Shown: positions 1-64,000 of the stretch, one piece after another | Position numbering within the stretch: the first letter of the stretch is position 1 | How the letters are laid out: every line of letters starts with the position of its first letter | Assembly: GCA_964519895.1 (NCBI GenBank) | Contig: CAZFLE010000009.1 | Coordinates: forward strand, 31,610-95,609 | Reading direction: 5' to 3' | Length of the DNA stretch: 64,000 nt | Origin: an uncultured Enterobacterales bacterium | Lineage (GTDB): Bacteria; Myxococcota_A; UBA796; CAJQPC01 | Notes under the pieces: model-generated | Databases searched by the model: none | The model's input: the letters and a program-made list of their open reading frames with translations, nothing else | Told to the model about the DNA's origin: nothing | Program-made: the position numbers and the translations under genes

Positions 1-2242
1 GCCCGTCGAGTTCACGCTCCAGCCGCTTGCGCTCGGCCGTGCTCCGGTCGATGGCGTCGGCCAGGTCCACCAGCGGGGAGCGCAGCCGCGCGGCCGCGGT
101 GGTCGCCGCCTGGTCCCGCTCCCGCGCCCAGGTCCAGGCGCCGAGCCCCGTCAGGGCTTCGACCCGGCGTACACCGGCCGCGATGCCCTGCTCGTGGGTC
201 AACCGGAACAGCCCGATGTCGCCGGTCCGCTCCACGTGGGTGCCGCCACACAGCTCGCAGCTGTAGTCGCCGATGCGCACGACCCGGACCTCGTCGGCGT
301 ACTTCTCGCCGAAGAGCGCCATGGCGCCGGCGTCCTTGGCGGCGTCCAGGTCCATGAGCTGGGTCTCCAGCGCCGTGTTGCCCAGGATCTCGCCGTAGAC
401 CATGTCCTCGATGGCCTGGAGCTGGTGCGTGGTCACCGACTTGTGGTGGGAGAAGTCGAAGCGCAGCCGGTCCGCGCTGACCATCGAGCCCTTCTGCTGC
501 ACGTGCTCGCCCAGCACGTTGCGCAGCGCCGCGTGCAGCAGGTGGGTCGCGGTGTGGTTCAGCTTGATGGCGCCGCGCCGGGCCTCGTCGACGGTGAGGC
601 TCACGGCCTCGCCGACGCGCAGCGCGCCGCTGAGCAGCGTGCCGTGGTGGAAGAACAGGCCGCCTTGGCCTTGCTGCACGTCGTTGACCTGGAAGCGCCC
701 GCCGGGCCCCTCCAGCATCCCCTGATCGCCGACCTGGCCACCGGATTCGGCGTAGAAGGGGGACTCGGCCACGATGACCGTGCCGGCGTCGCCGGCCGCC
801 AGCGCCGGGGCGCCAGCGCCGTCCCGGATGAGCGCCAGCACCTCGGAGTCACCGCCCAGGTTGCCGTAGCCGGTGAACCGGGTCTCCGGCAGCGCGTCGG
901 CCAGGCCCCCCACCTTGAGCAGGGCGGCCTCGCCGGAGCCCTTCCAGGCCGCACGCCCGCGGGCACGCTGGGCCTCCATCTCGGCGGTGAAGCCCCCTTC
1001 GTCGACACCGATGCCGCGCTCCTGGGCCACCTGGCGGGTCAGGTCGAGGGGGAAGCCATAGGTGTCGTAGAGCTTGAACGCCACGTCACCTGGGATGACC
1101 TTGGACTCTCCCAGGGCGTCCACCGCCTGCTCCAGGAGCTGGAGTCCCCGGTGCAGGGTCTCGGCGAAGCGCCGCTCCTCGCTCTCCACGACCTCGCGGA
1201 TGTAGGCCCGTCGCTCCACGAGCTCCGGGTAGGCGCTGCCCATCGCGTCGACGACGGCGTCGGTGACCTGGAAGAGCCAGCCGCCACTGAGCTCCAGCTT
1301 CACGCCGAAGCGGATGGCCCGGCGCATGATGCGCCGCAGCACGTAGCCTCGGTCCTCGTTGGACGGCATGACCCCATCGCCGATCAGGAACGCGGTCGCC
1401 CGCGCGTGGTCGGCGATGACCCGCAGCGCCGTGTCGGTGTCCTCGTTCTCTCCGTACGTCACGCCGGCGAGCTCAGCGCCGCGCTGGATGAGCGGCGAGA
1501 AGACGTCGGTGTCGTAGTTGGTGTCGACGCCCTGGAGCACCGCCGTGATGCGCTCGAACCCCATGCCGGTGTCGATGGACGGTCGCGGCAGGTCGGTCCG
1601 CGACCCGTCCGCGTGCTGCTCGTACTGCATGAAGACCAGGTTCCAGATCTCCATGTAGCGGTCGTCTTCGGTGGCCGGGCCGCCCAGCTCGTCGCTGATG
1701 GCCGGTCCGCGGTCCCAGTGAATCTCCGAGCACGGCCCACAGGGACCGGTCGGCCCCATCGACCAGAAGTTGTCCTTGGCCCCCATGCGCTGGACCCGTG
1801 CTGCGGGCACACCCACGTCCTCGGTCCAGATGCGGAAGGCCTCGTCGTCCTCCTCGAACACCGTCACCCACAGGCGCTCGGCGTCCAGCCCCAGGTCGAC
1901 CGTCAGCAGCTCCCAAGCGAACGCGATGGCGTCGGGCTTGAAGTAGTCGCCAAAGGAGAAATTCCCGAGCATCTCGAAGAACGTGTGGTGCCGCGGCGTG
2001 CGCCCCACGTTCTCCAGGTCGTTGTGCTTGCCGCTCACCCTCAGGCACTTCTGCACGGTCACGGCCCGCGCGTAGTCCCGGGGCTCGGCCCCGGTGAAGG
2101 TGTCCTTGAACTGCACCATGCCGGCGTTCACGAAGAACAGGGTCGGGTCGTTCTGGGGCACCAGGGGCGAGCTGTCGACCACCGTGTGCCCGCGCTTCTC
2201 GAACGCATCCAGGAACGCCTGACGAATCTCTGCAGAGGTCAT
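1..2242 (-). CDS. alaS: Alanine--tRNA ligase (3' end runs off the left edge)
   Basis: Reverse complement from ATG at 2242 reads MTSAEIRQAFLDAFEKRGHTVVDSSPLVPQNDPTLFFVNAGMVQFKDTFTG, followed by GKHNDLENVG, HHTFFEMLGNFSFGDYFK, CGPCSEI, IDTGMGFER and HSATHLLHAALR. Absent from the ORF track because the stop lies outside the window. Confidence 0.98.
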   Translation of the reverse strand, partial: MTSAEIRQAFLDAFEKRGHTVVDSSPLVPQNDPTLFFVNAGMVQFKDTFTGAEPRDYARAVTVQKCLRVSGKHNDLENVGRTPRHHTFFEMLGNFSFGDYFKPDAIAFAWELLTVDLGLDAERLWVTVFEEDDEAFRIWTEDVGVPAARVQRMGAKDNFWSMGPTGPCGPCSEIHWDRGPAISDELGGPATEDDRYMEIWNLVFMQYEQHADGSRTDLPRPSIDTGMGFERITAVLQGVDTNYDTDVFSPLIQRGAELAGVTYGENEDTDTALRVIADHARATAFLIGDGVMPSNEDRGYVLRRIMRRAIRFGVKLELSGGWLFQVTDAVVDAMGSAYPELVERRAYIREVVESEERRFAETLHRGLQLLEQAVDALGESKVIPGDVAFKLYDTYGFPLDLTRQVAQERGIGVDEGGFTAEMEAQRARGRAAWKGSGEAALLKVGGLADALPETRFTGYGNLGGDSEVLALIRDGAGAPALAAGDAGTVIVAESPFYAESGGQVGDQGMLEGPGGRFQVNDVQQGQGGLFFHHGTLLSGALRVGEAVSLTVDEARRGAIKLNHTATHLLHAALRNVLGEHVQQKGSMVSADRLRFDFSHHKSVTTHQLQAIEDMVYGEILGNTALETQLMDLDAAKDAGAMALFGEKYADEVRVVRIGDYSCELCGGTHVERTGDIGLFRLTHEQGIAAGVRRVEALTGLGAWTWARERDQAATTAAARLRSPLVDLADAIDRSTAERKRLERELDG

Positions 2243-2336
2243 GGGGACTCCAGCCGAAGCGGCCGCGGAAGCTAAGTCCCGACCCGGGTCACGACCACCC
2301 GACCCGTCGCGGTGGACCGTGCGTTGCCCTCGGACT

Positions 2337-2523
2337 TGTAGAGCCCCCACTGAACTTCCGTTCGTCTTGTAGAGCCGCCCTCCGACTTCCGTCTCAGTCC
2401 GCGCGAGGCGCTCTGAAGGGGCCTTGGCGTCGTGCTCCTTCCCGAGATGGGCTTCAGGGTCTCTCCCGCGGAAGTTCGAGGGCAGCTTTACAGGCCCGAC
2501 GGAAGTTCGACGCCGGCTTTACA
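2337..2523. repeat. 187-bp element with two direct 25-bp motifs at each end, the pairs mutually inverted, bounded by TGT...ACA (candidate MITE, recombination site or structured RNA)
   Basis: A1 2337-2361 TGTAGAGCCCCCACTGAACTTCCGT; A2 2368-2392 TGTAGAGCCGCCCTCCGACTTCCGT; B1 2468-2492 (rc TGTAAAGCTGCCCTCGAACTTCCGC); B2 2499-2523 (rc TGTAAAGCCGGCGTCGAACTTCCGT). Both pairs have a 31-bp period. Confidence 0.85.
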
Positions 2524-2593
2524 CCCTGACAAGCCCGGGTGCGGCTCGGAGTGAGTCCGACATGCCAAACCGGAGTGAGCCGACCGCCTCAGT

Positions 2594-3694
2594 TCACTGA
2601 TCCGCCAAAGGCTTGTTCCACTCCTCGGACGCGATGCCGCTCATCCTCAGCGTCAGGTCCTCGGGGTTGCTCGCGTACCCCAGAGCGTCGTCCTTGGTGA
2701 TGTTGCCGTCGTTGTAGTGCCAGTACAGGCACTGGTCGAAGGTCTGGGTGCCGTACTGGGCCGTGCCCTTGCTCAGCAGGTCCGTGATCTCCTTGACGCG
2801 GGACGGATCCGTGATGCACTCGGTGACGGCGCCCTTGTTCACCATCACCTCGACCGCCGCGATGCGGCCGCCGCCCTTGCGGGGCACCAGGCGCTGGCTC
2901 ACGATGCCCACCAGGCTGCCGGCGATCTGGTGCCGGATCATGTTCTGGTGGTGGGGCTCGAAGAAGTCCACGATGCGGCTGATGGCCTGGGACGCGTTGA
3001 GGGTGTGCAGGGTGCCCATGACCAGGTGACCGGTCTCGGCCGCACTGAGCGCGATCTCCATCGTCTCCTTGTCGCGGAGCTCACCGACCAGGATGACGTC
3101 CGGGTCCTGGCGCAGGGCGGCACGGAGGGCGGAGTGGAAGCTCTGGGAGTCCTGGCCCACCTCGCGCTGGTTCACGATCGAGGTGCGGTCCTGGAAGGTG
3201 AACTCGATCGGGTCCTCGATGGTGAGGATGTGGTGGGGCTTGGTGCGGTTGATCTCCTCGATCATCGACGCCAGCGTGGTGCTCTTGCCCGAACCGGTCA
3301 CGCCGGTCACCAACAGCAGGCCCCGAGGCTCCAGGGACATGGTGCGGATGGCGTTCGGCAGGTTGAGCTCGTCGATGGTGAAGACCTTGGTCGGGATGAC
3401 CCGCAGCACCATGCCGATCCGCGCCCGCTGGCGAAACACGTTGACCCGGAAGCGGCCGACGCTCGGCGCGGCCCACGCCATGTCCAGGTCGCTCGACGCC
3501 TTGAAGCGCTCTCTCTGTGAAGCGTTCATGATGGACCACGCCATCTGGCCCGCGAGCTCCTGGGAGACCTTGGGCGCCTTGGGGATCGAGCGGATGTCCC
3601 CGTTGATGCGCACCATCGGGGGCACGCCCACCTTGATGTGGATGTCCGAGGCGCCGTTCTTGACGGCCCACTTGGCGATCGCGGTCAGGTCCAA
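2594..3694 (-). CDS. pilT: PilT/PilU-family type IV pilus retraction ATPase
   Basis: ASDIHIKVGVPPMVRING, Walker A GVTGSGKST, TIEDPIE, AALRQDPDVILVGELRD, His box GHLVMGTLHT and QTFDQ. The AIRNLIRE position reads AVTECITD, so this is probably a PilT paralogue. Confidence 0.92.
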   Translation of the reverse strand: MDLTAIAKWAVKNGASDIHIKVGVPPMVRINGDIRSIPKAPKVSQELAGQMAWSIMNASQRERFKASSDLDMAWAAPSVGRFRVNVFRQRARIGMVLRVIPTKVFTIDELNLPNAIRTMSLEPRGLLLVTGVTGSGKSTTLASMIEEINRTKPHHILTIEDPIEFTFQDRTSIVNQREVGQDSQSFHSALRAALRQDPDVILVGELRDKETMEIALSAAETGHLVMGTLHTLNASQAISRIVDFFEPHHQNMIRHQIAGSLVGIVSQRLVPRKGGGRIAAVEVMVNKGAVTECITDPSRVKEITDLLSKGTAQYGTQTFDQCLYWHYNDGNITKDDALGYASNPEDLTLRMSGIASEEWNKPLADQ

Positions 3695-3748
3695 GGCTCT
3701 CTCCGGGCGGCCCGAGTCTACCGGACGGGGCCGCCGCGGAGCTTCGAG

Positions 3749-4757
<1,009 letters not shown>

Positions 4758-4768
<11 letters not shown>

Positions 4769-6029
4769 GGGAGGCTCCGTGGGGAAGGGTCGGTGAGGGT
4801 TCGAGGACACCTTGGAGGTGCCTGCGGAGGAGATCGAGGCCAGCCGAGGCGGCCCGCTGGGTCACGCGCTGGCGGCCGCCCGGCACGCGGATTCGGCGGT
4901 GCACGGTGCCGGTGGGAGTGGCCAGGGCCAGGTGCACGGTGCCGACGGGCTTGTGGTCGGAGCCACCGTCTGGGCCGGCGATGCCGGTGGTGCCGATGCC
5001 ATAGGTGCTGCCGGCACGGGCCCGGATGCCGTCGGCCAGGGCCCGGGCGACGGGCTCGGAGACCGCACCGTGGGACGCAAGCAGCGCCGGATCGACGCCA
5101 CAGGTCCGCACCTTGGCGGCATTGGCGTAGACACAGGCGCCTTCGAGGAAGTAGCGGGACGAGCCGGGCACGGCGGTGACCAGAGCCGAGATCTGACCCC
5201 CGGTGCAGGACTCGGCGGTCGCCAGGGTCTCGCCCCGTTCGGCCAGGGCCGTGCCCACCACCTGGGCCAGGCTGCCGCCGTCGACGCAGAACACCCCGGC
5301 ACCGAGCCGGTCGCGGACCGTGGCGATCAGGTCGTCGCCCGCCAGCGTCGCAGGGAGTCGCAGCTTGACCTGGATCTCGGGGTCCAGGCTGCGGAAGCCC
5401 AGGGTCACGCCGTCGGGCAGGTCCAAGCCGTTGAGCTTTTCCTGGGCGCGGGACTCGGGCAGGCCCATGCAGCGCAGGGTCACCAGCCGCGGCGGCACGG
5501 TGTCCAGCCGCGAACGGACCCAGGGGTCCAGGTGGTGCTGCCAGAAGGCGCGCATCTCGCGGGGCACGCCAGGCAGGAAGAAGCCGGTCGCGCCGCTGTG
5601 GGTCACCGAGAAGCCCGGGGCGGTGCCCCAGCGGTTCTCGAGCACGTGCGCACCTTGGGGGAGCAGGGCCTGCTTGCGGTTGACCGCGCTCAGGCGGTAG
5701 CCGTGCTCGGTAAAGAGACGCTCCATGGACGCCAGGGCTGCCGGGTCCTGGACCAGCGCCACGCCCAGAGCATCGGCCACGGCCGCAGCGGTCAGGTCGT
5801 CGTCGGTCGGGCCCAGGCCGCCGGTGCTGATGACCAGGTCGGCGTCGGCCAGGGACCGCAGGACGGTGGAGCGGATGTCGGCCCGGCGATCGCCGACCGC
5901 CTCGATGCGGTGCACGTGCACGCCCAGGTCCGTCAGGCGTTCCGCCAGCCAGCCGGAATTGGTGTCCACCGTCCGCCCGGTCAGGACCTCGTCGCCCTGG
6001 GCGAGGAGGATGGCGGTGGCTGGTGGCAT
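4758..6029 (-). CDS. cinA: CinA-family competence/damage-inducible protein (MoCF-like domain + NMN deamidase PncC domain)
   Basis: [52 protein letters not shown] and GIAGPDGG. The real start is ATG 6029; the ORF-track extension to 6881 overlaps an opposite-strand gene. Confidence 0.95.
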
Positions 6030-6062
6030 CTGGGAGACTCGGGGCGCGTCGGGGGAGGGGAT

Positions 6063-6079
6063 GCTGAACACCCGTACAG
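6063..6079 (-). promoter_or_regulatory. Myxococcus-type LexA (SOS) box
   Basis: Minus strand CTGTACGGGTGTTCAGC matches the M. xanthus LexA consensus as I recall it (CTRHAMRYBYGTTCAGS) at 16/17 positions. It lies 34 bp upstream of the cinA start and overlaps the predicted -10. Confidence 0.8.
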
Positions 6080-6104
6080 TAACGGCGGGCGATTGACCTG
6101 ACAA
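6076..6104 (-). promoter_or_regulatory. Sigma70-type promoter of cinA-recA-pilT
   Basis: Minus strand TTGTCA (6104-6099), 17-bp spacer, TACTGT (6081-6076). Confidence 0.65.
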
Positions 6105-6299
6105 GACCCGAGTGGACAGGAACTGTCCGATCGGTCCCGACACGGTCGCCAAGGCGGGGTGTGGTCCAGCACCCGGTCCCCCGTGACCCCGCCGCGCGGT
6201 GTCATAGTCTCTCGGCCCCGAGGCGGGGTCAGGCAAGCTCTGGCCCCGGACTCGTGCTCTCCTGCTCGCACACACCAGGAGCCCCAGATCTTCTCGCCC

Positions 6300-7001
6300 T
6301 TGCTGCTGCTGGCCGCCACGACGGGCTGCATCCATGTGTACCAGCCCATGGCGGGCTTCCACGGCCCCGTGGTCGTGGATCCCCAGGCCCGGAACTTCGG
6401 AGATCTGTCCCTGACCGTGGTCTGCGAGCGCGGAGACCTGCTCACCGCCGCCGAGGCCCGCACCCTGTGCCAGCACGTGGGCACGCTCTTCGAGCAACAG
6501 GGCGCCGTGGTGACCACCACCACTTCGGAGTCCGGTGCCGGAGAGTTCGAGTTCGAGGAGCCCGCTGTCCCCGGCGAAGAAGAAGCGCCACCGCCCGCCA
6601 CCGACCTGACCCTGGAGCTCACCTCCCGGGAGCTGCACAAGGCCAACGACCCGGTCTCCTGGGTGCTCTTCTTCATCAGCGCCACCGTGGTGCCCGCGGT
6701 GACGGAGACCTCGTTCGCCGTCGACGTCACCATCAAGGACGAGAGCGGCTTCGTGCTGGTGGCGGACTCGCTGCAGGGGCGCCTGGTGCGCCGCATGGGC
6801 GTCGGTGCCTGGGGCACGAATTTCCTGCTGGACAGCTTCCTGCGGGAAGACGCGGACCGCATCACCGGAGACGCGGCGCACCAGGATCTGTCCGACGACC
6901 TGTACGGTCAGCTCGGACAGCTGCTGTTCAACGCCAAGATGCAGTGGCAGGTCCTGTCCCAGGCTGCTGCCGCCCCGTCGCTGCCGGGGGCCCCGCCATG
7001 A
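6300..7001 (+). CDS. Lipoprotein of unknown function, gene 1 of the putative motor operon (start uncertain; open frame from 6159)
   Basis: TTG at 6300 gives MLLLAATTGC (lipobox-like), followed by an alpha/beta-looking domain. The stop overlaps the next ATG (ATGA 6998-7001). Confidence 0.7.
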   Translation: MLLLAATTGCIHVYQPMAGFHGPVVVDPQARNFGDLSLTVVCERGDLLTAAEARTLCQHVGTLFEQQGAVVTTTTSESGAGEFEFEEPAVPGEEEAPPPATDLTLELTSRELHKANDPVSWVLFFISATVVPAVTETSFAVDVTIKDESGFVLVADSLQGRLVRRMGVGAWGTNFLLDSFLREDADRITGDAAHQDLSDDLYGQLGQLLFNAKMQWQVLSQAAAAPSLPGAPP

Positions 7002-7639
7002 TCGAGGCGATCATCTTGTGGCTGGGCTTGTTGGTCTTCGTGTCCCCCAAGGACCCGGCGCCGGGGCTGCTCCACTCCAAGAATGAAGCGCGCAACCTGG
7101 AGTGCGAGCGGCTGAGCGTCGAAGAAGCGAGCCGAGCCCACCCCGGCGACGTCGCGCCCCCTGGTCCTCGGGGCGACTACTACGCCCGCAGCGCCCTCGT
7201 CTGCACGGAGCGCCTGGTTCGGCCCGGTCTACGGGACGCCCGGGACGAGGCCATCCTGTCGACCCTGGACGCTCGCTCCAGCGAGCTCGCGGCCGCCGCC
7301 GACGCCCTTCGCCCCGAGCTCCAGGGCGCCACGTGGCTGGTCGAGACCTACTACCCAGACCCCCAGGTCGCCGCGAAGATCGGCTTCGCCACCAAGAACG
7401 CCCTGGTGTTCCAGGGGCTGCGGGTGTCGGACCGGACCCCCCTGCTGGGGGCGGGCGACGTCCAGGTCATCACCCGCATGACACCAAGCGACGCCTATGC
7501 CGCGGCGTGCCGGCGCTATGCGGACAACGGCAGCTTGGGCCCGGACGATGTCTTGCTGGGCGTCGTGAGCCTGGACCCTCGCGAGACGGCCCTGCACGCC
7601 GGACTGTGCCAGCAGGGCACGTGGACGTGGCTCCGATGA
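6998..7639 (+). CDS. Exported or membrane-anchored hypothetical protein, operon gene 2
   Basis: MIEAIILWLGLLVFVSP hydrophobic N-terminus; ATGA overlaps at both ends; 213 aa. Confidence 0.75.
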   Translation: MIEAIILWLGLLVFVSPKDPAPGLLHSKNEARNLECERLSVEEASRAHPGDVAPPGPRGDYYARSALVCTERLVRPGLRDARDEAILSTLDARSSELAAAADALRPELQGATWLVETYYPDPQVAAKIGFATKNALVFQGLRVSDRTPLLGAGDVQVITRMTPSDAYAAACRRYADNGSLGPDDVLLGVVSLDPRETALHAGLCQQGTWTWLR

Positions 7640-8913
7640 ACGCCCTACGCCGCGTGTTCGCGATGGCCCTGGCGGTGGCGTTCGCGTCAGGCCCGGCCTT
7701 GGCGGCCGATCCCCTCGAGGCCGCCCAGCTCGCCGAGCTCGATCGGGTCCGGACCCAGGTCGCTGGTCAGGTCCAGCTGACCGCCTACGACCTGCTCGAC
7801 GAGCTGGTGCTCGGGTGGATCCAGGAGCCGGTCTTCACGACCCCGACCCCGGTGGTGCTGGCCGGCCTGACGGTCCCGGTCGGGCTGGGCACCGGGCTCC
7901 AGGCCTTGCTCGAGAACCACCTGGGCGGCCTGCTGACCCAGAACCCTGGCTGCAATGTGCAGCTCTCCCACTGCCCGAGCTGCACCGCCGTGGTCGTGCA
8001 CTCCGGCCCGGAAGGCACCGTGGTGTCCCGGGGCATCGACAGCCCCGCCCTGCTCCAGGAGCTCGGCAGCGGCGGTCGCAAGTACGCGCTCTTCGTGGAC
8101 GTCGAGGCCGAGGGCACGTGGTTGGTCCTGCGTGCCCGCATGACCGAGCTGAACCCGGACCTGCCCATCGTCTGGAGTCGGACCCTGTCCCACGCGTCCA
8201 GCGTGCCGGCGATGCTGCGCCAGCCCGACGACCTGAAGACCGTCGCCGAAGCCCGCCAGGACTACCTGGCCGCGCTGGAGTCTCGGGGTCCCCTCGCGGT
8301 GCCCGTGAGGATCGGGGTGCGGGCCTTTGCGGCACCGGACGGCAACACCCTCTTCGAGACCGACACCTTCGACACCTACGACACCACCGACACCGACACC
8401 GACACCGGCTTGGACACCGGCGGCATCGGCATCGCGCCGCCGCCCTTCTACTGGGTCCAGAGCGGCATCGAGCTGGGCATGAGCGACGCCCGGGCCTGGA
8501 TCTCCAGCTTCGTGCTCGGCTACAGCGTCATCCCCCAGGCCTACCAGGGGCTCATGGGCGAGGTCCGGTTCGCCCGGCTGCTGACGGGCAACTACCGCTC
8601 CCTCACCCGGCCGGACCTGTACGCCTTCGGGGGCGCCGCGGTCATGACGGTCTGGGGCCCGGCCACCGGCAGCTTCACCAACAACGCCCTGAACACCGAC
8701 GACATCCTGAATCAGCTCGAGGGCGACGACCCCCGGGCCGTCTTCGGTACCTTCCAAGCGGGTCTGGACCTGCGGGTCGGCAATCGGATGGGCATGTCGG
8801 CCTTCTTCGAGTTCCTGCCGTCGTTCCGAGACTCCGACAACTTCGGCGCCTACCTGAGCGTCTTCGGCCTGGGCATCCAGAGCTTCGGCACCGAGGTGAC
8901 GTTCTGGCTCTGA
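7636..8913 (+). CDS. Secreted protein with CxxC-containing alpha/beta domain and C-terminal beta-barrel-like region, operon gene 3
   Basis: Signal peptide MNALRRVFAMALAVAFASGPALA, HCPSC, a D/T-rich linker (FETDTFDTYDTTDTDTDTG) and amphipathic strands ending GTEVTFWL. Confidence 0.75.
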   Translation: MNALRRVFAMALAVAFASGPALAADPLEAAQLAELDRVRTQVAGQVQLTAYDLLDELVLGWIQEPVFTTPTPVVLAGLTVPVGLGTGLQALLENHLGGLLTQNPGCNVQLSHCPSCTAVVVHSGPEGTVVSRGIDSPALLQELGSGGRKYALFVDVEAEGTWLVLRARMTELNPDLPIVWSRTLSHASSVPAMLRQPDDLKTVAEARQDYLAALESRGPLAVPVRIGVRAFAAPDGNTLFETDTFDTYDTTDTDTDTGLDTGGIGIAPPPFYWVQSGIELGMSDARAWISSFVLGYSVIPQAYQGLMGEVRFARLLTGNYRSLTRPDLYAFGGAAVMTVWGPATGSFTNNALNTDDILNQLEGDDPRAVFGTFQAGLDLRVGNRMGMSAFFEFLPSFRDSDNFGAYLSVFGLGIQSFGTEVTFWL

Positions 8914-9869
8914 GGCTGTTCCTGGCGTGGCTCGGGGCCCTGGTCCTGGCGTCGGGGTCCGCGTGGGCCGGCACGGCCGAGAGTCGGGAGTCCCTGGATC
9001 GCCTCGAGGAGCTGCTGCAGCTCCGGATCGAGGACGGTCGCCTGGATCTGGACGACGTGACCCCAGCCGTCCTGGTCAGCGCCACGCCGCGCTACGTCAC
9101 GTCTCAGGACTGGTTCGGGGTGCAGGCCATCGATGTGCTGCAGTCCGTTTTGGGCCAGGGCCTGCGCCTGTGCGAGGCCTGCATGGTGCCCCGGGCCTTC
9201 GTCCAGCAGGGCCTGCTGACCTACCAGACGGGCGCGGTGTCGCTGGCCGACGTGGTGCGGCTGGACGAGGCCAGCCGTGGCGGCGCCACGCCAGCCCGCT
9301 CGGCCATCTGGATCGAGGAGACGTCGGTCGGTGTGGCCGTGCGCATCTTGGCGCTGGGCACCGGGCGCGTCTTGTTCGCCCAGAACATCGACCCCATGCT
9401 GGTCGAGGACGAGCAGACCCAGCGCAATTTCACCCTGAGCGAGGAGCTCGAGCGGCGGTCTCGCGGGCGGAGCATCACCCAGTCCTTCCTGGACGTCGCC
9501 GTCTACCCGGGCCAGCACATCTCGGTGGACATGACCGAGCAGTGGGGGGCGACCAACAAGAACCTGACCGGGGTGACCCTGTCCCTGGTCGACCCGGTCT
9601 TCGGCCTGGGCGCCGCGCACTATCGGGTCGTAGACCTGGTGAACGTCATCGTCGGGGCCAAGCTGGTGCTCAGCGTGCCCACGGCGCTGGTGCGGGCCTT
9701 CGACGACGACGCGGGCGACGTGCTCGATCCGATGGTCACAGCGGTGGGGGTGGTGCGCGTACCCTTTGGTCGCAGCAACTACGGCGTGGTCGCCACGGTC
9801 TCGACCAACGGCACGATCGGACTCGGACTCTCGCTGATGAACATCCGCTTCCTTCCGGTGATCCCATGA
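8910..9869 (+). CDS. Secreted protein resembling gene 3 (CxxC + CsgG/FlgO-like strand motif + beta-strand-rich C-terminus), operon gene 4; probable CTG start
   Basis: (M)RLFLAWLGALVLASGSAWA signal peptide, LCEAC, VAVRILALGTGRVLFAQ. The frame has no ATG/GTG/TTG between the end of gene 3 and the signal peptide. Confidence 0.7.
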   Translation: MRLFLAWLGALVLASGSAWAGTAESRESLDRLEELLQLRIEDGRLDLDDVTPAVLVSATPRYVTSQDWFGVQAIDVLQSVLGQGLRLCEACMVPRAFVQQGLLTYQTGAVSLADVVRLDEASRGGATPARSAIWIEETSVGVAVRILALGTGRVLFAQNIDPMLVEDEQTQRNFTLSEELERRSRGRSITQSFLDVAVYPGQHISVDMTEQWGATNKNLTGVTLSLVDPVFGLGAAHYRVVDLVNVIVGAKLVLSVPTALVRAFDDDAGDVLDPMVTAVGVVRVPFGRSNYGVVATVSTNGTIGLGLSLMNIRFLPVIP

Positions 9870-10513
9870 CCCTGCTTGCGGGTGCCGTGCTGCTGGGGCT
9901 CGCCCCGGGTTGCGCCATGCACAACTACACCCACTACCTGATCGAGCCGGCCCCGGCGACGAGCCCGGTGCTCGAAGAAGAGGAGGGCACCCAGCTGCGG
10001 CCCATGGGCTTCGGCTCGACCACGGCGATGCACGTGCGCTGGAACGATGGCGACGTCATCACCGAGGTCCAGATCCCGCTCTTGGCGAGTGGGCAGCGCA
10101 TCGTGATCGAGCATACAGCCGCGGCCACCGACGTGGAGACCATCCCGGCGACCCGACTGGTGCCGCCGCCGCCGAGCCTGGCCGACGACACCTTGGACGA
10201 GGCCTACCGACAGCGGGGCCTGCGGGTGAACCAGGGGGCGCCAGAAGTCAGCCTGTCCGCGGCCCGCACGCGCATGAACCAGGCCCTGGCCGACGGCAAC
10301 TACCAGCTGGCCCTGGAGTGGTGTGAGCTGGTGTTGGCCCGCTACCCCGCCCACCCCGAGACGCTCCGTGCCAAGGGCTCGGTGCTCTTGCTGCTGGGGG
10401 AACGGGAAAAGGCCATCGAGGTCTACGAGGCGGTCGAGGAGATCGAGTCTGATCCCGCAGTGCGCAAGAAGCTCGAGGAGCTCCAGGCGCAGCAGCCCGA
10501 GGTGACGGAGTGA
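9866..10513 (+). CDS. TPR-containing lipoprotein, operon gene 5
   Basis: MTLLAGAVLLGLAPGC lipobox; C-terminal TPR-like pair GNYQLALEWCELVLARYPAHPETLRAKGSVLLLLGEREKAIEVYE. Confidence 0.8.
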   Translation: MTLLAGAVLLGLAPGCAMHNYTHYLIEPAPATSPVLEEEEGTQLRPMGFGSTTAMHVRWNDGDVITEVQIPLLASGQRIVIEHTAAATDVETIPATRLVPPPPSLADDTLDEAYRQRGLRVNQGAPEVSLSAARTRMNQALADGNYQLALEWCELVLARYPAHPETLRAKGSVLLLLGEREKAIEVYEAVEEIESDPAVRKKLEELQAQQPEVTE

Positions 10514-10517
10514 ACCT

Positions 10518-11246
10518 GTGCAGCTAGTCGGTCTCACCCTGTTGGGCTACGTGATCTGGTTTGGCTTCTTCGGCGAACGCGAAGCCGGTGCCATCACGGC
10601 CTTCGACCTCCACGCCCTGGTGATGGTGCTGGGGGGCTCCGCGTCGGCCGTCCTGGTGATGTCCAAGACCCGGGACAGCCTGCGCACCCTGACCTGTCTG
10701 CGCGAGATCCTGCCCGGTCTGGGCACGCTGGACCGCGCGAATCAAGCCCTGGAGGCCGAGCGCGACGAGCTGGTCACCCTGTGGCTCGACGGCCGGCGAG
10801 CCCAGGCGGTCGAGCTCGCCGAGCGCAGCGCGTTCCCCGCTACCCGGGCAATGCTCGGGCTGGTCCTCCGCCGGGCGTCCCCCCAGGCCATCCAGGCCGC
10901 CTTCACCAAGCTGCGCCACGACGAGCTGAGCCGGTGGCAGCCAGCGGTCGGGAACTGGGAGCTGCTGGCCAAGCTCGCGCCGTCCTTTGGCATGGTCGGG
11001 ACCATCACCGGCATGATCCAGCTCTTCCGCAACATGGGCGAGGACACCGCGGCGTTGGGTCCTGCGCTGTCCCTGGCGCTCCTGGCCACCCTCTACGGGG
11101 TCGCCTTCGGCGCGGGCGTCGCCGGTCCGATCGGTCACTACCTCCGAGGCCTGCTCGACGAACGCCTGGGCGCCCTGGAGCGCTGCGAACAGAGCGTCTC
11201 CGAGCTGATCGCAGCCTCCGGCGACGCGCTGGCGGGCGGGATCTAG
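10518..11246 (+). CDS. motA: Flagellar-type stator A subunit (MotA/PomA-like)
   Basis: Four-TM layout with a cytoplasmic domain; LAPSFGMVGTITGMIQLF, LGPALSLALLATLYG and GVAGPIG; R94/E102 have the same 8-residue spacing as E. coli MotA R90/E98. Confidence 0.88.
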   Translation: MQLVGLTLLGYVIWFGFFGEREAGAITAFDLHALVMVLGGSASAVLVMSKTRDSLRTLTCLREILPGLGTLDRANQALEAERDELVTLWLDGRRAQAVELAERSAFPATRAMLGLVLRRASPQAIQAAFTKLRHDELSRWQPAVGNWELLAKLAPSFGMVGTITGMIQLFRNMGEDTAALGPALSLALLATLYGVAFGAGVAGPIGHYLRGLLDERLGALERCEQSVSELIAASGDALAGGI

Positions 11247-11249
11247 CCC

Positions 11250-11879
11250 ATGCAGAGACGCGTCTACACCAACGACGAGGGCTGGCTGCTCAGCTACGCA
11301 GACCTGATCACCAACCTGTTGGTCTTCTTCGCCATCATCGTCTCGGTGTCCGACGTCAGTCGCTCCCAGATGCAGAAGGTGGCGGAGCGGCTGTCTGGGG
11401 TCGAGCAGCCCCAGAGCCTGCGTTCGATCCAGAAGGAGATCGACGCCCGGATCGAGGCCGAGGGCCTCCAGGAACTCATCCGCACGGACCTGACCGACGA
11501 CGGACTCGAGGTCGCCCTGAATTCCGGGGTGGTGTTCGACTCCGGCAGCGCGGTGATCCGGGCCGAGCACAGCCCGCTGCTCACCAGCATGCTCGAGACC
11601 ATGGCGCCGTATAGCGGCCGGTACGACTTCGCCGTCGAGGGCCACACCGACAGCACGCCCATTGTGAACGGCAACGGCCACTACCCCACGAATTGGGAGC
11701 TCTCCACCGGGCGGGCCAACGCGGTGCGCGCCCGCCTGGAGGACGTCGGCGTGGAACAGGAAGGCATCCGGGTCGAGGGCTATGCCGACACGGTCGTGCT
11801 GCCCGAGGACGACCTGGAGGGTCTGACCGAGGAAGAGCGCCTGGCCCGCCACCGGCGTGTCGTCGTGAGGATCTACTGA
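11250..11879 (+). CDS. motB: Stator B subunit MotB with OmpA-like peptidoglycan-binding domain
   Basis: WLLSYADLITNLLVFF with the ion-binding Asp18, then a plug-like helix, VEGHTDSTPI, NWELSTGRANAV, GYADT and RRVVVRIY. Confidence 0.93.
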   Translation: MQRRVYTNDEGWLLSYADLITNLLVFFAIIVSVSDVSRSQMQKVAERLSGVEQPQSLRSIQKEIDARIEAEGLQELIRTDLTDDGLEVALNSGVVFDSGSAVIRAEHSPLLTSMLETMAPYSGRYDFAVEGHTDSTPIVNGNGHYPTNWELSTGRANAVRARLEDVGVEQEGIRVEGYADTVVLPEDDLEGLTEEERLARHRRVVVRIY

Positions 11880-13681
11880 TGTCCGGTCTGTGTCTCCTCG
11901 CGGCCCTGGTGCCCGGCGTCTTTGCCCAGTCGCCCACGGTGCCCACCCGGCAGATCCCGCCGTCGGTGCTGGTCGAGGTCCAGCTGCTCGAGAACCGCTT
12001 CGACCTGGCCCTGGCCCAGGACTGCGACGCGTCGCGCTGCTTCTCCAAGGGCTGCAGCTACCTGGACCACGCCGTCGCCGACCGGCCTCGGCAGACCTCG
12101 TTGCCGGGTCTCGCGCCGGAGTCCGGACCCAGCGCCGAAGGGGCCCAGGAGTACCTGACAAGCGCCCGGTGTGCCTTTGCCCACGAGCAGAGCCTGGCGA
12201 GCCGGGACGTGCAGAACCTGGTGCGCCGGCTCCAGGCCAAGCTGTCGTCGGGCTGGACCGTGGTCACCGTGACCAACGACGTCCTGCAGCCTCTGCCCCA
12301 GTACCTGAGCGAGCCGGCGGTGCCGGAGCCCCAGGAGCCCGAGGAGCAAGAAGAGGAGGTCGCCGCGCCCGAGCCCGAGCCCGAGGAACCGGCGGCCTGG
12401 TCCTGGGCCCAGGCAGGCCAGGAGCTGTGGGCCACGCTCTTGCCCCACTTCTTCTGGATGATCGGCCTGGGGCTCGTGACCCTGGCCTCTGCGATGTTGA
12501 TCTGGTCCTGGCGTCGGGTCGGCCGGGCGTCTCTCGAGGAACAGGCGCTGCTGGCCCAGATCACGGCTGGGCCTGGGGGCGGCGGGCCCGCAGCCACCCC
12601 CACGTCCGTCGAGCCCGACGAGGACGCCGCCTGGGTCGACGCCCAGCACGCCGCCTGGTCGGAGCGCCTGGCCGGCCTCGATCCGGAGCAACCAGACCCC
12701 CAGCTCCAGGCCCTGCTGCGGGAGCTCCTGAGAGCCGGCAGCCTGCCGCTGCTTGCCAAGGCCGTGCTGACCTACCCCGCCTTGCCGGATGCGTTCCCCA
12801 GCGGGGGCGACGTGGCCGGCCAGAAGCTGGCACTGGCGGACTTCCTGACCGGCGTCGACGACGGGGCCCTGCCCTCTGACGCCGCATTCTTCGAAGCCCT
12901 CAACCGGCACGCGCTCTCCGCGACACTGGCCAGCCAGAGCGACACCGGAGTCCTGCGCAGCCTGCGGGAAGACTTCGGCACCGCAGGCCTGGCGACCCTC
13001 ATCAGCGCCCTGCCGCCCCGGGACGGCGCCGTGCTCTTCGCCCTGGCGCCGGGGGCCAGCCAGCGGGAGCTGGTGGGCCTCTTGTCACCGGTCCAGGCCG
13101 CGGAGCGTGCCGGTCAGCTCTTGCTGTCGGAGCGCATGGACCGGCGCCAGACCGCGGCGCTCTTTGGCGTGCTCGAGGCCGCCCGCACCGGCGGCAAGCT
13201 GACCATGCCCCAGGGCGGCGCCCGCATCACGGACCGGGGCACGCCCTTCGACGCAGCGGGTGCGCTCTCCGTGCTCCTGGGCGCCGTCGAGCCCCACCAG
13301 CGGGCCGCCCTCTTCGAGGGGGTCCTGCAGCGCTTCCACGGCACCCTGCCGGCGTGGCACAGGGGCATTCTGGTGCCTGACATGTTGCTGGAGCTCCCGC
13401 AGGAGGCCCGCACGGACCTGTTCCTGGAGGTCGAAGCCGAAGAACTCGCGGCGTGGCTGGCCCTGGTGCCCAGTGAGTCTCGGGCACAGCTGGTGACCGG
13501 CCTGCCGGATGCCCTGCGGGCGACGCTGCAGGCCCTGTCCTCGTGGCCGTCGGCCGCTCGTAGGGACGCCCTGGCAGACCAGGGGCGACGCGCCCTGGCG
13601 CGCGGCTTTCAGCGCCAGCTGGCCCGGGCCAGTCTGCCGTTCGAGCGGGTGGTCACGGCCGGAAGCGGGACAGCGACGTGA
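11879..13681 (+). CDS. Putative single-chain rotor protein: signal peptide, FliF-RBM3-like periplasmic domain, Pro/Glu linker, one TM helix, FliG middle and C-terminal-like domains (600 aa)
   Basis: TGATG coupling to motB. TM LLPHFFWMIGLGLVTLASAMLIWSWRR. The C-terminal segment from DAAGALSVLLG through LFLEVEAEELAAWLALVPSESRAQLVTGLP to QGRRALARGF follows the FliG helix pattern by eye. Confidence 0.7.
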   Translation: MSGLCLLAALVPGVFAQSPTVPTRQIPPSVLVEVQLLENRFDLALAQDCDASRCFSKGCSYLDHAVADRPRQTSLPGLAPESGPSAEGAQEYLTSARCAFAHEQSLASRDVQNLVRRLQAKLSSGWTVVTVTNDVLQPLPQYLSEPAVPEPQEPEEQEEEVAAPEPEPEEPAAWSWAQAGQELWATLLPHFFWMIGLGLVTLASAMLIWSWRRVGRASLEEQALLAQITAGPGGGGPAATPTSVEPDEDAAWVDAQHAAWSERLAGLDPEQPDPQLQALLRELLRAGSLPLLAKAVLTYPALPDAFPSGGDVAGQKLALADFLTGVDDGALPSDAAFFEALNRHALSATLASQSDTGVLRSLREDFGTAGLATLISALPPRDGAVLFALAPGASQRELVGLLSPVQAAERAGQLLLSERMDRRQTAALFGVLEAARTGGKLTMPQGGARITDRGTPFDAAGALSVLLGAVEPHQRAALFEGVLQRFHGTLPAWHRGILVPDMLLELPQEARTDLFLEVEAEELAAWLALVPSESRAQLVTGLPDALRATLQALSSWPSAARRDALADQGRRALARGFQRQLARASLPFERVVTAGSGTAT

Positions 13682-15729
13682 TGCGGGCCGTCGCCGTCGC
13701 CGTCACCCTTCTGGGCGCTGGCCTGGCCGGGTGCTCCAAGGTCCCACTCTCCGACGTCGAAGCGGACTTCACGCTGGCCGACACGGCTTGGTTCCAGGCC
13801 GAGGAGACCCTGTTCGTGTTCTACCGGATCACGGCCGAGCAGGGCCTGGGCGACCCCAGCGTGGTCGAGATCACCTACACCACCGACGACGGGCGGGTCG
13901 ACTGGACGCCGCTGAGCGAGCTCACGCCGGTGCACACCCACGTCGACGTGGACTGCGGCACCCAGGGACTCTGCGGCAGCCACAGCGTGCACGTGCCCCT
14001 GGAGCCCAGGGACGTGGATCTGCGGCTGCGCTACCACCACGATGGTGAGCTCTCCCTGCGGGCTGACACCGTGCTCAACGTCATCTACCCGGGCCCGGCC
14101 CACCTCCAGCGCAGCTTGCTGGTCTACGGGGTCTTCGATGAGACCAACCGACGGGTCCAGTGGCGGGCGCGGCACCTGTTCCCCACGCTGCGGAACCAGG
14201 ACGCCGAAGACCTGGGCCTGCGGCGAGAGTTCTCGGTGGCCGACCAGCGCTACGGCGACCTGGACGAGCCTGTGGATCTGAACAACCCCTATGCCTACGG
14301 GGTGACCTGTCCCGGGGACTTCGTCGACGCGGGGGTGGACCCGGTCCTGACCCTCGATCGGGCGGTCTTCAACGCCCAGGAGCTCCCGACGGACGCGGCC
14401 GATGCCGCCGTGGTGTGTGGCCCCAGCACCGTCACCGATGCCCTCGGCAACTTCACCGCGGATGCCGTGGCCCGCAAGAATCCCGAGGTGCGCCCGGCGT
14501 TTCCCCTGCTCCGGACGCCGGTGCGGGACGCGACGCCCCTGCGATTCTTCCTGGCCCCTTGCGACCGCACCATCGACGACGACCACGAGGAACTCCAGCG
14601 CCAGCGCTTGCTGGTCGGCGACCTGGCTCCGATCTGCACCGACGACTGGGAGACCGCGGGATTTGTCGAGGCACTGGTGACGACCTTCTCCGACGCGGTC
14701 GAGGCCGAGCGGGTGCGGGGCCAGGACATGGTGTTGGTCATCGGGCTGCACCGAGACGACGACGGTCTGGCCGACGCGGTCCAAGAGGCCCTGGCCCTGG
14801 TCGTTCCCGAGGAGCGGCACCAGAGCTCACCGCGGCTCGCAGGAGCGTTCGTGTTCGACAGCGACATCCAGGGCCTGACCTTGCCCGAGCTCGAGCCGGT
14901 GACGCTGTGGTGCCCGGCGACCCAGGGGTCCGGTGCGTCGGCGCGGACCTGTGCCATCCAGCCCGACAACCCCGAGATCGAGCTGGGTCCGCTGACCTTC
15001 AGCACCCTGCCGGTCTTTCCCTCCCGGGCCGTGTACCTGGACTTCATCGACACCTACTCCAAGCGCCAGGCCGGCGACGTGCTGGCCCTGGACTTCCTGA
15101 CGCCGGAATTCGCGACCACAAGCGACCACATCGACCTGGGCGAGTTCGGCACCATCACCTTCCTCGACGACGAGTTCATCACCGCCACCGCCGACGAAGC
15201 GTTCTCCCACTGCGTCCAGGAGGAACCCCCGCCGGTGGTCTTCCGCTCCGAGATCCTGACCAGCGAGCAGTTCGCCAACATCCTGGAGGTCTGGTGCGCC
15301 AACGGGGTGGTGAGCGAAGACTTCTGCTCGCTGGCGACCCTGGGGGTGCTGACCCTGGACCAGCTGCCCGAGTGGCACGAGCTGGTGGGCGAGCCCCTCT
15401 ACGAGCTGGGGCTCTTCTGGGACTTCCCCTTCCTGCTGCGGGTGGAGTACGAGGCCTACACCGCAGGCGCGGTGAGCGCCTTCGAGCTCAGCGTGCCCTT
15501 TGGCGTCGCCGGCGACGGCGAGGCCTACTACGGCACCGCTGCCTGGCTCGCCGACGCGTTCTCTCTGGAGGACGAGCTGCTGCAGTGCACCCGCTTCTGC
15601 GACCACCCGACCTTTGGCTCGGCCAGCGTCTACAACGTCACCGACCCCTTCCGGCTGACGTACCTGAACACCTGCTATGCGCCGGTCTACCCCAGGGTTG
15701 GGGACTCGGGCTTCCCCCTTGATCCCTAG
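13678..15729 (+). CDS. Large acidic, Cys-rich lipoprotein of unknown function, operon gene 9
   Basis: Lipobox LAGC, 14 further Cys, beta-rich; GTGA overlap with the upstream stop. Confidence 0.8.
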   Translation: MMRAVAVAVTLLGAGLAGCSKVPLSDVEADFTLADTAWFQAEETLFVFYRITAEQGLGDPSVVEITYTTDDGRVDWTPLSELTPVHTHVDVDCGTQGLCGSHSVHVPLEPRDVDLRLRYHHDGELSLRADTVLNVIYPGPAHLQRSLLVYGVFDETNRRVQWRARHLFPTLRNQDAEDLGLRREFSVADQRYGDLDEPVDLNNPYAYGVTCPGDFVDAGVDPVLTLDRAVFNAQELPTDAADAAVVCGPSTVTDALGNFTADAVARKNPEVRPAFPLLRTPVRDATPLRFFLAPCDRTIDDDHEELQRQRLLVGDLAPICTDDWETAGFVEALVTTFSDAVEAERVRGQDMVLVIGLHRDDDGLADAVQEALALVVPEERHQSSPRLAGAFVFDSDIQGLTLPELEPVTLWCPATQGSGASARTCAIQPDNPEIELGPLTFSTLPVFPSRAVYLDFIDTYSKRQAGDVLALDFLTPEFATTSDHIDLGEFGTITFLDDEFITATADEAFSHCVQEEPPPVVFRSEILTSEQFANILEVWCANGVVSEDFCSLATLGVLTLDQLPEWHELVGEPLYELGLFWDFPFLLRVEYEAYTAGAVSAFELSVPFGVAGDGEAYYGTAAWLADAFSLEDELLQCTRFCDHPTFGSASVYNVTDPFRLTYLNTCYAPVYPRVGDSGFPLDP

Positions 15730-16552
15730 CCTGCTCCTGGGTCTCTGGGGTGGTCCTGTGCTCGCCGCAGAGGACCCGGATGCGTCCGACGACGGGTCTG
15801 AGTCGTCGTCCGAAGACGACGAGGCCCCCGCCGAGCCTGAGCTCGACGACGAGCTCTCCAGACACCGGGTGGCCTTTCCCGTGCTCGCCGAGCAGGCCAT
15901 CGGGGCAGCGTCGAAGTCGGTGGAGTTCAACTGGCGGCACGCGACGGCGATGGTGGCCGCGACGGGCAGCCACTACTTCGAGCTGAACAACTTCGACAGC
16001 CTGCGGGCTGGCGGCGTGGCCAGGGTGCCCTACGACAAGTTCATCCTGGAGCTCGGCGGAGCCTGGGTCTGGGTCTGGGACACGCCCAGCAGTCGCCAGC
16101 TGGCGCTGACCCCCTACCGCCAGCCTGGCCGCCCGGCGCGGATCGAGCTGGACCTGACGGTGGGCTTCCCCGTCGCCGAAGGCGTGGTGACGACCTTTCC
16201 GCGACTGTTCCCGGCGGTCGAGCTGGTCTTCAGCCCCTACGCCGGGCTGCGCTACGTGCTCTACCCGACGGCCTTCCAGGGCATGAAGGCCCGGGAGATC
16301 GCCGGCGCTGTGGTCAGCCCGACCCTGACCGACGACGAGCTGGAGAACCTGGAGGAGGTCCGGCTGGACGCCATGGAGGTCGATCCCGCGCGGTACGGCA
16401 TCCTGGTCGGCTTCGGCAACGAGATCTACTTCAAGCAGGGGGTGTTCGTGATGCCGCGGGTGATGTTCGCCGTGCCGGTCTTCGCACCGGTCACCGAGAG
16501 CGATCTGCGGTTCTGGGCGGACCTGTCCCTGACGATCGGGGTGGCGTTCTGA
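15719..16552 (+). CDS. Predicted outer-membrane beta-barrel protein, operon gene 10
   Basis: TTG start gives the signal peptide MIPSLLLGLWGGPVLA, then an acidic N-terminal segment, alternating amphipathic strands and C-terminal DLSLTIGVAF (terminal Phe OMP signature). Confidence 0.75.
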   Translation: MIPSLLLGLWGGPVLAAEDPDASDDGSESSSEDDEAPAEPELDDELSRHRVAFPVLAEQAIGAASKSVEFNWRHATAMVAATGSHYFELNNFDSLRAGGVARVPYDKFILELGGAWVWVWDTPSSRQLALTPYRQPGRPARIELDLTVGFPVAEGVVTTFPRLFPAVELVFSPYAGLRYVLYPTAFQGMKAREIAGAVVSPTLTDDELENLEEVRLDAMEVDPARYGILVGFGNEIYFKQGVFVMPRVMFAVPVFAPVTESDLRFWADLSLTIGVAF

Positions 16553-18459
16553 TGCTCTGGGTGGTCCTGCTCGCGCTCGCAGCCGGGGAGCCAGCGCCGG
16601 GGCCGAGCACCCACACGCTGCTGTACTACAACGCCCGCATGGCCCTGCGGGAGGGCAACCCCAGCGAGGCGGTCCGGCTGTGGTTCACGCGCAACACGCT
16701 GCGGGACCGCACCGGGCGCGTCTCGGCCCATGACGCCGACTTTCACTCCGTGACCTGGACAGCCCTTGGAGACCTGGGCGTGTGCCAGGACGGCCACCCC
16801 CGGGACAAGGACGGTGCCGGCCTGTGGCCCCTCGCGCTCCACAACCAGATCGTCCGCAACATGGGGCGGCGCCGACGGGCTCCAGCGGCACAACCCTTCT
16901 CGGCCTTCGAGGTGGACCGCCAGCACCGCCTGGTCTCGATCAACGAGGTGCTCAGCTACGACGAGCTGCGCACGGTGCGGCTGTTCCGCGGCCCCTGTCT
17001 GGAGCCGCGCTTCGCGCTGGCCCGCGCCGGAGAGCTGCCGACGGCGGACCTGTCAGACCGCCAGGTCGTCGCTCGCTTGTTGCGGCACCTGCTCGACGAG
17101 GCCCGAGGCAGCCTGGCCCAGCCGCGGGTGCGAGGACGGGCCGCCATCGACGCGCGGCTCTTCGACCTGGACTTGCAGCTCACCGCTCTGGCCGCACGGG
17201 AGGCCCGCAAGCAGGCTCTGGACCAGGCGGGGCAGGGCCGGCAGCTCGGGCTGTCCCGCGCGTCGGTGACCGTCATGCGTGAAGAGGCGCCGGGCACCAC
17301 GCTGGACCCCGACTCAGAAGCGGCCCGCATCCTGCGGGAGGCGGTGGCCTGGCCGGTCTGGGAGTGGATGGCCCTGTCGTCGGAGCGTCGTCTCTTCCTG
17401 TTCGACCACGTGCGGGCCAACGGCGCCGACCCGGCTGCGCTCGATGCGCTGGCCCTGGGCATCCTGGACCGACTGATCCATCAGGGCCTGGGAACGGAGG
17501 TGGGCCCATGGATCGCTCGGGTGGGGAACCCGGACGACCCGGGGGCGCGGGCCCAGGTCTGGCGCGGCCCGCGGGGCCAGGCGCTGATGGCCTTGGGGGC
17601 CGAGAGCGGCTTCGAGGAAGGCGCGGTCATCGCCCTGGCCAGAGGCGTGCATCACCTGGAGCGGGGGGAGCTGCCCGAAGCCCTCCGGTCGTTGGCGTTC
17701 GCGGTCCAGGGTGCCGGCACATCCCAGGTGGCCAACACCGTCGAGGGCCTGAGCCTGCGTTGGCTGTCCTTTGTCGCAGGTCGATTCGAGATCACCGACG
17801 ATCTGCTGTTGACCCTGCAGCAGCTCGTGCCGGTGAGGGACTACGCCGTCATCCTGGAAGACCTGATGTGGCGGGCGGCGCTGCGGGCCGACCAGGCATC
17901 CTTCGAGCGCGGCCTGGCCAACCAGCGTGGCCGCGGCGCCCTGGCCCGGCGCCTGGCGTGGCTACGGCCCCTGGCCGCGGGCGATCTTGGGCGGTTCTCC
18001 CAGGACATCGCCGACGGGCTCGACGAAGCCCCCAGCGAGACCCTGCGCTTCCTCGATCAGCTCGTCCAACGGCTGGAGCTGGAGCCGGGCGCTGTGCGAG
18101 CGGCCCATGCTGGGACCCTGGATCGGCTGGACACGTTGCTGCTGCCCCTGGCGGTGGCCCTGGAGGGTGGGCGCTTGGCCCGCGCCGCCACCGCCCTGCT
18201 GGAGCGTTCTCAGGCTCTGAGAGAAGGCCTGGGCGGTCTGACAGACGACGCGACAGCCCGAGAGCGGGCCCGGGCGCTGGACCCTTCCCGCGAGGTCTTC
18301 GTGGGCAGCGTGCGGCTGGCCCCGGCCGACCCTCTGCCATGGCCCTTCCGCCGGCTCGACGTGCCGGCGCCCTCGGTGTTCACGCCGCTCCAGCTGACAC
18401 CGGTGGAGTGGCGGGACGACGGCGGTGAGCTGGTCTTCGGGTGGAGCATCGGCGGGTGA
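16552..18459 (+). CDS. Secreted all-alpha (TPR-like) protein, operon gene 11
   Basis: Signal-like MLWVVLLALAAG, helical repeats such as YNARMALREGNPSEAVRLW and LARGVHHLERGELPEALRSL; TGATG coupling. Confidence 0.75.
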   Translation: MLWVVLLALAAGEPAPGPSTHTLLYYNARMALREGNPSEAVRLWFTRNTLRDRTGRVSAHDADFHSVTWTALGDLGVCQDGHPRDKDGAGLWPLALHNQIVRNMGRRRRAPAAQPFSAFEVDRQHRLVSINEVLSYDELRTVRLFRGPCLEPRFALARAGELPTADLSDRQVVARLLRHLLDEARGSLAQPRVRGRAAIDARLFDLDLQLTALAAREARKQALDQAGQGRQLGLSRASVTVMREEAPGTTLDPDSEAARILREAVAWPVWEWMALSSERRLFLFDHVRANGADPAALDALALGILDRLIHQGLGTEVGPWIARVGNPDDPGARAQVWRGPRGQALMALGAESGFEEGAVIALARGVHHLERGELPEALRSLAFAVQGAGTSQVANTVEGLSLRWLSFVAGRFEITDDLLLTLQQLVPVRDYAVILEDLMWRAALRADQASFERGLANQRGRGALARRLAWLRPLAAGDLGRFSQDIADGLDEAPSETLRFLDQLVQRLELEPGAVRAAHAGTLDRLDTLLLPLAVALEGGRLARAATALLERSQALREGLGGLTDDATARERARALDPSREVFVGSVRLAPADPLPWPFRRLDVPAPSVFTPLQLTPVEWRDDGGELVFGWSIGG

Positions 18460-19106
18460 GTCCAGATGAGGGCCAGGCGCTCCGTGCGCGCAAGCGAGCG
18501 CTCCGGGCTGAACTCGCGCGTCGCAAGGCCGAGGCCCGGGCGGAGCTCGAGCGCCAGCGGCAGGCCCTCGGGCTGGCCCCGGCCCGTCGGGATCGGCGCC
18601 TCGCTTGGGTCCTGCTGGCGCTGCTGGCGGTGCTCCTGCTGCTGCTCAGCGACTGTTCCTGTCAGCCGGAGCCGCCCCAGCAAGCGGCACCCGGTCCGGC
18701 CGCCGAAGAGCCGGAGCCCGAGCTCACGCCCCCTGTCGAGGCCCCCAAGCGGCCCCAAGCACCGGGCCGAATCGCCAGGTTGGATCGGCCGGAGTACCGC
18801 AGCGAGGTGCCCGAGGTGCTGCCGTGGGTCGCCGCCTTCCAGCGCCAGGTCGAGGCCCGCAGTCCCCGGCTGGCGGCGTGCTTCGTAGGCGCGGAGCGGC
18901 CCGGGCGCATGAAGTGGACGGCGGCGGTGGCGCCGGAGACCGGGCGCGTCTCCGAGCACTCCCTGGAGCCCACCGTGGCCGACGAGGTGTTGTCCCGCGT
19001 CCAGCGGCAGTGCCTGATCGGCGTCCTGTCCGACCCGCCCTACCGGTTCCAGGTCGTCGAGGGTCGCGCGACACCGTCCCGGGTGAGCCTGGTGATCGAG
19101 TTCTGA
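18456..19106 (+). CDS. Bitopic membrane protein with Pro-rich linker and TonB-C/AgmX-GltJ-like C-terminal domain, operon gene 12
   Basis: Basic coiled N-terminus, TM LAWVLLALLAVLLLLL, PEPPQQAAPGPAAEEPEPELTPP linker, then RLAACF, GRMKWTAAVAPETGRV, QCLIGVL and PYRF. GTGA overlap at 18456. Confidence 0.65.
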   Translation: MSPDEGQALRARKRALRAELARRKAEARAELERQRQALGLAPARRDRRLAWVLLALLAVLLLLLSDCSCQPEPPQQAAPGPAAEEPEPELTPPVEAPKRPQAPGRIARLDRPEYRSEVPEVLPWVAAFQRQVEARSPRLAACFVGAERPGRMKWTAAVAPETGRVSEHSLEPTVADEVLSRVQRQCLIGVLSDPPYRFQVVEGRATPSRVSLVIEF

Positions 19107-19145
19107 TCGCCGGCGGGCTAGGAGGCCGTCAGGACGGGAGCGGCC

Positions 19146-19562
19146 GTGGGACGTGTGATTGGCCTCGACGTGGGCACCAAGACCATCGGGGTCGCCGTGA
19201 GCGACCCCCTGCGCATGTTCGCTCAGCCGGTCGAGACCGTAGGCCGCAAGGGTCTCAAGACCGACCTGCCCAAGCTCCAGGCGCTGGTCGTGCGTCACGA
19301 GGTCGATGCCATCGTGGTCGGCCTGCCCCTGGAGCTCGATGGCTCCGAGTCCCGATCCGCCCGCCTGGCCCGCCAGGTCGGAGATGGCCTGGGCGAGCTC
19401 ACCGGGCTCCCCGTGCACTACGTCGACGAGCGCTTCTCGTCGGTCGAGGCCGAGCGGGCCCTGGTGCAACAGGACGTGTCCCGGAAGCGCCGCAAGCAGA
19501 TCATCGACCAGGCCGCGGCCGTGCTGATCCTGCAGGGCTACCTGGACCACGGGGTCTTTTGA
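19146..19562 (+). CDS. ruvX: YqgF/RuvX pre-16S rRNA nuclease (Holliday-junction-resolvase-like)
   Basis: GLDVGTKTIGVAVSD, IVVGLPLELDG, VDERFSS and IDQAAAVLILQGYLD. Confidence 0.96.
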   Translation: MGRVIGLDVGTKTIGVAVSDPLRMFAQPVETVGRKGLKTDLPKLQALVVRHEVDAIVVGLPLELDGSESRSARLARQVGDGLGELTGLPVHYVDERFSSVEAERALVQQDVSRKRRKQIIDQAAAVLILQGYLDHGVF

Positions 19563-19571
19563 CCAAAAGCA

Positions 19572-19605
19572 GCACCGCCGGCGCCCCGAGGGGCACCGGC
19601 GGTGT
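19572..19605 (-). terminator. Intrinsic terminator hairpin between convergent ruvX and the lipoprotein gene
   Basis: Stem CACCGCCGG / CCGGCGGTG extended by GCCC/GGGC around a 4-nt loop; AAAA at 19565-19568 gives a U-tract on the minus strand. Confidence 0.65.
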
Positions 19606-19622
19606 CGTTGCTCGGTTCGCTG

Positions 19623-21569
19623 CTACTGGAACTCGACCGGCACCACGGCGCCCGAGAAGGACTGGATGCGGATGGGCAGGCCGTCGGGGCCGGCGACCCA
19701 GCCCACCTCGGTCCGGTAGATGCCGAGACCCGCGTGGTCGGTGGCGCCCATGGCGTTCATGTCCGAGCCGGGCACGGTGACGCTGCCGTCGTCGTTGAAG
19801 CGGCACAGCAGGGCGTCGGAGTCGCGATCGGCGATGCCGAACACCATCACGCCGTCCGGGTGGCTGCCGGCCCGCATGGAGAAGCTGACCTGCTCGCCGC
19901 TACGGACCTGGAGGGGTCCGGCGTTGTTGGTGAGCTCGACGTCGGCGGGGATGGTCAGCAGGTCGTCCTGGGAGATGGCGCCCATGCCGTCGGCGACGTC
20001 GCCAGGTGCGGTGGCGGTCAGGTTGTCGCCGCCCTGGAAGTCCACGAACTCGCTGGTGATGTCGTCTTCGCCGATGACGCCGTCCGAGGTGCTGAACTGC
20101 TGGGTGTCCCACACGTAGACCGGGCGACCGTCGATGAACTCGCGCTCCAGGTTGAAGCTGGCGTTGCCAGCGCCGATCTCGAGCCAGGCGCCGACGGACT
20201 TGGTGTCGGTGGGCATGCCGTCAGCGGCCATGTCGGGGTAGCGGTTGTGGTTGTCCGCGGGGACCAGGGTGGTGCAGGTGTCCATGGCGACCGTGCTCCA
20301 CGGGTCGGCGCACTCGGACACCGTGCCCGGGGGATCCCAGAACCAGGCCCGGAGCTGGTCGACTTCGGCCGACTCGGTCTCGGAGTAGTGGGCCGTCAGG
20401 TTGTCGGCCATCACGATGCCGGCCTCGCGACAGACGTCGATCTTGATGTCGGGGATCGGCTCACAGGTGGCGGAGCTGCTGCCCTCGCCGTCCATGAAGT
20501 ACGAGCCCTGGGTGGCGCTCCAGACGCGGTCGGCCACGAAGGTCGCGCCCTCGAACAGGACCGTGTCGCCGGCGAGCACCGAGCAGACGTAGTTGCCGTT
20601 CTCGTCGGTGGTGGAGGTCGAGCTGCTGGCCCCACCGTTGCAGGCCACCTCGGCGCCGCGCACCGGGAAGTTCAGGGTGTCGATGACCTTGCCCGCGGCA
20701 CAGGTCGGGACCATGCCCTGGTCGCAGTTCCACCAGGAGAAGTGGCTGGCGGAGAAGCTGAACATCAGGTCGCCTTGGTCGGACTCGTAGACCGTGCCCA
20801 CGCCCTCCTCGATCCAGCCGAGCTTCTCGGCGTCGAAAGACCAGGTGTCCTGTTCGTCGCCGCTGGCCATCACGTACACGCTCGCCAGGCCTTCCTGGTC
20901 GATGGGCATGTCGATCTCGGCCTCGGAGCCGACGGTGAGGTTGAGCAGCTCGCCCTTGTCGTCGGTCATGGTGATGTCGACCATGCCGTAGGAGACCAGC
21001 TGGCCGTCGTCGAAGACGTCCTTGCCATCGCTGTCCGCGCTGCGGGCGTAGTAGCGGAGGTCACCGGGCGCGGCGAGGGCTTCGTCGGTGCGGGGGTTCA
21101 CGTGGGTGACCTCGACCGTCACCGTGCCGTCGTAGGTGGAGCCGTCCTCGTACGAGATGGCTGCGGGGGGGAAGGCCACGGTGACCTTGTCGACCTGGAC
21201 GATGCCGCCGGCGCCCGCGTCGAAGGTGCCGACACCGTCGATCTCGATCAGCACGGCGTTGGCGTTCACGGTCTCCCAGGACACCAGGTCCGCCCGCTCG
21301 TAGCTCTTGGCGTAGCCGCTCTTCTGGAATTCCACCGCGATGCCGTCGGCGGGGCTGATGCCGTCGACCAGGTAGATGCCGTCGGCGTTGGTCAGGGCGG
21401 AGATGCCCTGGACCTGGACAGCGACGTCGGCCACGGGGGCGCCGTCGAGGTCGAGGACCTGGCCGCCGATCTGGCCAAAGGCGGGACCGTCGTAGAGCTC
21501 CGGCTCGGTCTGAGTGGTGTCGCAGCCTGCAAGCAGCAGGAGGAAGGAGGCGAGGGCGGTCGAGCGCAT
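19623..21569 (-). CDS. Acidic surface lipoprotein with carboxypeptidase-regulatory-like (transthyretin-like) beta-sandwich domains
   Basis: MRSTALASFLLLLAGC lipobox; IGGQVLDLDGAPVADVAVQV, TNADGIY and KSGY; second repeat GKVIDTLNFPVRGAEV with TTDENGNY. Confidence 0.75.
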   Translation of the reverse strand: MRSTALASFLLLLAGCDTTQTEPELYDGPAFGQIGGQVLDLDGAPVADVAVQVQGISALTNADGIYLVDGISPADGIAVEFQKSGYAKSYERADLVSWETVNANAVLIEIDGVGTFDAGAGGIVQVDKVTVAFPPAAISYEDGSTYDGTVTVEVTHVNPRTDEALAAPGDLRYYARSADSDGKDVFDDGQLVSYGMVDITMTDDKGELLNLTVGSEAEIDMPIDQEGLASVYVMASGDEQDTWSFDAEKLGWIEEGVGTVYESDQGDLMFSFSASHFSWWNCDQGMVPTCAAGKVIDTLNFPVRGAEVACNGGASSSTSTTDENGNYVCSVLAGDTVLFEGATFVADRVWSATQGSYFMDGEGSSSATCEPIPDIKIDVCREAGIVMADNLTAHYSETESAEVDQLRAWFWDPPGTVSECADPWSTVAMDTCTTLVPADNHNRYPDMAADGMPTDTKSVGAWLEIGAGNASFNLEREFIDGRPVYVWDTQQFSTSDGVIGEDDITSEFVDFQGGDNLTATAPGDVADGMGAISQDDLLTIPADVELTNNAGPLQVRSGEQVSFSMRAGSHPDGVMVFGIADRDSDALLCRFNDDGSVTVPGSDMNAMGATDHAGLGIYRTEVGWVAGPDGLPIRIQSFSGAVVPVEFQ

Positions 21570-21761
21570 TCAGGCACCGGGGAGAGGGACGGGGTCAACG
21601 ATGGGAACAGGAGGCCCCAGTTTCCTGCAAGATCCGTGCCTGTCTATGCGGCCGTGCCCCACCCGCGAATGCCCATGGCCAGGGCCTTCGCGTGCCCTGT
21701 GGGGCTTCGGTGTCGCAGTGAGCCACAGGCAATTCCTTCCCCTGGGGTACGGGCACCCCAG

Positions 21762-23759
21762 TCAGGGCATGGATCCTGGGAGAGGCGAGTCCCGCAGCAA
21801 CTGCTCGGCGCCGAGCAGCGCACAGGCGATGTGCTGGACGGCATCCACGCGCACGTCCAGCTGGTGCGGGCGGTCACGGAAGCCGCCGACCAGGCGCTCT
21901 GGTCGGGTCAGCAACGGGCTGTCTGTCAGCTGGTAGGCGTGGTCCAGCAGGATGCGGGCATAGGCCAGGGCGCCGTCGTAGGCGTCGGTGCGACGGCCGG
22001 CGCGGCGGTCCAGCTCGGCGGCGGCGATCCAGGCCTCGCCAGTGGCGGCAGCAGGGCCGGCGGGTGGGGCCAGATCGCTGCCCGGGGGAGGGGGCACCCT
22101 GTCCTGGATCCAGGCGCGGCAGATGCGCTCTCCCGCGGCGCGAGGGAGGACCTCCTGGGCCGCTGCTGACGCGAGGCACATCCAGTGCTCGTCGAGGGGC
22201 AGGTACAGGCCAGCCCCCAGGGGCCAGTAGTCCGACTCGATGAAGTCGGCGGCCCGCTCGAGGGCTGGACGAATCCCACTCAGACCCGCCCGCTCCGCAG
22301 CCGCCAGCCCCAGGAGGACCTGGCCCTGGGCATAGGTGACCAGGGGCTGCGCCGGCCAGGTCTGACCCGCCACGTCGAAGTCCCCCCGGATCCGCCCCAC
22401 ATCGTCCACCGAAGAGGCCAGGTGGTTGGCCAGGCCCTGGGCCAGGTCCGGGTCGCCCTCGGCAGCCAACAGAGCGAGGAGTGCCAGGGCATTGGTGCCG
22501 ACCCAGGCCTTGCCGTCTCGACGAGCGGGATCGAGCACGTAGGTCCGCCCGTCGTCGAGGGACGTGGTGTGCCGGGCCAGGAAGTCCAGAGCCGCATCCA
22601 GCGCCTCGCGCACCACCGGGTCCCGGGTTCGCTGCCAGAGCCGCGCCAGGAACCAAGCCCCGCCCGCGTGCCTGGGAAAATTGTAGCCAGGACCGTGCTT
22701 CCCGCTGGGTCCCTCGACCACATAGGCGAAGCGGCCGTCCTGGCCCATGTTCGCAGCGAGGTGGTGTCCGCCGGCGAGCGCCGCTGCCAGCAGGGTGTCG
22801 GGTTCGAAGGGCTGGGGTCGGCTCCAGCTCCGCTCCAAGGGGGTGACCCCGTCGGGGGTGGCGAGCCAGCCGTCGACCTGGACCCACTCCAGGACGTCTG
22901 GGGCCAGCTGCAGCGCCGGGGTGCGCACGGTGGCCAGGAGGGCACCGGAGACGCGCTCGCCCTGCCAGGCGGACCAGGCCCCCACCACCCCGCGCTCGGT
23001 CCGGAAGCCGGTGCTGCCCGCTGGGGCTGCCAGGCCCCGGCCCCGCTGGAGCCAGGGCCGGCTCAACGGGCCCGCCGCCCGCACCACCTCGAGGATCAGG
23101 CCGCTGTTGTTGCCCTCGAGGGCCGGGGGATGCAGGGCCTCGAGCGCCCGGGCGAGGCTGCCACCGCGCATGGACATGGACCACCGTGCCTTGCCGTTGC
23201 GGATCACGGTGGCCACCAGCAGCACCGGGTGGTCGCTGTCCGGGGGTGCCCCCTCTCGCTCGAGCATCCAAGCGGCGGCAGCGGCGCCGTCGACCGGCGA
23301 CCAGGTGCGATCCGCCGACGCCTTGTCGTGGCCGTGCCAGGCGGTGGCGCCGCAGATCAGGAGCACCACCAGACCGGTGGGCGGCGCCAGGGTGCGCCCG
23401 GGCGCGGTGAAGAGCTGCCACAGGGGGATGCCGGCGACCCAGGGCAGCGCGACCAGCCCGCCGCCCAGGAGCTGCCAGCCGGAGCGGGCGCCGATGTCGG
23501 TGAACCGGGTGAACACGTAGGCCGTGGTCTCGAGCAGGACCCCAAGGGCCACGGCCGCCACGACCAGGCTCGCCACGGCCACCCACCGAGCCAGGCGCGC
23601 CCCCTCGCCGTGGAGCAGGCGCCCGGCGAGCACAGCCTGGGCCAGTGCGGCCGCGGCGACCAGGGGGCACAGGGCCGGCAGCCGGGTCCACAGCACCCCC
23701 GCACCGGCGGCGAACACGGCGCACTGGATCAAGGCAGGGACGGCGTGTCGACGGTGCAA
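21762..23759 (-). CDS. Membrane protein with N-terminal TM helices and a C-terminal six-hairpin (alpha/alpha)6-type domain
   Basis: Four to five hydrophobic segments, then motifs GRFAY, YNFPRHAG and GGFR through VRVDAVQH, which I recognise from an uncharacterised six-hairpin family. Confidence 0.6.
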   Translation of the reverse strand: MHRRHAVPALIQCAVFAAGAGVLWTRLPALCPLVAAAALAQAVLAGRLLHGEGARLARWVAVASLVVAAVALGVLLETTAYVFTRFTDIGARSGWQLLGGGLVALPWVAGIPLWQLFTAPGRTLAPPTGLVVLLICGATAWHGHDKASADRTWSPVDGAAAAAWMLEREGAPPDSDHPVLLVATVIRNGKARWSMSMRGGSLARALEALHPPALEGNNSGLILEVVRAAGPLSRPWLQRGRGLAAPAGSTGFRTERGVVGAWSAWQGERVSGALLATVRTPALQLAPDVLEWVQVDGWLATPDGVTPLERSWSRPQPFEPDTLLAAALAGGHHLAANMGQDGRFAYVVEGPSGKHGPGYNFPRHAGGAWFLARLWQRTRDPVVREALDAALDFLARHTTSLDDGRTYVLDPARRDGKAWVGTNALALLALLAAEGDPDLAQGLANHLASSVDDVGRIRGDFDVAGQTWPAQPLVTYAQGQVLLGLAAAERAGLSGIRPALERAADFIESDYWPLGAGLYLPLDEHWMCLASAAAQEVLPRAAGERICRAWIQDRVPPPPGSDLAPPAGPAAATGEAWIAAAELDRRAGRRTDAYDGALAYARILLDHAYQLTDSPLLTRPERLVGGFRDRPHQLDVRVDAVQHIACALLGAEQLLRDSPLPGSMP

Positions 23760-23794
23760 GGAGACCTCGTGCTCCTCGCTTCGCTAACCGCCGC

Positions 23795-25711
23795 TCAGAA
23801 CTTCAGGACAGTGCCCGCGTTGATGCTGGGGATGAAGCCGAACTCGGACACGCCTTCTTCGATGACGTCGAAGTCGCTGCCGTACCAGACGCCCAGCCCG
23901 GTGTTCAGGTTGATGCCAAAGGTCTCGGCGATCATGAAGTCCACGCCGATGCGGGCGCGTGCGCCGATGGCCACCTTGAAGGTGCGGGTGTAGGGCGTCA
24001 GGGTCAGGTCCACCCCGCCATAGGGGCGGATGTTGCTCTTGGTGGCCTGGTAGATGAAGCCCAGGTTGAACGGCACGATGGTGTTCCAGATCTTGTCGGA
24101 GCCGAAGTCCTCCTGGAGCTCCTCGGGCACGTCGCGGTTGACCGAGTAGCCAGCGAGACCGATCTGGACGTAGATCGTGTCGCTGACGGGGATCGACACC
24201 TCGGCGCCGTAGCTGAGGAAATTCCAATTCTGGTAGCGGCTGTACCCGGCCCTCGCCGTGATGCCGACCCGCGGGTCATGGGGCACGAAGGTGCCCGAGA
24301 TCGTCGCGGAGCTACTGCCGCTGCGACTGCCGGTGCGCGACCCGCTGCTGCCGCTGTTCCGGTCGTCGTCATAGCGGTCACGGTCGTCGTCGTCGTCGTA
24401 GCGGCTGCTGCGGTCGTCGTCGTAGCGGTCGCTGCCCCGGGCCTCGGCGACCTGGCGCTCGCTGGGCTCGAAGCTGTCGAGGTCGTCGTAGTAGTCGTCG
24501 TCGAACAGGGGGTCGTCGTCCGAGGCGACCGCGTCTTCGTCGTAGCTGTCTTCGTCGTCCAGGTCTTCGTAGCGGCTCCTGGAGGGCGCCTCTTCTTCGG
24601 GCTCCTCTTCGGCGCTCACGGACGAGCCGAACTCGATCTCGTCGACCGAGACAGAGGACCCGAAGGAGATGTCGTCGAAGTCGTCGCTGTCCCCGCTGTC
24701 GTAGTCGTACTCGTCGACCACTGCGTCTTCCTGGGCGCGGGAGCGCTCGGCCTCGTCGGCGGCTTCGCGATCCCGACGGGCCTGCTCCTCGACCCGGCGC
24801 TCGTCTTCCTTGCGCTGCTTCTCGGCTTCCTTGCGGCGCTTGTCGTCTTCTTTCTGGCGCGCCCGTTCCTCGTCGGCGCGGCGCTTCTCCTCGGCCTGGC
24901 GCTGGCGCTCCTCTTCGGCGCGACGCTCGTCTTCCCGGCGGCGCTCTTCGTCGGCCCGACGCTGCTCTTCCTCGCGCTGGCGCTGCTCCTCGGCTCGGCG
25001 CTCCTCTTCGGCGCGTCGGGCGTCGTCTTCCCGGCGCTGCTGCTCGGCGCGGCGGCGCTCTTCTTCGGCGCGACGGGCCTCGTAGGCCGGATCTTCCGCC
25101 TCCTCGAAGTCGTCCAGCGAGTTGTCGCTGTTGCCGGGCGTCGAGACCCGGGAGCTGCTGTTGCCGTCGTCGAAGTCGAAGTCCAGGTCTTCGAAGTCGT
25201 CTTCTTCCAGGGCGAAGTCGTCGGCCGAGGCGACCGAGGACTCCTCCTGGACCTGGGCCCGGGACTTGCCGGTGACCAGCTCCTGGACGTAGGCGCCCAT
25301 GGAGTCGGCCATCTTCTCAGGGGCCTTGTCCACCTTGAAGGTCTTCTTGCGCACGAAGGTGCCGCGGTTCACGTCGAAGAGCACCATGTAGACGTCGAAG
25401 GTGCTGCCGGACGACGCGACGGAGCCGCCCAGCACGAAGTCGGTCCCCAGGGCCTTGCCCACCGTGCCCATGCAGCTGGTCTTGGACAGACACGACAGGC
25501 TGTACCCGCTCGGGTAGTCGTCGAGCTGCTCGACGTCGTCGTAGGTGCCCATGAAGTCGAGCTCGCTGGCCACGAGCGACGTGATGTTCAGCACGATCAG
25601 CGGATCGACGCCCTTTTTCACGAAGGGCACCACCTTGGCTTCCGCGGCATGGGCGGAGCCGCCCAAGCTGGCGGTCAGCAAGATCAGTGCGGTGATGAAG
25701 AGGCGTGTCAT
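23795..25711 (-). CDS. Outer-membrane protein: signal peptide, N-terminal alpha/beta domain, long E/R-rich helix, Asp-rich linkers, C-terminal beta-barrel
   Basis: Start MTRLFITALILLTASLGGSAHA at 25711 with an AGGA RBS; about 115 aa of RRAEEE-type repeats; barrel strands ending PSINAGTVLKF. Confidence 0.8.
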   Translation of the reverse strand: MTRLFITALILLTASLGGSAHAAEAKVVPFVKKGVDPLIVLNITSLVASELDFMGTYDDVEQLDDYPSGYSLSCLSKTSCMGTVGKALGTDFVLGGSVASSGSTFDVYMVLFDVNRGTFVRKKTFKVDKAPEKMADSMGAYVQELVTGKSRAQVQEESSVASADDFALEEDDFEDLDFDFDDGNSSSRVSTPGNSDNSLDDFEEAEDPAYEARRAEEERRRAEQQRREDDARRAEEERRAEEQRQREEEQRRADEERRREDERRAEEERQRQAEEKRRADEERARQKEDDKRRKEAEKQRKEDERRVEEQARRDREAADEAERSRAQEDAVVDEYDYDSGDSDDFDDISFGSSVSVDEIEFGSSVSAEEEPEEEAPSRSRYEDLDDEDSYDEDAVASDDDPLFDDDYYDDLDSFEPSERQVAEARGSDRYDDDRSSRYDDDDDRDRYDDDRNSGSSGSRTGSRSGSSSATISGTFVPHDPRVGITARAGYSRYQNWNFLSYGAEVSIPVSDTIYVQIGLAGYSVNRDVPEELQEDFGSDKIWNTIVPFNLGFIYQATKSNIRPYGGVDLTLTPYTRTFKVAIGARARIGVDFMIAETFGINLNTGLGVWYGSDFDVIEEGVSEFGFIPSINAGTVLKF

Positions 25712-25916
25712 GACGACCTCGGTTCCTGGAGGGGTCGGCCGGGACTGCAACCCCCGACCCTCGCGACAGGATGCCGAAGGCCCGGCAGGAAGACGCCTGA
25801 CCCAGGGTCCCCAGGGGGTAATTCCAGGAATTCTGGCCCGAAGACAAGTCTTGGGAACCTTCCTGAACACCCTCTTGACAGGGGAGGGGCCCCCACCGGA
25901 TGGAGGGGGCTGACGC

Positions 25917-27824
25917 ATGGGCTCCGCGTTACCCACGGGCGGCCGAGTGCCCCCGGAGCCGCTGTTGACGACCCCTGCTGCTCGTTACGCACCGCTCGTG
26001 ATCGGGGCGGCCGCTGGGGGCGGTCTGCACGGTCTGAGCGAGGTCGTCGCGGTCCTGGTCGGTGGGCGCTTGTGGATCCCCTCGTCGGGGCCGCTGCTGA
26101 TCGCGGGGCTGGTGGCTGGGGCGGCCCTGGCGTTGGTGCCCGGCGCCTTGCTCGGCCGCCGCATCGGGGGTGCCACGGGCGGGTTGGTGGGCGGAACCGC
26201 CGCGCTGTGGGCGCTGGCGGCCCTGCTCGCCGTGGTCACCGATCCGGCCCCTTTCCAGGATCCCGCCTGGTACGTGCACAGCCCGCTGGCAGCTGCCGGC
26301 GCCCTGGTGGCCCTGCTGGTCGTGGTCGAGGGCAGCCGTCGGATGCGGCGGGTCGGGCTGGCTCTGGCGCTGGCATCGGCCGCTGTCCTTCCGGCTCTGG
26401 CGCTGACCGGTGGCGATGTCGCCCAGCCCTCGCCCGAGCCTGGCGCGCCCAATGTCCTCCTGGTGACCCTGGACACCACCCGGGCCGATCACATCGGGGC
26501 CTACGGCTACGACAGGATCCAGACCCCCATTCTGGACGCCATGGCCAGCGACGGCGTGCTGTTCGAGACCGCTGTGGCCCAGGCGTCCGTGACCGGCCCC
26601 TCCCACACCACCCTGCTCACGGGGCAGGGGACCTGGACCCATGGATCGCTGCTCAACGGCATCCCCATGCCGCCAGAGGCCGAGACCCTGGCCGAGCGCC
26701 TGCAGGCGCGGGGCTACCGCACGGGCGCCTTCGTGTCGGCCTACGTCCTGGACGGGGATCTGGGCTTCGCCCGGGGCTTCCAGACCTACGACGACGACTT
26801 CGGCATGCCCAAGGGGGGCTCGGAGCTGCTCCCATGGCGGGTCCGGGAAGCAGCCGCCCGGCGGCTCAACCCGGACTATGTGCTGGAGCGCGTGGGGGAA
26901 CGAACCGTCGGCGATGCCCTGGACTGGCTCGCCCGGGACGAGGGCCCCTGGTTCTTGTGGGTCCACCTCTTCGACGCCCACGGGCCCTATGAGCCGCCGC
27001 CGCCCTACGACACGATGTACTACGCCGGGGACCCCAGGGACCCGTCCCACACCTCGATGGACCAGGTCCACGACGTCGCGGCCTACCTGGCGCCCAGCCT
27101 CGAGGGCATCACCGACGTCGACTGGGTGGTGGCCCAGTACGACGGCGAGATCAGCTACCAGGACAAGCAGGTCGGCAGGCTGCTCGACGCCGCTGGCGCC
27201 GACACCTTGGTGGTGGTCACCGGGGACCATGGGGAGTCCCTGGGCGACAACGGGGTCTGGTTCAACCACGGCGACGACCTGACCGTGGCGGCCACCCAGG
27301 TGCCGCTGCTCATGAGATGGCCGGGCCAGATCCCCGCAGGGATTCGGGTCCCCGGGCCGGTCGAGCTGACCGACGTGCTGCCCACGCTCTACGCCCTCCT
27401 GGACGAGCCGGTGCCCGAGGGGCTGGATGGGCGCAGCCTGGTCGACACCTTCACCGGCGGTCCGGCCCGCACCCACGCCCGGGGGGTGTGCTTCGATCGC
27501 GAGGCGAACCTGGCCGAGCGCGAGGCCAACGCAGGCCGCCCCACCCCGCCCAAGTGGCGCATGGCTGGGCTCTTGTCCCTGGATCACCTGTTCGTGCATC
27601 GGGATCACGCGGACTTCGGGGATCAGTACTACCGGTCCGCCGACCTGGAGCGCGACGTGATCGCCGACGAGGTCGCCACGCCTCAGGGCGCCGAGGCCAT
27701 CGGGCTGTTGAAGGACACCGCGAGGCGACTCCTCCAGGCGGGCGAGGGGGGCGTGGAGCGCTCGAACATCGAGCTCTCCGACGAGGACCGGGCCCGTCTG
27801 GAAGCCCTCGGGTACATCGAGTAG
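25917..27824 (+). CDS. Membrane-anchored sulfatase-like / alkaline-phosphatase-superfamily hydrolase or transferase
   Basis: N-terminal TMs; PNVLLVTLDTTRADH, VTGPSHTTLLTG, WVHLFDAHGPY, YDGEI, TGDHGE and VPLLMR; ends RLEALGYIE. Confidence 0.88.
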   Translation: MGSALPTGGRVPPEPLLTTPAARYAPLVIGAAAGGGLHGLSEVVAVLVGGRLWIPSSGPLLIAGLVAGAALALVPGALLGRRIGGATGGLVGGTAALWALAALLAVVTDPAPFQDPAWYVHSPLAAAGALVALLVVVEGSRRMRRVGLALALASAAVLPALALTGGDVAQPSPEPGAPNVLLVTLDTTRADHIGAYGYDRIQTPILDAMASDGVLFETAVAQASVTGPSHTTLLTGQGTWTHGSLLNGIPMPPEAETLAERLQARGYRTGAFVSAYVLDGDLGFARGFQTYDDDFGMPKGGSELLPWRVREAAARRLNPDYVLERVGERTVGDALDWLARDEGPWFLWVHLFDAHGPYEPPPPYDTMYYAGDPRDPSHTSMDQVHDVAAYLAPSLEGITDVDWVVAQYDGEISYQDKQVGRLLDAAGADTLVVVTGDHGESLGDNGVWFNHGDDLTVAATQVPLLMRWPGQIPAGIRVPGPVELTDVLPTLYALLDEPVPEGLDGRSLVDTFTGGPARTHARGVCFDREANLAEREANAGRPTPPKWRMAGLLSLDHLFVHRDHADFGDQYYRSADLERDVIADEVATPQGAEAIGLLKDTARRLLQAGEGGVERSNIELSDEDRARLEALGYIE

Positions 27825-27826
27825 TC

Positions 27827-28777
27827 GTGGTCTTCGGCGAGTCCAGGATCAAGGACCTGTACCGACGGGTCGTGTGGGGCCCCTATCGACGGGCCTTCGA
27901 TCGGCTGCCTCCGGGGAGCGAGGTCCGCGCCAACCGCCTACTGGGGCGGGCGGTGGCTCGCGCAGCCCGTGGCAAGCGGGACCAGGTCGCGCGCAACCTG
28001 GGCCGCGCCTTTCCCGACCGGGACCTGGACCCCATCATCGACCAGCTGTTCCAGACCCACTTCATGGAGCAGTACATCTCCTGGTCCTTCCATCGCATCG
28101 ACCGGGACACCTGGCCCAACTACCTCGAGCTACGGGGCCGGGCACACCTGGACGCCGCGCTGGCAGAGGGCCGGGGGGCGGTGCTCCTGCACCCCCACAT
28201 GGGTGCCGCCCAGATGCCCCTCGCCGTGCTGGGCGTGCTCGGGTACCCCATGAATCAGATCGGGGGCGGCGGGGTGGACGTGGTCCTGTCCGAGACCGGG
28301 CGTTGGGCCGAGTCGATGCGCCACCAGCTCGAGGATCACATCCAGGCCACCATCTGGGATGGCACGGGCTTCCTTCGGCCGGTGCTGCGGGCCCTCGGGG
28401 GCAACGAAGTGGTCCTGACGGCGATGGACGGCACAGGGGGCGGCCGGGAGATGGGCCGTCGACTGACCCGGACCGTGCTCGGTCAGCCGATGAACCTGCC
28501 CGTGGGAGGCCTGTACCTGGCCCTGCGCAGCGGGGCTGCCCTGCTGCCCCTCGTGACCTATTCGAGCCGCGCCGGCGATGGCCTGTTCGTGTCCGAGATC
28601 GGCGCACCGCTGTCCCTGGACCGCCACGCCCGGCTCCGAGACGCGCTGGAGACCGGCGTGGACCAGGTCGCGGCCCTGCTCGATGGCCACCTGCGCACAC
28701 ACCCCGGGGACTGGCACTTCTGGGACGAGTTCCAGCCCGGACGCTTCCTGGTCGATCCCGACGAGGCGGCGGCATGA
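27827..28777 (+). CDS. LpxL/HtrB-like lysophospholipid acyltransferase family protein
   Basis: AVLLHPHMG, VLTAMDG, LPVGGLYLALRSGAALLP and HPGDWHFW; GTG start just after the upstream stop. Confidence 0.78.
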   Translation: MVFGESRIKDLYRRVVWGPYRRAFDRLPPGSEVRANRLLGRAVARAARGKRDQVARNLGRAFPDRDLDPIIDQLFQTHFMEQYISWSFHRIDRDTWPNYLELRGRAHLDAALAEGRGAVLLHPHMGAAQMPLAVLGVLGYPMNQIGGGGVDVVLSETGRWAESMRHQLEDHIQATIWDGTGFLRPVLRALGGNEVVLTAMDGTGGGREMGRRLTRTVLGQPMNLPVGGLYLALRSGAALLPLVTYSSRAGDGLFVSEIGAPLSLDRHARLRDALETGVDQVAALLDGHLRTHPGDWHFWDEFQPGRFLVDPDEAAA

Positions 28778-30546
28778 GGAGTCGGGCCTTTGCGCTGGGG
28801 GCGGCCTGGGGTGCCCTGCCCGGGCTGCTGGTCGCCGTCGGGCTGCGGTGGGTGAACCCGTGGTTCCTGGACCGCCCGGTGCTCTACCTGGTGCTCGCCA
28901 TGGGGCTGCCGGCCCTGGTCGTCGGGACCGCGGCGCGACTGGTCCTGGGCGGCGGCGGCTCCGTGCGACGGGGTCGGGGGGGCCTGTTCGCTCAGGCCGT
29001 GGTCGTGGTGGTGCTGGCCGCCGTGCCCCGCCCCCGCTTCGACGAGGTCGAGGTGTTGATCTACGGCGTCGATGGCGCGTCGTGGTCGGTGCTGGATCCG
29101 TTGCTCGACGCCGGGCAGCTGCCGGCGTTCCGGGATCTGAAGGCCCAGGGCAGCCACGGGGTGCTGCGGTCCATGGAGCCCATGTTCTCCCCGCTTCTCT
29201 GGACGACCATCGCGTCGGGTCAGACCCCCGACGCCCATGGCGTGCGTGGCTTCCACGTGCAGTCCACGGACTGCCGCGTCGCGCGGTTCTGGGACGTCGC
29301 GGAGCAGGTGGGCGGACGCCGGGTCGGCCTGTACAAGTGGCTCGTGACCTCGCCGCCCAGGCCGCTGAACGGCTTCGTCGTGCCCGCCTGGCTCGCCGCC
29401 GAGCCCGACACCTGGCCGGCTGAGCTGCGCTTCGTCAAGGAGCTGGAGCTCTCGAATCGCCAGAAGCGCAAGCGCAAGGAGGCCCAGCGCAGCACCCCGG
29501 CGCTGCTGGCGGACGGGCTCCGTCACGGCGTGCGCTTCGGCACGGTGCTCGAAGCCGCGGTCTGGAAGGCCCGTGAGCGACTGACCCGGCCGAGCGATCA
29601 GGCTCGGCGGGTGGCACTGGAGCGCATCCGGGTGCTGCTCGACCGCGACACCTTCTTCTACGCCACCTGGTCCCGTCAGCCCCAGCTGGCCACGTTCACG
29701 CTGTACGCGACGGACGCGCTGTCCCACCTGATGTGGCGCTACCACGAGCCCCAGGCCTTCGCGGACATCGCGCCAGTGCCCGCGGACGACGTGGCCGCAT
29801 GGGGGGACTCGATCCGCGATGCCTACCGCCTGGCGGACCAGGTGCTGGGGGAGCTGCGCCATGCCCTGCCCGAGGGCGCGACCCTGCTGGTGATCTCGGA
29901 CCACGGCTTCAAGGCCCTGCGGCCGGGAGAGGGCAACAAGGCCTACTTCGCGCCGCTCACGTCCCGCCTCCAGGAGCGTCTCGCGGCCCAGGTCGGCCCC
30001 GTCGACGTGAGCAAGGTGGGGTACAAGCTCGCGGTCATGATGACCCAGGACGACGCGCCGCTCTCCGCGCTGACGGACGCCGTCGAGGCGCTCACCGACG
30101 CGGACGGCCAGCCCTTCTATCGGTGGGAGGACCTGCCTGACTCCGATCGGGGGGTCGGCCTGACGCTGGTGGACGAAGACGTGACGCCCGCGCGGATCGC
30201 CGCAGGCACGGTGGGCGGTGAGCCGATGGCGTCCTACGTGCGCATGGACGACGCCCACTCGGGGGACCACGACAGCGCCGGGGTGATCCTGGCGGTCGGC
30301 CCCCAGGTCCCCGTGGACACGGTCCAGACCGAAGCCGGCCTCCTGGACATCGCACCGACGGTGCTGGGGCTCCTGGACCTGCCCAAGGCCGATGACATGG
30401 CCGGAAGGGCCCTCTACGGCGGTCCCACCGGCGGGCCGCCGAGCTACCAGGGCCTGCTCGACGAGCTGGACTGGGGAGAGTGGGCGGGTCAGTCGACGGA
30501 AGACGTGAACGAAGAGCGCCTGCGCGAGCTGGGGTACATCGAATGA
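28774..30546 (+). CDS. Membrane-anchored alkaline phosphatase / nucleotide-pyrophosphatase family protein
   Basis: IYGVDGASW, SMEPMFSPLLWTTIASG, VISDHGF, HSGDH with GVILAVG, LLDIAPTVL; ends ERLRELGYIE. Confidence 0.87.
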   Translation: MRSRAFALGAAWGALPGLLVAVGLRWVNPWFLDRPVLYLVLAMGLPALVVGTAARLVLGGGGSVRRGRGGLFAQAVVVVVLAAVPRPRFDEVEVLIYGVDGASWSVLDPLLDAGQLPAFRDLKAQGSHGVLRSMEPMFSPLLWTTIASGQTPDAHGVRGFHVQSTDCRVARFWDVAEQVGGRRVGLYKWLVTSPPRPLNGFVVPAWLAAEPDTWPAELRFVKELELSNRQKRKRKEAQRSTPALLADGLRHGVRFGTVLEAAVWKARERLTRPSDQARRVALERIRVLLDRDTFFYATWSRQPQLATFTLYATDALSHLMWRYHEPQAFADIAPVPADDVAAWGDSIRDAYRLADQVLGELRHALPEGATLLVISDHGFKALRPGEGNKAYFAPLTSRLQERLAAQVGPVDVSKVGYKLAVMMTQDDAPLSALTDAVEALTDADGQPFYRWEDLPDSDRGVGLTLVDEDVTPARIAAGTVGGEPMASYVRMDDAHSGDHDSAGVILAVGPQVPVDTVQTEAGLLDIAPTVLGLLDLPKADDMAGRALYGGPTGGPPSYQGLLDELDWGEWAGQSTEDVNEERLRELGYIE

Positions 30547-30556
30547 GGAGCGGTCT

Positions 30557-31636
30557 ATGCGCCTGCTGATGGTGGCCCGCAGGTACCCGCCGGACATCCG
30601 CTCGGGCACCGAGACGGTGTTCGAGAACCTGTACCGCATGGCCCGGAGTCGCCACGAGGTCCGCCTTGTGGTGGGCTACACCCGGGCCCGAGAGCTGGTC
30701 CCGCCCGAGGCGCGGGCGGTGGATCTGAGAGGCGTGAGCAAGGCCCAGGCCTGGGCCCGCATGGCGGCCGCCTCGCTCGACGAGCAACGGCGCTTCGGTC
30801 CGGACGTGGTGCTGGCCAACAGCATCGAGGTCGCGTCCTTCCGCTGTCCCACCGCCTGCATCGTGCACGATCTCAATTTCGGCCAGGCCGGCGCTCGCGG
30901 CCTGGGCACCCGCGGCCGCGAGGCCTTCTACCGCCTGCGGGCGCGCCGCCTCCAGGCCGTGGTCACGGTCTCCGAGGCCGCCGCACGACGGCTCGTCTCC
31001 GCCGGCCTCCCACAAGAGACCATCCGGGTGATCCACAACGGTGTGGACCTGGAGCGGTTCTCGGCGGTGGCCCGAGAGACCACCCACGACGAGCCCCAAG
31101 ACCTGGTCCGCTTCGCGTACCCCAGCCGGATCCTCCCCGGCAAGGGACAGCACCTGGCCATGGATGCGCTGGCCCGGCTCCGGGCGCCGTACAAGAAGCG
31201 AGCCGAGCTGGTGGTGGTGGGGGCCGTGGCCGACCCGTTGTTCCTGGACCAGCTCAAGATCCAGTCGTACAACCAGCCCATCCGCATCGAGACCGACGTG
31301 CCGGCCATCGCGCCCTACTACCAACAGGCCGACGTGGTGCTGTTCCCCAGCCTCATGGAGGAGGGCTTCGGGTACACGGCCATCGAGGCCATGGCGTGCG
31401 GCAAGCCGGTAATCTGGTTCGACCAGCCCGCTGTTCGTGAGGCCACCGGTGGACTTGGCACGCCCGTGCCGTCCGGCGACGTGGACGCTCTGCGCGACGC
31501 CATGATGGCCTTGATGGACGACCCAGAGCGCCGCGAGGCGATGGGGGCCGAAGGCCAGGCCTATGTGCGGAGCCACTATGGCTGGCCCGGCGTCTGGAGC
31601 CGCTACGAGGAGCTGCTGCGCGGGCTGGCTCGCTGA
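30557..31636 (+). CDS. Glycosyltransferase family 4
   Basis: RYPPDIRSGTE, VIHNGVD and LFPSLMEEGFGYTAIEAMACGKPVI. Confidence 0.92.
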   Translation: MRLLMVARRYPPDIRSGTETVFENLYRMARSRHEVRLVVGYTRARELVPPEARAVDLRGVSKAQAWARMAAASLDEQRRFGPDVVLANSIEVASFRCPTACIVHDLNFGQAGARGLGTRGREAFYRLRARRLQAVVTVSEAAARRLVSAGLPQETIRVIHNGVDLERFSAVARETTHDEPQDLVRFAYPSRILPGKGQHLAMDALARLRAPYKKRAELVVVGAVADPLFLDQLKIQSYNQPIRIETDVPAIAPYYQQADVVLFPSLMEEGFGYTAIEAMACGKPVIWFDQPAVREATGGLGTPVPSGDVDALRDAMMALMDDPERREAMGAEGQAYVRSHYGWPGVWSRYEELLRGLAR

Positions 31637-31645
31637 GTCGCGGCT

Positions 31646-32899
31646 ATGTTGGCCCCCATGACGCGCTTCGATCGCTACCAGTTCGACCAGGGCACCGTGG
31701 ACGTGCACGCGGCCTGGACCACCTCAGAGGTGCGGACCACCATCGAGGAGATCCTGGAGCACTGGCAGCACCGCCTGCCCCAGGACCGCGATGCCCGCAT
31801 CGTGCTCAAGCCGAACCTCAACAACGACCTGGTGGCGCTGGTCGGCAACTGCGTCGACCTGCGGGTGCTCTGCTCCCTGATCGAGGGGCTCCTGAACCGG
31901 GGGTATCGGAACCTGGTCCTGGCCGACGGCTCCAACGTGGGTGTGGACCGCAGGGACATCGACAGCTTCAAGCGGCTGCGGGTGGACAAGCTCCGGGACC
32001 GGTACGGCATCGAGGTCCTGGACCTGAACAAGGACGAGGGGCTGCGCGTGGCGCTGCACGCAGGCGCCCGGCCGGTCATCGCGCGGACCATCCTGGAGTC
32101 CGACTTCCTGATCTCCATCCCCAAGGTCAAGACCCACTGCGAGGCTGGCCTGAGCTGCGCCATGAAGAACTGGGTCGGCATCTGCACGGGCCAGGAAAAG
32201 CGCGAGATGCACCTGGATCTGGGGCGCAACATCTTCGCGGTCAACGAGGCCGTCATCCCGGACCTCATCCTGGTGGATGGTCTGGTCGGCATGGAGGGCA
32301 ACGGGCCGGGCGACGGTGAGCCCTTTCGCTTTGGCTACCTGATGGCGTCCGACAACGCCTTCCTGAACGATCTGGTGGTGAGCCGCTTGGTGGACATGCC
32401 TGTCGACCAGGTGCCCTACCTGGTGCACGCGATCGACGCCGGACACCTGACCCCAGCGCTGCAGGCCCAGGTGTTGGAGCGGGTCCCCGTGATCCGGCCC
32501 ATCAAGCGTGCCCCAGCCAGGTCCCGGCTGGCCGAGCTGGCCGAGGCCCGCTCCCTGTTCTGGCTCAAGAAAGCCGTGCGGCCGGCGCTCGAGGCGCCCG
32601 GGGTGATGGAGACGGCCTACCGCCTCAAGATCATCCAGGACGTGTACAGCCGGGTCGACGACACCATCACCGGCTTTCACAAGCGCGAGGGCGTCTGTGG
32701 CGAGTGCACCCGGTGCGAGGACTACTGCCCGACCCACCTGAGCGCTGCGGAGATCGGCGTGAAGCAGGACCCCGACGACTGCATCCAGTGCCTCTACTGC
32801 TGGTGGGTGTGCCCCAAGGACGCCATCGAGCTCCACGGAGAGCTGAACCACCTGGCGCGCCAGGTGGACCGGTACAAGGACTTGGTCGAGGCCTTCTGA
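31646..32899 (+). CDS. DUF362 protein with C-terminal 2x[4Fe-4S] ferredoxin domain (alternative start 31658)
   Basis: IVLKPNL, LADGS, IPKVKTHCEAGLSCAMKNWVG, DGLVGMEGNGPGDG, CGECTRCEDYCP and CIQCLYCWWVCP. Confidence 0.88.
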   Translation: MLAPMTRFDRYQFDQGTVDVHAAWTTSEVRTTIEEILEHWQHRLPQDRDARIVLKPNLNNDLVALVGNCVDLRVLCSLIEGLLNRGYRNLVLADGSNVGVDRRDIDSFKRLRVDKLRDRYGIEVLDLNKDEGLRVALHAGARPVIARTILESDFLISIPKVKTHCEAGLSCAMKNWVGICTGQEKREMHLDLGRNIFAVNEAVIPDLILVDGLVGMEGNGPGDGEPFRFGYLMASDNAFLNDLVVSRLVDMPVDQVPYLVHAIDAGHLTPALQAQVLERVPVIRPIKRAPARSRLAELAEARSLFWLKKAVRPALEAPGVMETAYRLKIIQDVYSRVDDTITGFHKREGVCGECTRCEDYCPTHLSAAEIGVKQDPDDCIQCLYCWWVCPKDAIELHGELNHLARQVDRYKDLVEAF

Positions 32900-32908
32900 G
32901 CCGCTCGC

Positions 32909-33652
32909 TCAGCTGCCGCGCAGGCGCTCCAGCCCCACGCGCAGCAGGAAGGCGCCGTTGCCGATCAGGTAGCGGCGCCACAGGCGACGGGGCTCGGTGA
33001 TCAGCCGGGCGAGCCACTCGAAGTTGTCGTGCAGCAGCGCTGGGCCCCGAGCCGTCTTGCCGCTGATGAAGTCGGCGGTGGCCCCAAGGCACCACACCAC
33101 CGGGACGTCGAGCTGCGCCCGCCAGCGGCTCACCCAGCGCTCCTGGATCGGCGTGCCCATGCCCACCAAGAGGATGTGGGGTGCAAAGTCGTGGATGCGG
33201 GCCAGCAGGGCAGGGACCTGGTCAGCGTCGTGGAAGCCGTGGTCGCTGGCGATCGCCAGATCCGGGTGCCGCTCCCGCAGCACCTCGGCGGCCCGGTCCG
33301 TCACGCCGGGTTCTCCCCCCAACCAGAACAGCCTCAGCGTGCCTTCGGCCTGGGCGGCCAGGTCCCAGATCCAGTCGGCCCCGGTCATGCGCTCGGGCAG
33401 GGAGTGCCCCAGCACGCGGGCCCCCAGTCGGATGCCCTCACCGTCGCAGTAGCACAGGTCGACGCGGTCCAGGAAGTCTCGGAGGCCAGGGTCCTGGGCG
33501 GCCTGGTTGGCCACGTGCACGTTCAGGTAGGCGACCGTGCGTTTGGTGTGCCCAGCCGCGTAGTCGACCACCCGGGCCAGCAGTCCAGCCCGGTCGAGGT
33601 GGTCCACGGGTAGCCCGAGCACCCGGAAGCGCGACCCGGGTCGGTCGCTCAC
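32909..33652 (-). CDS. WecB/TagA/CpsF-family glycosyltransferase (GT26)
   Basis: YLNVH, DLCYCDGEG, ERMTGADW, VGMGTPIQERW, GATADF and EWLARLITEPRRLWRRY. Confidence 0.93.
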   Translation of the reverse strand: MSDRPGSRFRVLGLPVDHLDRAGLLARVVDYAAGHTKRTVAYLNVHVANQAAQDPGLRDFLDRVDLCYCDGEGIRLGARVLGHSLPERMTGADWIWDLAAQAEGTLRLFWLGGEPGVTDRAAEVLRERHPDLAIASDHGFHDADQVPALLARIHDFAPHILLVGMGTPIQERWVSRWRAQLDVPVVWCLGATADFISGKTARGPALLHDNFEWLARLITEPRRLWRRYLIGNGAFLLRVGLERLRGS

Positions 33653-33656
33653 GCCG

Positions 33657-34886
33657 TCACTGGCGCGTGACGAAGCCGCCGATGGTCCAGAAGCTCCCGA
33701 CCAGCCGGAAGCCCGAGTTGTCCCAGGGAATGGTCGCGGTGCCTTCGGCCAGGGCGCCTGCGGCGACCAGGACGAGCTGGTTGCCGGACCAGCTGGACCA
33801 GGCCGAGCTGGGCACGCTGAAGTTGCCGTCGTTGTAGGCGGCGCAGCGCAGGGTCTCCAACAGGACCGACTGGTCCGAGTTGTAGCGGTAGAGCTCGAAC
33901 ACCATCCAGTCGGCCCCAGTGCCCCCGGTCCACTGGAAGGTGACCTGGTTCTGGGAGATGGTGGGCAGGCTGGTGCCTTCGATCTGGGGAGACGTGAACG
34001 ACGGCGCCAAGGGCGTGGGCACGCTGTTCGGCGCCGAGAAGGACGGAACCCCGTCGCTCACGACCTCTTCCAGGTCATAGGTCGCGTTCTGGCGGAAGTC
34101 CGACGAGCCCAGGGTCTCGTTGACGAAGTAGCCGTTGTAGCCGTCGAAGCCGTTGGACAGCCGGACCGTGGACGACCCCGACGTGAAGTCCACGTACGAG
34201 GGGGTGTTCATCTCGTAGTAGTAGATGTCCGTCCCGCTGTAGGCGTACTCGCTCTTGCAGGTGTCCAGGCTGCTGGCCCAGAACTGCCACATGTGGAAGT
34301 CGACGGGCACGGTGAGCATCATCCAGGCGGAGCCGAAGTCCGACGGGGTCGGCTGGGACCAGTAGCCACCGACATAGGTGAACCAGCTGATCTCCCCGAT
34401 GGCGCCGGCCAGGCCCGTGCTGTCCTGGAAGTAGGTGAAGGCCTCGGAGATGGTCGCCTGGCCGGCGGCGCCGGAGACGCTGATGTCGACCAGGGCCGAC
34501 GAGGTCGCAGACGGGGACTCGACGATCAGCGTGGTGGGCTGGGCTGCGACGACCGTGCCCTGGGACGTGCCGAACCAGACCTCGGACGATGCGTCGAAGT
34601 CGTTGCCGGTGATCTCGACCGTCGTGCCGCCGGCGCTGGTGCCGTAGTTCGGGTTGACCGCGTGGATCTCCAGCGTGCCCCAGTCGGTGTCGCTGTCCGC
34701 GTCGCTGTCCGCGTCGCTGTCCGAGTCGCTGTCCGAGTCGCTGTCGCTGTCCGAGTCGCTGTCCGCGTCCGTGTCCGCGTCCGCATCACCGGTGATCTCG
34801 ACGCCGGAGTCCACGGAGACCTCGACCATGTAGTCCATGCCCAGACAGGCAGAGAGGCACAGTGCTGGGAGGCAGAGCAGTCGCAA
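33657..34886 (-). CDS. Lipoprotein with Asp-Ser dipeptide repeat and IPT/TIG domain
   Basis: MRLLCLPALCLSAC lipobox, a 35-aa D-x repeat, then IHAVNPNYGTSAGGTTVEITG (IPT/TIG pattern). Confidence 0.82.
   Translation of the reverse strand: MRLLCLPALCLSACLGMDYMVEVSVDSGVEITGDADADTDADSDSDSDSDSDSDSDSDADSDADSDTDWGTLEIHAVNPNYGTSAGGTTVEITGNDFDASSEVWFGTSQGTVVAAQPTTLIVESPSATSSALVDISVSGAAGQATISEAFTYFQDSTGLAGAIGEISWFTYVGGYWSQPTPSDFGSAWMMLTVPVDFHMWQFWASSLDTCKSEYAYSGTDIYYYEMNTPSYVDFTSGSSTVRLSNGFDGYNGYFVNETLGSSDFRQNATYDLEEVVSDGVPSFSAPNSVPTPLAPSFTSPQIEGTSLPTISQNQVTFQWTGGTGADWMVFELYRYNSDQSVLLETLRCAAYNDGNFSVPSSAWSSWSGNQLVLVAAGALAEGTATIPWDNSGFRLVGSFWTIGGFVTRQ
34683..34787 (-). repeat. Coding tandem repeat (6/12-bp units) encoding DADADTDA(DS)8DADSDADSDTD
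   Basis: GTCGCTGTCCGC / GTCGCTGTCCGA units read directly from the sequence. Confidence 0.92.
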
Positions 34887-34947
34887 GGGGGAGCATCCTC
34901 GGAAGGCGGATCATACGCGCCCCCTGCCCAGGGGTGCAAGGATGCCG

Positions 34948-36447
34948 TCAAGGACCCAGCACTCCCGTAGAATCGCTTGTGGTGCGGGTCGGTGGGTTCG
35001 TTACCACAAAGGCGAGGGCCAACAGGGCTGTGCAGAGCAAGGCGCCGAGGATCACCTGAGGGGCGAGCAGCTGATCTGCCGGGCCCCACCAGGCCTCCAG
35101 GGCCGCGGCCACGGCCGCCGAACCCAGTGCGATCCCCCCCACCGGTGCCCAGCCCCGCAGGGACCAGGCCTCGGCCAGATCTCCACGCAGGAACCACACC
35201 ATGCACGCCGGCACGACGCACAGGTTGATCGTCGTGGCCAGAGCGATCCCCTGGAGGCCCATGGACGGGATCAACAGCAGGTTCCAGGAGGCGTTGTGAA
35301 CAAGGCTCAGTACGGCCAGGCCGAAGATCAGCCAGACCCGGCGCCGCAAGACGTGGGCGCGGATGGCCATGAGGCCCAGGAGCATCGGCCAGACCCCCGG
35401 GAGGTACCAGCGCAGCACCTGGGCGGTGTCCCAGGTGTCCTGGGGGGTGAAGGCGCCCCGCTCGAACATCCAGTGCACCAGGGGCACCCGGGCGATGAAC
35501 ATGCCGGCCAGCACGGGCGCTGCCAGGGCGCCGACCCAGCGCAGGGACTGGTCGACCGCCGCGCCAAAGCCGGCGTCGCCACGGGCCTGCATGTGCGACC
35601 AGGCCGCATAGGCGACCGGCATCAGGGTCGACGCCAGCAGCACCCGAGGGATCACCCGGGCCCGGTCCGCGTACTCCAGGACCGCCACCGCGCCGGCCGG
35701 CATGGCCCCGGCAAAGAGCTTGTCGACCACCACGTTCGACGCCACCAGGAGCTCGGCGCCCAGGATCGGCACCGCGTCCCGAGAGACCCCGACCAACGAC
35801 GCGTCCCAGCGGAAGACCGGGCGGACCCACAGGCCGTCCCGGGCCAGGACCGCCCAGTTCCAGCTGACCTGGGCGAGCTCTCCCACCAGCAGCCCCAGGG
35901 GCATCGCGTCCGCGCCGACCGGCTCCAGCAGCAACCAGGTGCCGCCGATGGTGGCCACCGCGCGGACCGCGGGAGACAGGGTGGCCCGTCGGAAGGCCCC
36001 GCGGACCTCGCAGCCCACGCGCAGCACCGTCGTCACGGGGGTCAGCACCATGTAGGGCCAGAGCTCCCACAGGAAGCGCGTCGTGAGCGCCCGGGTCTGG
36101 TCGTCGAAGGCCGTCAGCCAGGGCAGCAGGGGCGGCAAGGCCAGGCAGACCCCCAAGCCCAGGGCGCCTCCCAGCAGAGCGCCGCCGACCGCTGCCGCCC
36201 CCGCGAGCTGTGCGGCGTCGGCGGGTCTGTGGGTCAGCGCCTGGGCCAGCGCCGGGGTCAGCGCGATGCCCAGCGCGTTGGAGAACAAGGCCAGGGCCAG
36301 CACGGGGAAGGCGACCGCGTAGAAGTAGGCGTCGGTGGCCTGGTCCACACCGAACCAGAGGGCCAGGGCGATCGTCACGCCGAACGCGCTCCCGCGGGCC
36401 AGCACCGCCAGCGGGACCAGCCACAGAGCGGTGCGACCGACCCTCAC
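34948..36447 (-). CDS. MurJ/MviN-like MOP-superfamily flippase, probably the Wzx-role flippase of the EPS locus (alternative start 36474)
   Basis: About 13-14 hydrophobic segments; FGVDQATDAYFYAVAFP and FERGAFTPQDTWDTAQVLRWY. Confidence 0.82.
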   Translation of the reverse strand: MRVGRTALWLVPLAVLARGSAFGVTIALALWFGVDQATDAYFYAVAFPVLALALFSNALGIALTPALAQALTHRPADAAQLAGAAAVGGALLGGALGLGVCLALPPLLPWLTAFDDQTRALTTRFLWELWPYMVLTPVTTVLRVGCEVRGAFRRATLSPAVRAVATIGGTWLLLEPVGADAMPLGLLVGELAQVSWNWAVLARDGLWVRPVFRWDASLVGVSRDAVPILGAELLVASNVVVDKLFAGAMPAGAVAVLEYADRARVIPRVLLASTLMPVAYAAWSHMQARGDAGFGAAVDQSLRWVGALAAPVLAGMFIARVPLVHWMFERGAFTPQDTWDTAQVLRWYLPGVWPMLLGLMAIRAHVLRRRVWLIFGLAVLSLVHNASWNLLLIPSMGLQGIALATTINLCVVPACMVWFLRGDLAEAWSLRGWAPVGGIALGSAAVAAALEAWWGPADQLLAPQVILGALLCTALLALAFVVTNPPTRTTSDSTGVLGP

Positions 36448-36519
36448 GGGCGGAGCCAGTGGTGGACAGCGCACGGTCCGGCCGGGTAGAAGCCGGGCTC
36501 CCCAAGGTCCGGTCCGTCC

Positions 36520-37263
36520 ATGTCCGCTCGCTGTCTGAGACTGCTGCTTGGCGCCCTGTGGTTGGTCCTCGTGGCCTGCGGTGGCAAGACCGGCCCGCCC
36601 AACGTGGCCGAGAGCGACGACGTCGTGACCCTGCGCCCGCCCGCACCCGAGGACTTCGTGTTCGGCCCGGGCGACGTGATCGACATCAAGGTCTGGCGCC
36701 AGCCGGACATGGACATGCAGATCGTCATCGCTCCCGACGGCGCCATCACCTACCCCTTGGTGGGTCGGCTGGAGGTGGCCGGACTGACCTATCCGGAGCT
36801 GGTGACCACCATCGAGACGGCGCTCATGGAGTACTACACCGAGCCCTCCGTCGCGGTGAACGTGGTCCAGGTCAGCAACCAGAAGGTCTTCATCCTGGGC
36901 GAGGTGCGGTCACCCGCCGTGCTGCAGATCGAGAACGACCTGTCCATCCTCGAGGCGCTCACCCGCACCGGCGGCATCAACCCGGACGCCCGCACCGACA
37001 ACGTGCTGCTGGTCCGCGGTGGGCTCGACGAGCCCCAGCTCTACACCGTCGACGTCAACGCCATCTTCGCCAAGGGCGACTTCTCACAGATGGTCTACCT
37101 GCAGCGCGGGGACATCGTGCTCGTGCCGGCCAAGACCATCGTGAACGTCGAGCGCTTCTTCCGGCGCGTGCAGGGCATGTTGGCGCCGTTCCTGTCGGGG
37201 TCCGCCATCTACCGGAACGTGATCACCGGGGGTGCTCAGGGCACCAGCGCCGGGCTCCAGTAG
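36520..37263 (+). CDS. wza: Polysaccharide export (OPX) lipoprotein, Wza-like
   Basis: Lipobox LVAC, FGPGDVIDIKVW, IAPDGAITYPLVG, SLBB domain VFILGEVRSP, and a C-terminal amphipathic helix ERFFRRVQGMLAPFLSG. Confidence 0.9.
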   Translation: MSARCLRLLLGALWLVLVACGGKTGPPNVAESDDVVTLRPPAPEDFVFGPGDVIDIKVWRQPDMDMQIVIAPDGAITYPLVGRLEVAGLTYPELVTTIETALMEYYTEPSVAVNVVQVSNQKVFILGEVRSPAVLQIENDLSILEALTRTGGINPDARTDNVLLVRGGLDEPQLYTVDVNAIFAKGDFSQMVYLQRGDIVLVPAKTIVNVERFFRRVQGMLAPFLSGSAIYRNVITGGAQGTSAGLQ

Positions 37264-37281
37264 GGCAGCGGGCGCTCACTC

Positions 37282-38727
37282 ATGCGTCGTCACGGCTGGT
37301 TCCCGGTCGCCCTGGCCGTGCTGGACGCGGTGCTCATGGCCGTGGCCTTGCTCGGTGCCTGGCGCACCTGGCTGTGGTGGAAGACCAACCACAACCAACT
37401 GGTCCAGCCCGACTACCTGGACCTGGTCACCTACAACCCGTGGATGCCTTCGGCCCTGCTCTTGGGGCTGGCCTGGATCTTCTTCCTGCGGCAGCTGGGC
37501 TACTACGACCCCCTCCGCATCCCCACGGCGGTGCGGGCCGCTGGCGTGCTGACCCGGTCGCTGGTCTACGTGATCGTGCTCGTCGTCACCGTCGAGTTCT
37601 TCGAGGAACGACACTACAGCCGCAGCCTGATCGCCCCCTTCCTGGTCTATTCCTTCGTGACCATGGGGGCGGCCCGCTGGATCCTGTTCCGGGCCGGGCG
37701 CATCGCCCCGGTGGGTGCGCCGGCCCAGGGCCTGGCCATCGTGGGACTGGGCGACGACGCACAGCTCATGGAGGGCCGGCTGGTTCGCTTCGGCCACTCC
37801 CAGTGGCGCACCGTGGGCTTCATCGCGCCGAGCGAGGTCGACCGCGATGACCAGGTCGTGGCCGCCGATCGGGTGCTGGGAACGGTCTACGACCTTGTCA
37901 ACCTGGTCAACGAGCACGACATCGCCGTGGTGGTGCTGGCCACCCGCTTCCTGGGGCGCGAAGAGGCCCTGGCTCTGGCGATGCGCTGCGACCAGATGGG
38001 CCTGCGGGTGCTCCAGGTGCCGTTCACCTGGGGGCTGGTCTCGCCGCGGCTGCGGTTTGCCGAGCTCGGCGACCTGCAGCTCATCGACCTCTCCGAGCTC
38101 AGCTACCCGTCCCTGGGCGAGTACTTCAAGCGGGGCTTCGACCTGCTGGCCGTCAGCCTGGGTGGCCTGGTGATCATGCCGCTGCTGGCGACCGTGGCTG
38201 CGGCGGTCAAGGCCGACGGGGGCCCTCTGTTCTACGCGTCGCCGCGGGTCGGCAAGGGTGGCCGCGCCTTCCCTTTCTTCAAATTCCGCTCGATGGTGGT
38301 GGGGGCCGAGGAGCTGAAGGCCGATCTGATGGATCAGAACGAGACCGATGGTCCCCTGTTCAAGATGCAGAACGATCCCCGGGTCACGCGGGTGGGCCGC
38401 TTCATCCGGAAGTACTCCCTGGACGAATTCCCCCAGTTCCTCAACGTGCTGCGGGGCGACATGAACCTGGTCGGTCCGCGCCCACTGCCGATCGGCGACC
38501 TGGCGGGCATCGAGGACGATCCAGAGGCGGCGTACTGGTTCGAGCTGCGCCACAAGGTCCCGCCGGGCATCACCGGGCTGTGGCAGGTGATGGGCCGTTC
38601 AGACCTGGGCTTCCAGGAGATGGTCCAGCTGGACATCTACTACATCCAGAACTGGTCGCCGTGGCTGGATCTCAAGATCCTGCTGCTCACCGTGCCGGCT
38701 GTGCTGAAGGGACGAGGCGCTGCGTGA
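37282..38727 (+). CDS. Polyisoprenyl-phosphate hexose-1-phosphate transferase (WcaJ/WbaP/EpsZ-like priming enzyme)
   Basis: N-terminal TMs, [49 protein letters not shown] and PGITGLWQV. Confidence 0.95.
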
Positions 38728-38793
38728 AGGCGGCGTGAAGGGCGCGTAAGGCCCCGCGATCAGCGGGCGGAGGCCAGGTTGCGGTGCTATGTT
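38722..38793 (+). promoter_or_regulatory. Three 11-bp-period direct repeats followed by an extended -10, upstream of wzc
   Basis: GCGTGAAGG at 38722 and 38733, GCGTAAGG at 38744; TGcTATGTT at 38785-38793; no good -35. Confidence 0.4.
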
Positions 38794-38826
38794 GCGCCGC
38801 GCTGAGGCAGCAGAGGAAGGGACGCC

Positions 38827-40962
38827 ATGGAACTGGTGAGGCTCTACAGCGCAATCCTGCGTCGCAAGTGGGTTCTCATCCAGGCGATCGTGTTCTTCAC
38901 GCTCGCTGGACTGGCTGCGGCCATGACCCTGCCCAAGTCCTACCAGGCCACGGCCAAGATGATGGGCACCACGTCGGACACCAGCTTGTCCGTGCTGAGT
39001 GACCTGGGCCTGTCCGAGGTCGCCCAGGGGCTGACCGGCTCCTCTGACGACATCCAGAACCACATCGCGCTCGCCACCACCCGGCCCATCCTGGAAGAGC
39101 TGGTCTGGCGGCTGCAGCTGCGCAACGACGCCGGCGATCTGCTCAACCCCGAGAAGCTCTTGATCCCCGGGGTGACCGGGTCCCTGGACGCGGCGCCCTA
39201 CGTCGAGATCAAGCAGCACCAGGGCAGCGACATCATCCTGGTCACGGCCCGCACGTCCGATCCCGAGCTGTCCCGTCTCATGGCGGACACGCTGGTCCGG
39301 CTCTACATCGCCGAGACCCAGTCCACCGCTCGGCGGGAGACCCGCGAAGCCCGGCGCTTCGTCGAAGGTCGCCTCGAGGTGGTCCGGGGCGAGCTCGAGG
39401 CCGCCCTGACCGAGATCTCCGACGCCCAGGTCGCGGCCGAGGTCGTCGATCTCGACGCCGAGATCCGCGCCGGTCTGCTGCGGCTGAGCGAGCTCATGAT
39501 GGCCGGCGAGGAAAACGCCAGCCGCATCCAAGAGGTCCGCGCCCAGATCGAAGCCGTGCGCAGCAGCCAGGGCAAGGAGTCCGCGGACTTCCTGGGACCC
39601 GGCACCGTGTCGACGAACAGCGACATTCGGTCCCTGCGCGAGGAGCGCCTCAAGATCGTCCAGCAGCGCGAGGTGCTGGCCCTGGAGAAGACCGAGAAGC
39701 ACCCCGACGTGGTCAAGCTCGACACGGCGCTGGCGTCCCTGGACAGCGAGCTGTCACGGGCCCTCGAGGAGCAGCACACCCTCGATCCGCAGCTGCTCAA
39801 GCTCGAGGCCGAGCTCTCGGGTCTGCGCAGCCGCGGGCGGGAGCTGAACAACGCCATCGACCGCACGTCGGCCGACTTCGCTGGGTATCCCGAGAAGATC
39901 CGCACCCTGAGTCAGCTCGAGGTCGGCGCGTCGGCCGCCGAAGAGGTCTACCGCTCGCTCCAGGACCAGAAGTACCAGATCGCCATCGCCGAGGCGATGA
40001 CCGTGTCACCGCTGCAATTCGTGGAGCCCGCGGTCCGCCCCGAGCGCCCGGTGTTCCCCAAGATGCTGCCGAACCTGGTGGTCGGGTTCGGCCTGGGCGT
40101 GCTGTTCGGGCTGGCCCTGGTGGCCGCCTTCGAGTACGTCGACGACTCCATCAAGAGTCCCGAGGAATTGCGCACGTTCTGGGACCTGCCGCTCCTGGGA
40201 CTGATTCCCCGCTTCAAGGTCACGGCCGAGTCCACGGGGCTGATCGACGAACGCAAACACACCGATCCGGTGGTCGAGTCCTACCGCACCCTGCGGTCGG
40301 CCATCGCGTTCTCGACCCTGGACGCCAACGCCAAGATGGTCTTGGTCACGTCCAGCCTGCCAGAGGAAGGCAAGAGCACGCTCAGCACAAACCTGGCCAT
40401 CAGCTACGCCCAGGACGGCAAGCGGGTGCTGGTGGTGGACTGCGATCTACGGCGTCCGCGGCAGCACCGCTTCTGGCAGGGCATGTCCAACGACGTCGGC
40501 GTGACGTCCTTGCTGCTGGGCACGGTCACACCAGAAGAAGCCATCAAGCACACCCGGGTCGAGGGCTTCGACATCCTGACTTCGGGCCCGGTGCCGCCGA
40601 ACCCGGGCCGCCTGGTCGAGTCGCTGAAGCTCCGCCAGCTCCTGCTCGAAGTGTCCAAGTCCTATGACCTGGTCATCGTGGACAGCCCGCCGGTGCTGGT
40701 GGTCAGCGACGCGATGATCATCAGTCGGCTGGTGGACCACACCCTGCTGGTGGTCGAGGCGAGCGGCACCACCAAGCGCGTGCTCTCCGAGGTGCGGGAG
40801 CAGCTGCGTTCCGGCGGCTTGGAGCCCCTGGGCCTGGTGTTCAACAAGGTCGGCTTCAACGCCGGCTACGGCTACACCTACTACGCCCGCCGGGCGTATG
40901 AGACCTACTACAAGGAGGGCGACAAGCCCGCGACCCCACCCGCCGAGGGAGGTGCCGCATGA
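38827..40962 (+). CDS. wzc: Polysaccharide co-polymerase / BY-kinase Wzc
   Basis: Two TMs flanking a coiled periplasmic region; ESYRTLRS, Walker A SSLPEEGKST, VDCDLRRP, IVDSPP and Tyr cluster GYGYTYYARRAYETYY. Confidence 0.95.
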   Translation: MELVRLYSAILRRKWVLIQAIVFFTLAGLAAAMTLPKSYQATAKMMGTTSDTSLSVLSDLGLSEVAQGLTGSSDDIQNHIALATTRPILEELVWRLQLRNDAGDLLNPEKLLIPGVTGSLDAAPYVEIKQHQGSDIILVTARTSDPELSRLMADTLVRLYIAETQSTARRETREARRFVEGRLEVVRGELEAALTEISDAQVAAEVVDLDAEIRAGLLRLSELMMAGEENASRIQEVRAQIEAVRSSQGKESADFLGPGTVSTNSDIRSLREERLKIVQQREVLALEKTEKHPDVVKLDTALASLDSELSRALEEQHTLDPQLLKLEAELSGLRSRGRELNNAIDRTSADFAGYPEKIRTLSQLEVGASAAEEVYRSLQDQKYQIAIAEAMTVSPLQFVEPAVRPERPVFPKMLPNLVVGFGLGVLFGLALVAAFEYVDDSIKSPEELRTFWDLPLLGLIPRFKVTAESTGLIDERKHTDPVVESYRTLRSAIAFSTLDANAKMVLVTSSLPEEGKSTLSTNLAISYAQDGKRVLVVDCDLRRPRQHRFWQGMSNDVGVTSLLLGTVTPEEAIKHTRVEGFDILTSGPVPPNPGRLVESLKLRQLLLEVSKSYDLVIVDSPPVLVVSDAMIISRLVDHTLLVVEASGTTKRVLSEVREQLRSGGLEPLGLVFNKVGFNAGYGYTYYARRAYETYYKEGDKPATPPAEGGAA

Positions 40963-41492
40963 GCCCGACCCTGCTCCTGTGGGTCCTGGCCTGTGGACCC
41001 AAGCCCGAAACCGTCATCACCGGCCTGAACAACGAGAACCCTGCGGTCCGCCAGGACATGGTCAAGATCGCCCGCAAGTACGACGATCCGGGTGTGGTCG
41101 ATGCGCTGACCGTGGCCCTGGACGACTCCGAGGCGGTGATCCGGCTGAGCGCCGTGGAGAGCCTGTCCTTCCTGGACAGCGCCAGTGCGGTGCCAGCGCT
41201 GATCAAGTGTCTGTCGGATCCCAATGACAAGGTCCAGCGCGCGGCCGTCGACGCGCTCGGCAAGCTCGCCGACCCCGAAGCCACCGAGCCGCTGATGGCT
41301 TACGTGCGCGACCGTCTGGGGGACCGCGTGCCGCTGAACGCCCTGTGGGCCTTGGGCAACATCGCCGACATGCGGGCCATGGGCTTGCTCTCCCAGCTGC
41401 GCACCCACGCCGACCCGTACGTGGCCTACAACGCCCACCAGGCCTTGCGCCAACTCAAGCCGGGCGCTGCCTCGGGTGACTCCGAGGGCTGA
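40959..41492 (+). CDS. HEAT-repeat lipoprotein
   Basis: Lipobox VLAC; repeats LDDSEAVIRLSAVESL and LSDPNDKVQRAAVDALGKL; ATGA-coupled to wzc. Confidence 0.82.
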   Translation: MSPTLLLWVLACGPKPETVITGLNNENPAVRQDMVKIARKYDDPGVVDALTVALDDSEAVIRLSAVESLSFLDSASAVPALIKCLSDPNDKVQRAAVDALGKLADPEATEPLMAYVRDRLGDRVPLNALWALGNIADMRAMGLLSQLRTHADPYVAYNAHQALRQLKPGAASGDSEG

Positions 41493-41494
41493 CG

Positions 41495-43009
41495 GTGCTG
41501 ACGTGCCTTGCCGCGGCCTCTGCGGCCCTGGCGGCTCCCGTCGTAGAGCCCGAGGTCCTGCTCCAGGACCAGCTGGTGTCCATGGGCGTGCTCGATCAGC
41601 TGGCCGGTGCCAGTGACCACGGCGGGCGGGCCCAGGCCCAGGCCCTCGCACGTGGGACCGATGCGCTGCCGTGGCAGGCCGAGGTGCTGGGCCCGGCTCT
41701 GGCCCCCTGGACGGACCTGGCGCCCATGTGGCCCAATTGGGCCGCCCGCGGGTGGGCCCGCAGCGCGGCTGGGAACGCTCGGCCGCTGAACCTGTTCGGC
41801 GACGCCGAGCCCGGTCTGGTGTCCCAGCGCTTCGGGGCCAGCCTGGACGTGCAGAACCGGTGGATGACGCTGCGGCTGGCGCCGGAGCTGGGGGCGGACG
41901 CTGGGGGCACAGGGGCCGTCGGACTCACCGGCCTCGAGGCCTGGGTGGCGGCACACTGGCGGGGGCTCCGGGTGGGCTTCGGGACCCGCCCTCGCGGCCT
42001 CGGACCCGGCCACCTCAGCGGGCTCGTCATCGGGGAGGCGGCGCGGCCCTGGCCCGCCGGCGAGGTGGCGTGGGAGGGCCGGCTGCCCGTGGTCGGCAGG
42101 CTGCGCGCCGAGACGTCGGTGGGCTGGCTGCCCGGCGAGCGCCAGGACGTGCTCCGGCCCGGGGTCCTGCACATGGACTTTCGCTGGGCGCCGATCCCCC
42201 TGATCGAGCTGGGCGCCTCCAGGCTCTCTCTCTTCGGGGGCACGGAGCCCAGCGGAGAGAGGCGGCCGGTGGACGTGCTCCAGCTGATCGCGCCCACCGA
42301 TCCGCACGTCTACGACGATGAAGGCCGGGACCTCGCCGACACCGACGAGCTGGCTGCCTTGGATGTGCGCCTGATCCTGCCGCTGCAGCGCTGGATCCCG
42401 GGCCCCATCGACGCCGTCGAGGTCTGGTACCAGTACGGTGGCGAGGACATGATCGTCAGGTCCATCGGCCCCTTGCCTTCCCCGTCGCTGGCCGGTGTTG
42501 CCAACCTGTACGGCGCCCAGGTCTCCGGGGAGCGCTGGTGGGTGCTCGTGGAGCGAGCGGTCTTGATGGACGACCTGTTTCGCTGGTACGTAGGCCACCG
42601 CATCTACCACGAGGGCTTCACGCGAGATGGCCAGTCCCTGGGCCACGTCAACGGCGGTGACCAGGCCACGTGGTGGGCCCAGGCCGGCTGGACGCCCCTG
42701 CCTTGGGGGGGCTCGATCTGGCTGGAACAGGTCCGTCGCGTCGGCGCCATCGAGAAGGCCGAGAGCGGGGCGGTGTTCACGCTCATGACCGAGGAACACC
42801 GCTGGCGCGTGGGCGCCCAGGCGTGGAAGCTCCGGCCGGGCGGCGGGCACCTGGGGCTGGGCGCTGAGCTCGTGCGCACCACCGGGCGCGACTTCGTGCC
42901 CGACGCCGACGACTGGACGGCCCGCGCCTGGGTCGAGTGGCGCACGGATCTGGCCTGGGGCCGGACTGGTCCGCCCTGGCGTGACCCGAGCGCCGGGAGC
43001 GCTCCGTGA
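41495..43009 (+). CDS. wzi: Wzi-like capsule assembly outer-membrane beta-barrel
   Basis: Signal peptide, helical N-terminal plug-like segment, GLRVGFGTRPRGLGPGHLSGLVIG, IELGASRLSLFGG and YHEGFTRDGQSLGHVNGGD. Confidence 0.72.
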   Translation: MLTCLAAASAALAAPVVEPEVLLQDQLVSMGVLDQLAGASDHGGRAQAQALARGTDALPWQAEVLGPALAPWTDLAPMWPNWAARGWARSAAGNARPLNLFGDAEPGLVSQRFGASLDVQNRWMTLRLAPELGADAGGTGAVGLTGLEAWVAAHWRGLRVGFGTRPRGLGPGHLSGLVIGEAARPWPAGEVAWEGRLPVVGRLRAETSVGWLPGERQDVLRPGVLHMDFRWAPIPLIELGASRLSLFGGTEPSGERRPVDVLQLIAPTDPHVYDDEGRDLADTDELAALDVRLILPLQRWIPGPIDAVEVWYQYGGEDMIVRSIGPLPSPSLAGVANLYGAQVSGERWWVLVERAVLMDDLFRWYVGHRIYHEGFTRDGQSLGHVNGGDQATWWAQAGWTPLPWGGSIWLEQVRRVGAIEKAESGAVFTLMTEEHRWRVGAQAWKLRPGGGHLGLGAELVRTTGRDFVPDADDWTARAWVEWRTDLAWGRTGPPWRDPSAGSAP

Positions 43010-44973
43010 GCCGTCGCCTGCTGCTGGGCATGGCTGCAGGCCTGGTCGCGGGCAGCGGCGTGGGGCTGGTGGAGGCCCTCTGGGTGCTCACCAGCTCGGG
43101 GGCACCGACCGAGTACGTGGCGTTGTTCTACGCCGTGGTGCTGTACGGGGCGATCGGCCTCGCGCTGGGTGTGGGCGCGGGCGTGGTGGTTGCGGCTGTG
43201 GGTCTCGTGGTGCGCCTGGGCGACCCAGGGGCCTGGACCCTGGGCTTCCTGGTGGTGTTCCTATCTCTGGGGGGCGTGATCGCCGTCCGGGTGGTGGATC
43301 GGGTGGTGTTCCTGGAGCAGGGGCTCTCGCCGCTCGGCCAGGGCGTGCTCACGGCGCTGGGCCTGGCGGTGGCGCTGCCCGGGGCATGGATCCTGCCCAT
43401 CCTGATGACGCGCACGCCGCTCAAGGTGCTCCTGGGGGCCAAGGGCACGGCGACCCTGTGGACGGGCCTGGTGCTGATGTCGGCTGTCTTCTCCTTTGCC
43501 CCCGGCGGGCCGCACCCCCACGGACAGTTGCGACCGGACCGCAGCCAGGACCCCCGCATTCGGGCCCGTCCGAACGTCCTGATCGTGCTGGTCGACAGCT
43601 TGAGAGCCGATCACTTGGGCGCCTACGGGACCTGGCCCCAGGACCACACGCCAGCGATGGATGCCCTGGCGGCCGAGAGCGTGGTCTTCGAGCAGGCCTA
43701 TGCAGCGTCGTCGTGGACCCGGGCCAGCACCGCCACCCTGTTGACGTCGATGCTGCCCGGCAGCCACCGGACCCTCAGCAAGTCCGCGGTGTTGCCGAGC
43801 GATGTCTACACTCTGGCCGAAGCCCTCCAAGAGCAGGGCTGGGTCACGGGGGGCCTGCCCAACAGCATCCACCTGGCCCGATCCTTCAATTTCCAGCAGG
43901 GCTTCGACTACTTCCGCTATCTGGCCCCCGACTACCTGTACGGGGCGACGGAGTCCGCGTCGCAGCTCGCGATGTACGCCACCGTGCGGGAGTTGCGGGC
44001 ACGGCTGATGCCTTCGGGGCTGCGGGTCAGCGACTACTACCAGCCCGCGGCGGTGGTGCTCGACCATGCCCGGCACTTCATCGAAGCACAGGGAGACGAT
44101 CGGTGGCTGCTGTTCGTGCACCTGATGGAGCCGCACGGCCCCTACTTCCAGCACCCCCTCGACGGCGTGGCCCGGGGACCTGGCTCCGGGGACCAGGGCA
44201 CCTCGGATCAGGCCGCAGCGGCCTATGCCGGCGAGGTGGCCGCGCTGGACGCCGAGCTGGGCGCGTTCCTCCAGGACCTGCGGTCCCAGGGGTGGGACGA
44301 CACGCTGGTCATCCTGACGGCCGATCACGGCGAGGAGCTCCAGGACCATGGTGCCCAGGGCCATGGCACGAGCCTCTATGACGAGTTGCTCCACGTGCCG
44401 CTGATCGTCAAGCTGCCCCAGGCTCTGCACGCCGGGGAGCGCGTGCCGTGGCAGGTCCGCTCCCTCGACGTGGCACCCACGGTGGCAGCCGCCTTGGGCT
44501 TTCCCTCGTCGCCCCAGTGGCAGGGCGCCGATCTGTTCGATCGGACCTACCGGGAGGGCCAGGACCGGCTGCGACGTGAGCAGGCCCAGGCCTTGGCGGT
44601 CGCCCAGGGGATCGAAGGTGCGGTCCCCCCTCTGGTGAGGGAGCCTGGGGTCAGTCCAGAGGACCGTCCCGTGGTGGCCCAGGCGGACTTCGAGGGCCAT
44701 CGGCTCACGGCGATCCGGGCCGGCGGCTGGAAGTACGTCAAGGCCCTCGACGGCGGCTCCAGGGCCCTGGAGCCCGAGGAGCTGTACCACGTGAGTGTCG
44801 ACCCTCAGGAGCGCACCAACCTGGCGGGGGGGGCCGGGGTGGTCCAGGCCAGGCTGGATCAGGAGCTGGCAGAGGCCCTGGCCCTTGCGGCTGCGAGGGC
44901 AGCCAGCGGTCGGGACCCCGAGCTCGACCAGGCGGCGTCGGAGCGGATGCGGGCCCTGGGTACCCCGGACTGA
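43006..44973 (+). CDS. Membrane-anchored sulfatase-like hydrolase/transferase (five N-terminal TMs)
   Basis: PNVLIVLVDSLRADH, SSWTRASTATLLT, FVHLMEPHGPY, TADHGEE, LHVPLIVK and LDVAPT; ends RMRALG. Confidence 0.88.
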   Translation: MSRRLLLGMAAGLVAGSGVGLVEALWVLTSSGAPTEYVALFYAVVLYGAIGLALGVGAGVVVAAVGLVVRLGDPGAWTLGFLVVFLSLGGVIAVRVVDRVVFLEQGLSPLGQGVLTALGLAVALPGAWILPILMTRTPLKVLLGAKGTATLWTGLVLMSAVFSFAPGGPHPHGQLRPDRSQDPRIRARPNVLIVLVDSLRADHLGAYGTWPQDHTPAMDALAAESVVFEQAYAASSWTRASTATLLTSMLPGSHRTLSKSAVLPSDVYTLAEALQEQGWVTGGLPNSIHLARSFNFQQGFDYFRYLAPDYLYGATESASQLAMYATVRELRARLMPSGLRVSDYYQPAAVVLDHARHFIEAQGDDRWLLFVHLMEPHGPYFQHPLDGVARGPGSGDQGTSDQAAAAYAGEVAALDAELGAFLQDLRSQGWDDTLVILTADHGEELQDHGAQGHGTSLYDELLHVPLIVKLPQALHAGERVPWQVRSLDVAPTVAAALGFPSSPQWQGADLFDRTYREGQDRLRREQAQALAVAQGIEGAVPPLVREPGVSPEDRPVVAQADFEGHRLTAIRAGGWKYVKALDGGSRALEPEELYHVSVDPQERTNLAGGAGVVQARLDQELAEALALAAARAASGRDPELDQAASERMRALGTPD

Positions 44974-44982
44974 CCGAGCGGA

Positions 44983-47900
44983 TCACTCGGCGCCGGCGGG
45001 CTCCGAGCGGAAGTCCTGGGGCCGGTGGGCCACGGGCACCGGGCGCTTGCAGGCCAGCACAGAGCTGGGCACGCGGCCCTGGGTCACCAGTGCGCTCCGC
45101 GGGAGCGTGTCCTCTCGAACGTCTGGCACCCACTCCACGTGGAGCACGGCGGTGCGCTCCCGGTAGCCGGTGCCTACGGCCGTCCAGCGGCCCTCGAGCA
45201 AGAGCCGCCAGCTCTCGGCGAGCCAGGCCTGCCCGCCCAGGCGGACCTCGGCGATGCCGCTCACGCCCTGGTCGAACCAGATGCCGGGATCCCCTTCGTC
45301 CTGCAGGACCTGGAGCCCGGCAGAGATGCCGCCGCAGACGCCCAGCGGGAGATCGGCGAGCATGAGCTCACCATCGACCCGCGCCAACAGCGAGCCGAAG
45401 GCCTCGGGGCTGAAGACCCCCCCGTCGGGCGGCGCCCAGCCGTCGACGCTGGGCCGGTCGCTCAGCCAGTACCCGTCCATGCCGCCCCGGGCCCACCAGA
45501 GCTCGTCATCGAGGGTCCAGCCCCACCAGCCCATCGCCTCGAGCCGCAGGGCCCGCTCCAGCTGGAGGCCAGTCAGCACGCCACCCCGCACCAACAGCCC
45601 AGCGTCGAGGGGGGTCTGGACGGCATCGCGCACGATCCATCCGCTGAGGAAGTTGAAGGCCACCCGTCCGAAGTCGTCGCCACCCGCGTCGGGCACGCCG
45701 GCCCAGGAGGTCACGGAGTCCGTGATCGGCATCCGGGTCAGGCCCAGTCCGAATTCGCCACCGGGGCGCAGGGAGACCCGACCAGACAGTCTGGCGTGCC
45801 AGTCGAAGTTGCCGAAGCCCAGGGGATTGGTGCCGAGCTCGAGGGCCACCCCCCGGGGCAGGGCAGGGGACGTGCGCAGCCGTGCGCCAAGCCCGACGCC
45901 GATCACGGAGTGCACGTCGTCGGTGGCGTAGAGAGGCTCGAGCTCTGCGTCCAGCACGAAGCCGGGCAGGACCAGATCGAGCATGCCGATGTGGCCGACA
46001 CCGACCAGCAGCTCAGAGGTGCCCGCCGTGCCCGGGCGGGACCACACCCCGAGCTCGGCCTGGAAGCCCGGCTGCTGCTTGGGACCGAGGGAGTCGCCGA
46101 GCTCTTCGAGCTCGGCGTGGGGCATCACGGCCACGACCTCGGCTTGCTGGCTGGGGGGCAGGTCCTGGGCGTCGCGCCCGGATGGGAGCGGGAGCGCAGG
46201 GAGGCGACTGTCGGCAGACCACGTGCGCGTCGCGGTGCCGCTCGCCGGCAGCTCGTGGGCGCGACGCAGGGAATCTTCGGCCCGTGCCCGATAGCCCCGC
46301 TCGTGCTGCGTGCGGGCCAGCGCCATCCAGACCCGCGGGTCCTGGGTTCGCTCGGCCTCGTCCTGGAGATAGCTCTCGGCCGCTGCGGCCCGGCCCCGGG
46401 CCCTCAGCGTGCCGGCCTTGCCGATGATCGCGCCGGAATGGCTGTCGTCCAGGGAAAGCGCGTCGTCGAACACGACCTCGGCCTCGGCCGGCAAGCCGAC
46501 CGCCAGGTAGCCCCGACCGACCAGGCTCATGCGGCCGGTGTCGTCGTCAAGCCAGGTCGCCGTCCCGCGCACCAGGTTGCGGCCACGGTCGAGCTCGCCG
46601 GCGTCGGCGAGCCGCTCCGCTTCTTCCACCAGGGCTGCCAGCCGAGCATTGGCGAGGCCCTTGCGAATCCACACCTCCTGGCCCTCGAACAAGGCCGTCA
46701 GGTACAGCTCTTCGATGACGTCGCTGCGGTTCTGGGCCAGCGCGACCTCCGTCGCCACGGCCAGCGCTCGCCCGTGCACGGGTTCGTCTCGCAGCACGTC
46801 CAGAGCCAGCTGGAGCGCCTCGTCGTAGCGGCGCTGGTCCAGGCGCAGCGCGGCCAGCAGGGCACGGGCGTCAGCGTTGAGCGGGTAGCGCGCCAGGACC
46901 TTGCGCAGGAGCTCCTCGGCGTCGTCGAAGCGGCCCTCGATGCGGGCTTCGTCGCCGGCCTGCATCACGATGCGGACCTCGAGGACCTCGAGGAGGGCCC
47001 GCACTTCCGGATCGTCCTGGGGGAGCTCGCGGGCCAGGCTCCAACCCTCGCGGGAGCGGCCCAGCTGATCGAGGGCGCGGATGCGGCCCAGCTCGGCCTG
47101 GAGCATGGTCGGGTCGCGGTCCAGGGCCTCGGCGTAGAAGGCCTCGGCGAGCCCCGGCTGGGCGTGGCGCAGGTACAGACCGCCCAGGCTGGTGAGCACG
47201 TAGGGGTCGGCCTCGATCTCGAGGAGCCGGGCGTAGAGCTCAAAGGCCGCCTCGTTCTCCCAGTCGTCCCGCAGGCCGTCGGCCTCGGCCCGAAGTGCCC
47301 GCAGCCGGATGTCCCTGGCGATGGCGGCCTGTTCCTCGTCGAGCTCGTCACCGAGCTCGTCCAGCAGGTACTCGGCGGGCTGACGGGCGGCGAGCATCGC
47401 CAGGCAGTTGGCCTCGGCCAGCACGATCCAGACATTGGCCGGATCGTTCGTGCGGGCGCGGCCGTACCAGGGCAGGGCGTCGCGGGGCCTGCCGGCCTCC
47501 ATGTACCGGTCTCCCAGGGCATGGGCGATGGGGGCATCGTCGGGCCAGACCTGGGCCCCGGATCGCAGGATCTCGATGGCGCCGCTCAGGTCGTCGGCAT
47601 CGGCCTGGGCCCGGGCGCGGTAGAGCACGTTGGCCCGCTCGATCTTCTCGGCGAGCCGGCTGCGCGTGTCATCGTCCAGCCCAGCCGCTTCCTCGAGCAA
47701 GGCCCGGGCCAGATCCGGCCGACCCCGCTGGACCTCGACCTCGAGAGCGTCCTGGAGCAGGTCCACCCGTCCCGGTGACCGGTCCACGAGCTGTCGATAG
47801 GCCGTGGCGGCGGCGTCCAGGTGGCCTGCGTTCCAGAGGCCTGCAGCGAGGGCCCGCCGGTTGTCGAAGTCGTCGGGCGCCATCGCCAGCGCCACCCGCC

Positions 47901-49200
47901 AGCTGAACAGGGCCTCGCCGGGGTGTCCGGCACTGTCCAGGTAGTCGCCAGCGCGGCGGTGGGCCGCGGACAGCCGCTGGACCAGGGCGCTGCGGTGCCC
48001 CGGGTCCGAGGCCTGGCGCACGGCCTCTCGGTGCCGATCGACCATGCGCTCGGGCACCCGGTTGGCGATGCTGCTGACAGCGTGTGCCTCGAGCAGGAGC
48101 ACGTCGACCGGGCGGCGCACCAGGGACGCTTCGAGGTTGCGCAGGGCGGCGCCGTGCTCCCCGCGTCGGGACTGGAGCAGCCCCAAGGCCCGCTGGACCA
48201 TCCACAGGTCCGGGGCCCGCTGCTGGGCCTGAAGGATCTGTTCCCAGCGGGCGTCCTCGGTGTCCCGTCCTCCCAGGGCGCCTTCGGCCAGCTGGGCTGC
48301 TTCGATCAGGCGCAGGGCCTCCTCGTCGTCGCCGCCGACTTCGCGCATGGCGGTGGCCGTCTGCCCGGACTCGACCAGGGCCCGCACGTACCGGGCCCGG
48401 AGCTCGGCGTCGTCCGGGGCCGCCCGCACGGCGATGCGCCAGGTCTCCGCAGCACGCTCCGCTTCCCCCGCGCGCAGCCACGACCGGGCCAGGCCATCCC
48501 AGGCGGACAGGTCGCGGCCACCGGGGTCGGCGTCCCGCAAGATCTTCTCCGCCGTCTCGGGCCAGCCGCCCAGCCCCACGGCCCGGACCCGGAGGCTCAG
48601 GCTGCCTTCGTCGAGGGCCTTGGTCAGCGTGCTGCTCGCGTTCGGCACACCCAGCCCAGCCACCACGTTGGCCCGGGCCAGGTCGTCGACCGCCAGATAC
48701 GCCAGGACCTGGAGTCCCCGGGCCTCTTCGTCGTGGTCCAGGGTGCGCAGGGCGTCGATGGCACCGGCTGGATTGCCGCGCCGGAGCTCGACCTGGGCCA
48801 GGGTCATGCGCAGAGCGCGGTCCTCGGGCGCCTTGCGCAGCAGGGCCTTCAGGGTCTGGCTGGCCTGGCGACGGGTGGCGTCCTGGGCGGCCTGGGCCTG
48901 GGCCTGGCGCATGGCGAAGGCCTGTTGCAGCTCTGCGGGCGGCTGGATCCGGCGGTAGTGATCCACCCAACCCGCGCGACCGGGCTCGGTGGCCAGCAGG
49001 CCCGCGAGCTCGAAGGCGGCTCGGTCCCGTTGGGCCGACGCGTCCAAGAACAGGCTCAGCGCACTCAGGGCCTCTTCTTCGTGACCGGGCACGTTGGCCA
49101 GGGCAGCCGCGAACTCGAGCCGTGCGGCGTCGTCGGTGTCGTCGGCCCAGGCGGGCCCGGCCCAGATGAGGCCGATCACCAGGAGCCACAGCCACCTCAT
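44983..49200 (-). CDS. bcsC: BcsC-like TPR scaffold + outer-membrane export barrel (1405 aa)
   Basis: Signal MRWLWLLVIGLIWAGPAWA at 49200, many TPRs, and C-terminal RMPITDSVTSWAGVPD and GGVFSP resembling BcsC barrel motifs; ATGA-coupled to the GH8 gene. Confidence 0.8.
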   Translation of the reverse strand: MRWLWLLVIGLIWAGPAWADDTDDAARLEFAAALANVPGHEEEALSALSLFLDASAQRDRAAFELAGLLATEPGRAGWVDHYRRIQPPAELQQAFAMRQAQAQAAQDATRRQASQTLKALLRKAPEDRALRMTLAQVELRRGNPAGAIDALRTLDHDEEARGLQVLAYLAVDDLARANVVAGLGVPNASSTLTKALDEGSLSLRVRAVGLGGWPETAEKILRDADPGGRDLSAWDGLARSWLRAGEAERAAETWRIAVRAAPDDAELRARYVRALVESGQTATAMREVGGDDEEALRLIEAAQLAEGALGGRDTEDARWEQILQAQQRAPDLWMVQRALGLLQSRRGEHGAALRNLEASLVRRPVDVLLLEAHAVSSIANRVPERMVDRHREAVRQASDPGHRSALVQRLSAAHRRAGDYLDSAGHPGEALFSWRVALAMAPDDFDNRRALAAGLWNAGHLDAAATAYRQLVDRSPGRVDLLQDALEVEVQRGRPDLARALLEEAAGLDDDTRSRLAEKIERANVLYRARAQADADDLSGAIEILRSGAQVWPDDAPIAHALGDRYMEAGRPRDALPWYGRARTNDPANVWIVLAEANCLAMLAARQPAEYLLDELGDELDEEQAAIARDIRLRALRAEADGLRDDWENEAAFELYARLLEIEADPYVLTSLGGLYLRHAQPGLAEAFYAEALDRDPTMLQAELGRIRALDQLGRSREGWSLARELPQDDPEVRALLEVLEVRIVMQAGDEARIEGRFDDAEELLRKVLARYPLNADARALLAALRLDQRRYDEALQLALDVLRDEPVHGRALAVATEVALAQNRSDVIEELYLTALFEGQEVWIRKGLANARLAALVEEAERLADAGELDRGRNLVRGTATWLDDDTGRMSLVGRGYLAVGLPAEAEVVFDDALSLDDSHSGAIIGKAGTLRARGRAAAAESYLQDEAERTQDPRVWMALARTQHERGYRARAEDSLRRAHELPASGTATRTWSADSRLPALPLPSGRDAQDLPPSQQAEVVAVMPHAELEELGDSLGPKQQPGFQAELGVWSRPGTAGTSELLVGVGHIGMLDLVLPGFVLDAELEPLYATDDVHSVIGVGLGARLRTSPALPRGVALELGTNPLGFGNFDWHARLSGRVSLRPGGEFGLGLTRMPITDSVTSWAGVPDAGGDDFGRVAFNFLSGWIVRDAVQTPLDAGLLVRGGVLTGLQLERALRLEAMGWWGWTLDDELWWARGGMDGYWLSDRPSVDGWAPPDGGVFSPEAFGSLLARVDGELMLADLPLGVCGGISAGLQVLQDEGDPGIWFDQGVSGIAEVRLGGQAWLAESWRLLLEGRWTAVGTGYRERTAVLHVEWVPDVREDTLPRSALVTQGRVPSSVLACKRPVPVAHRPQDFRSEPAGAE

Positions 49201-50312
49201 GATCGACCCGGGAGGGCCGCGCCGCCGCGGTGGAGGGCCAGGCCGAACCACAGCAGGTTCTGGGCGTAGTAGTCGCTGGGATCCCCCCACGTGCGACCGT
49301 CCCGGCTGGGCGCGATGACGTCGGTCAGCACACGCTGAGCGAGCTCGGGTTCTGTCTGGCCCCACGCCGGCAGCAAGCAGCCGTAGAGGCCCAGGTAGTC
49401 CCAAGTCGCCTGGGGTGTGCCGTCGGGCGCTCTCACCGCCGGCAGGCTGCCCGTGTCCCGGTACTCCTGGGCCAAGGGGCCCATGCGGGTCAGCAGCGCG
49501 GCAGCCCGCGGTTCGTCGTGCCAGGCCACGTCGGCCGCCAGGTTCCAGGGCACCCGGAAGGCCTCGAAGCCGAAATTGGCCAACGTGGCCTGGTCGTCGG
49601 GCGGCGGCACCAGCTGACCGGTGGCGGTGTCGAGGAAGGCCCAGTCCGGTGGCAGGCCAGCGGGGCTCAGGCTCTCGTCGAGCAGGGCGTAGCTGTCGTC
49701 GAGCAGCTGGCCCCAGTCCCGCTCGGGGTCTTCCTGGGCGAAGCGCCGCAGGGCAAAGGGCAGCACATAGGACGGGTTGAAGCGGACCGGGTCTTCGTAG
49801 CGCGCCCACGGGCCGGGCAGGAGCACCAGGCGCTCCCCCAGCCGGGCGACCTCGTCGGTCCAGATGCGGGGCAGCAGCCCCAGGGCCCGGGCCCGGTAGT
49901 CCGGCTCGTCCCACGCGTCGGCCGCCAGCAGCAGCGCGTAGGCGATCCAGACGTCGGCGTCGCTGGCGGAGTTCGGGTCCTGGACCGAACCGACCGGGCC
50001 CCGGTCGCGGGCCCAGTGCCACGCGGGCAGGCCATGGGGATCCCCGGCCTGGAGGTGCCTCTCGGTCCAGCCCAGCACCTTGCGAAACGTGCGACGGTCC
50101 TGGGCCCACAGAGCCCGGACCAGAGCGTAGGCCTGGCCCTCGGAGGTGGTCAGCTCGCGACGGGGGTCGACCACCCGGCCGTTGTGCCGGATGAACTCCT
50201 TCTGGTAGCCGCGCCAGGTAGTCACCAGGACGTCCTCTCCGCCGGACCCCAGACAGCCGGGGCCCATCATCAGGGCTGCGCCTGCGATGGCGCACGCGCG
50301 AACCAGGATCAC
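49197..50312 (-). CDS. bcsZ: Glycoside hydrolase family 8 endoglucanase, BcsZ-like
   Basis: TTSEGQAYAL, ASDADVWIAYALL, FNPSY and YYAQNL; GTG start at 50312 overlaps the bcsB stop. Confidence 0.92.
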   Translation of the reverse strand: MILVRACAIAGAALMMGPGCLGSGGEDVLVTTWRGYQKEFIRHNGRVVDPRRELTTSEGQAYALVRALWAQDRRTFRKVLGWTERHLQAGDPHGLPAWHWARDRGPVGSVQDPNSASDADVWIAYALLLAADAWDEPDYRARALGLLPRIWTDEVARLGERLVLLPGPWARYEDPVRFNPSYVLPFALRRFAQEDPERDWGQLLDDSYALLDESLSPAGLPPDWAFLDTATGQLVPPPDDQATLANFGFEAFRVPWNLAADVAWHDEPRAAALLTRMGPLAQEYRDTGSLPAVRAPDGTPQATWDYLGLYGCLLPAWGQTEPELAQRVLTDVIAPSRDGRTWGDPSDYYAQNLLWFGLALHRGGAALPGRS

Positions 50313-52444
50313 ACCTCGCCTGACCGTCGCTGCGCCCACTCCCGCACCAGAGCGGTGCCGAGCACGGCGGCGATGGTCGCGATGAGGGCGACGAGCAGCC
50401 AATTCCTGCGCGTGGCAAAGCGAGCAGCGCTCACGACGGGCACCTTGCCCACCGCGACCCGCTCTGCGACGTCGAGGGTGTCGATGCCGCCCCCGGGCTC
50501 CAACACCGCCAGGTTGCCGGCCAGCTCCAGGATCCGCTCCTCGTCGAAGACCCGCCGCACCATGCCGGACAGCTCGACGGCTTCGGGGGTCCGCAGGACC
50601 AGGAGGTTGTAGGGGTCCTCGCCCTGGGTCCGGGCGGCCTCGAGGGTGCCATAGGGGGTGCCGACGGTGGCCTGGATCAAGGACTTGTCGGCCTTGAGCT
50701 CCTTGGTGAAGTCCTGGCTGCGGGCGGTCAAGACCCCGTTGTCGAGCTGCTGCTCGACCCAGCCATTGCTCTCGGCGCCCATGAGCACGACGCGGTTCTT
50801 GCCCGTCGATGGGCTGGCGGTCTCGTCGGACGCAGACCGCACGCTCAGGTCTGGGGCCGTGGCCACGCTCAGGCGACCGAGCTCGGCGCCCAGCTGGAGC
50901 ACGGCCGACGCGTGGGCCTGGGAGGGCGCATCGGGCGCCACGACCACGATGCCGGCCTGGGGGTCCTCCAGGTTGAAGGGCCAGGCCCGGTGCCGCAGCT
51001 TGCCCAGGTCGGGCAGCGTGGCGTAGTGGTCCATGGGGGCGTGGACTTCGGTGGTGTCGTAGAGCGTGCCCCAGATCATCTTGTCGCTGATGTAGCGACA
51101 GGGATCGAAGTCCCGGGGGAACAGGTGGAAGACCACGTCGAGCCGGGAGTCCGGTCGCAGGATGTCCGCCGGGATCTCGACTTCCAGGACCTCGTCCTCT
51201 GAGCCCTGGGGGTCCTCGAGGGCCACGGAGCGCAGGCTGACCCCGTTCAGTCGGACTTCGAGGGTCGACAGTCGAATGTCGAGCTGGGCACCGTAGCCGT
51301 AGCGCACGTAGACCTTGCCGCCGCCCGGCCGGGGGCGGGCGTCCCCTGCGAACCGGATCGGGACGGAGATCGTGGGCGCGTAGTAGCCGCGCACCGTGCG
51401 GTCCTCGACGCCCAGGTCCGACAGCGCGAAGTCCGCCCGATTGGGAGCGGGCAACGGGTTCTGGCGCGTGGCGGGGGGCGAGGTGTCGTCGACGGTGTCG
51501 ACCAGGGCGGCTGCCCCGGACAACAGGTCGTAGCGATCGTTGGCAGACACGCCCTGGGCGGCGATGAGCACCCCGGCGTCGTCCTTGCCTGTGACCACGA
51601 GCACGCCAAAGGTCGGGTTCCAGGGGTTGGCGACCAGCGCCACCAGTCCCTGACCGGCCTTGAGGTCGCTGGTGTCGACGAGATCGTTGACCACCGGGTT
51701 GCCGTCGACCGTGCCGAGCACGATGGCGTGGGTGTTGACCTTGTCCAACCCGCCGGCGGGCGTCGCGACCTGGACGTGGTGCCAGGCGGCCTGGCGCCCA
51801 AAGGCGAGACCCAGCTGGGCCAGCGCGTTCAGGTCGGCCTGGGACACGGACGCCGGGCCGACCAGGGCGACTTGGGAGGCGCCGTAGCCGAGCTCGTCGA
51901 CGATGGGGTAGGGCAGATCCAACAGCTGGGACTCGATGGGGACCGGCCGATAGGTGAAGCGGATCGAGGACTGATCGGAGATGCGCGTCCACAGCGCGGG
52001 ATCAAAGGGATCCTCGCACTCCAGGGTGTAGGACTGATCGGCCACCAGGGAGAGCCGGTTGTGGTCCTCGATCAGCCCGCGGGGCAGCCGCACGCTGAGC
52101 TGTCCACCGATGACATTGTCCGCGTCGAGCCGAACCGACCCGACCGGTTGGTCGTTGAGGTGGATGGTCAGGTTGCTCTGGTCCGGCAGCAGCGCGGCGC
52201 TGTGCTCGAAGCGCAGGTCCAGCTCTGGGTCGGCTGTCAGGTCCCACCCCCGGGGGCGGGTGAAGGTGACCGTGCCATAGGCGGTCACCCCCTGGAGCAT
52301 CATGTGCCCCCCGGTGTTCAGGTCGTCGTCGAAGGTGACGACGCGGACCTGGTCAGCGGGTTCGAGAGGGGCCTCGTCGTCCTGGGCCCAAGCGGGCGGG
52401 ACGATCAGCACCATGTGCAGCAAGGTCGTCGCGATCATGCTCAC
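50309..52444 (-). CDS. bcsB: Cellulose synthase periplasmic subunit BcsB
   Basis: Signal peptide; LDLRFEHSAALLPDQSNLTIHLNDQPV, LWTRISDQS, LDLPYP and LPDLG with WPF; single C-terminal TM; lies between bcsA and bcsZ. Confidence 0.88.
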   Translation of the reverse strand: MSMIATTLLHMVLIVPPAWAQDDEAPLEPADQVRVVTFDDDLNTGGHMMLQGVTAYGTVTFTRPRGWDLTADPELDLRFEHSAALLPDQSNLTIHLNDQPVGSVRLDADNVIGGQLSVRLPRGLIEDHNRLSLVADQSYTLECEDPFDPALWTRISDQSSIRFTYRPVPIESQLLDLPYPIVDELGYGASQVALVGPASVSQADLNALAQLGLAFGRQAAWHHVQVATPAGGLDKVNTHAIVLGTVDGNPVVNDLVDTSDLKAGQGLVALVANPWNPTFGVLVVTGKDDAGVLIAAQGVSANDRYDLLSGAAALVDTVDDTSPPATRQNPLPAPNRADFALSDLGVEDRTVRGYYAPTISVPIRFAGDARPRPGGGKVYVRYGYGAQLDIRLSTLEVRLNGVSLRSVALEDPQGSEDEVLEVEIPADILRPDSRLDVVFHLFPRDFDPCRYISDKMIWGTLYDTTEVHAPMDHYATLPDLGKLRHRAWPFNLEDPQAGIVVVAPDAPSQAHASAVLQLGAELGRLSVATAPDLSVRSASDETASPSTGKNRVVLMGAESNGWVEQQLDNGVLTARSQDFTKELKADKSLIQATVGTPYGTLEAARTQGEDPYNLLVLRTPEAVELSGMVRRVFDEERILELAGNLAVLEPGGGIDTLDVAERVAVGKVPVVSAARFATRRNWLLVALIATIAAVLGTALVREWAQRRSGEV

Positions 52445-55221
52445 TGTCTGCCCTTCTTCATGTGAGTTGCAGCCTCTCGGAGGAGCCGGTGGACAGAGTC
52501 GAGCATCTCATCGACCCGTTCCTGCGGCGCCCCCGAACGATACTCCTTCTCCGCTGACATGAGCGTCAGCATGGCCCCCCTCACGGCCCCCTCTGCCTGC
52601 CAGAGCCCCTCGCTGCGCTTGTCGCCTTCGTGGAGCCGATATTCGCGCTGGAGCCAGAACAGCTTCTCTCCCCACGTGGCCGGCAGGGCCGGCCCACCGG
52701 GGAGCAGGGACGCCCGAAAGGTCCAGTAGGACTGGCGTAGCTCGCGGTGGGCCTGGACCAGCTCGTGGTAGCGGACCCGGTCGTGGCCCTCGATGCTGAC
52801 GGGTGCGTTGTTCGGCACCGCGAGTCTGTCCACGTCGGGACTCCAGCCCCAGGCCATGCTCGCGCTGAGGCCGACGAAGACCACGCCAGTCAGGACGGCG
52901 CCCCACTGGACGCGGCGCGTGCGCGCCCCCCGGTTGATGGCGAACGGGGCCGCGGCAGATGCCAGGCTCACACCACAGGCGGCGCAGAGCTTGGTCCCGG
53001 CCAGGTCCACGGTGCCGCACTGCGTGCAGCGGCGGGTCGCCAGGGCCTGGGCCAGGGGTTCTCCCTGATCGGCGCGGCGTCCTTCCTCGCCAAAGGGCAG
53101 GAACATGCCGAAGACCGAGCCGACCACGCTCAGGGCCGAACGGAGCGGGGCGTCTTCGCGGTAGCGGTCCCGAAGCCAGGTGTCCGGGGGCGTGAACATC
53201 AGCCGGATCAGCTGGTCGCGCTGGGCCGTGCTCAGGGCATCGAACTGCACACCGACCAGGAGCTCGCTGTGTTCCTCGACCTGGTTCACCGGTTGTCCGG
53301 TCAGCGCAACCACCTCGCCGTCGTCCAATTCGAGCAGCAGATCGACGCGATCTGAGACCGGCCTGCCGTCCCAGAGTCTGAGTCGGATCCCGCTCTCGGA
53401 GAGGTCCATCGCCTCGGCCTTGCGCCAGGCCTCTTCTTCGGACGGGGCGACGCCCTGGCCGGTGTCGGTGGCCAGCTCGATGTCGTGGTCGCGCATCCAC
53501 ACATTGCAGGTGTAGGGGATGCGCCACTCGGAGCGCCGCTGGGGCCGCTCCAGCGCCACGAAGGCCGCCGCGCCCAGGAGCAGGATGTTGTAGAGGTTCC
53601 ACGCCCCCACGAGCAGGGTGGTGCCCCGTTCTTCCGGGATGCCGAGCATGCGCATCGGCGTCACCACCAGGGACGCGATCGCAAACGCGCCGATCAGCAG
53701 CACGGGCCAGGCCTTGGACCAGTCGTAGATGCGCTTGTCGCTCTGTTCGCCCTTGGTCGTCACGACGAACTTCTGCTGGCCCGGGAACAGCAGGGTCAGC
53801 GTGGTGACCAGCGCCGTGTACGGGGCGAGCGCTGTCTCGTAGACTTCGGGCCAGAAGCTGTGGCGCCGGTTGCCGTGCATGGCCGAGGTACAGACCGTGG
53901 CCAGGAACAGGTGCGGAATGGCGTAGACCAGGACGTCCAGGACCTCTGCGCGCAGCGGGTACAGCCCGAAGAGCAGGAACAGGGCCGGCGCGATCAGGAA
54001 CACGAGCCGGGGCAGGCCGAACAGGAAGTGAGCTGCCGCGGCCGAGTAGGTGATGCGCTGGGCCAGGGAGAGCCCGGGCTTGAGCAGCGGCACCTCGGTG
54101 CGGAAGATCTGCGTCATGCCGCGGGCCCAGCGCAAGCGCTGGGTGATGTGGAAGGCGAAGCGCTCGGTGGCGAGCCCCGCCGCCTGGGGAATGGGCAGGT
54201 AGGCCGACTGCCAGCCGGCGGCGTGGAGCTTGAGCGATGTGTGGGCGTCCTCGGTCACCGTGGTGGTCGGGATGCCGCCGATGTCCTCGAGGGCTGTCCG
54301 CCGCAACAGGGCGCAGGAACCGCAGAAGAAGGCCCCGTTCCAGAAGTCATTGCCCCGCTGGATGCCGTGGTAGAAGAACGCCTGCTCCGGCGGCAGCACG
54401 CCCTCCATGTGGAGGTTGCGCTCGACCGGATCGGGGTTGTAGAAGTGGTGCGGGGTCTGGACCAGCGCCAGCTCGGCCTCCTTCAGGAAGAAGCCGACCG
54501 TGACCTGGAGGAAGCTCCGGACGGGCACGTGGTCCGCGTCGAAGATGGCGATCAGGGTGCCCTGGGTGCGCCCTAGCGCAGCGTTGAGGTTGCCGGCCTT
54601 GGCGCCCGCGTTGTCGGACCGAGTCAGGTAGCCGCAGCCCAGCTCCGCGGCGAGGTGGCGGACCTCTTCCCGGCGGCCGTCGTCCAGGACCCAGACCAAC
54701 TTGTCGGGGTAGTCCATGGCGGCGCAGCCCACAAGGGTCCGCCGAAGCACGCCCACCGGCTCGTTGTACGTGGGTACGAACACGTCGACCGACGGCAGCA
54801 GCTCCGGCGCCATGTCCAGCGGGATCACCGAACGGCGCCGCATCACGGCGGTCTGAAAGTAGCCTCCGAACATCATGGAGAAGGCGTAGAGCTCGGCCCC
54901 CAGGAGCATCAGGCTGGCTGCGGAGTTGCCGAAGGAGTCCAGGGCCAGGGTGCCGGTCACCCGCCAGTACAGGTACCGCATGGACGCGGCCAGGCTCAAG
55001 AACACGGCGGCCAGGCGCCAGTCGGGGACCGCGCGGGTCAGGAGCAGCCCCATGCCCATCATGGCGAGGCTGATGCCGATGTGTGCCCTCAGGGGCAGGT
55101 CCAGCAGTGCATAGACCACCATCGGGATGGCGATGAGGACCAGGCCGAACCACAGGGCGGCGGGAGACCCCTGTCGCTCGTCTTCCGACCCAGCCCCTCG
55201 GTCCGGTTCGTCGGTGTGCAC
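52441..55221 (-). CDS. bcsA: Cellulose synthase catalytic subunit BcsA (GT2 + PilZ) with C-terminal extension
   Basis: PTYNE, LDDG, AKAGNLN, FDADH, QTPH, FFCGS, VTED and QRLRW; PilZ RRSEWR and DLSESG; then CTQC/CAAC, a TM and a helical tail. Confidence 0.94.
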   Translation of the reverse strand: MHTDEPDRGAGSEDERQGSPAALWFGLVLIAIPMVVYALLDLPLRAHIGISLAMMGMGLLLTRAVPDWRLAAVFLSLAASMRYLYWRVTGTLALDSFGNSAASLMLLGAELYAFSMMFGGYFQTAVMRRRSVIPLDMAPELLPSVDVFVPTYNEPVGVLRRTLVGCAAMDYPDKLVWVLDDGRREEVRHLAAELGCGYLTRSDNAGAKAGNLNAALGRTQGTLIAIFDADHVPVRSFLQVTVGFFLKEAELALVQTPHHFYNPDPVERNLHMEGVLPPEQAFFYHGIQRGNDFWNGAFFCGSCALLRRTALEDIGGIPTTTVTEDAHTSLKLHAAGWQSAYLPIPQAAGLATERFAFHITQRLRWARGMTQIFRTEVPLLKPGLSLAQRITYSAAAAHFLFGLPRLVFLIAPALFLLFGLYPLRAEVLDVLVYAIPHLFLATVCTSAMHGNRRHSFWPEVYETALAPYTALVTTLTLLFPGQQKFVVTTKGEQSDKRIYDWSKAWPVLLIGAFAIASLVVTPMRMLGIPEERGTTLLVGAWNLYNILLLGAAAFVALERPQRRSEWRIPYTCNVWMRDHDIELATDTGQGVAPSEEEAWRKAEAMDLSESGIRLRLWDGRPVSDRVDLLLELDDGEVVALTGQPVNQVEEHSELLVGVQFDALSTAQRDQLIRLMFTPPDTWLRDRYREDAPLRSALSVVGSVFGMFLPFGEEGRRADQGEPLAQALATRRCTQCGTVDLAGTKLCAACGVSLASAAAPFAINRGARTRRVQWGAVLTGVVFVGLSASMAWGWSPDVDRLAVPNNAPVSIEGHDRVRYHELVQAHRELRQSYWTFRASLLPGGPALPATWGEKLFWLQREYRLHEGDKRSEGLWQAEGAVRGAMLTLMSAEKEYRSGAPQERVDEMLDSVHRLLREAATHMKKGRQ

Positions 55222-55278
55222 GCGCGGAGTGTCCCACGGGGGCCAGAGCCGGGGAAAAGAAAAATCTTCGCCCTCGGG

Positions 55279-55563
55279 TCAGGAACCGCTCTCCGTGGGG
55301 GTCGGCTCGCGCTTGAAGCGGCGGCCGAGGACGGGGGTGATGGCGAGCGTCGCGAGGATTCTCAGGGGGGAAATTGCCTTGGTCGCGACGTACGCGGCCA
55401 GCAAGGTGCCGCTCGACGCGGCAGCCCCCTCGACCTCGAAGCCTGTCGAGATGGCGACCGTGAAGACCCCCATCGCCACCAGGAAGCCAGCCACGTGCAC
55501 CCCCATCGCGACGGGGCCGTACTGTTCGGTCAGCGCCTTCAGCTTGGCGAGGTTGGCCTTCAT
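55279..55563 (-). CDS. Small membrane protein, DUF1279/FAM210-like
   Basis: LKALTEQYGPVAMGVH and AAYVATKAISPLRILATLAITP; ATGA-coupled to the upstream gene. Confidence 0.65.
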   Translation of the reverse strand: MKANLAKLKALTEQYGPVAMGVHVAGFLVAMGVFTVAISTGFEVEGAAASSGTLLAAYVATKAISPLRILATLAITPVLGRRFKREPTPTESGS

Positions 55564-56810
55564 TCGGCGTCCTGGGCGTCGATGTGGGGGCGCCAGCCGG
55601 CCAGGGCGCGGGCGACGTGGTCCAGGCGGTCCTGGCCCCAGAAGAGCACACCGGCGTCGCCGTCGCTCACGTGGAAGCTGGGCACCCCGCACACACCCAG
55701 GGCCGCGGCCTGGGTCGTGTGGTCCTTCAGGCGGGACTTCAGCGCGGGGTCCTGGCAGCGGGCTGCCACCCGGGACGGGTCCAGCCCGTGTTCTTCGACC
55801 ACCTGGGCCACGACCCGGGGGTCGCCGATGTTCCGGTCATCGACCCAGGCGGCCCGGTAGAGCGCGTCCGTCAGCTCGGGATGGGCCAGGGCGGCCCGCA
55901 GGGGAGCGACCGTGCGCAGCGGAAAGGTGGACGGGAAGCGGAAGGGCACGCCCCACCAGGCGGCCCAGTCGTCCAGGTCCTGGCGGGTCCAGGCCTGGCG
56001 GGCTTCGCTGAAGCTGAACAGGGGCACGTCGGCGGTGCCGATGTCCCGGAACAGCCCCCCGAGCAGCAGGGGCACCCGCTCCAGCTCGGCCCCGTGTTCC
56101 CGGGCCAGGCGCGCGATCTGGGTGGACGCCAGGTACGAGAAGGGACTGGCGAAGTCGTGGAACCAGCGCAGGGTCGGGCGGCCCCGGCGGGGGGGTGCGG
56201 CCCGCGCCCGCGCGTGCCCCAGGGCCTGCTCGACCAGGGGGAGGCGGTCGCCTCCCCACCAGATGCGTCCCTGCCAGGTATAGGTCGGCACGCCAAAGGC
56301 GCCTTCGGCCAGGGCCTGGGCGGTGGTCTGCCACAAGGCGGCCTTGGTCTCGGGTTGGTCGATGACCGCCAGGTCCAGGCCGTGGGCCCGGGCGACCGGG
56401 GCGAGGACCGCCCGATCGGCGATGTCGCGGTTCCGGACCCAGTAGGTCTCGAAGAGGTCCTTGGCAAGAGCCGGTCGGACCGGGTCCGGCGCGGCGACCA
56501 GCAGGCGCATCGCCGAGACGCTTCGACGGGGGTGCTGGGGGTGGAATTGCAGCGCCACGCCCGCGAGCTCGGCCCGTCGGAACAGATCCAGCCCGTCCTG
56601 GCGGCGCCGGGCATCGCTCCAGGTGGTCGCCGGCTGGTCCGGTGTGCCGATGGCCTTGTAGAGCCCGCCGAGCAGCACCGGACGCCACACCAGCGGCACG
56701 CCGCAGCGGTCGGCGGCGGCCTGGACCTCGCGGCTGGCCAGCCAGGCATAGGGGCAGACCACGTCGAAGCTGAAGGTCAGCGGCTCGGCGCTCATCGGCC
56801 GGCCGATCAT
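55560..56810 (-). CDS. Tandem two-domain DsbA-like / 2-hydroxychromene-2-carboxylate isomerase (GST-kappa) family protein
   Basis: Domain 1 FSFDVVCPYAWLA through GAFGVPT and WGGDRL; domain 2 WFHDFASPFSYLA through GVCGVPSF and FWGQDRL. Confidence 0.88.
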   Translation of the reverse strand: MIGRPMSAEPLTFSFDVVCPYAWLASREVQAAADRCGVPLVWRPVLLGGLYKAIGTPDQPATTWSDARRRQDGLDLFRRAELAGVALQFHPQHPRRSVSAMRLLVAAPDPVRPALAKDLFETYWVRNRDIADRAVLAPVARAHGLDLAVIDQPETKAALWQTTAQALAEGAFGVPTYTWQGRIWWGGDRLPLVEQALGHARARAAPPRRGRPTLRWFHDFASPFSYLASTQIARLAREHGAELERVPLLLGGLFRDIGTADVPLFSFSEARQAWTRQDLDDWAAWWGVPFRFPSTFPLRTVAPLRAALAHPELTDALYRAAWVDDRNIGDPRVVAQVVEEHGLDPSRVAARCQDPALKSRLKDHTTQAAALGVCGVPSFHVSDGDAGVLFWGQDRLDHVARALAGWRPHIDAQDAE

Positions 56811-57079
56811 TCGACCGACCTCGAGCGGCGCAGCCAGCGGGCCACGATCGGGGTCGTGGCGATGGTGATCGCGACCTGGACCGGCTTGAACAGCAGGGTG
56901 ATGGTCAACGCCGCCCCCAGGGCTCCGGCGCTGCCGCTGGCGGACTCCGGCTGCCAGCCCGCCAGGATCGCCAGGGTCAGCACGGTGAAGTACAGGGTGA
57001 ACTGCCCCAGCTGGATGCAGATCGCCACGAGCCCGTACTCACGGACCAGCTCCTTGAGGCGTTCGGTCTGCAGGGGCAT
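56807..57079 (-). CDS. Small membrane protein, DUF1279/FAM210-like (second copy)
   Basis: LKELVREYGLVAICIQ and LFKPVQVAITIATTP; same layout as 55279-55563; ATGA-coupled. Confidence 0.62.
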   Translation of the reverse strand: MPLQTERLKELVREYGLVAICIQLGQFTLYFTVLTLAILAGWQPESASGSAGALGAALTITLLFKPVQVAITIATTPIVARWLRRSRSVE

Positions 57080-57160
57080 GATGGGCTGGGGCTCCACCCT
57101 GACTCGACACCTCAGGGCACCGAACCGTTCTACCCTCCTGGCATTCTTCTCGCAGGCCCC

Positions 57161-58801
57161 ATGCTCCTCGCCTTCGCCATCGCGGGACCCGCTCTGGCCT
57201 CTGGCTGGCCCACGGGCGGTCACGACACGCGACGGACCGGCCAGAGCGACGTGAGCGGCCCCCAGGACATCGCCTGGGTGCACGATCGGGTCGTGTCCGA
57301 GGTCACGGTGTTCAACGCCCCTCCGGCCGTGACCGACGACGGTCAGATGGTGTGGGGCACCTGGGGGGTGGTCCAGTCGACCGAGGCGAGCAGCGATCCC
57401 CGCACCTGGGACAAGCTCGACGGCACGGTGCTGTCCCTGGACAGCCACCTGGACACCACCTGGGACGCTTCGCCAGCCCTGGACGTGAACCCGTTCTGCT
57501 ACGACTACGACGGTCGGACCGACCTGACCTGGTGTCCCGACGGGGGCCAGGTCAGCTACCACAACGGCATCGTGGACGGCACGCCGACCCTCACGGGAGA
57601 CGGCGCGGCGTGGGTCGCCCGGGGCGACGGTCGCCTGTACGAGGTCGATCTGGCCGACGGCACGGCAGAGCGGGTGCTCACCACGTGGAACCCAGAGGAC
57701 CTCGACGACCCCGACGGGGGAGGGGGCCTGCTCGCATCGCCCCTGGCGTTGCCCGACGGGGGCGTGCTGGTCGCGTCTGTGGCCGCAGGTCCCTACGAGA
57801 CCAATGCGGTCTACGCCGTTGGCAGAGGCGGCGGTGTGCGCTGGCGCCTGCCGACCGACTCGGCCGGCTTCGACACCCCGTTCTGGGCCGCGGCCGCCCT
57901 GTCGCCGGATGGGGGCACAGCCTACGTCGCCGGATGGGCCTGGCCAGGCTTCAACGACGCCGACGAGGACCTGGCCCTGGACGGCCTGGTGATGGCGCTC
58001 GACCTGGGGGTCGACGACGACGCTGACGACAGCGACCGGATCGCCTGGCAGGCCGTGCCGATGAGTGGAGACGGCGAACCCCTCTACGTCCGCACGCTGT
58101 CGGTCGGGGCAGACGGCACGCTCTACCTGGGAGGGCTCGCCGGTGAGCCCGAGAGGCCCTGGGTCATGGCCCTCGACGCGAACGGCGACCCCCTGTGGAC
58201 CGCCGCCCTGGACCCCTCGGACACCGAGGTCGTGCGCGGGCTGGCCCTTCACGAGGACGGGGGGGCCACGGTCCGCGTGCTGGTCACCACCGGCCAGCGC
58301 GCGAGCCAGGAGCGAGAGGGCAGGCTGCACGCTCTGGACCCGACCAGCGGAGCGGTGATCTGGACCTTCGACCCCGAGGAGAACGGGGGCCGCGGCGCCC
58401 CGAGCGGCATCGCGATCGACGCAGACGGCACCGCCTGGTTCTCGACCCACGGGGCCGAGCGCAAGGGCTCGGTCTTTGCAGTCGACGCCGACGGCCAGGA
58501 GCTCTGGCACGCCTGCAGCGAGGAATACGAGGGGGCCCACCCGATCCTCACCGGTGCTGGCGACGTGGTGGTGGGCGAAGCCGACTGGCTGGAGTGTGCG
58601 CTGACGGCGCCTCTGAGCAACACCTGTCGCCCCCGGGCGACCGAGCGTGCGGTGCGCATCTGGTACGCAGACCCCGACACCGCACCCGGGGACGCCCGGA
58701 TCGCGTGGCAGTGCTGTCGCTGCGCGACGGGCGGCGGTCCGGCCACGGTGCTGCCCTGGCTGGCCTCGCTCCTGTTGGTGCGCCGGCGACGGCTGCGTTA
58801 G
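57161..58801 (+). CDS. Secreted PQQ-like beta-propeller protein with MYXO-CTERM-type sorting tail
   Basis: Signal peptide, WPTGGHDTRRTG, repeated propeller-type xxW motifs, and C-terminus CCRCATGGGPATVLPWLASLLLVRRRRLR. Confidence 0.8.
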   Translation: MLLAFAIAGPALASGWPTGGHDTRRTGQSDVSGPQDIAWVHDRVVSEVTVFNAPPAVTDDGQMVWGTWGVVQSTEASSDPRTWDKLDGTVLSLDSHLDTTWDASPALDVNPFCYDYDGRTDLTWCPDGGQVSYHNGIVDGTPTLTGDGAAWVARGDGRLYEVDLADGTAERVLTTWNPEDLDDPDGGGGLLASPLALPDGGVLVASVAAGPYETNAVYAVGRGGGVRWRLPTDSAGFDTPFWAAAALSPDGGTAYVAGWAWPGFNDADEDLALDGLVMALDLGVDDDADDSDRIAWQAVPMSGDGEPLYVRTLSVGADGTLYLGGLAGEPERPWVMALDANGDPLWTAALDPSDTEVVRGLALHEDGGATVRVLVTTGQRASQEREGRLHALDPTSGAVIWTFDPEENGGRGAPSGIAIDADGTAWFSTHGAERKGSVFAVDADGQELWHACSEEYEGAHPILTGAGDVVVGEADWLECALTAPLSNTCRPRATERAVRIWYADPDTAPGDARIAWQCCRCATGGGPATVLPWLASLLLVRRRRLR

Positions 58802-58860
58802 GACGCCACCCTTCGCGAAACCGCTGGGGGTCGGCATTCGAGCCCTCGCCAGGAGCCGCC

Positions 58861-59580
58861 TTGAGGGCTGCCTACTTCGACGTCGACGGGACCCTGGTGG
58901 GCACCAACCTGCTCCACCCGACCCTCAAGTACCTCATGACCACCGCCTCGCCGATCGAGAGCGTCCGTCGCGTGCTGGGCGCAGCCCTCGACGCGCCCAG
59001 CCTGGTGGCCGCGGAGCTCAAGGACCGCAAGCTCTTCAACGAGCGCCTGTTCTTCCACTTCAAGGGCATGAGCCAGGACCGGATGGAGTTCCTGTCGGAC
59101 GAGGTCTTCGACGCCGTCATCCGCCCCCGCATCTTTCGCGGCACCGGCGAGCTGGTCGAGCAGTGCCGCAGCGCCGGCCTGCGCATCATCCTGGTGACCG
59201 GGTCCCTGGCATGCACGGTGGCCCCGCTGGCCGCGCACCTGGGCGCGGACCAGGTCATCGCCAATCGCCTCGAGTACAAGGAGGGCTACGCCACGGGTCG
59301 GCTCATGCGCCCGGTGGTGGCCGGCCCGGAAAAGGCCCGCATCATGGTGGCCGACGCCCGCGAGCGCGGCATCGACCTGGCCGGGTCCCACGCCTACAGC
59401 GACAGCTTCTCCGACGTGCCCATGCTCTCCCTCGTCGGCCACCCCTTCTGCATCAACCCGGACGCCAAGCTGGCCAAGCTCGCCCGGAGCTACCACTGGT
59501 CGATCCTGGACATCGACCGGCCCACGCCTGGCGAGCAGGGCGTCTCCCGACGCCGCAAGGCCTTCGGCTTCTTCGGGTAG
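58861..59580 (+). CDS. HAD-IB family phosphatase (probable elb-cluster component)
   Basis: FDVDGT, LVTGS, GPEKA and AYSDSFSDVPML; TTG start at 58861. Confidence 0.88.
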   Translation: MRAAYFDVDGTLVGTNLLHPTLKYLMTTASPIESVRRVLGAALDAPSLVAAELKDRKLFNERLFFHFKGMSQDRMEFLSDEVFDAVIRPRIFRGTGELVEQCRSAGLRIILVTGSLACTVAPLAAHLGADQVIANRLEYKEGYATGRLMRPVVAGPEKARIMVADARERGIDLAGSHAYSDSFSDVPMLSLVGHPFCINPDAKLAKLARSYHWSILDIDRPTPGEQGVSRRRKAFGFFG

Positions 59581-59604
59581 CCCACACCGACCCCCCTCCA
59601 CAGG

Positions 59605-61269
59605 GTGACTCTCCAGATGTCGAACACGCACCCCTGCGTCGTCACGATCGACCACCGCTCCAAGCCCCGCGTCCTCTGGTCTGGCGACCAGCTGGTCGAG
59701 GTGGACCTGCCCGTGGGCACCCGGGTCGTGTACCCCAAGCCGCCCATGGCACCGCTCCAGGACGTCGACGCCGCCATTCGGTACGCGATCAACCACCCGC
59801 TGAACAGCGAGCCGCTGTACGCCAAGCTCCGCCCGGGCATGAAGGTCACCATCGCTCTCGACGACATCTCCCTGCCCCTGCCGCGCATGAAGCGGCCGGA
59901 CGTGCGGCAGAGGGTGCTGGAGATCGTGCTGCCCATGCTGCGCGACCACGGCGTCGACGACATCGAGATCGTCGTGGCGCTGTGCCTGCACCGCCCCATG
60001 AGCGAGGACGAGATCCGGTACATGGTCGGCGACCGCGTCATGGCCGAGTTCTGGCCGAACCGGCTCTACAACCTGGACGCCGAGAAGCCCGGGGGCATGA
60101 CCTACCTGGGCACCACCGACGCCGGAGAAGAGGTCGAGATCCAGACCCGGGCCGCCGAGAGCGACCTGATCCTGTACGTCAACGTGAACTTCGTGCCGAT
60201 GGACGGGGGGCACAAGTCCGTCGCGGTGGGCCTGTGCGGCTACCGCAGCGTCAAGCCCCACCACAACCCGCACACCATCCGCAAGTGCGACTCCTACATG
60301 GACCCCCACGCCAGCGAGCTGGCGACCCGGGTGCAGCGCATGGGGCGGCTGGTGAACAGCAAGGTCGACGTGTTCACCATCGAGACCACGCTGAACAACC
60401 GCATGTTCGACAAGCCCCTGGACTTCCTGGGCCGCAACGAGGACGACCTGTCCCCGAGCGAGGAGCGCATGCTCCGTGGCCTGGTCCGGTCGCTGAAGTT
60501 CCTGCCCCAGCCTGCCCGACAGGCCATCTTCCAGAAGGTACCGGCGCCCTATGGGGTCACCGGCGTGTTTGCCGGAGAGACCGAAGCCGTGCACGAGCGC
60601 ACCATCAGGCGCAACTACGACCAGTACCTGGTGCCGGTCGAGGGCCAGTGCGACATCATGGTCTGCGGCGTCCCGTACATCAGCCCCTACAACGTGAACA
60701 GCTACCTGAACCCGCTGCTCGTGAGCTGCATGGTCAACGGGTACCTGTTCAACCTGTACCGGGGAGCGCCGCTGGTGCGAAAGGGCGGCACGATGATCGT
60801 GTTCCACCCCTGCAGCGACAAATTCGACGCGGATCACCACCCCGCCTACATCGAGTTCTTCCACCGCATCCTGACCCAGACCCGCGACGCCGACCGGCTG
60901 CACCGGGAGTTCGAGCCCGAGTTCGCCCAGAACCCCGGCTACATTCAGCAGTACCGGACCGGGCTGGCCTATCACCCCGCCCACCCCTTCTTCATGTGGT
61001 ACTGGGGCGAGAACGGCCGGCAGCACGTGGGCCGGGTCATCGTGGTCGGGGCGGACAACGAGTACGTGCCCAGCGTGCTCGGCTACGAGACGGCGCCGAC
61101 CTTTGCCGAGGCCCTGCGCATGGCCCGGGAGACCGCGCCGCCGGACCCCGAGATCACCTGTCTGCGGGTGGTCCCGATGATGATGGCCGACGTGACCGTG
61201 CCCGAGCACGCGCGCAAGCAGGTCGAGGCCACCGCGTCGACGCCCGCCGGGGAGACGGTGGACGCGTGA
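59605..61269 (+). CDS. LarA-like N-terminal (DUF2088) domain protein (probable elb-cluster component; alternative start 59617)
   Basis: AINHPLNSEPL, KVTIALDDISLP, ALCLHRPMS, YNLDAE and MDGGHKS; GTGA-coupled to the next gene. Confidence 0.75.
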   Translation: MTLQMSNTHPCVVTIDHRSKPRVLWSGDQLVEVDLPVGTRVVYPKPPMAPLQDVDAAIRYAINHPLNSEPLYAKLRPGMKVTIALDDISLPLPRMKRPDVRQRVLEIVLPMLRDHGVDDIEIVVALCLHRPMSEDEIRYMVGDRVMAEFWPNRLYNLDAEKPGGMTYLGTTDAGEEVEIQTRAAESDLILYVNVNFVPMDGGHKSVAVGLCGYRSVKPHHNPHTIRKCDSYMDPHASELATRVQRMGRLVNSKVDVFTIETTLNNRMFDKPLDFLGRNEDDLSPSEERMLRGLVRSLKFLPQPARQAIFQKVPAPYGVTGVFAGETEAVHERTIRRNYDQYLVPVEGQCDIMVCGVPYISPYNVNSYLNPLLVSCMVNGYLFNLYRGAPLVRKGGTMIVFHPCSDKFDADHHPAYIEFFHRILTQTRDADRLHREFEPEFAQNPGYIQQYRTGLAYHPAHPFFMWYWGENGRQHVGRVIVVGADNEYVPSVLGYETAPTFAEALRMARETAPPDPEITCLRVVPMMMADVTVPEHARKQVEATASTPAGETVDA

Positions 61270-64000
61270 CGACCCAGTCCCCAGCGCCCCTGGACCCTCG
61301 GGTCCTGATGACCGGTGGCCGCTTCCTGGTCATCGGGGGCACCGGCTTCCTGGGCAAGGTCTTCCTGAGCATGATGCTGGATCGCTACGGCGAGCAGATC
61401 GACAGGTTCTACCTGGTCTGCCGGGCCCGCAAGACCCAGACCAGCGAGGAGCGCTTCACCGCGGAGATCCTGCCGAATGGCGTGTTCGATCCGCTGCGGG
61501 CCAAGCTGGGCGATGGCTACGAGTCGTGGATGCGGGACAAGATCGTGCCCATCGACGGCGACGTGACCCGGGAGTTCGGCGGCGTCAGCCAGGCGGTTCG
61601 GGACCAGGTCCGCGGCACTCTGAGCGCCATCGTCAACGTGGCGGGGGTGGTCGACTTCAACCCGCCGCTGGACTACGCCCTGAACTCCAACGCCTATGGG
61701 GCCAAGCAGCTCGTGCAGCTCTGCCGTGACGTGGGCAGTCCCCCGTTCATGCACACGTCGACCTGCTACGTGGCCGGCGACCGGACCGGGCAGATCGAAG
61801 AGGTCCACCCCCTCGAGCATCCCTTCCCCAAGCACGGCACGCTGGACGCCGGACACTGGGACCCAGAGCGAGAGATCGCCGAGTGCGCCGACCAGGTCGA
61901 GAGCACCCGCACCCGCCTCAGGGACGCCTTTCGCCAGAGCCACTTCCACGACCAGACCCTCAAGAACCTCAAGGCCAAGGGCGAGCCCACCCGGGGGACG
62001 CCGTTCGACGACGAGCTCAAGCGCGTCAAGCGGGGCTTCGAGAACGAGCACCTGGTCGCGGCCGGTCTCGAGCGCGCCAAATTCTGGGGCTGGCACAACG
62101 TCTACACGTACACCAAGAGCATCGGCGAGCAGATCTTCTGTGCCTCGGGCATCCCGCTGACCATCGTGCGTCCTGCGGTCATCGAGTCGGCCTTGAACTA
62201 CCCGTCTGTGGGCTGGACGGAGGGCATCAACACCTCCAGCCCGCTCATCTACCTGGCTCTCAAGGGCTACCACCGCTTCCCGGCGTCCAAGGAGTCGATC
62301 CTGGACATCATCCCGGTGGACCTGGTGGCCAGCGGCATGATCCTGGCGCTCTCGGAGCTGCTGGACGGCACCGCCAAGCCCGTCTACCAGCTGGGCAGCT
62401 CCGAGCGGAACCCCCTCTACATGTACCGCTTCATCGAGCTCTTCTCGCTCTTCAAGCGGCGCTACTACCGGGAAGAAGCCGGCGGCTCGGCCCTGGCGAA
62501 TTTCATCCAGGCCCAGTTCGGATCGGTCGCCATCTCGGCGGACCACTACTACAGGACCGGCCCGACGGTGATCGCCGAGAAGACCAAGCAGGCCTCGGGC
62601 TTCCTCAAGAAGCTCAGCGGCCAGGTCCTGGCGCTCAAGCCGCTGTTGGACCCGGCGGCCAAGAGCCTCTCGGCGTTCTCCAGGAACAGCACCATCACGG
62701 CCCGCATCCTGGATCAGTTCGTGCCCTTCACGGCCACCCACACCTACCGCTTCGTGGCCAAGAACACGCGCGAGGCCTGGGAGCGGGTGCCCGAAGACCA
62801 ACAGGCCGGGCTGCCCTGGGACCCGGACCAGATCGACTGGCGGCACTACATGATCGAGGTGCACATGCCGGGCGTGGTCCGGCACGTGATGCCGCAGATC
62901 GAGGAGAAGATCAACAAGCCCAAGAAGCCGCTCCGTCGCAACGACGACCTGCTGGCCTTCCTGGACGAGGTCGCCGAGCGCTTCGAGTTCGCGCCGGCAC
63001 TGCTCAAGCCGCACGACGCGGGCTTCGAGCGGTTGAGCTACGCCGATCTGCGGGCTCGGGCCCAGTCCACGGGCGCCCGGCTGGTGCGTCAGGGGGTGAA
63101 GCCCGGAGACCGGGTCATCCTGTCCGGACTCAACGACCCCATGTGGCCGGTGGCGTGGTTCGGCGTGCTGCTGGCGGGGGCGGTGGTGGTCCCCGTCGAT
63201 CCGGCCCTGAGCGCGGCAGCGGCCAAGAACATCGGCGAGACCAGCGGCGCAGCCCTGGCGGTGCTGGACGACAAGGCCCTGGACGCGTTCGGCATGGGCC
63301 TGACCTGTGGCATCGTGGACCTGTACGACGCGACAGCGGACGGCCACGCCGACGAGCTGCCCCAGCTGGACGTCCAGCCCGACGACGTGGCGAGCATCCT
63401 GTTCACCAGCGGCACCACCGGGGTGCCCAAGGGCGTGATGCTCACCCACCGGAACTTCACGTCGCTGCTGGCCAGCTTGAGCCGCATCTTCGAGGTCGAC
63501 GAGTCCGACCGCATGCTGTCGGTGCTGCCGCTGCACCACACCTTCGAGTTCACCTGTGGCCTGTTGCTGCCCCTGTCCTATGGCTGTCGGGTCACCTACC
63601 TGACCGAGCTCACCGGCGACGCGCTCTCCAAGACCCTCAAGGACGGCCGCATCACCGTCATGGTCGGCGTGCCGGCGCTGTGGCAGCTGCTCGAGCGGCG
63701 CATCAAGGGCCAGGTCGAGGAGCAGGCAGCGCCCGTACGGCTGGTCTTCGACGCGGGCATGGCGCTCAACCGCATGGTCGGCCGGGCCACGGGCCTGGAC
63801 ATCGGCAAGCTGATGTTCGGCCAGGTGCACGAGCGGCTGGGCGGCAACATCCGCATCCTGATCTCCGGGGGCGCGGCGCTGCCCAAGGACACCCACCACT
63901 TCTTCAGCGGGCTGGGCCTACACCTGACCGAGGGCTACGGCCTGACCGAGGCCGCGCCGGTGCTGGCTGTGGCGGCGACGGGACCGGGGATCGCGCCCGG
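61266..64000 (+). CDS. elbD: Multidomain fatty acyl reductase + AMP-binding acyl-activating enzyme, ElbD-like (truncated at the right edge)
   Basis: GGTGFLGKV, STCYVAG, YTYTKSIGE, VRPAVIES and IPVDLV (FAR), followed by LFTSGTTGVPKGV, SVLPLHHTFE and EGYGLTE (adenylation). Absent from the ORF track because there is no stop in the window. Confidence 0.8.
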   Translation, partial: MTTQSPAPLDPRVLMTGGRFLVIGGTGFLGKVFLSMMLDRYGEQIDRFYLVCRARKTQTSEERFTAEILPNGVFDPLRAKLGDGYESWMRDKIVPIDGDVTREFGGVSQAVRDQVRGTLSAIVNVAGVVDFNPPLDYALNSNAYGAKQLVQLCRDVGSPPFMHTSTCYVAGDRTGQIEEVHPLEHPFPKHGTLDAGHWDPEREIAECADQVESTRTRLRDAFRQSHFHDQTLKNLKAKGEPTRGTPFDDELKRVKRGFENEHLVAAGLERAKFWGWHNVYTYTKSIGEQIFCASGIPLTIVRPAVIESALNYPSVGWTEGINTSSPLIYLALKGYHRFPASKESILDIIPVDLVASGMILALSELLDGTAKPVYQLGSSERNPLYMYRFIELFSLFKRRYYREEAGGSALANFIQAQFGSVAISADHYYRTGPTVIAEKTKQASGFLKKLSGQVLALKPLLDPAAKSLSAFSRNSTITARILDQFVPFTATHTYRFVAKNTREAWERVPEDQQAGLPWDPDQIDWRHYMIEVHMPGVVRHVMPQIEEKINKPKKPLRRNDDLLAFLDEVAERFEFAPALLKPHDAGFERLSYADLRARAQSTGARLVRQGVKPGDRVILSGLNDPMWPVAWFGVLLAGAVVVPVDPALSAAAAKNIGETSGAALAVLDDKALDAFGMGLTCGIVDLYDATADGHADELPQLDVQPDDVASILFTSGTTGVPKGVMLTHRNFTSLLASLSRIFEVDESDRMLSVLPLHHTFEFTCGLLLPLSYGCRVTYLTELTGDALSKTLKDGRITVMVGVPALWQLLERRIKGQVEEQAAPVRLVFDAGMALNRMVGRATGLDIGKLMFGQVHERLGGNIRILISGGAALPKDTHHFFSGLGLHLTEGYGLTEAAPVLAVAATGPGIAP

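What the first reader, a model, noticed from the sequence alone, without database searches (positions are those of the whole stretch)
6300..19106. Candidate new system: 12-gene operon for a non-flagellar, envelope-spanning ion-driven rotary motor
Seen: twelve co-oriented genes joined by ATGA, TGATG, GTGA or CTGA overlaps, one 11-bp overlap, or 3-4-bp gaps. They encode MotA, MotB, a FliF/FliG-like fusion, three beta-barrel-like secreted proteins, three lipoproteins (one with TPRs), an exported hypothetical protein, a large TPR-like protein and a TonB-C-like bitopic protein. The window has no flagellin, hook, rod, FliM/N or type III export gene. Known: MotA/B turn FliG in flagella, whereas the myxobacterial Agl-Glt gliding machine uses TolQ/R-type subunits, TonB-C-like Glt proteins and OM barrels but no FliG. 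Inference: a hybrid machine in which a flagellar-type stator drives a minimal membrane rotor ring coupled to outer-membrane components, possibly for surface motility, secretion, prey contact or envelope remodelling. I know of no description of this gene set, but could not search.
Basis: partly seen in the sequence, partly recalled or inferred. Interest (0 to 1): 0.93.

Follow-up and report, generated by a model that had tools for sequence, protein, structure and literature searches.

The report
Flagellar-type motor genes without a flagellum
A tightly conserved 12-gene operon of gliding, non-flagellated myxobacteria combines a flagellar-type MotA/MotB ion motor and a membrane-anchored homologue of the flagellar rotor protein FliG with nine unknown periplasmic and outer-membrane proteins. 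It appears to be an undescribed envelope-spanning machine.

Summary
Window 6300-19106 (+) carries twelve translationally coupled genes. All twelve recur in the same order in each of the 73 related loci, as far as each contig reaches, including cultured Archangium species. Flanking genes are not conserved. Relatives with 48% GC keep the gene set even where motAB has moved to a divergent position.

- **Stator:** g6/g7 are a flagellar-type stator. MotA has four transmembrane helices and both key prolines. MotB has the plug, the channel Asp and an OmpA-like domain.
- **Rotor candidate:** g8 (600 aa) reads signal peptide, an alpha-beta-beta-alpha-beta ring-building-motif fold, one transmembrane helix, then a full-length FliG homologue. 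hhalign against 11 true FliG proteins gives 97.7-98.6% probability (E 1e-12 to 1e-14). FliG also tops the Foldseek hits.
- **Other parts:** None of the other nine proteins matches any Pfam or NCBIfam family (apart from TPR repeats in g5) or any flagellar protein. The window contains no other flagellar gene.

Caveats:
- g8 lacks FliG's torque-helix charges and its FliM-binding motif.
- The beta-barrel, TPR-like (g11) and TonB-C-like labels are unverified.
- Rotation and physiological role are inferred.

Nine full-text literature searches found no prior description. I judge it a new kind of machine, with a rotary mechanism at about 0.55 confidence.

The parts
6102..6299 (.). Divergent intergenic region between cinA (minus strand) and g1. 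This is the presumed promoter region of the operon.
   Evidence: cinA was identified at 4761-6101(-). The frame plot shows minus-strand coding up to about 6100. The sequence is shown. Promoter function was not tested.
6300..7001 (+). g1: lipoprotein of about 233 aa (lipobox LAATTGC) belonging to an unknown family. The start codon is uncertain (TTG 6300).
   Evidence: No Pfam or NCBIfam hit. Conserved at this position in every related locus that extends this far.
6998..7639 (+). g2: exported or anchored protein of 213 aa with four conserved Cys, belonging to an unknown family.
   Evidence: No family hit. Conserved.
7636..8913 (+). g3: secreted protein of 425 aa (signal peptide ...PALA/AD) with an HCPxCT motif and a C-terminus ...EVTFWL. 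It is a possible outer-membrane protein.
   Evidence: No family hit. Not similar to g4 or g10. HMM E 1e-73 to 1e-99 in the 48% GC relatives.
8904..9869 (+). g4: secreted protein of about 320 aa belonging to an unknown family. Translation must start at CTG 8904 or 8910.
   Evidence: no ATG/GTG/TTG start before 9057; GAGGTG lies upstream.. No family hit. Conserved.
9866..10513 (+). g5: lipoprotein of 215 aa with C-terminal TPR repeats. It is the best-conserved accessory protein, at 64-87% identity.
   Evidence: Pfam TPR_2, TPR_19 and TPR_14..
10518..11246 (+). g6: MotA/PomA-type stator A subunit, 242 aa, with four transmembrane helices and a roughly 100-aa cytoplasmic loop.
   Evidence: PF01618 at E 1.6e-17. 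The nearest NCBIfam models are flagellar motor protein and PomA; TolQ scores only 2e-3. PDB hits below E 0.1 are all flagellar MotA or PomA, nearly full length, with no ExbB or TolQ. Equivalents of E. coli P173 and P222 are conserved (P154, P203), and R94 lies in the RR..LE motif.
11250..11879 (+). g7: MotB-type stator B subunit, 209 aa, with the transmembrane Asp18 (equivalent to E. coli D32), a plug and an OmpA-like peptidoglycan-binding domain.
   Evidence: MotB_plug at 2.8e-11 and OmpA at 3.4e-11. MotD, MotB and MotS are the nearest models. PDB MotB and PomB hits. hhalign against MotB gives 99.1%, with WLLSYADLIT aligned to WKIAYADFMT.
11879..13681 (+). g8: 600 aa. The order is signal peptide, a periplasmic alpha-beta-beta-alpha-beta (RBM-like) domain with four invariant Cys (residues 28-135), a transmembrane helix (about 185-210), and a full-length FliG homologue (about 261-596).
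   Evidence: AF2 model with pLDDT 82. Foldseek gives FliG for 10 of the top 11 hits and weak PrgK, EscJ and FliF-RBM3 hits. MgtE_N (FliG clan) hits 37 of 42 members. hhalign against 11 FliG proteins gives 97.7-98.6%. Pfam FliG_C hits a distant member. Conservation is mapped.
13678..15729 (+). g9: Cys-rich lipoprotein of 682 aa with tandem Ig/FN3-like beta-sandwiches followed by alpha/beta and beta-rich domains. It is a candidate periplasmic or surface module.
   Evidence: AF2 model with pLDDT 83.5. Foldseek gives only generic Ig-like matches. No Pfam hit in 47 homologues.
15677..16552 (+). g10: secreted protein of about 277-291 aa with an acidic N-terminal region and a C-terminus ...LTIGVAF. 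It is a candidate outer-membrane beta-barrel.
   Evidence: Among the pooled homologues of g1-g4 and g10-g12, six gave a weak 'TDE1717 OM beta-barrel' NCBIfam hit; which genes they belong to was not determined. Conserved.
16552..18459 (+). g11: 635 aa with a short N-terminal hydrophobic segment and conserved Cys. It belongs to an unknown family and is a presumed periplasmic scaffold.
   Evidence: No Pfam or NCBIfam hit, TPR included. Conserved.
18441..19106 (+). g12: bitopic inner-membrane protein of 216-221 aa. It has a basic cytoplasmic N-terminus, a transmembrane helix (51-76), a Pro-rich linker and a conserved 100-aa C-terminal domain with two invariant Cys, ending ...VIEF.
   Evidence: No TonB_C, Pfam, NCBIfam or PDB sequence match.

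Best explanation
The operon encodes one self-contained, envelope-spanning machine that is not a flagellum.

**Shown**
- The 12 genes form a conserved unit.
- g6/g7 are a flagellar-type MotA/MotB ion channel and stator. The channel Asp, the two key prolines, the plug and the peptidoglycan anchor are all intact.
- g8 is a single-pass membrane protein. Its cytoplasmic part is a full-length FliG homologue and its periplasmic part has a ring-building-motif fold.
- The other nine proteins carry signal peptides, lipoboxes or a membrane anchor, so they act outside the cytoplasm.

**Inferred**
- g8 oligomerises through its RBM and transmembrane parts into an inner-membrane ring.
- MotA5B2 units, anchored to peptidoglycan, use the proton or sodium gradient to push on the FliG-like ring.
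- The movement passes through the periplasmic face of g8 to g12, g11 and g2.
- From there it reaches an outer-membrane module made of g3, g4 and g10 with lipoproteins g1, g5 and g9.
- No export apparatus, rod or filament is involved. All periplasmic parts are Sec-exported.

**Output.** The physiological output is unknown. The most likely options are movement of surface or outer-membrane components (a further kind of gliding or surface translocation) or an energised outer-membrane process.
For: - **Unit.** The same 12 genes occur in the same order in each of the 73 related loci, as far as each contig reaches. Flanking genes are not conserved. Junctions are translationally coupled.
- **Linkage survives rearrangement.** 48% GC relatives keep the set even with motAB moved to a divergent position, and orthologous MotAB is still matched at E 1e-61 to 1e-78.
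- **Flagellar-type stator.** The plug plus OmpA-like domain is a published hallmark of flagellar stators as opposed to Exb/Tol/Agl types (PMC12505986).
- **g8 is RBM + TM + FliG.** AF2 model, Foldseek, Pfam MgtE_N in 37 of 42 members, hhalign 97.7-98.6% with clean negative controls, and FliG_C in a distant member.
- **Adjacency.** g8 immediately follows motB with a TGATG overlap.
- **No other flagellar part.** Nothing is detectable in the operon or the window.
- **Non-flagellated carriers.** Cultured Archangium species carry it; their lack of flagella is established knowledge.
Against: - The FliG residues that contact MotA in flagella (E. coli K264, R281, D288, D289, R297) are not conserved in g8 or anywhere in its family. 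The FliM-binding EHPQR motif is also absent.
- Across the whole g8 family, the strongest conservation is in the periplasmic domain and the transmembrane segment, not in the FliG-like part. That would also fit a non-rotary role.
- Similarity of the periplasmic domain to FliF is at fold level only. hhalign gives P 0.009-0.05 and Foldseek E 0.3-0.6.
- Ring formation, the MotA-g8 contact and rotation were not tested, because no multimer modelling was available.
- Absence of flagellar genes from whole carrier genomes could not be checked.
- The function of nine of the twelve proteins is unknown.
Confidence: 0.55

Rival explanations
1. Ton/Tol/Glt-like force transducer rather than a rotor. The MotAB unit energises a bitopic partner docked on the MotA pentamer through its transmembrane helix (g12, or g8 itself). 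That partner pulls on outer-membrane proteins. The FliG-like domain of g8 serves only as a cytoplasmic scaffold or regulator.
For: - g12 has the TonB/TolA/GltG layout: a cytoplasmic N-terminus, a transmembrane helix, a Pro-rich linker and a small C-terminal domain.
- The g8 family is best conserved in its transmembrane and juxtamembrane segment and its periplasmic domain.
- The torque-helix charges are missing.
- The overall inventory (secreted proteins, lipoproteins, a TPR lipoprotein) resembles the Glt outer-membrane and periplasmic modules described in PMC11761067.
Against: - The stator is not the TolQR/ExbBD/AglRQS type. It has four transmembrane helices, a plug and an OmpA-like anchor, as flagellar stators do.
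- g12 gives no TonB_C, Pfam, NCBIfam or PDB hit even across 38 homologues.
- A complete three-domain FliG fused to an RBM fold is hard to explain as a mere scaffold.
Confidence: 0.25
2. PMF-dependent structural or sensory envelope complex. MotAB acts as a peptidoglycan-anchored, gated ion channel that reports or regulates assembly of a periplasmic and outer-membrane scaffold, for example during development, sporulation or envelope stress. No sustained movement is involved.
For: - Nine of the twelve proteins are extracytoplasmic scaffold-like proteins with no enzymatic domain.
- The operon contains no cytoplasmic switch or regulator.
- Conservation in the FliG-like part is weak.
Against: - All catalytic hallmarks of a working stator are kept under strong conservation: the Asp, both prolines and the plug.
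- No precedent is known to me for MotAB acting as a pure sensor.
- The tight MotAB-FliG linkage mirrors the torque-generating pair.
Confidence: 0.1
3. Accessory or displaced genes of a genuine flagellum encoded elsewhere in the genome, or a decaying remnant of one.
For: MotA, MotB and FliG are flagellar families. Whole genomes of the uncultured carriers could not be inspected.
Against: - The cluster is present in cultured Archangium, which is non-flagellated by established knowledge.
- g8 is membrane-anchored and lacks the FliM-binding motif, so it cannot be a C-ring FliG.
- Reading frames are intact and proteins are 41-87% identical across 73 loci and a wide GC range. That indicates purifying selection, not decay.
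- The partner genes are not flagellar.
Confidence: 0.05

Closest known systems
Bacterial flagellar motor (MotA5B2 stator, FliG/FliF rotor)
   Same: - The MotA is PomA-like, with four transmembrane helices and both conserved prolines.
- The MotB has a plug, the channel Asp and an OmpA-like peptidoglycan-binding domain.
- The FliG homologue covers the N, M and C domains.
- An RBM-type periplasmic fold is attached to the membrane, as in FliF and SctJ.
- motB and the FliG-like gene are adjacent.
   Different: - The operon has no FliM/FliN, export apparatus, ATPase, rod, hook, filament or L/P rings, and the window has none either.
- The FliG part is covalently fused to one transmembrane helix and a single RBM-like domain, rather than binding a two-helix, three-RBM FliF.
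- The torque-helix charges and the EHPQR motif are absent.
- Nine partner proteins belong to unknown families.
Myxococcus Agl-Glt gliding machinery and its Nfs sporulation paralogue
   Same: - It occurs in the same phylum.
- It is an envelope-spanning set powered by a MotA/TolQ-superfamily motor.
- It includes secreted putative outer-membrane proteins, outer-membrane lipoproteins, a TPR lipoprotein and a bitopic protein with a Pro-rich periplasmic linker.
- The run g1-g5 (lipoprotein, exported protein, two secreted proteins, TPR lipoprotein) recalls gltK-gltB-gltA-gltC. The gene order is from my own recollection; the composition is from PMC11761067.
   Different: - Glt uses TolQ/R-like AglRQS, which has no plug or OmpA-like domain and no FliG.
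- Glt has cytoplasmic GltI, AglZ, MglA and MreB links, and FHA, ZnR and GYF domains on GltG/J. None of these is present here.
- No sequence-level link was found between any accessory protein and any known family.
- Direct comparison with Glt sequences was not possible with these tools.
Bacteroidota GldLM/PorLM-driven type IX secretion and gliding apparatus
   Same: An inner-membrane 5:2-type ion motor is thought to drive a periplasmic and outer-membrane ring of lipoproteins. It has no filament and no ATPase, and it moves surface proteins.
   Different: GldL/GldM are unrelated in sequence to MotAB. That system has no FliG-like rotor, and its components (GldK/N, SprA) have no counterpart detected here.
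Ton (ExbBD-TonB) and Tol-Pal (TolQRA) systems
   Same: They belong to the MotA/ExbB/TolQ channel superfamily. They include a bitopic protein with a Pro-rich linker reaching towards the outer membrane, and a TPR lipoprotein or periplasmic protein (compare CpoB).
   Different: The stator here is clearly of the MotAB type. TolQ scores only E 2e-3 and ExbB E 0.05 against NCBIfam, and neither gives a PDB hit. No TonB_C, TolB or Pal-type partners were detected.
MgtE magnesium channel N-domain (Pfam MgtE_N, FliG clan)
   Same: This is the only Pfam family that g8 matches above threshold (26.6 against 25.9 bits; 37 of 42 family members).
   Different: g8 has no CBS pair and no MgtE membrane domain. 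It aligns with FliG over 315 columns covering N+M+C, so FliG is the proper relative, not MgtE.

Membership tests
Bacterial flagellar motor | A MotA/PomA-type A subunit with four transmembrane helices, a large cytoplasmic loop and the two conserved prolines (E. coli P173, P222) | tested here: met
   PDB hits below E 0.1 are flagellar MotA or PomA only. P154 and P203 are conserved, and R94 lies in the RR..LE motif.
Bacterial flagellar motor | A MotB-type B subunit with the channel Asp, a plug helix and an OmpA-like peptidoglycan-binding domain | tested here: met
   hhalign 99.1%; D18 aligned with E. coli D32.
Bacterial flagellar motor | A FliG rotor protein with N, M and C domains | tested here: met
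   hhalign gives 97.7% in local mode and 98.6% in global mode, with 315 columns aligned to FliG 1-331. Foldseek gives FliG for 10 of the top 11 hits. Unlike FliG, however, the protein is membrane-anchored.
Bacterial flagellar motor | FliG torque-helix charged residues (K264, R281, D288, D289, R297) and the EHPQR FliM-binding motif | tested here: not met
   The aligned positions in g8 are A, A, A, L and R, and LPPR..Q. None of them is conserved across the 81-member family.
Bacterial flagellar motor | A FliF MS-ring protein with two transmembrane helices and RBM1-3 | tested here: inconclusive
   g8 has one alpha-beta-beta-alpha-beta domain and one transmembrane helix. Foldseek hits to PrgK, EscJ and FliF RBM3 have E 0.3-0.6. 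hhalign against FliF gives P 0.009-0.05.
Bacterial flagellar motor | C-ring FliM/FliN, type III export apparatus, rod, hook, filament and L/P rings | tested here: not met
   None of the 12 proteins matches 23 further flagellar protein profiles by hhalign or by Pfam or NCBIfam. None was found among the rest of the window ORFs scanned. The FlgA, FlgH and FlgI profiles were thin (2-3 sequences). Whole genomes were not testable.
Agl-Glt / Nfs machinery of Myxococcus | A TolQ/TolR-like motor (AglR with AglQ/AglS) | tested here: not met
   The stator is MotAB-type with a plug and an OmpA-like domain. TolQ scores only E 2e-3.
Agl-Glt / Nfs machinery of Myxococcus | Bitopic GltG/GltJ with a TonB-C-like periplasmic domain and cytoplasmic FHA or ZnR/GYF domains | tested here: inconclusive
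   g12 shares the topology and the Pro-rich linker. It has no TonB_C, FHA or other hit. Its cytoplasmic part is only about 50 aa. No structure model was available for it.
Agl-Glt / Nfs machinery of Myxococcus | An outer-membrane module of GltA/B/H beta-barrels with GltK and GltC, plus periplasmic TPR proteins GltD/E | not testable with these tools
   No Glt sequences were at hand. g3, g4 and g10 have signal peptides only, with no OMP family hit and no mutual similarity. g5 has TPR repeats.
Agl-Glt / Nfs machinery of Myxococcus | Cytoplasmic platform (GltI, AglZ, MglA, MreB coupling) | tested here: not met
   No cytoplasmic protein is encoded in the operon apart from the FliG-like domain of g8. 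No conserved neighbouring genes exist.
MgtE Mg2+ channel | MgtE_N followed by a CBS pair and the MgtE membrane domain | tested here: not met
   Only MgtE_N is matched. There are no CBS or MgtE domains, and the protein has a single transmembrane helix.

The most novel reading that the evidence does not exclude
A FliG-MotAB rotor-stator pair works here as a free-standing rotary engine, with no type III export apparatus, rod or filament. It turns a Sec-assembled periplasmic and outer-membrane structure. This would be one of two things. It could be the first known co-option of the flagellar torque generator for another machine, such as a new mode of gliding or an energised outer-membrane process in Myxococcota. 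Or it could be a surviving sister lineage of the pre-flagellar motor module.
Probability: 0.45. Interest if true: 0.95.

Novelty: categorically new. Interest (0 to 1): 0.88.

Why it matters
FliG and plug/OmpA-type MotAB stators are regarded as exclusive to flagella. A recent survey treats flagellar stators as a single flagellum-associated clade (PMC12505986).

A conserved non-flagellar machine built on this pair would have three consequences:
- It would show that the torque-generating module can function and evolve independently of the type III export core. That bears directly on how the flagellum arose.
- It would add a new class to the family of ion-driven envelope machines (flagellum, Ton, Tol, Glt, T9SS, Zorya).
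- It would define nine new protein families of the myxobacterial envelope.

The system is testable. Cultured Archangium gephyra, A. violaceum, A. minus and A. lansingense carry it.

Tried and rejected
- **Internal paralogy.** hhalign of all 66 pairs of the 12 protein families found nothing above 20% probability. g3, g4 and g10 are not detectably related to each other.
- **Amphipathic-periodicity predictor.** A home-made test for beta-barrels and helical proteins failed on the two proteins whose models I had, so I discarded it.
- **AF2 with locus-derived homologues.** Only g8 and g9 could be modelled, so g3, g4 and g10-g12 remain without structures.
- **Pooled family scan.** Scanning 127 homologues of g1-g4 and g10-g12 against Pfam and NCBIfam gave only noise. 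There was no TonB_C, no OMP family and no Glt-related model.
- **g12 against PDB.** A profile of g12 against PDB sequences gave zero hits. A profile of g8 against PDB sequences gave only noise.
- **g9 fold search.** It returned only generic Ig/FN3 matches. There was no vWA or adhesin-specific fold, so the idea that g9 is a CglB-like adhesin is unsupported.
- **First hhalign of g8 against FliG.** With the shallow 42-sequence alignment it was weak (Prob 6.9%, P 0.005). Adding the distant family representatives raised it to 97.7-98.6%.
- **Conserved neighbours.** A search for genes that might hint at function found none.
- **Exhaustive HMM search with the g8 profile.** It found only 170 clusters at 50% identity. 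None was a true FliG or MgtE, so the family is small and sequence-remote.
- **Taxonomy of the low-GC carriers.** It could not be established.
- **Relic or displaced-stator readings.** I rejected these on grounds of conservation and architecture.

Full report
**1. The observation**

The window has about 70% GC, so raw ORF lists are crowded with spurious frames. I used third-position GC to assign frames and then placed start codons.

Twelve + strand genes fill 6300-19106:

| Gene | Coordinates | Description |
|---|---|---|
| g1 | 6300-7001 | lipoprotein |
| g2 | 6998-7639 | exported |
| g3 | 7636-8913 | secreted |
| g4 | 8904/8910-9869 | secreted |
| g5 | 9866-10513 | TPR lipoprotein |
| g6 | 10518-11246 | MotA |
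| g7 | 11250-11879 | MotB |
| g8 | 11879-13681 | 600 aa, FliG-like |
| g9 | 13678-15729 | lipoprotein |
| g10 | 15677/15719-16552 | secreted |
| g11 | 16552-18459 | 635 aa |
| g12 | 18441/18456-19106 | bitopic |

Two corrections are needed. motA and motB are genes 6 and 7, not the first two. g4 has no ATG, GTG or TTG ahead of its signal peptide, so it must start at a CTG preceded by GAGGTG.

The operon is bounded upstream by a divergent cinA-recA-pilT-like-alaS block on the minus strand. Downstream lies ruvX, 39 nt after g12.

**2. It is a conserved unit**

The g8 family has about 300 members, all labelled 'hypothetical'. They come from uncultured Myxococcota and from cultured Archangium. A genome scan returned 73 loci, including A. 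gephyra, A. violaceum, A. minus and A. lansingense.

tblastn of all twelve proteins shows the same genes in the same order in every locus, as far as each contig reaches. Identity is 36-87%. ruvX is never linked to the cluster elsewhere. No flanking gene is conserved, so the twelve genes form an autonomous module.

An exhaustive profile search found only 170 clusters (50% identity) among 1.84 billion representatives. The most distant of these sit in DNA of 48-49% GC. They still carry the whole set, in one of two layouts:
- the window's order (L074);
- motAB divergently transcribed upstream, with one extra unknown gene after the g8 homologue (L075 and others).

The link between MotAB and the rest survives this rearrangement. 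That is strong evidence for one functional system.

**3. The stator**

- g6 matches PF01618. Its nearest curated models are flagellar motor protein and PomA, not TolQ or ExbB.
- Against all PDB sequences, its hits below E 0.1 are flagellar MotA or PomA over nearly the full length. No ExbB, TolQ, GldL or ZorA appears.
- It has four hydrophobic segments and a roughly 100-aa loop between the second and third.
- The equivalents of E. coli P173 and P222 are conserved. R94 falls in the flagellar 'RR..G.L.LE' motif, and E102 is moderately conserved.
- g7 has MotB_plug and OmpA domains. It aligns with E. coli MotB at 99.1% hhalign probability, and Asp18 lies on D32.
- A 2025 survey names the plug-linker and the OmpA-homologous anchor as the features that separate flagellar stators from Exb/Tol/Agl-type relatives (PMC12505986).

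By these criteria this is a flagellar-type stator.

**4. The 600-aa protein**

AlphaFold2 with 42 homologues gave a confident model (pLDDT 82). It contains, in order:
- a cleavable signal peptide;
- a periplasmic alpha-beta-beta-alpha-beta domain (residues 28-135), which is the ring-building-motif topology of FliF, SctJ and SctD;
- one transmembrane helix;
- a 350-residue all-helical cytoplasmic domain.

Foldseek against the PDB put FliG from four species in 10 of the top 11 places (best E 4.9e-4, probability 1.0). The periplasmic part weakly matched PrgK, EscJ and FliF RBM3. Pfam finds MgtE_N (FliG clan) in 37 of 42 members, and FliG_C or FliG_M in a few.

To test homology properly I collected 11 genuine FliG sequences from E. 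coli and from plasmid-borne flagellar clusters of six bacterial classes. I compared profiles as follows:
- With the shallow family alignment the signal was weak.
- With 81 sequences that include the distant representatives, the cytoplasmic part aligns to FliG at 97.7% probability (E 2e-12, FliG 102-325).
- In global mode the figure is 98.6% (E 1e-14, 315 columns, FliG 1-331).
- Three control families score P 0.1-0.4.
- A distant member matches the whole Pfam FliG_C model.

So g8 is a full-length FliG homologue, tethered to the membrane and fused to an RBM-like periplasmic domain. The 'FliF-like' half is supported only at fold level. hhalign against FliF gives P 0.009-0.05.

**5. What argues for caution**

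In the FliG alignment, the residues that meet MotA in flagella (K264, R281, D288, D289, R297) correspond to A, A, A, L and R in g8. The EHPQR motif corresponds to LPPR..Q. None of these positions is conserved across the family.

Family-wide, the invariant residues cluster in two places: the periplasmic domain (four Cys, P76-G77, E103, R117) and the transmembrane and juxtamembrane segment (W193, W209, R212, R213, G215). They do not cluster in the FliG-like part.

If MotA pushes on g8, it therefore uses a non-canonical interface. A Ton-like docking through the transmembrane helix cannot be excluded.

**6. The other nine proteins**

- Apart from TPR repeats in g5, none matches Pfam or NCBIfam. 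This holds even when 127 homologues are scanned individually.
- None resembles another member of the operon.
- None matches profiles of the 23 further flagellar proteins tested, including FlgA/H/I, the rod and hook proteins, FliL/M/N and the export proteins. The FlgA, FlgH and FlgI profiles were thin.
- g9 was modelled (pLDDT 83.5). It is a Cys-rich lipoprotein with two Ig/FN3-like sandwiches followed by alpha/beta and beta-rich domains. It has only generic fold matches.
- g12 has a basic cytoplasmic N-terminus, a transmembrane helix, a Pro-rich linker and a conserved 100-residue C-terminal domain with two invariant Cys. It gives no TonB_C or PDB sequence match.
- All nine have a signal peptide, a lipobox or an N-terminal anchor, and most carry conserved Cys. 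They therefore act in the periplasm or outer membrane.

**7. Mechanism**

The best reading (confidence about 0.55) is a non-flagellar, ion-driven rotary machine:
- Peptidoglycan-anchored MotA5B2 units act on an inner-membrane ring of g8.
- The periplasmic face of that ring couples to g12, g11 and g2.
- Those in turn couple to an outer-membrane module of g3, g4 and g10 with lipoproteins g1, g5 and g9.

Shown: the gene linkage, the identities of MotA, MotB and FliG, the intact channel residues, and the extracytoplasmic location of the partners. Inferred: ring formation, the stator-rotor contact, rotation and the output.

Rivals:
- a Ton/Glt-like linear transducer (0.25);
- a PMF-gated structural or sensory complex (0.10);
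- an accessory or relic of a true flagellum (0.05). This last is disfavoured by Archangium being non-flagellated, by the membrane anchoring of g8, and by purifying selection across 73 loci.

**8. Comparison with known systems**

- **Flagellum:** it shares only MotA, MotB, FliG and an RBM fold.
- **Agl-Glt/Nfs:** the overall inventory is similar, as described in PMC11761067 and the 2026 gliding review PMC13104615. The motor type differs, however. There is no cytoplasmic platform and no detectable sequence relationship.
- **MgtE:** it is not an MgtE.

**9. Novelty**

Nine full-text searches found no description of a FliG-containing non-flagellar system or of this gene set. These covered recent reviews of 5:2 motors, of stator evolution, of periplasmic force transducers and of gliding. 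The library lacks most subscription journals, so this is not proof of absence.

I rate the system categorically new as a machine type, built partly from known parts.

Noticed in passing
window 8904-9057: g4 has no ATG, GTG or TTG start upstream of its signal peptide. Translation apparently begins at CTG 8904 or 8910, with a GAGGTG Shine-Dalgarno-like motif just upstream. This is a rare non-canonical start.
   Followed up: partly
window 5-6101 (minus strand): The block alaS, a PilT-like ATPase (T2SSE), recA and cinA is transcribed divergently from the operon. recA's annotated ORF overlaps the end of cinA by about 100 nt, so recA probably starts further downstream than the longest ORF suggests.
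   Followed up: partly
window 44986-55278 (minus strand): A cellulose-synthase-type operon is present: a BcsA-like glycosyltransferase with a PilZ domain, BcsB, and a 1815-aa TPR/BcsC-like protein.
   Followed up: no
window 36490-43006: A polysaccharide export set is present: a Wza-like Poly_export/SLBB protein, an initiating sugar transferase, a Wzc-like chain-length/tyrosine-kinase protein, a HEAT-repeat protein and a Wzi-like protein. Sulfatases lie nearby at 25914-27821 and 42985-44970.
   Followed up: no
window 21765-25984 (minus strand): Two ORFs of about 700 aa each have good coding statistics but no Pfam match at E <= 1e-5. They lie next to a CarboxypepD_reg-domain protein (19623-21569).
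   Followed up: no
L001-L005, L008, L020, L034, L041 (genome contigs records): MAG records that carry the cluster are titled Enterobacterales, Klebsiella pneumoniae, Bifidobacterium breve or Alphaproteobacteria. Their cluster proteins are close (49-87% identical) to those of the window and of the Myxococcota-labelled MAGs, so the taxonomy labels are probably wrong or placeholders.
   Followed up: no
L067:2621-3847 and 6589-8033; L057; L062: One MAG has about 1.2-1.4 kb of extra DNA inside the cluster, between g1/g2 and between g4/g5. Two other loci show truncated matches for g3, g8 and g11. These could be insertions, masked N runs or disrupted copies.
   Followed up: no
L075:4219-17697; loci of P0254 and P0227: Low-GC (48%) relatives have a variant layout. 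motA-motB is divergent upstream of g1, and an extra unknown gene of 260-287 aa sits directly after the FliG-like gene, with no Pfam match.
   Followed up: partly
window 11879-13681 (g8), residues 27-117 and 189-215: Across 81 family members, the invariant residues are four periplasmic Cys, P76-G77, E103 and R117, plus the transmembrane and juxtamembrane W193, W209, R212, R213 and G215. The FliG-like part is much less conserved. This suggests that the key contacts are periplasmic or intramembrane.
   Followed up: partly

What the first reader, a model, noticed from the sequence alone, without database searches (positions are those of the whole stretch)
11879..13681. Single polypeptide resembling FliF ring domain + TM + FliG(M,C): a minimal fused rotor
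Seen, by-eye alignment: the periplasmic part (LLENRFDLAL...YLTSARCAF...DVQNLVRRLQAKLSSGWTVVTV, about 11980-12280) has the helix/strand order of a split ring-building motif like FliF RBM3, with four Cys. It is followed by a Pro/Glu linker and one TM (about 12437-12511). LATLISALPPRDGAVLFALAP...ERMD (about 12950-13170) resembles the FliG middle ARM. DAAGALSVLLGAVEPHQRAALFEGV...ILVPDMLLELPQEARTDLFLEVEAEELAAWL (from about 13250) tracks the FliG pattern GGxxxAAxILN...MFxFEDLxxLDDRxIQxxLREV. Known: FliF and FliG bind tightly and engineered fusions work. Inference: a natural MS-ring/C-ring fusion encoded directly after its stator.
Basis: inference. Interest (0 to 1): 0.9.

Follow-up and report, generated by a model that had tools for sequence, protein, structure and literature searches.

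The report
Membrane-anchored FliG homologue beside MotAB stator
A non-flagellated group of bacteria (Myxococcota) encodes, right after a flagellar-type MotA/MotB ion motor, one membrane protein whose inner part is a full-length relative of the flagellar rotor protein FliG and whose outer part has a ring-building-type fold, which suggests an undescribed MotAB-driven machine that is not a flagellum.

Summary
Window 11879-13681 (+) encodes a 600-aa protein with five parts: a signal peptide, a periplasmic alpha-beta-beta-alpha-beta domain with four invariant Cys, an acidic/Pro linker, one TM helix, and a 355-aa helical cytoplasmic part.

- **FliG homology.** The cytoplasmic part is homologous to whole FliG (N, M and C). 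hhalign gave 97.8% probability and P=9e-13 over 299 columns, against controls of P>=0.15. The 12 best Foldseek PDB hits are all FliG. Pfam FliG_C hits 18 of 25 divergent family members.
- **Periplasmic domain.** It resembles FliF RBM3/collar, PrgK and EscJ only at the level of predicted fold. Those matches are weak and tie with OsmC and MamM. Sequence homology to FliF was not shown.
- **Stator linkage.** The start codon overlaps the motB stop (TGATG). MotA keeps the counterparts of P173, P222, R90 and E98. MotB keeps its plug, Asp32 and the OmpA domain.
- **Cluster.** All this sits in a 12-gene cluster that is colinear in 81 of 81 loci, including cultured Archangium and Hyalangium. A deeply divergent branch with motAB inverted also keeps it.
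- **Against a classical rotor.** The FliG torque-helix charges and the EHPQR motif are not conserved. There is no FliM/N, rod or export gate.

Ring formation and rotation are untested. A chlamydial FliF-FliG fusion is a partial precedent. Verdict: real, novel and high interest.

The parts
10518..11246 (+). MotA-like stator A subunit (242 aa). It has four TM segments and a cytoplasmic loop of about 100 aa between TM2 and TM3.
   Evidence: Pfam MotA_ExbB hit, E=1.6e-17. The best NCBIfam hits are flagellar motor proteins and PomA (5e-14), all far below the equivalog cut-offs; TolQ scores 2e-3 and ExbB 0.05. Residues equivalent to E. coli P173 and P222 are conserved. R94 is K/R in 100% and E102 acidic in 92% of 74 orthologues, spaced 8 residues apart like R90/E98.
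11250..11879 (+). MotB-like stator B subunit (209 aa): TM helix with the channel Asp, plug, and an OmpA-like peptidoglycan-binding domain.
   Evidence: Pfam MotB_plug E=2.8e-11 and OmpA E=3.4e-11, both above their cut-offs. The best NCBIfam hits are MotD, MotB and MotS. D18, the equivalent of E. coli D32, is invariant in 77 orthologues.
11879..13681 (+). The finding (g8): a 600-aa bitopic protein made of signal peptide, periplasmic RBM-like domain, TM helix and a cytoplasmic FliG homologue.
   Evidence: The start codon overlaps the motB stop as TGATG. The stop overlaps the start of g9 as TGATG.
11879..11926 (+). N-terminal signal peptide (residues 1-16, MSGLCLLAALVPGVFA, then QS).
   Evidence: The sequence shows a hydrophobic N-terminus followed by an A-x-A-like site. 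The equivalent segment is variable but hydrophobic in all homologues. Cleavage was not tested.
11960..12283 (+). Periplasmic alpha-beta-beta-alpha-beta domain (residues 28-135) with a long beta1-beta2 hairpin and four invariant Cys (C49, C54, C59, C98).
   Evidence: AF2 elements are H28-48, E54-68, E89-102, H108-122 and E127-135, with pLDDT above 90. Foldseek matches FliF MS ring 7bk0_B (prob 0.99), FliF RBM3/collar 6sd1_A, PrgK 2y9j_Y and EscJ 1yj7_D. OsmC and MamM CTD match at the same E-values of 0.2-0.7.
12098..12112 (+). Conserved SLPGL motif (residues 74-78) at the tip of the long hairpin, inside the low-confidence loop 70-85.
   Evidence: P76 and G77 are invariant; S74 and L78 are at least 90% conserved. 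The motif is kept as SSLPGL in the subfamily that is 17-25% identical. pLDDT is below 50 in the monomer model. That it is an interaction or oligomerisation site is inference.
12284..12403 (+). Acidic, Pro-rich periplasmic linker (residues 136-175).
   Evidence: Shown directly by the sequence. It is low-confidence in AF2 and variable in length among homologues.
12425..12508 (+). Single transmembrane helix (residues 183-210), followed by WRRVGR on the cytoplasmic side.
   Evidence: Hydropathy core at 185-203. AF2 helix spans 176-214. L183, W184, L188, P189, W193 and M194 are invariant.
12695..12943 (+). FliG_N-like region (residues 273-355).
   Evidence: hhalign aligns target 273-591 to E. coli FliG 19-326. 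This is the least certain part of that alignment. Residues 251-289 also align weakly (P=0.015) to the FliG-binding C-terminal tail of FliF, residues 519-552.
12953..13189 (+). FliG_M-like domain (residues 359-437).
   Evidence: At the default hhalign setting, target 359-589 aligns to FliG 106-324. Foldseek matches the FliG MC structures 3ajc, 4fhr_B and 1lkv. EHPQ aligns to LPPR, so the FliM-binding motif is not kept.
13232..13651 (+). FliG_C-like domain (residues 452-591): Gly-Gly-linker equivalent, ARM_C, MFxF-equivalent (ILVPDML) and a C-terminal helix bundle.
   Evidence: hhalign of residues 440-600 alone against FliG 184-326 gives 95.6% probability and P=1.2e-8. Pfam MgtE_N matches residues 501-553 at 26.6 bits against a cut-off of 25.9. 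Pfam FliG_C hits 18 of 25 divergent family members, best E=2.3e-10. The torque-helix charges are not conserved.
6285..10510 (+). Five upstream cluster genes. g1 (6285-6998) is lipoprotein-like. g2 (6998-7636) has an N-terminal hydrophobic segment. g3 (7636-8910) has a signal peptide and ends in an aromatic residue. g4 (8901-9866) has a signal peptide. g5 (9866-10510) is lipoprotein-like with C-terminal TPR.
   Evidence: Each is present in at least 98% of loci with room, always colinear and on the same strand. The only Pfam hit is TPR in g5. The signal, lipobox and OMP readings come from the sequence alone.
13681..19106 (+). Four downstream cluster genes. g9 (13681-15729) is a lipoprotein with an LAGC lipobox. 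g10 (15677-16552) has a signal peptide and ends in ...IGVAF. g11 spans 16552-18459. g12 (18441-19106) has a cytoplasmic N-terminus, a TM helix, a Pro-rich linker and a C-terminal domain.
   Evidence: Each is present in 100% of loci with room. None has a Pfam or NCBIfam family. The g9 AF2 model has pLDDT 82.7, and Foldseek finds only generic tandem Ig/MG/FN3 beta-sandwiches. ruvX at 19146 is not conserved with the cluster, which marks its boundary.

Best explanation
g8 is the force-receiving partner of the co-encoded MotAB stator in a non-flagellar, envelope-spanning machine of Myxococcota.

**Shown.**
- Its cytoplasmic 320 residues are a full-length homologue of the flagellar rotor protein FliG.
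- That part is tied through one TM helix to a periplasmic alpha-beta-beta-alpha-beta domain.
- The gene overlaps motB and g9 at TGATG stop/start junctions, which suggests translational coupling with both.
- MotAB and g8 travel together with nine other mostly exported proteins in a 12-gene cluster conserved across deep divergence.
- The stator keeps the ion-path residues (MotB Asp, MotA prolines), the plug, the peptidoglycan anchor and an R...E pair at the position of MotA R90/E98.

**Inferred.**
- Ion flow turns the MotA pentamer, as in flagellar stators.
- MotA's cytoplasmic domain engages the FliG_C-like domain of g8.
- g8 oligomerises through its RBM-like periplasmic domain and through FliG-type ARM stacking into a ring. 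That ring would be an MS-ring/C-ring in one polypeptide, and it would be driven round.
- The periplasmic ring, with its conserved hairpin tip SLPGL, passes the motion to the periplasmic and outer-membrane partners (g1-g5, g9-g12).

The cellular output is unknown. Surface motility, surface-polymer handling or envelope remodelling are candidates.
For: **FliG homology.**
- hhalign gives 97.8% probability and P=9.3e-13 over 299 columns, pairing target 273-591 with FliG 19-326.
- Specificity controls score P=0.3 (reversed FliG alignment) and P>=0.15 (ten other cluster families).
- The 12 best Foldseek PDB hits are all FliG. Full-length FliG chains align over 313-349 columns.
- Pfam FliG_C hits 18 of 25 divergent members, best E=2.3e-10.
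- Genuine FliGs also carry MgtE_N hits, so the MgtE_N hit does not argue against FliG.

**Architecture.** The AF2 model has mean pLDDT 83.4. There is a single TM helix.

**Periplasmic fold.** It matches FliF, PrgK and EscJ ring proteins.

**Stator features.**

**Linkage.**
- The junctions are TGATG overlaps.
- MotB is adjacent in 79 of 79 loci and MotA in 75 of 75 loci with room. Order is colinear in 81 of 81 loci.
- A branch about 25% identical, with GC of 51-62%, keeps the whole cluster although motAB is inverted.

**Precedent.** Engineered FliF-FliG fusions assemble rings and rotate.
Against: - The FliG residues known to contact MotA are not kept: K264 aligns to A, R281 to A, D288 to A, D289 to L and R297 to P.
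- The torque-helix equivalent (residues 544-552) has no charge conserved across the family. If MotA engages g8, the interface differs from the flagellar one.
- FliF homology of the periplasmic domain is unproven. It scores P=0.43 alone, has no Pfam FliF/YscJ hit, and OsmC and MamM folds match equally well.
- The cluster has no FliM/FliN, rod, hook or type III export gate, so what a ring would turn is unknown.
- A family HMM does not reach FliG. It finds only 170 hits among 1.84 billion proteins.
- All structural statements come from a monomer prediction. No oligomer or complex was modelled.
Confidence: 0.6

Rival explanations
1. Non-rotary transducer or adaptor. The FliG-like domain docks on the MotA pentamer, but g8 acts singly or in small numbers, as TonB and TolA do with ExbBD and TolQR. 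MotA rotation would then pull or displace g8, or wind its linker, and so energise an outer-membrane process. Alternatively g8 only recruits and unplugs the stator. There would be no large rotating ring.
For: - The torque-helix charges are absent.
- No rod or C-ring partners are encoded.
- Ring-building similarity is weak.
- The cluster also encodes g12, a bitopic protein with a Pro-rich linker and a TonB/TolA-like layout.
- The other known non-flagellar 5:2 motors work through such periplasm-spanning partners (reviewed in PMC9389320, listed).
Against: - All three FliG domains are kept. These include the M and C ARM elements that mediate FliG-FliG ring stacking in flagella.
- The stator is of the flagellar type, with plug, OmpA anchor and a 4-TM MotA, rather than the TolQR/ExbBD type.
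- The periplasmic domain has the topology of ring-forming RBMs.
Confidence: 0.27
2. An MgtE-type regulatory domain. The cytoplasmic part would be a Mg2+- or ligand-sensing MgtE_N-like helical domain that regulates a periplasmic function. Its adjacency to MotAB would be unrelated to torque.
For: For the window protein itself, the only Pfam hit above threshold is MgtE_N, at 26.6 bits against a cut-off of 25.9. MgtE_N hits 51 of 57 close members.
Against: - The MgtE_N hit covers only residues 501-553, whereas FliG aligns over 299 columns.
- Genuine FliGs also score on MgtE_N.
- No MgtE structure appears among the 50 Foldseek hits listed.
- No CBS or MgtE membrane domain was found by Pfam.
- Linkage to MotAB survives rearrangement.
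Confidence: 0.05
3. A decaying remnant of an ancestral flagellar gene set with no present function, or a chance resemblance of helical repeats.
For: Myxobacteria have no flagella (established knowledge). The FliG functional motifs (EHPQR and the torque-helix charges) are lost.
Against: - The ORFs are intact and colinear in 81 of 81 loci, with many invariant residues across 57 to 80 or more species.
- The cluster persists in a branch about 25% identical.
- The stator's catalytic residues are invariant.
- hhalign P=9e-13 with clean controls excludes chance.
Confidence: 0.04

Closest known systems
Flagellar rotor pair FliF (MS ring) and FliG (top of the C ring), together with the MotAB stator
   Same: - The cytoplasmic part aligns colinearly with all of FliG (N, M, C), including the Gly-Gly-linker and MFxF-motif positions.
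- The predicted fold matches FliG crystal and cryo-EM structures best.
- The periplasmic domain has RBM topology with a long hairpin, like FliF RBM3 with its beta-collar.
- The order RBM, then TM, then FliG mirrors FliF(RBM3-TM2-tail) bound to FliG.
- The adjacent stator keeps the flagellar hallmarks.
   Different: - It is one polypeptide, not two.
- It has one RBM-like domain instead of three, and a cleavable signal peptide instead of TM1.
- The torque-helix charges and the EHPQR motif are lost.
- No FliM/N, export gate, rod, hook or filament genes are present.
- The hosts are non-flagellated Myxococcota.
- The sequences are too distant for HMM-to-sequence detection.
Chlamydiaceae FliF-FliG fusion protein (Bergeron 2016, PeerJ, PMC4768692)
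   Same: It is a natural single polypeptide in a non-flagellated lineage that joins FliF-type periplasmic RBM domain(s), a TM helix and a cytoplasmic FliG-related domain.
   Different: - The chlamydial protein is about 330 aa, with two TM helices and RBM2 plus one RBM-like domain. Only a FliG_M-like region is fused.
- No stator is reported for that organism in that paper, which lists only FliF, FliL and FlhA as flagellar genes. Its proposed partner is the injectisome.
- Here the whole of FliG is present and the gene overlaps a MotAB stator (TGATG junction) inside a 12-gene cluster.
Engineered FliF-FliG fusions of Salmonella and Vibrio
   Same: The domain order is the same. These fusions show that a covalent MS-ring/FliG protein can assemble rings and support rotation.
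   Different: They are laboratory constructs of full-length FliF plus FliG, working inside complete flagella.
Non-flagellar 5:2 ion-driven motors with their partners: ExbBD-TonB, TolQR-TolA, AglRQS-Glt of Myxococcus, GldLM of Bacteroidota, and ZorAB
   Same: In each, a MotAB-family motor energises an envelope-spanning, non-flagellar process through a dedicated partner. Here too the cluster is rich in lipoproteins, TPR and probable outer-membrane proteins.
   Different: - Those stators lack the MotB plug and the flagellar-type MotA cytoplasmic domain. Puente-Lelievre et al. 2025 (PMC12505986) use those features to define a flagellar-only clade.
- None of these systems uses a FliG homologue as partner.
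MgtE N-terminal domain (Pfam PF03448)
   Same: Residues 501-553 pass the Pfam MgtE_N threshold. By my own knowledge of Pfam, not checked here, MgtE_N belongs to the same superfamily as the FliG domains.
   Different: There is no CBS pair and no MgtE membrane domain. The similarity covers about 50 residues, against 299 for FliG.

Membership tests
FliG (flagellar motor switch/rotor protein) | FliG_C domain recognisable by sequence profile (Pfam PF01706) | tested here: met
   The window protein itself scores only on the related MgtE_N model. FliG_C reaches E=0.047 at best among close members, hitting 4 of 57. FliG_C hits 18 of 25 divergent members of the same family, best E=2.3e-10. hhalign of residues 440-600 against FliG 184-326 gives 95.6% probability, P=1.2e-8.
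FliG (flagellar motor switch/rotor protein) | Three-domain N-M-C architecture, colinear | tested here: met
   hhalign covers 299 columns, pairing target 273-591 with E. coli FliG 19-326 at P=9.3e-13. Foldseek aligns 313-349 columns to the full-length FliG chains 8umx_B, 3hjl and 9n49_G.
FliG (flagellar motor switch/rotor protein) | Charged torque-helix residues that contact MotA (E. coli K264, R281, D288, D289, R297) | tested here: not met
   They align to A, A, A, L and P. No position in 544-552 is conserved in charge across 67 family members.
FliG (flagellar motor switch/rotor protein) | EHPQR motif of FliG_M, which binds FliM | tested here: not met
   EHPQ aligns to LPPR, so only the Pro is shared. 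No FliM/FliN-like protein was found in the cluster by Pfam.
FliG (flagellar motor switch/rotor protein) | Soluble protein encoded in a flagellar operon and bound non-covalently to the FliF C-terminal tail | tested here: not met
   The protein is membrane-anchored behind a TM helix. The neighbours are MotAB plus nine uncharacterised envelope proteins, and none of the 12 cluster genes matches a flagellar structural family.
FliG (flagellar motor switch/rotor protein) | Physical torque-generating contact with MotA | not testable with these tools
   Only genetic linkage is shown. No complex prediction or experiment was possible.
FliF / SctJ ring-building-motif (RBM) proteins | Sequence-profile membership (Pfam YscJ_FliF PF01514, YscJ_FliF_C PF08345) | tested here: not met
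   Neither family appears among the hits for the 57 close or 25 divergent members. hhalign of the periplasmic domain against a 6-sequence FliF alignment gives P=0.43.
FliF / SctJ ring-building-motif (RBM) proteins | alpha-beta-beta-alpha-beta RBM fold | tested here: inconclusive
   The predicted topology is exactly alpha-beta-beta-alpha-beta with high confidence. Foldseek finds FliF (7bk0_B, 6sd1_A, 6scn, 8z4g), PrgK and EscJ. OsmC and MamM/CzrB domains match at the same weak E-values of 0.2-0.7.
FliF / SctJ ring-building-motif (RBM) proteins | RBM3 split by a beta-hairpin insertion that forms the beta-collar | tested here: inconclusive
   The beta1 and beta2 strands are unusually long (15 and 14 residues) and joined by a 20-residue loop with an invariant SLPGL tip. 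This is much shorter than the FliF collar insert.
FliF / SctJ ring-building-motif (RBM) proteins | Colinear TM2 and cytoplasmic FliG-binding tail | tested here: inconclusive
   The full-length family against FliF gives 60% probability, P=8.5e-5, pairing target 25-289 with FliF 263-552. Residues 251-289 against the FliF tail 519-552 give P=0.015. Ten control families score P>=0.043. The signal comes mainly from the TM helix and the tail.
FliF / SctJ ring-building-motif (RBM) proteins | Assembly into a large homo-oligomeric ring | not testable with these tools
   Only monomer prediction is available.
MgtE Mg2+ transporter | MgtE_N domain followed by a CBS pair and the MgtE membrane domain | tested here: not met
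   MgtE_N matches residues 501-553 just above threshold. No CBS or MgtE transmembrane domain is found in any of the 82 members scanned.
Flagellar-type MotAB stator (for the two upstream genes) | 4-TM MotA with P173/P222 and R90/E98 equivalents; MotB with channel Asp, plug and OmpA-like domain | tested here: met
   The R/E assignment depends on a one-residue shift in a low-identity (19%) loop alignment.
Flagellar-type MotAB stator (for the two upstream genes) | Orthology to a named flagellar stator (NCBIfam equivalog cut-offs) | tested here: not met
   MotA scores 52 bits against cut-offs of 237-394. MotB scores 116 bits against 283.

The most novel reading that the evidence does not exclude
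The 12-gene cluster encodes a previously unrecognised rotary nanomachine of non-flagellated Myxococcota. A ring of one polypeptide would combine the roles of the flagellar MS ring and FliG. A flagellar-type MotAB stator would spin it, and it would drive periplasmic and outer-membrane parts that have no known relatives. That would be the first use of the FliG-MotA torque module outside a flagellum. The machine could be either an offshoot of the flagellar motor or a relative of its pre-flagellar ancestor.
Probability: 0.4. Interest if true: 0.95.

Novelty: new variant of a known kind. Interest (0 to 1): 0.85.

Why it matters
FliG and a plug-bearing, peptidoglycan-anchored MotAB are treated as flagellum-specific. 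The latest stator survey defines such stators as a flagellar-only clade (PMC12505986). Finding the two together, tightly linked and conserved in a lineage without flagella, has three consequences.

1. **Function.** It points to a mechanically driven envelope function in myxobacteria that nobody has described.
2. **A simpler model system.** It offers a much simpler rotor-stator pair, with one rotor polypeptide and no switch complex, for studying how 5:2 motors hand torque to a partner.
3. **Origin of the flagellar motor.** It gives a concrete test case for how FliG (MgtE-like) and MotAB (ExbBD-like) first came to work together.

The cluster is present in culturable Archangium and Hyalangium strains, so genetics and cryo-ET should be feasible.

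Tried and rejected
**Searches that found nothing useful.**
- Sequence searches of the PDB, with the single protein and with the family profile, found nothing relevant.
- hhalign of the first, low-diversity alignment (Neff 2.6) against single E. coli FliG or FliF sequences found nothing. The signal appeared only after adding 66 divergent representatives and a 14-species FliG alignment.
- The homologue search seeded with E. coli FliG returned only near-identical enterobacterial FliGs. Diverse FliG and FliF sequences had to be collected from large 'plasmid' records instead.
- The family HMM run against 1.84 billion representatives stays inside the family (170 hits). It gives no bridge to FliG or MgtE.
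- A metagenome scan with one divergent protein found nothing. A 25-sequence alignment had no stretch usable for a pattern. An 11-sequence alignment worked.

**FliF homology.** The periplasmic domain alone gives no signal. I rejected calling the protein a FliF homologue on present evidence.

**Neighbours.**
- Pfam and NCBIfam give nothing for nine of the twelve cluster proteins, apart from TPR in g5.
- The AF2 model of g9 gives only generic Ig/MG-like hits.
- None of the ten other cluster families resembles FliG or FliF.

**Literature.** Searches for a described FliG-like partner of MotAB in myxobacteria found none.

**Readings considered and rejected.** MgtE-type sensor, relic and chance; see the rival explanations.

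Full report
**1. What is there.**

The window is about 70% G+C. Coding frames stand out by GC3 above 0.82. The finding is an ORF from ATG 11879 to the stop at 13679-13681, giving 600 aa.

Its ATG overlaps the stop of the upstream gene as TGATG. Its own stop overlaps the start of the next gene in the same way.

The two upstream genes are a stator pair.
- **MotA/ExbB-family protein (10518-11246).** Pfam E=1.6e-17. It shows four hydrophobic segments by eye; the automatic hydropathy scan picked up three.
- **MotB-type protein (11250-11879).** It has a MotB_plug hit (E=2.8e-11) and an OmpA-like domain (E=3.4e-11).
- **Closest curated families.** In NCBIfam both resemble flagellar stator families most (PomA, MotP, MotD, MotB, MotS), far more than TolQ or ExbB. 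Both fall far below the equivalog cut-offs.

**2. The protein family.**

A search of 5.8 billion proteins found 298 relatives. All are about 600 aa, all are unnamed or 'hypothetical', and they come from Myxococcota metagenome-assembled genomes.

A 57-sequence alignment shows four invariant cysteines (C49, C54, C59, C98). It also shows an invariant PG within SLPGL and a highly conserved TM segment.

An exhaustive HMM search of 1.84 billion cluster representatives found only 170 hits at E<=0.001. The family is small and isolated, and its HMM does not reach FliG or MgtE. That search did supply members only 17-25% identical to the target with the same length and the same four cysteines.

**3. Structure prediction.**

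AlphaFold2 on the alignment gave mean pLDDT 83.4. The predicted parts are:
- a signal peptide;
- helix 28-48, strand 54-68, a low-confidence loop 70-85, strand 89-102, helix 108-122 and strand 127-135, which is an alpha-beta-beta-alpha-beta domain with an unusually long first hairpin;
- a disordered acidic/Pro linker;
- a helix at 176-214 containing the only internal hydrophobic segment, 185-203;
- an all-helical region from 246 to 593.

The signal peptide, together with WRRVGR after the TM helix, places the small domain in the periplasm and the helical part in the cytoplasm. That topology is inferred from the sequence.

**4. The cytoplasmic part is a FliG homologue.**

- **Foldseek.** Against the PDB, the twelve best matches are all FliG. 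The best is the MC domain 3ajc (E=3.6e-4, probability 1.0). Full-length FliG chains from crystal and cryo-EM structures align over 313-349 columns. No MgtE entry appears among the 50 hits listed.
- **Pfam on the window protein.** The only hit above threshold is MgtE_N at residues 501-553 (26.6 bits against a cut-off of 25.9). That is not evidence against FliG, because genuine FliG proteins carry the same MgtE_N hit alongside FliG_N/M/C.
- **Pfam on close members.** Among the 57 close members, MgtE_N hits 51. FliG_C and FliG_M hit only 4 each, weakly.
- **Pfam on divergent members.** Among 25 divergent members, FliG_C hits 18, best E=2.3e-10.
- **Profile-profile comparison.** I compared the cytoplasmic region of a 67-sequence family alignment (Neff 7.1) with a FliG alignment. 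That alignment held 14 sequences from about a dozen taxa of Gamma-, Beta- and Alphaproteobacteria, Bacillota and Actinomycetota. The result was 97.8% probability, P=9.3e-13 and 299 aligned columns, pairing target 273-591 with E. coli FliG 19-326.
- **Controls.** A column-reversed FliG alignment gives P=0.3. The ten other protein families of the same cluster, which have the same composition, give P>=0.15.

The homology is therefore with the whole of FliG, not with a generic ARM or MgtE_N repeat.

**5. What is not FliG-like.**

- The five charged residues of the E. coli FliG torque helix region align to A, A, A, L and P.
- Across the whole family, only R343, R419, R475, D/E501 and D/E513 are conserved in charge. 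None lies in the torque-helix equivalent, residues 544-552.
- The EHPQ motif that binds FliM aligns to LPPR.

On the stator side the hallmarks are kept.
- MotB D18, the equivalent of D32, is invariant.
- MotA keeps the equivalents of P173 and P222.
- MotA has a fully conserved basic residue (R94) and a 92% conserved acidic residue (E102), eight residues apart in the same part of the TM2-TM3 loop as R90 and E98. This assignment depends on a one-residue shift in a 19%-identity alignment.

If MotA engages this protein, the contact surface must differ in detail from the flagellar one.

**6. The periplasmic part.**

- **Fold.** Its predicted topology is that of a ring-building motif. Foldseek finds the FliF MS ring (7bk0_B, probability 0.99), the FliF RBM3/collar (6sd1_A), Vibrio S-ring entries, PrgK and EscJ. 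All of these have E=0.2-0.7, and OsmC and MamM/CzrB domains score the same.
- **Sequence, domain alone.** Against a six-species FliF alignment, the periplasmic domain alone gives no signal (P=0.43).
- **Sequence, longer constructs.** Adding the TM helix gives P=0.007. The full-length family gives 60% probability and P=8.5e-5 for a colinear match of target 25-289 to FliF 263-552.
- **Where the signal lies.** Most of it comes from the TM helix and from residues 251-289 against the FliG-binding tail of FliF (P=0.015). Control families give P>=0.043.
- **Pfam.** No FliF/YscJ model is hit.

I therefore regard 'RBM-like fold' as supported and 'FliF homologue' as unproven. The invariant SLPGL tip of the long hairpin is disordered in the monomer model. 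It is a good candidate for an inter-subunit or partner contact; this is inference.

**7. Genomic context.**

A scan of one genome per species found 133 loci, of which 80 were kept. They include cultured Archangium minus, A. lansingense, A. violaceum and Hyalangium versicolor.

tblastn of twelve window proteins against 81 loci shows that every one is present in at least 98% of loci with enough flanking DNA. They are always colinear and on the same strand. The next gene, ruvX, is never conserved with them. MotB is adjacent in 79 of 79 loci and MotA in 75 of 75.

In a deeply divergent branch from metagenomes (g8 about 25% identical, GC 51-62%) the whole cluster is again present, but motA-motB lie inverted upstream. 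Linkage that survives rearrangement argues for a functional unit.

The other nine proteins have signal peptides, lipoboxes, a TPR region, C-terminal aromatic residues typical of outer-membrane proteins, or a TM-plus-Pro-rich layout. None has a Pfam or NCBIfam family, and none resembles FliG or FliF.

The lipoprotein whose start overlaps the g8 stop (g9) is predicted with pLDDT 82.7. It matches only generic tandem Ig/MG/FN3 sandwiches.

No FliM/N, rod, hook or type III export component was found among the 12 cluster genes or the ten other window ORFs scanned.

**8. Interpretation.**

*Shown.*
- A full-length FliG homologue is tethered by one TM helix to a small periplasmic alpha/beta domain.
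- Its reading frame overlaps motB and g9 at TGATG junctions, which suggests translational coupling to the stator.
- It is embedded in a conserved envelope gene cluster in bacteria that, by established knowledge, have no flagella.

*Inferred.*
- MotA acts on the FliG_C-like domain.
- The protein oligomerises into a ring.
- The ring turns and transmits work to periplasmic and outer-membrane partners.

I give the rotor reading about 0.4 on its own. I give about 0.6 to the broader statement that g8 is the force-receiving partner of this MotAB.

The main rival, at about 0.27, is a TonB/TolA-like non-rotary transducer or stator adaptor. MgtE-like sensing, relic status and chance are each unlikely, for the reasons given under the rival explanations.

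**9. Comparison with the literature.**

- Engineered FliF-FliG fusions work in Salmonella and Vibrio.
- A natural FliF-FliG fusion was reported in Chlamydiaceae. It is short, fuses only a FliG_M-like region, and has no stator reported; its discoverer linked it to the injectisome (PMC4768692).
- The most recent stator survey treats plug-bearing MotAB with a torque-generating interface as a flagellar-only clade. It lists Agl, Exb and Tol as the non-flagellar relatives (PMC12505986).
- Searches for a FliG-like MotAB partner in myxobacteria found nothing.

The finding is therefore a new variant of a known module in a new context. If the ring rotates, it would be a new kind of machine.

**10. Limits.**

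- All structure statements rest on monomer predictions.
- No complex could be modelled.
- The taxonomic labels of many metagenome-assembled genomes are unreliable.
- The absence of flagellar genes from whole genomes was not checked here.
- The biological output of the cluster is unknown.

Noticed in passing
window 6285-19106: A 12-gene, same-strand cluster with many overlapping stop/start junctions. It is conserved and colinear in 81 of 81 related loci. Nine of its proteins have no Pfam or NCBIfam family. They look like lipoproteins, periplasmic proteins and outer-membrane proteins.
   Followed up: partly
window 13681-15729 (g9): A lipoprotein (LAGC lipobox) whose start overlaps the stop of the finding. 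The AF2 model is confident (pLDDT 82.7), but Foldseek gives only generic tandem Ig/macroglobulin/FN3-like beta-sandwich matches. It has many invariant Cys, Trp and Pro residues.
   Followed up: yes
window 18441-19106 (g12): A small bitopic protein: an Arg-rich cytoplasmic N-terminus, one strong TM helix, a Pro-rich linker and a C-terminal domain of about 110 aa. The layout recalls TonB and TolA. No Pfam support was found (the best hit is DotU at E=0.029).
   Followed up: partly
L102-L107 (metagenome contigs); L105 1-15600: A lower-GC (51-62%) divergent branch carries the whole cluster with motA-motB inverted upstream. It also has apparently extra ORFs not matched to any window gene, two upstream and one of about 0.8 kb between g8 and g9. 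Its lineage was not identified.
   Followed up: partly
window 30509-40959: A polysaccharide synthesis/export locus: a GT4 glycosyltransferase, a DUF362 plus 4Fe-4S protein, a MurJ-type flippase, a Bac_transf priming transferase and a Wzc-like chain-length/tyrosine-kinase protein. Whether it is linked to the cluster elsewhere was not tested.
   Followed up: no
window 19623-27821: This stretch encodes a secreted CarboxypepD_reg-domain protein (19623-21566, minus strand), two large ORFs with no family (21762-25981, minus strand) and a sulfatase (25914-27821).
   Followed up: no
loci L002-L081 (record titles): Many high-GC contigs carrying this myxobacterial cluster are titled 'uncultured Enterobacterales', 'Klebsiella pneumoniae', 'Bifidobacterium breve', 'Alphaproteobacteria' or 'Rhodobacterales'. 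These look like wrong or placeholder taxonomy in the public records.
   Followed up: no
window 12629-12745 (residues 251-289 of g8): The juxtamembrane cytoplasmic helices align weakly (P=0.015) with the FliG-binding C-terminal tail of FliF (E. coli 519-552). This hints that the fusion keeps a FliF-tail/FliG_N unit within one chain.
   Followed up: partly
proteins P0121-P0240: Bona fide enterobacterial FliG proteins carry a precomputed Pfam MgtE_N hit alongside FliG_N/M/C. A lone MgtE_N annotation can therefore hide a FliG-type domain.
   Followed up: yes
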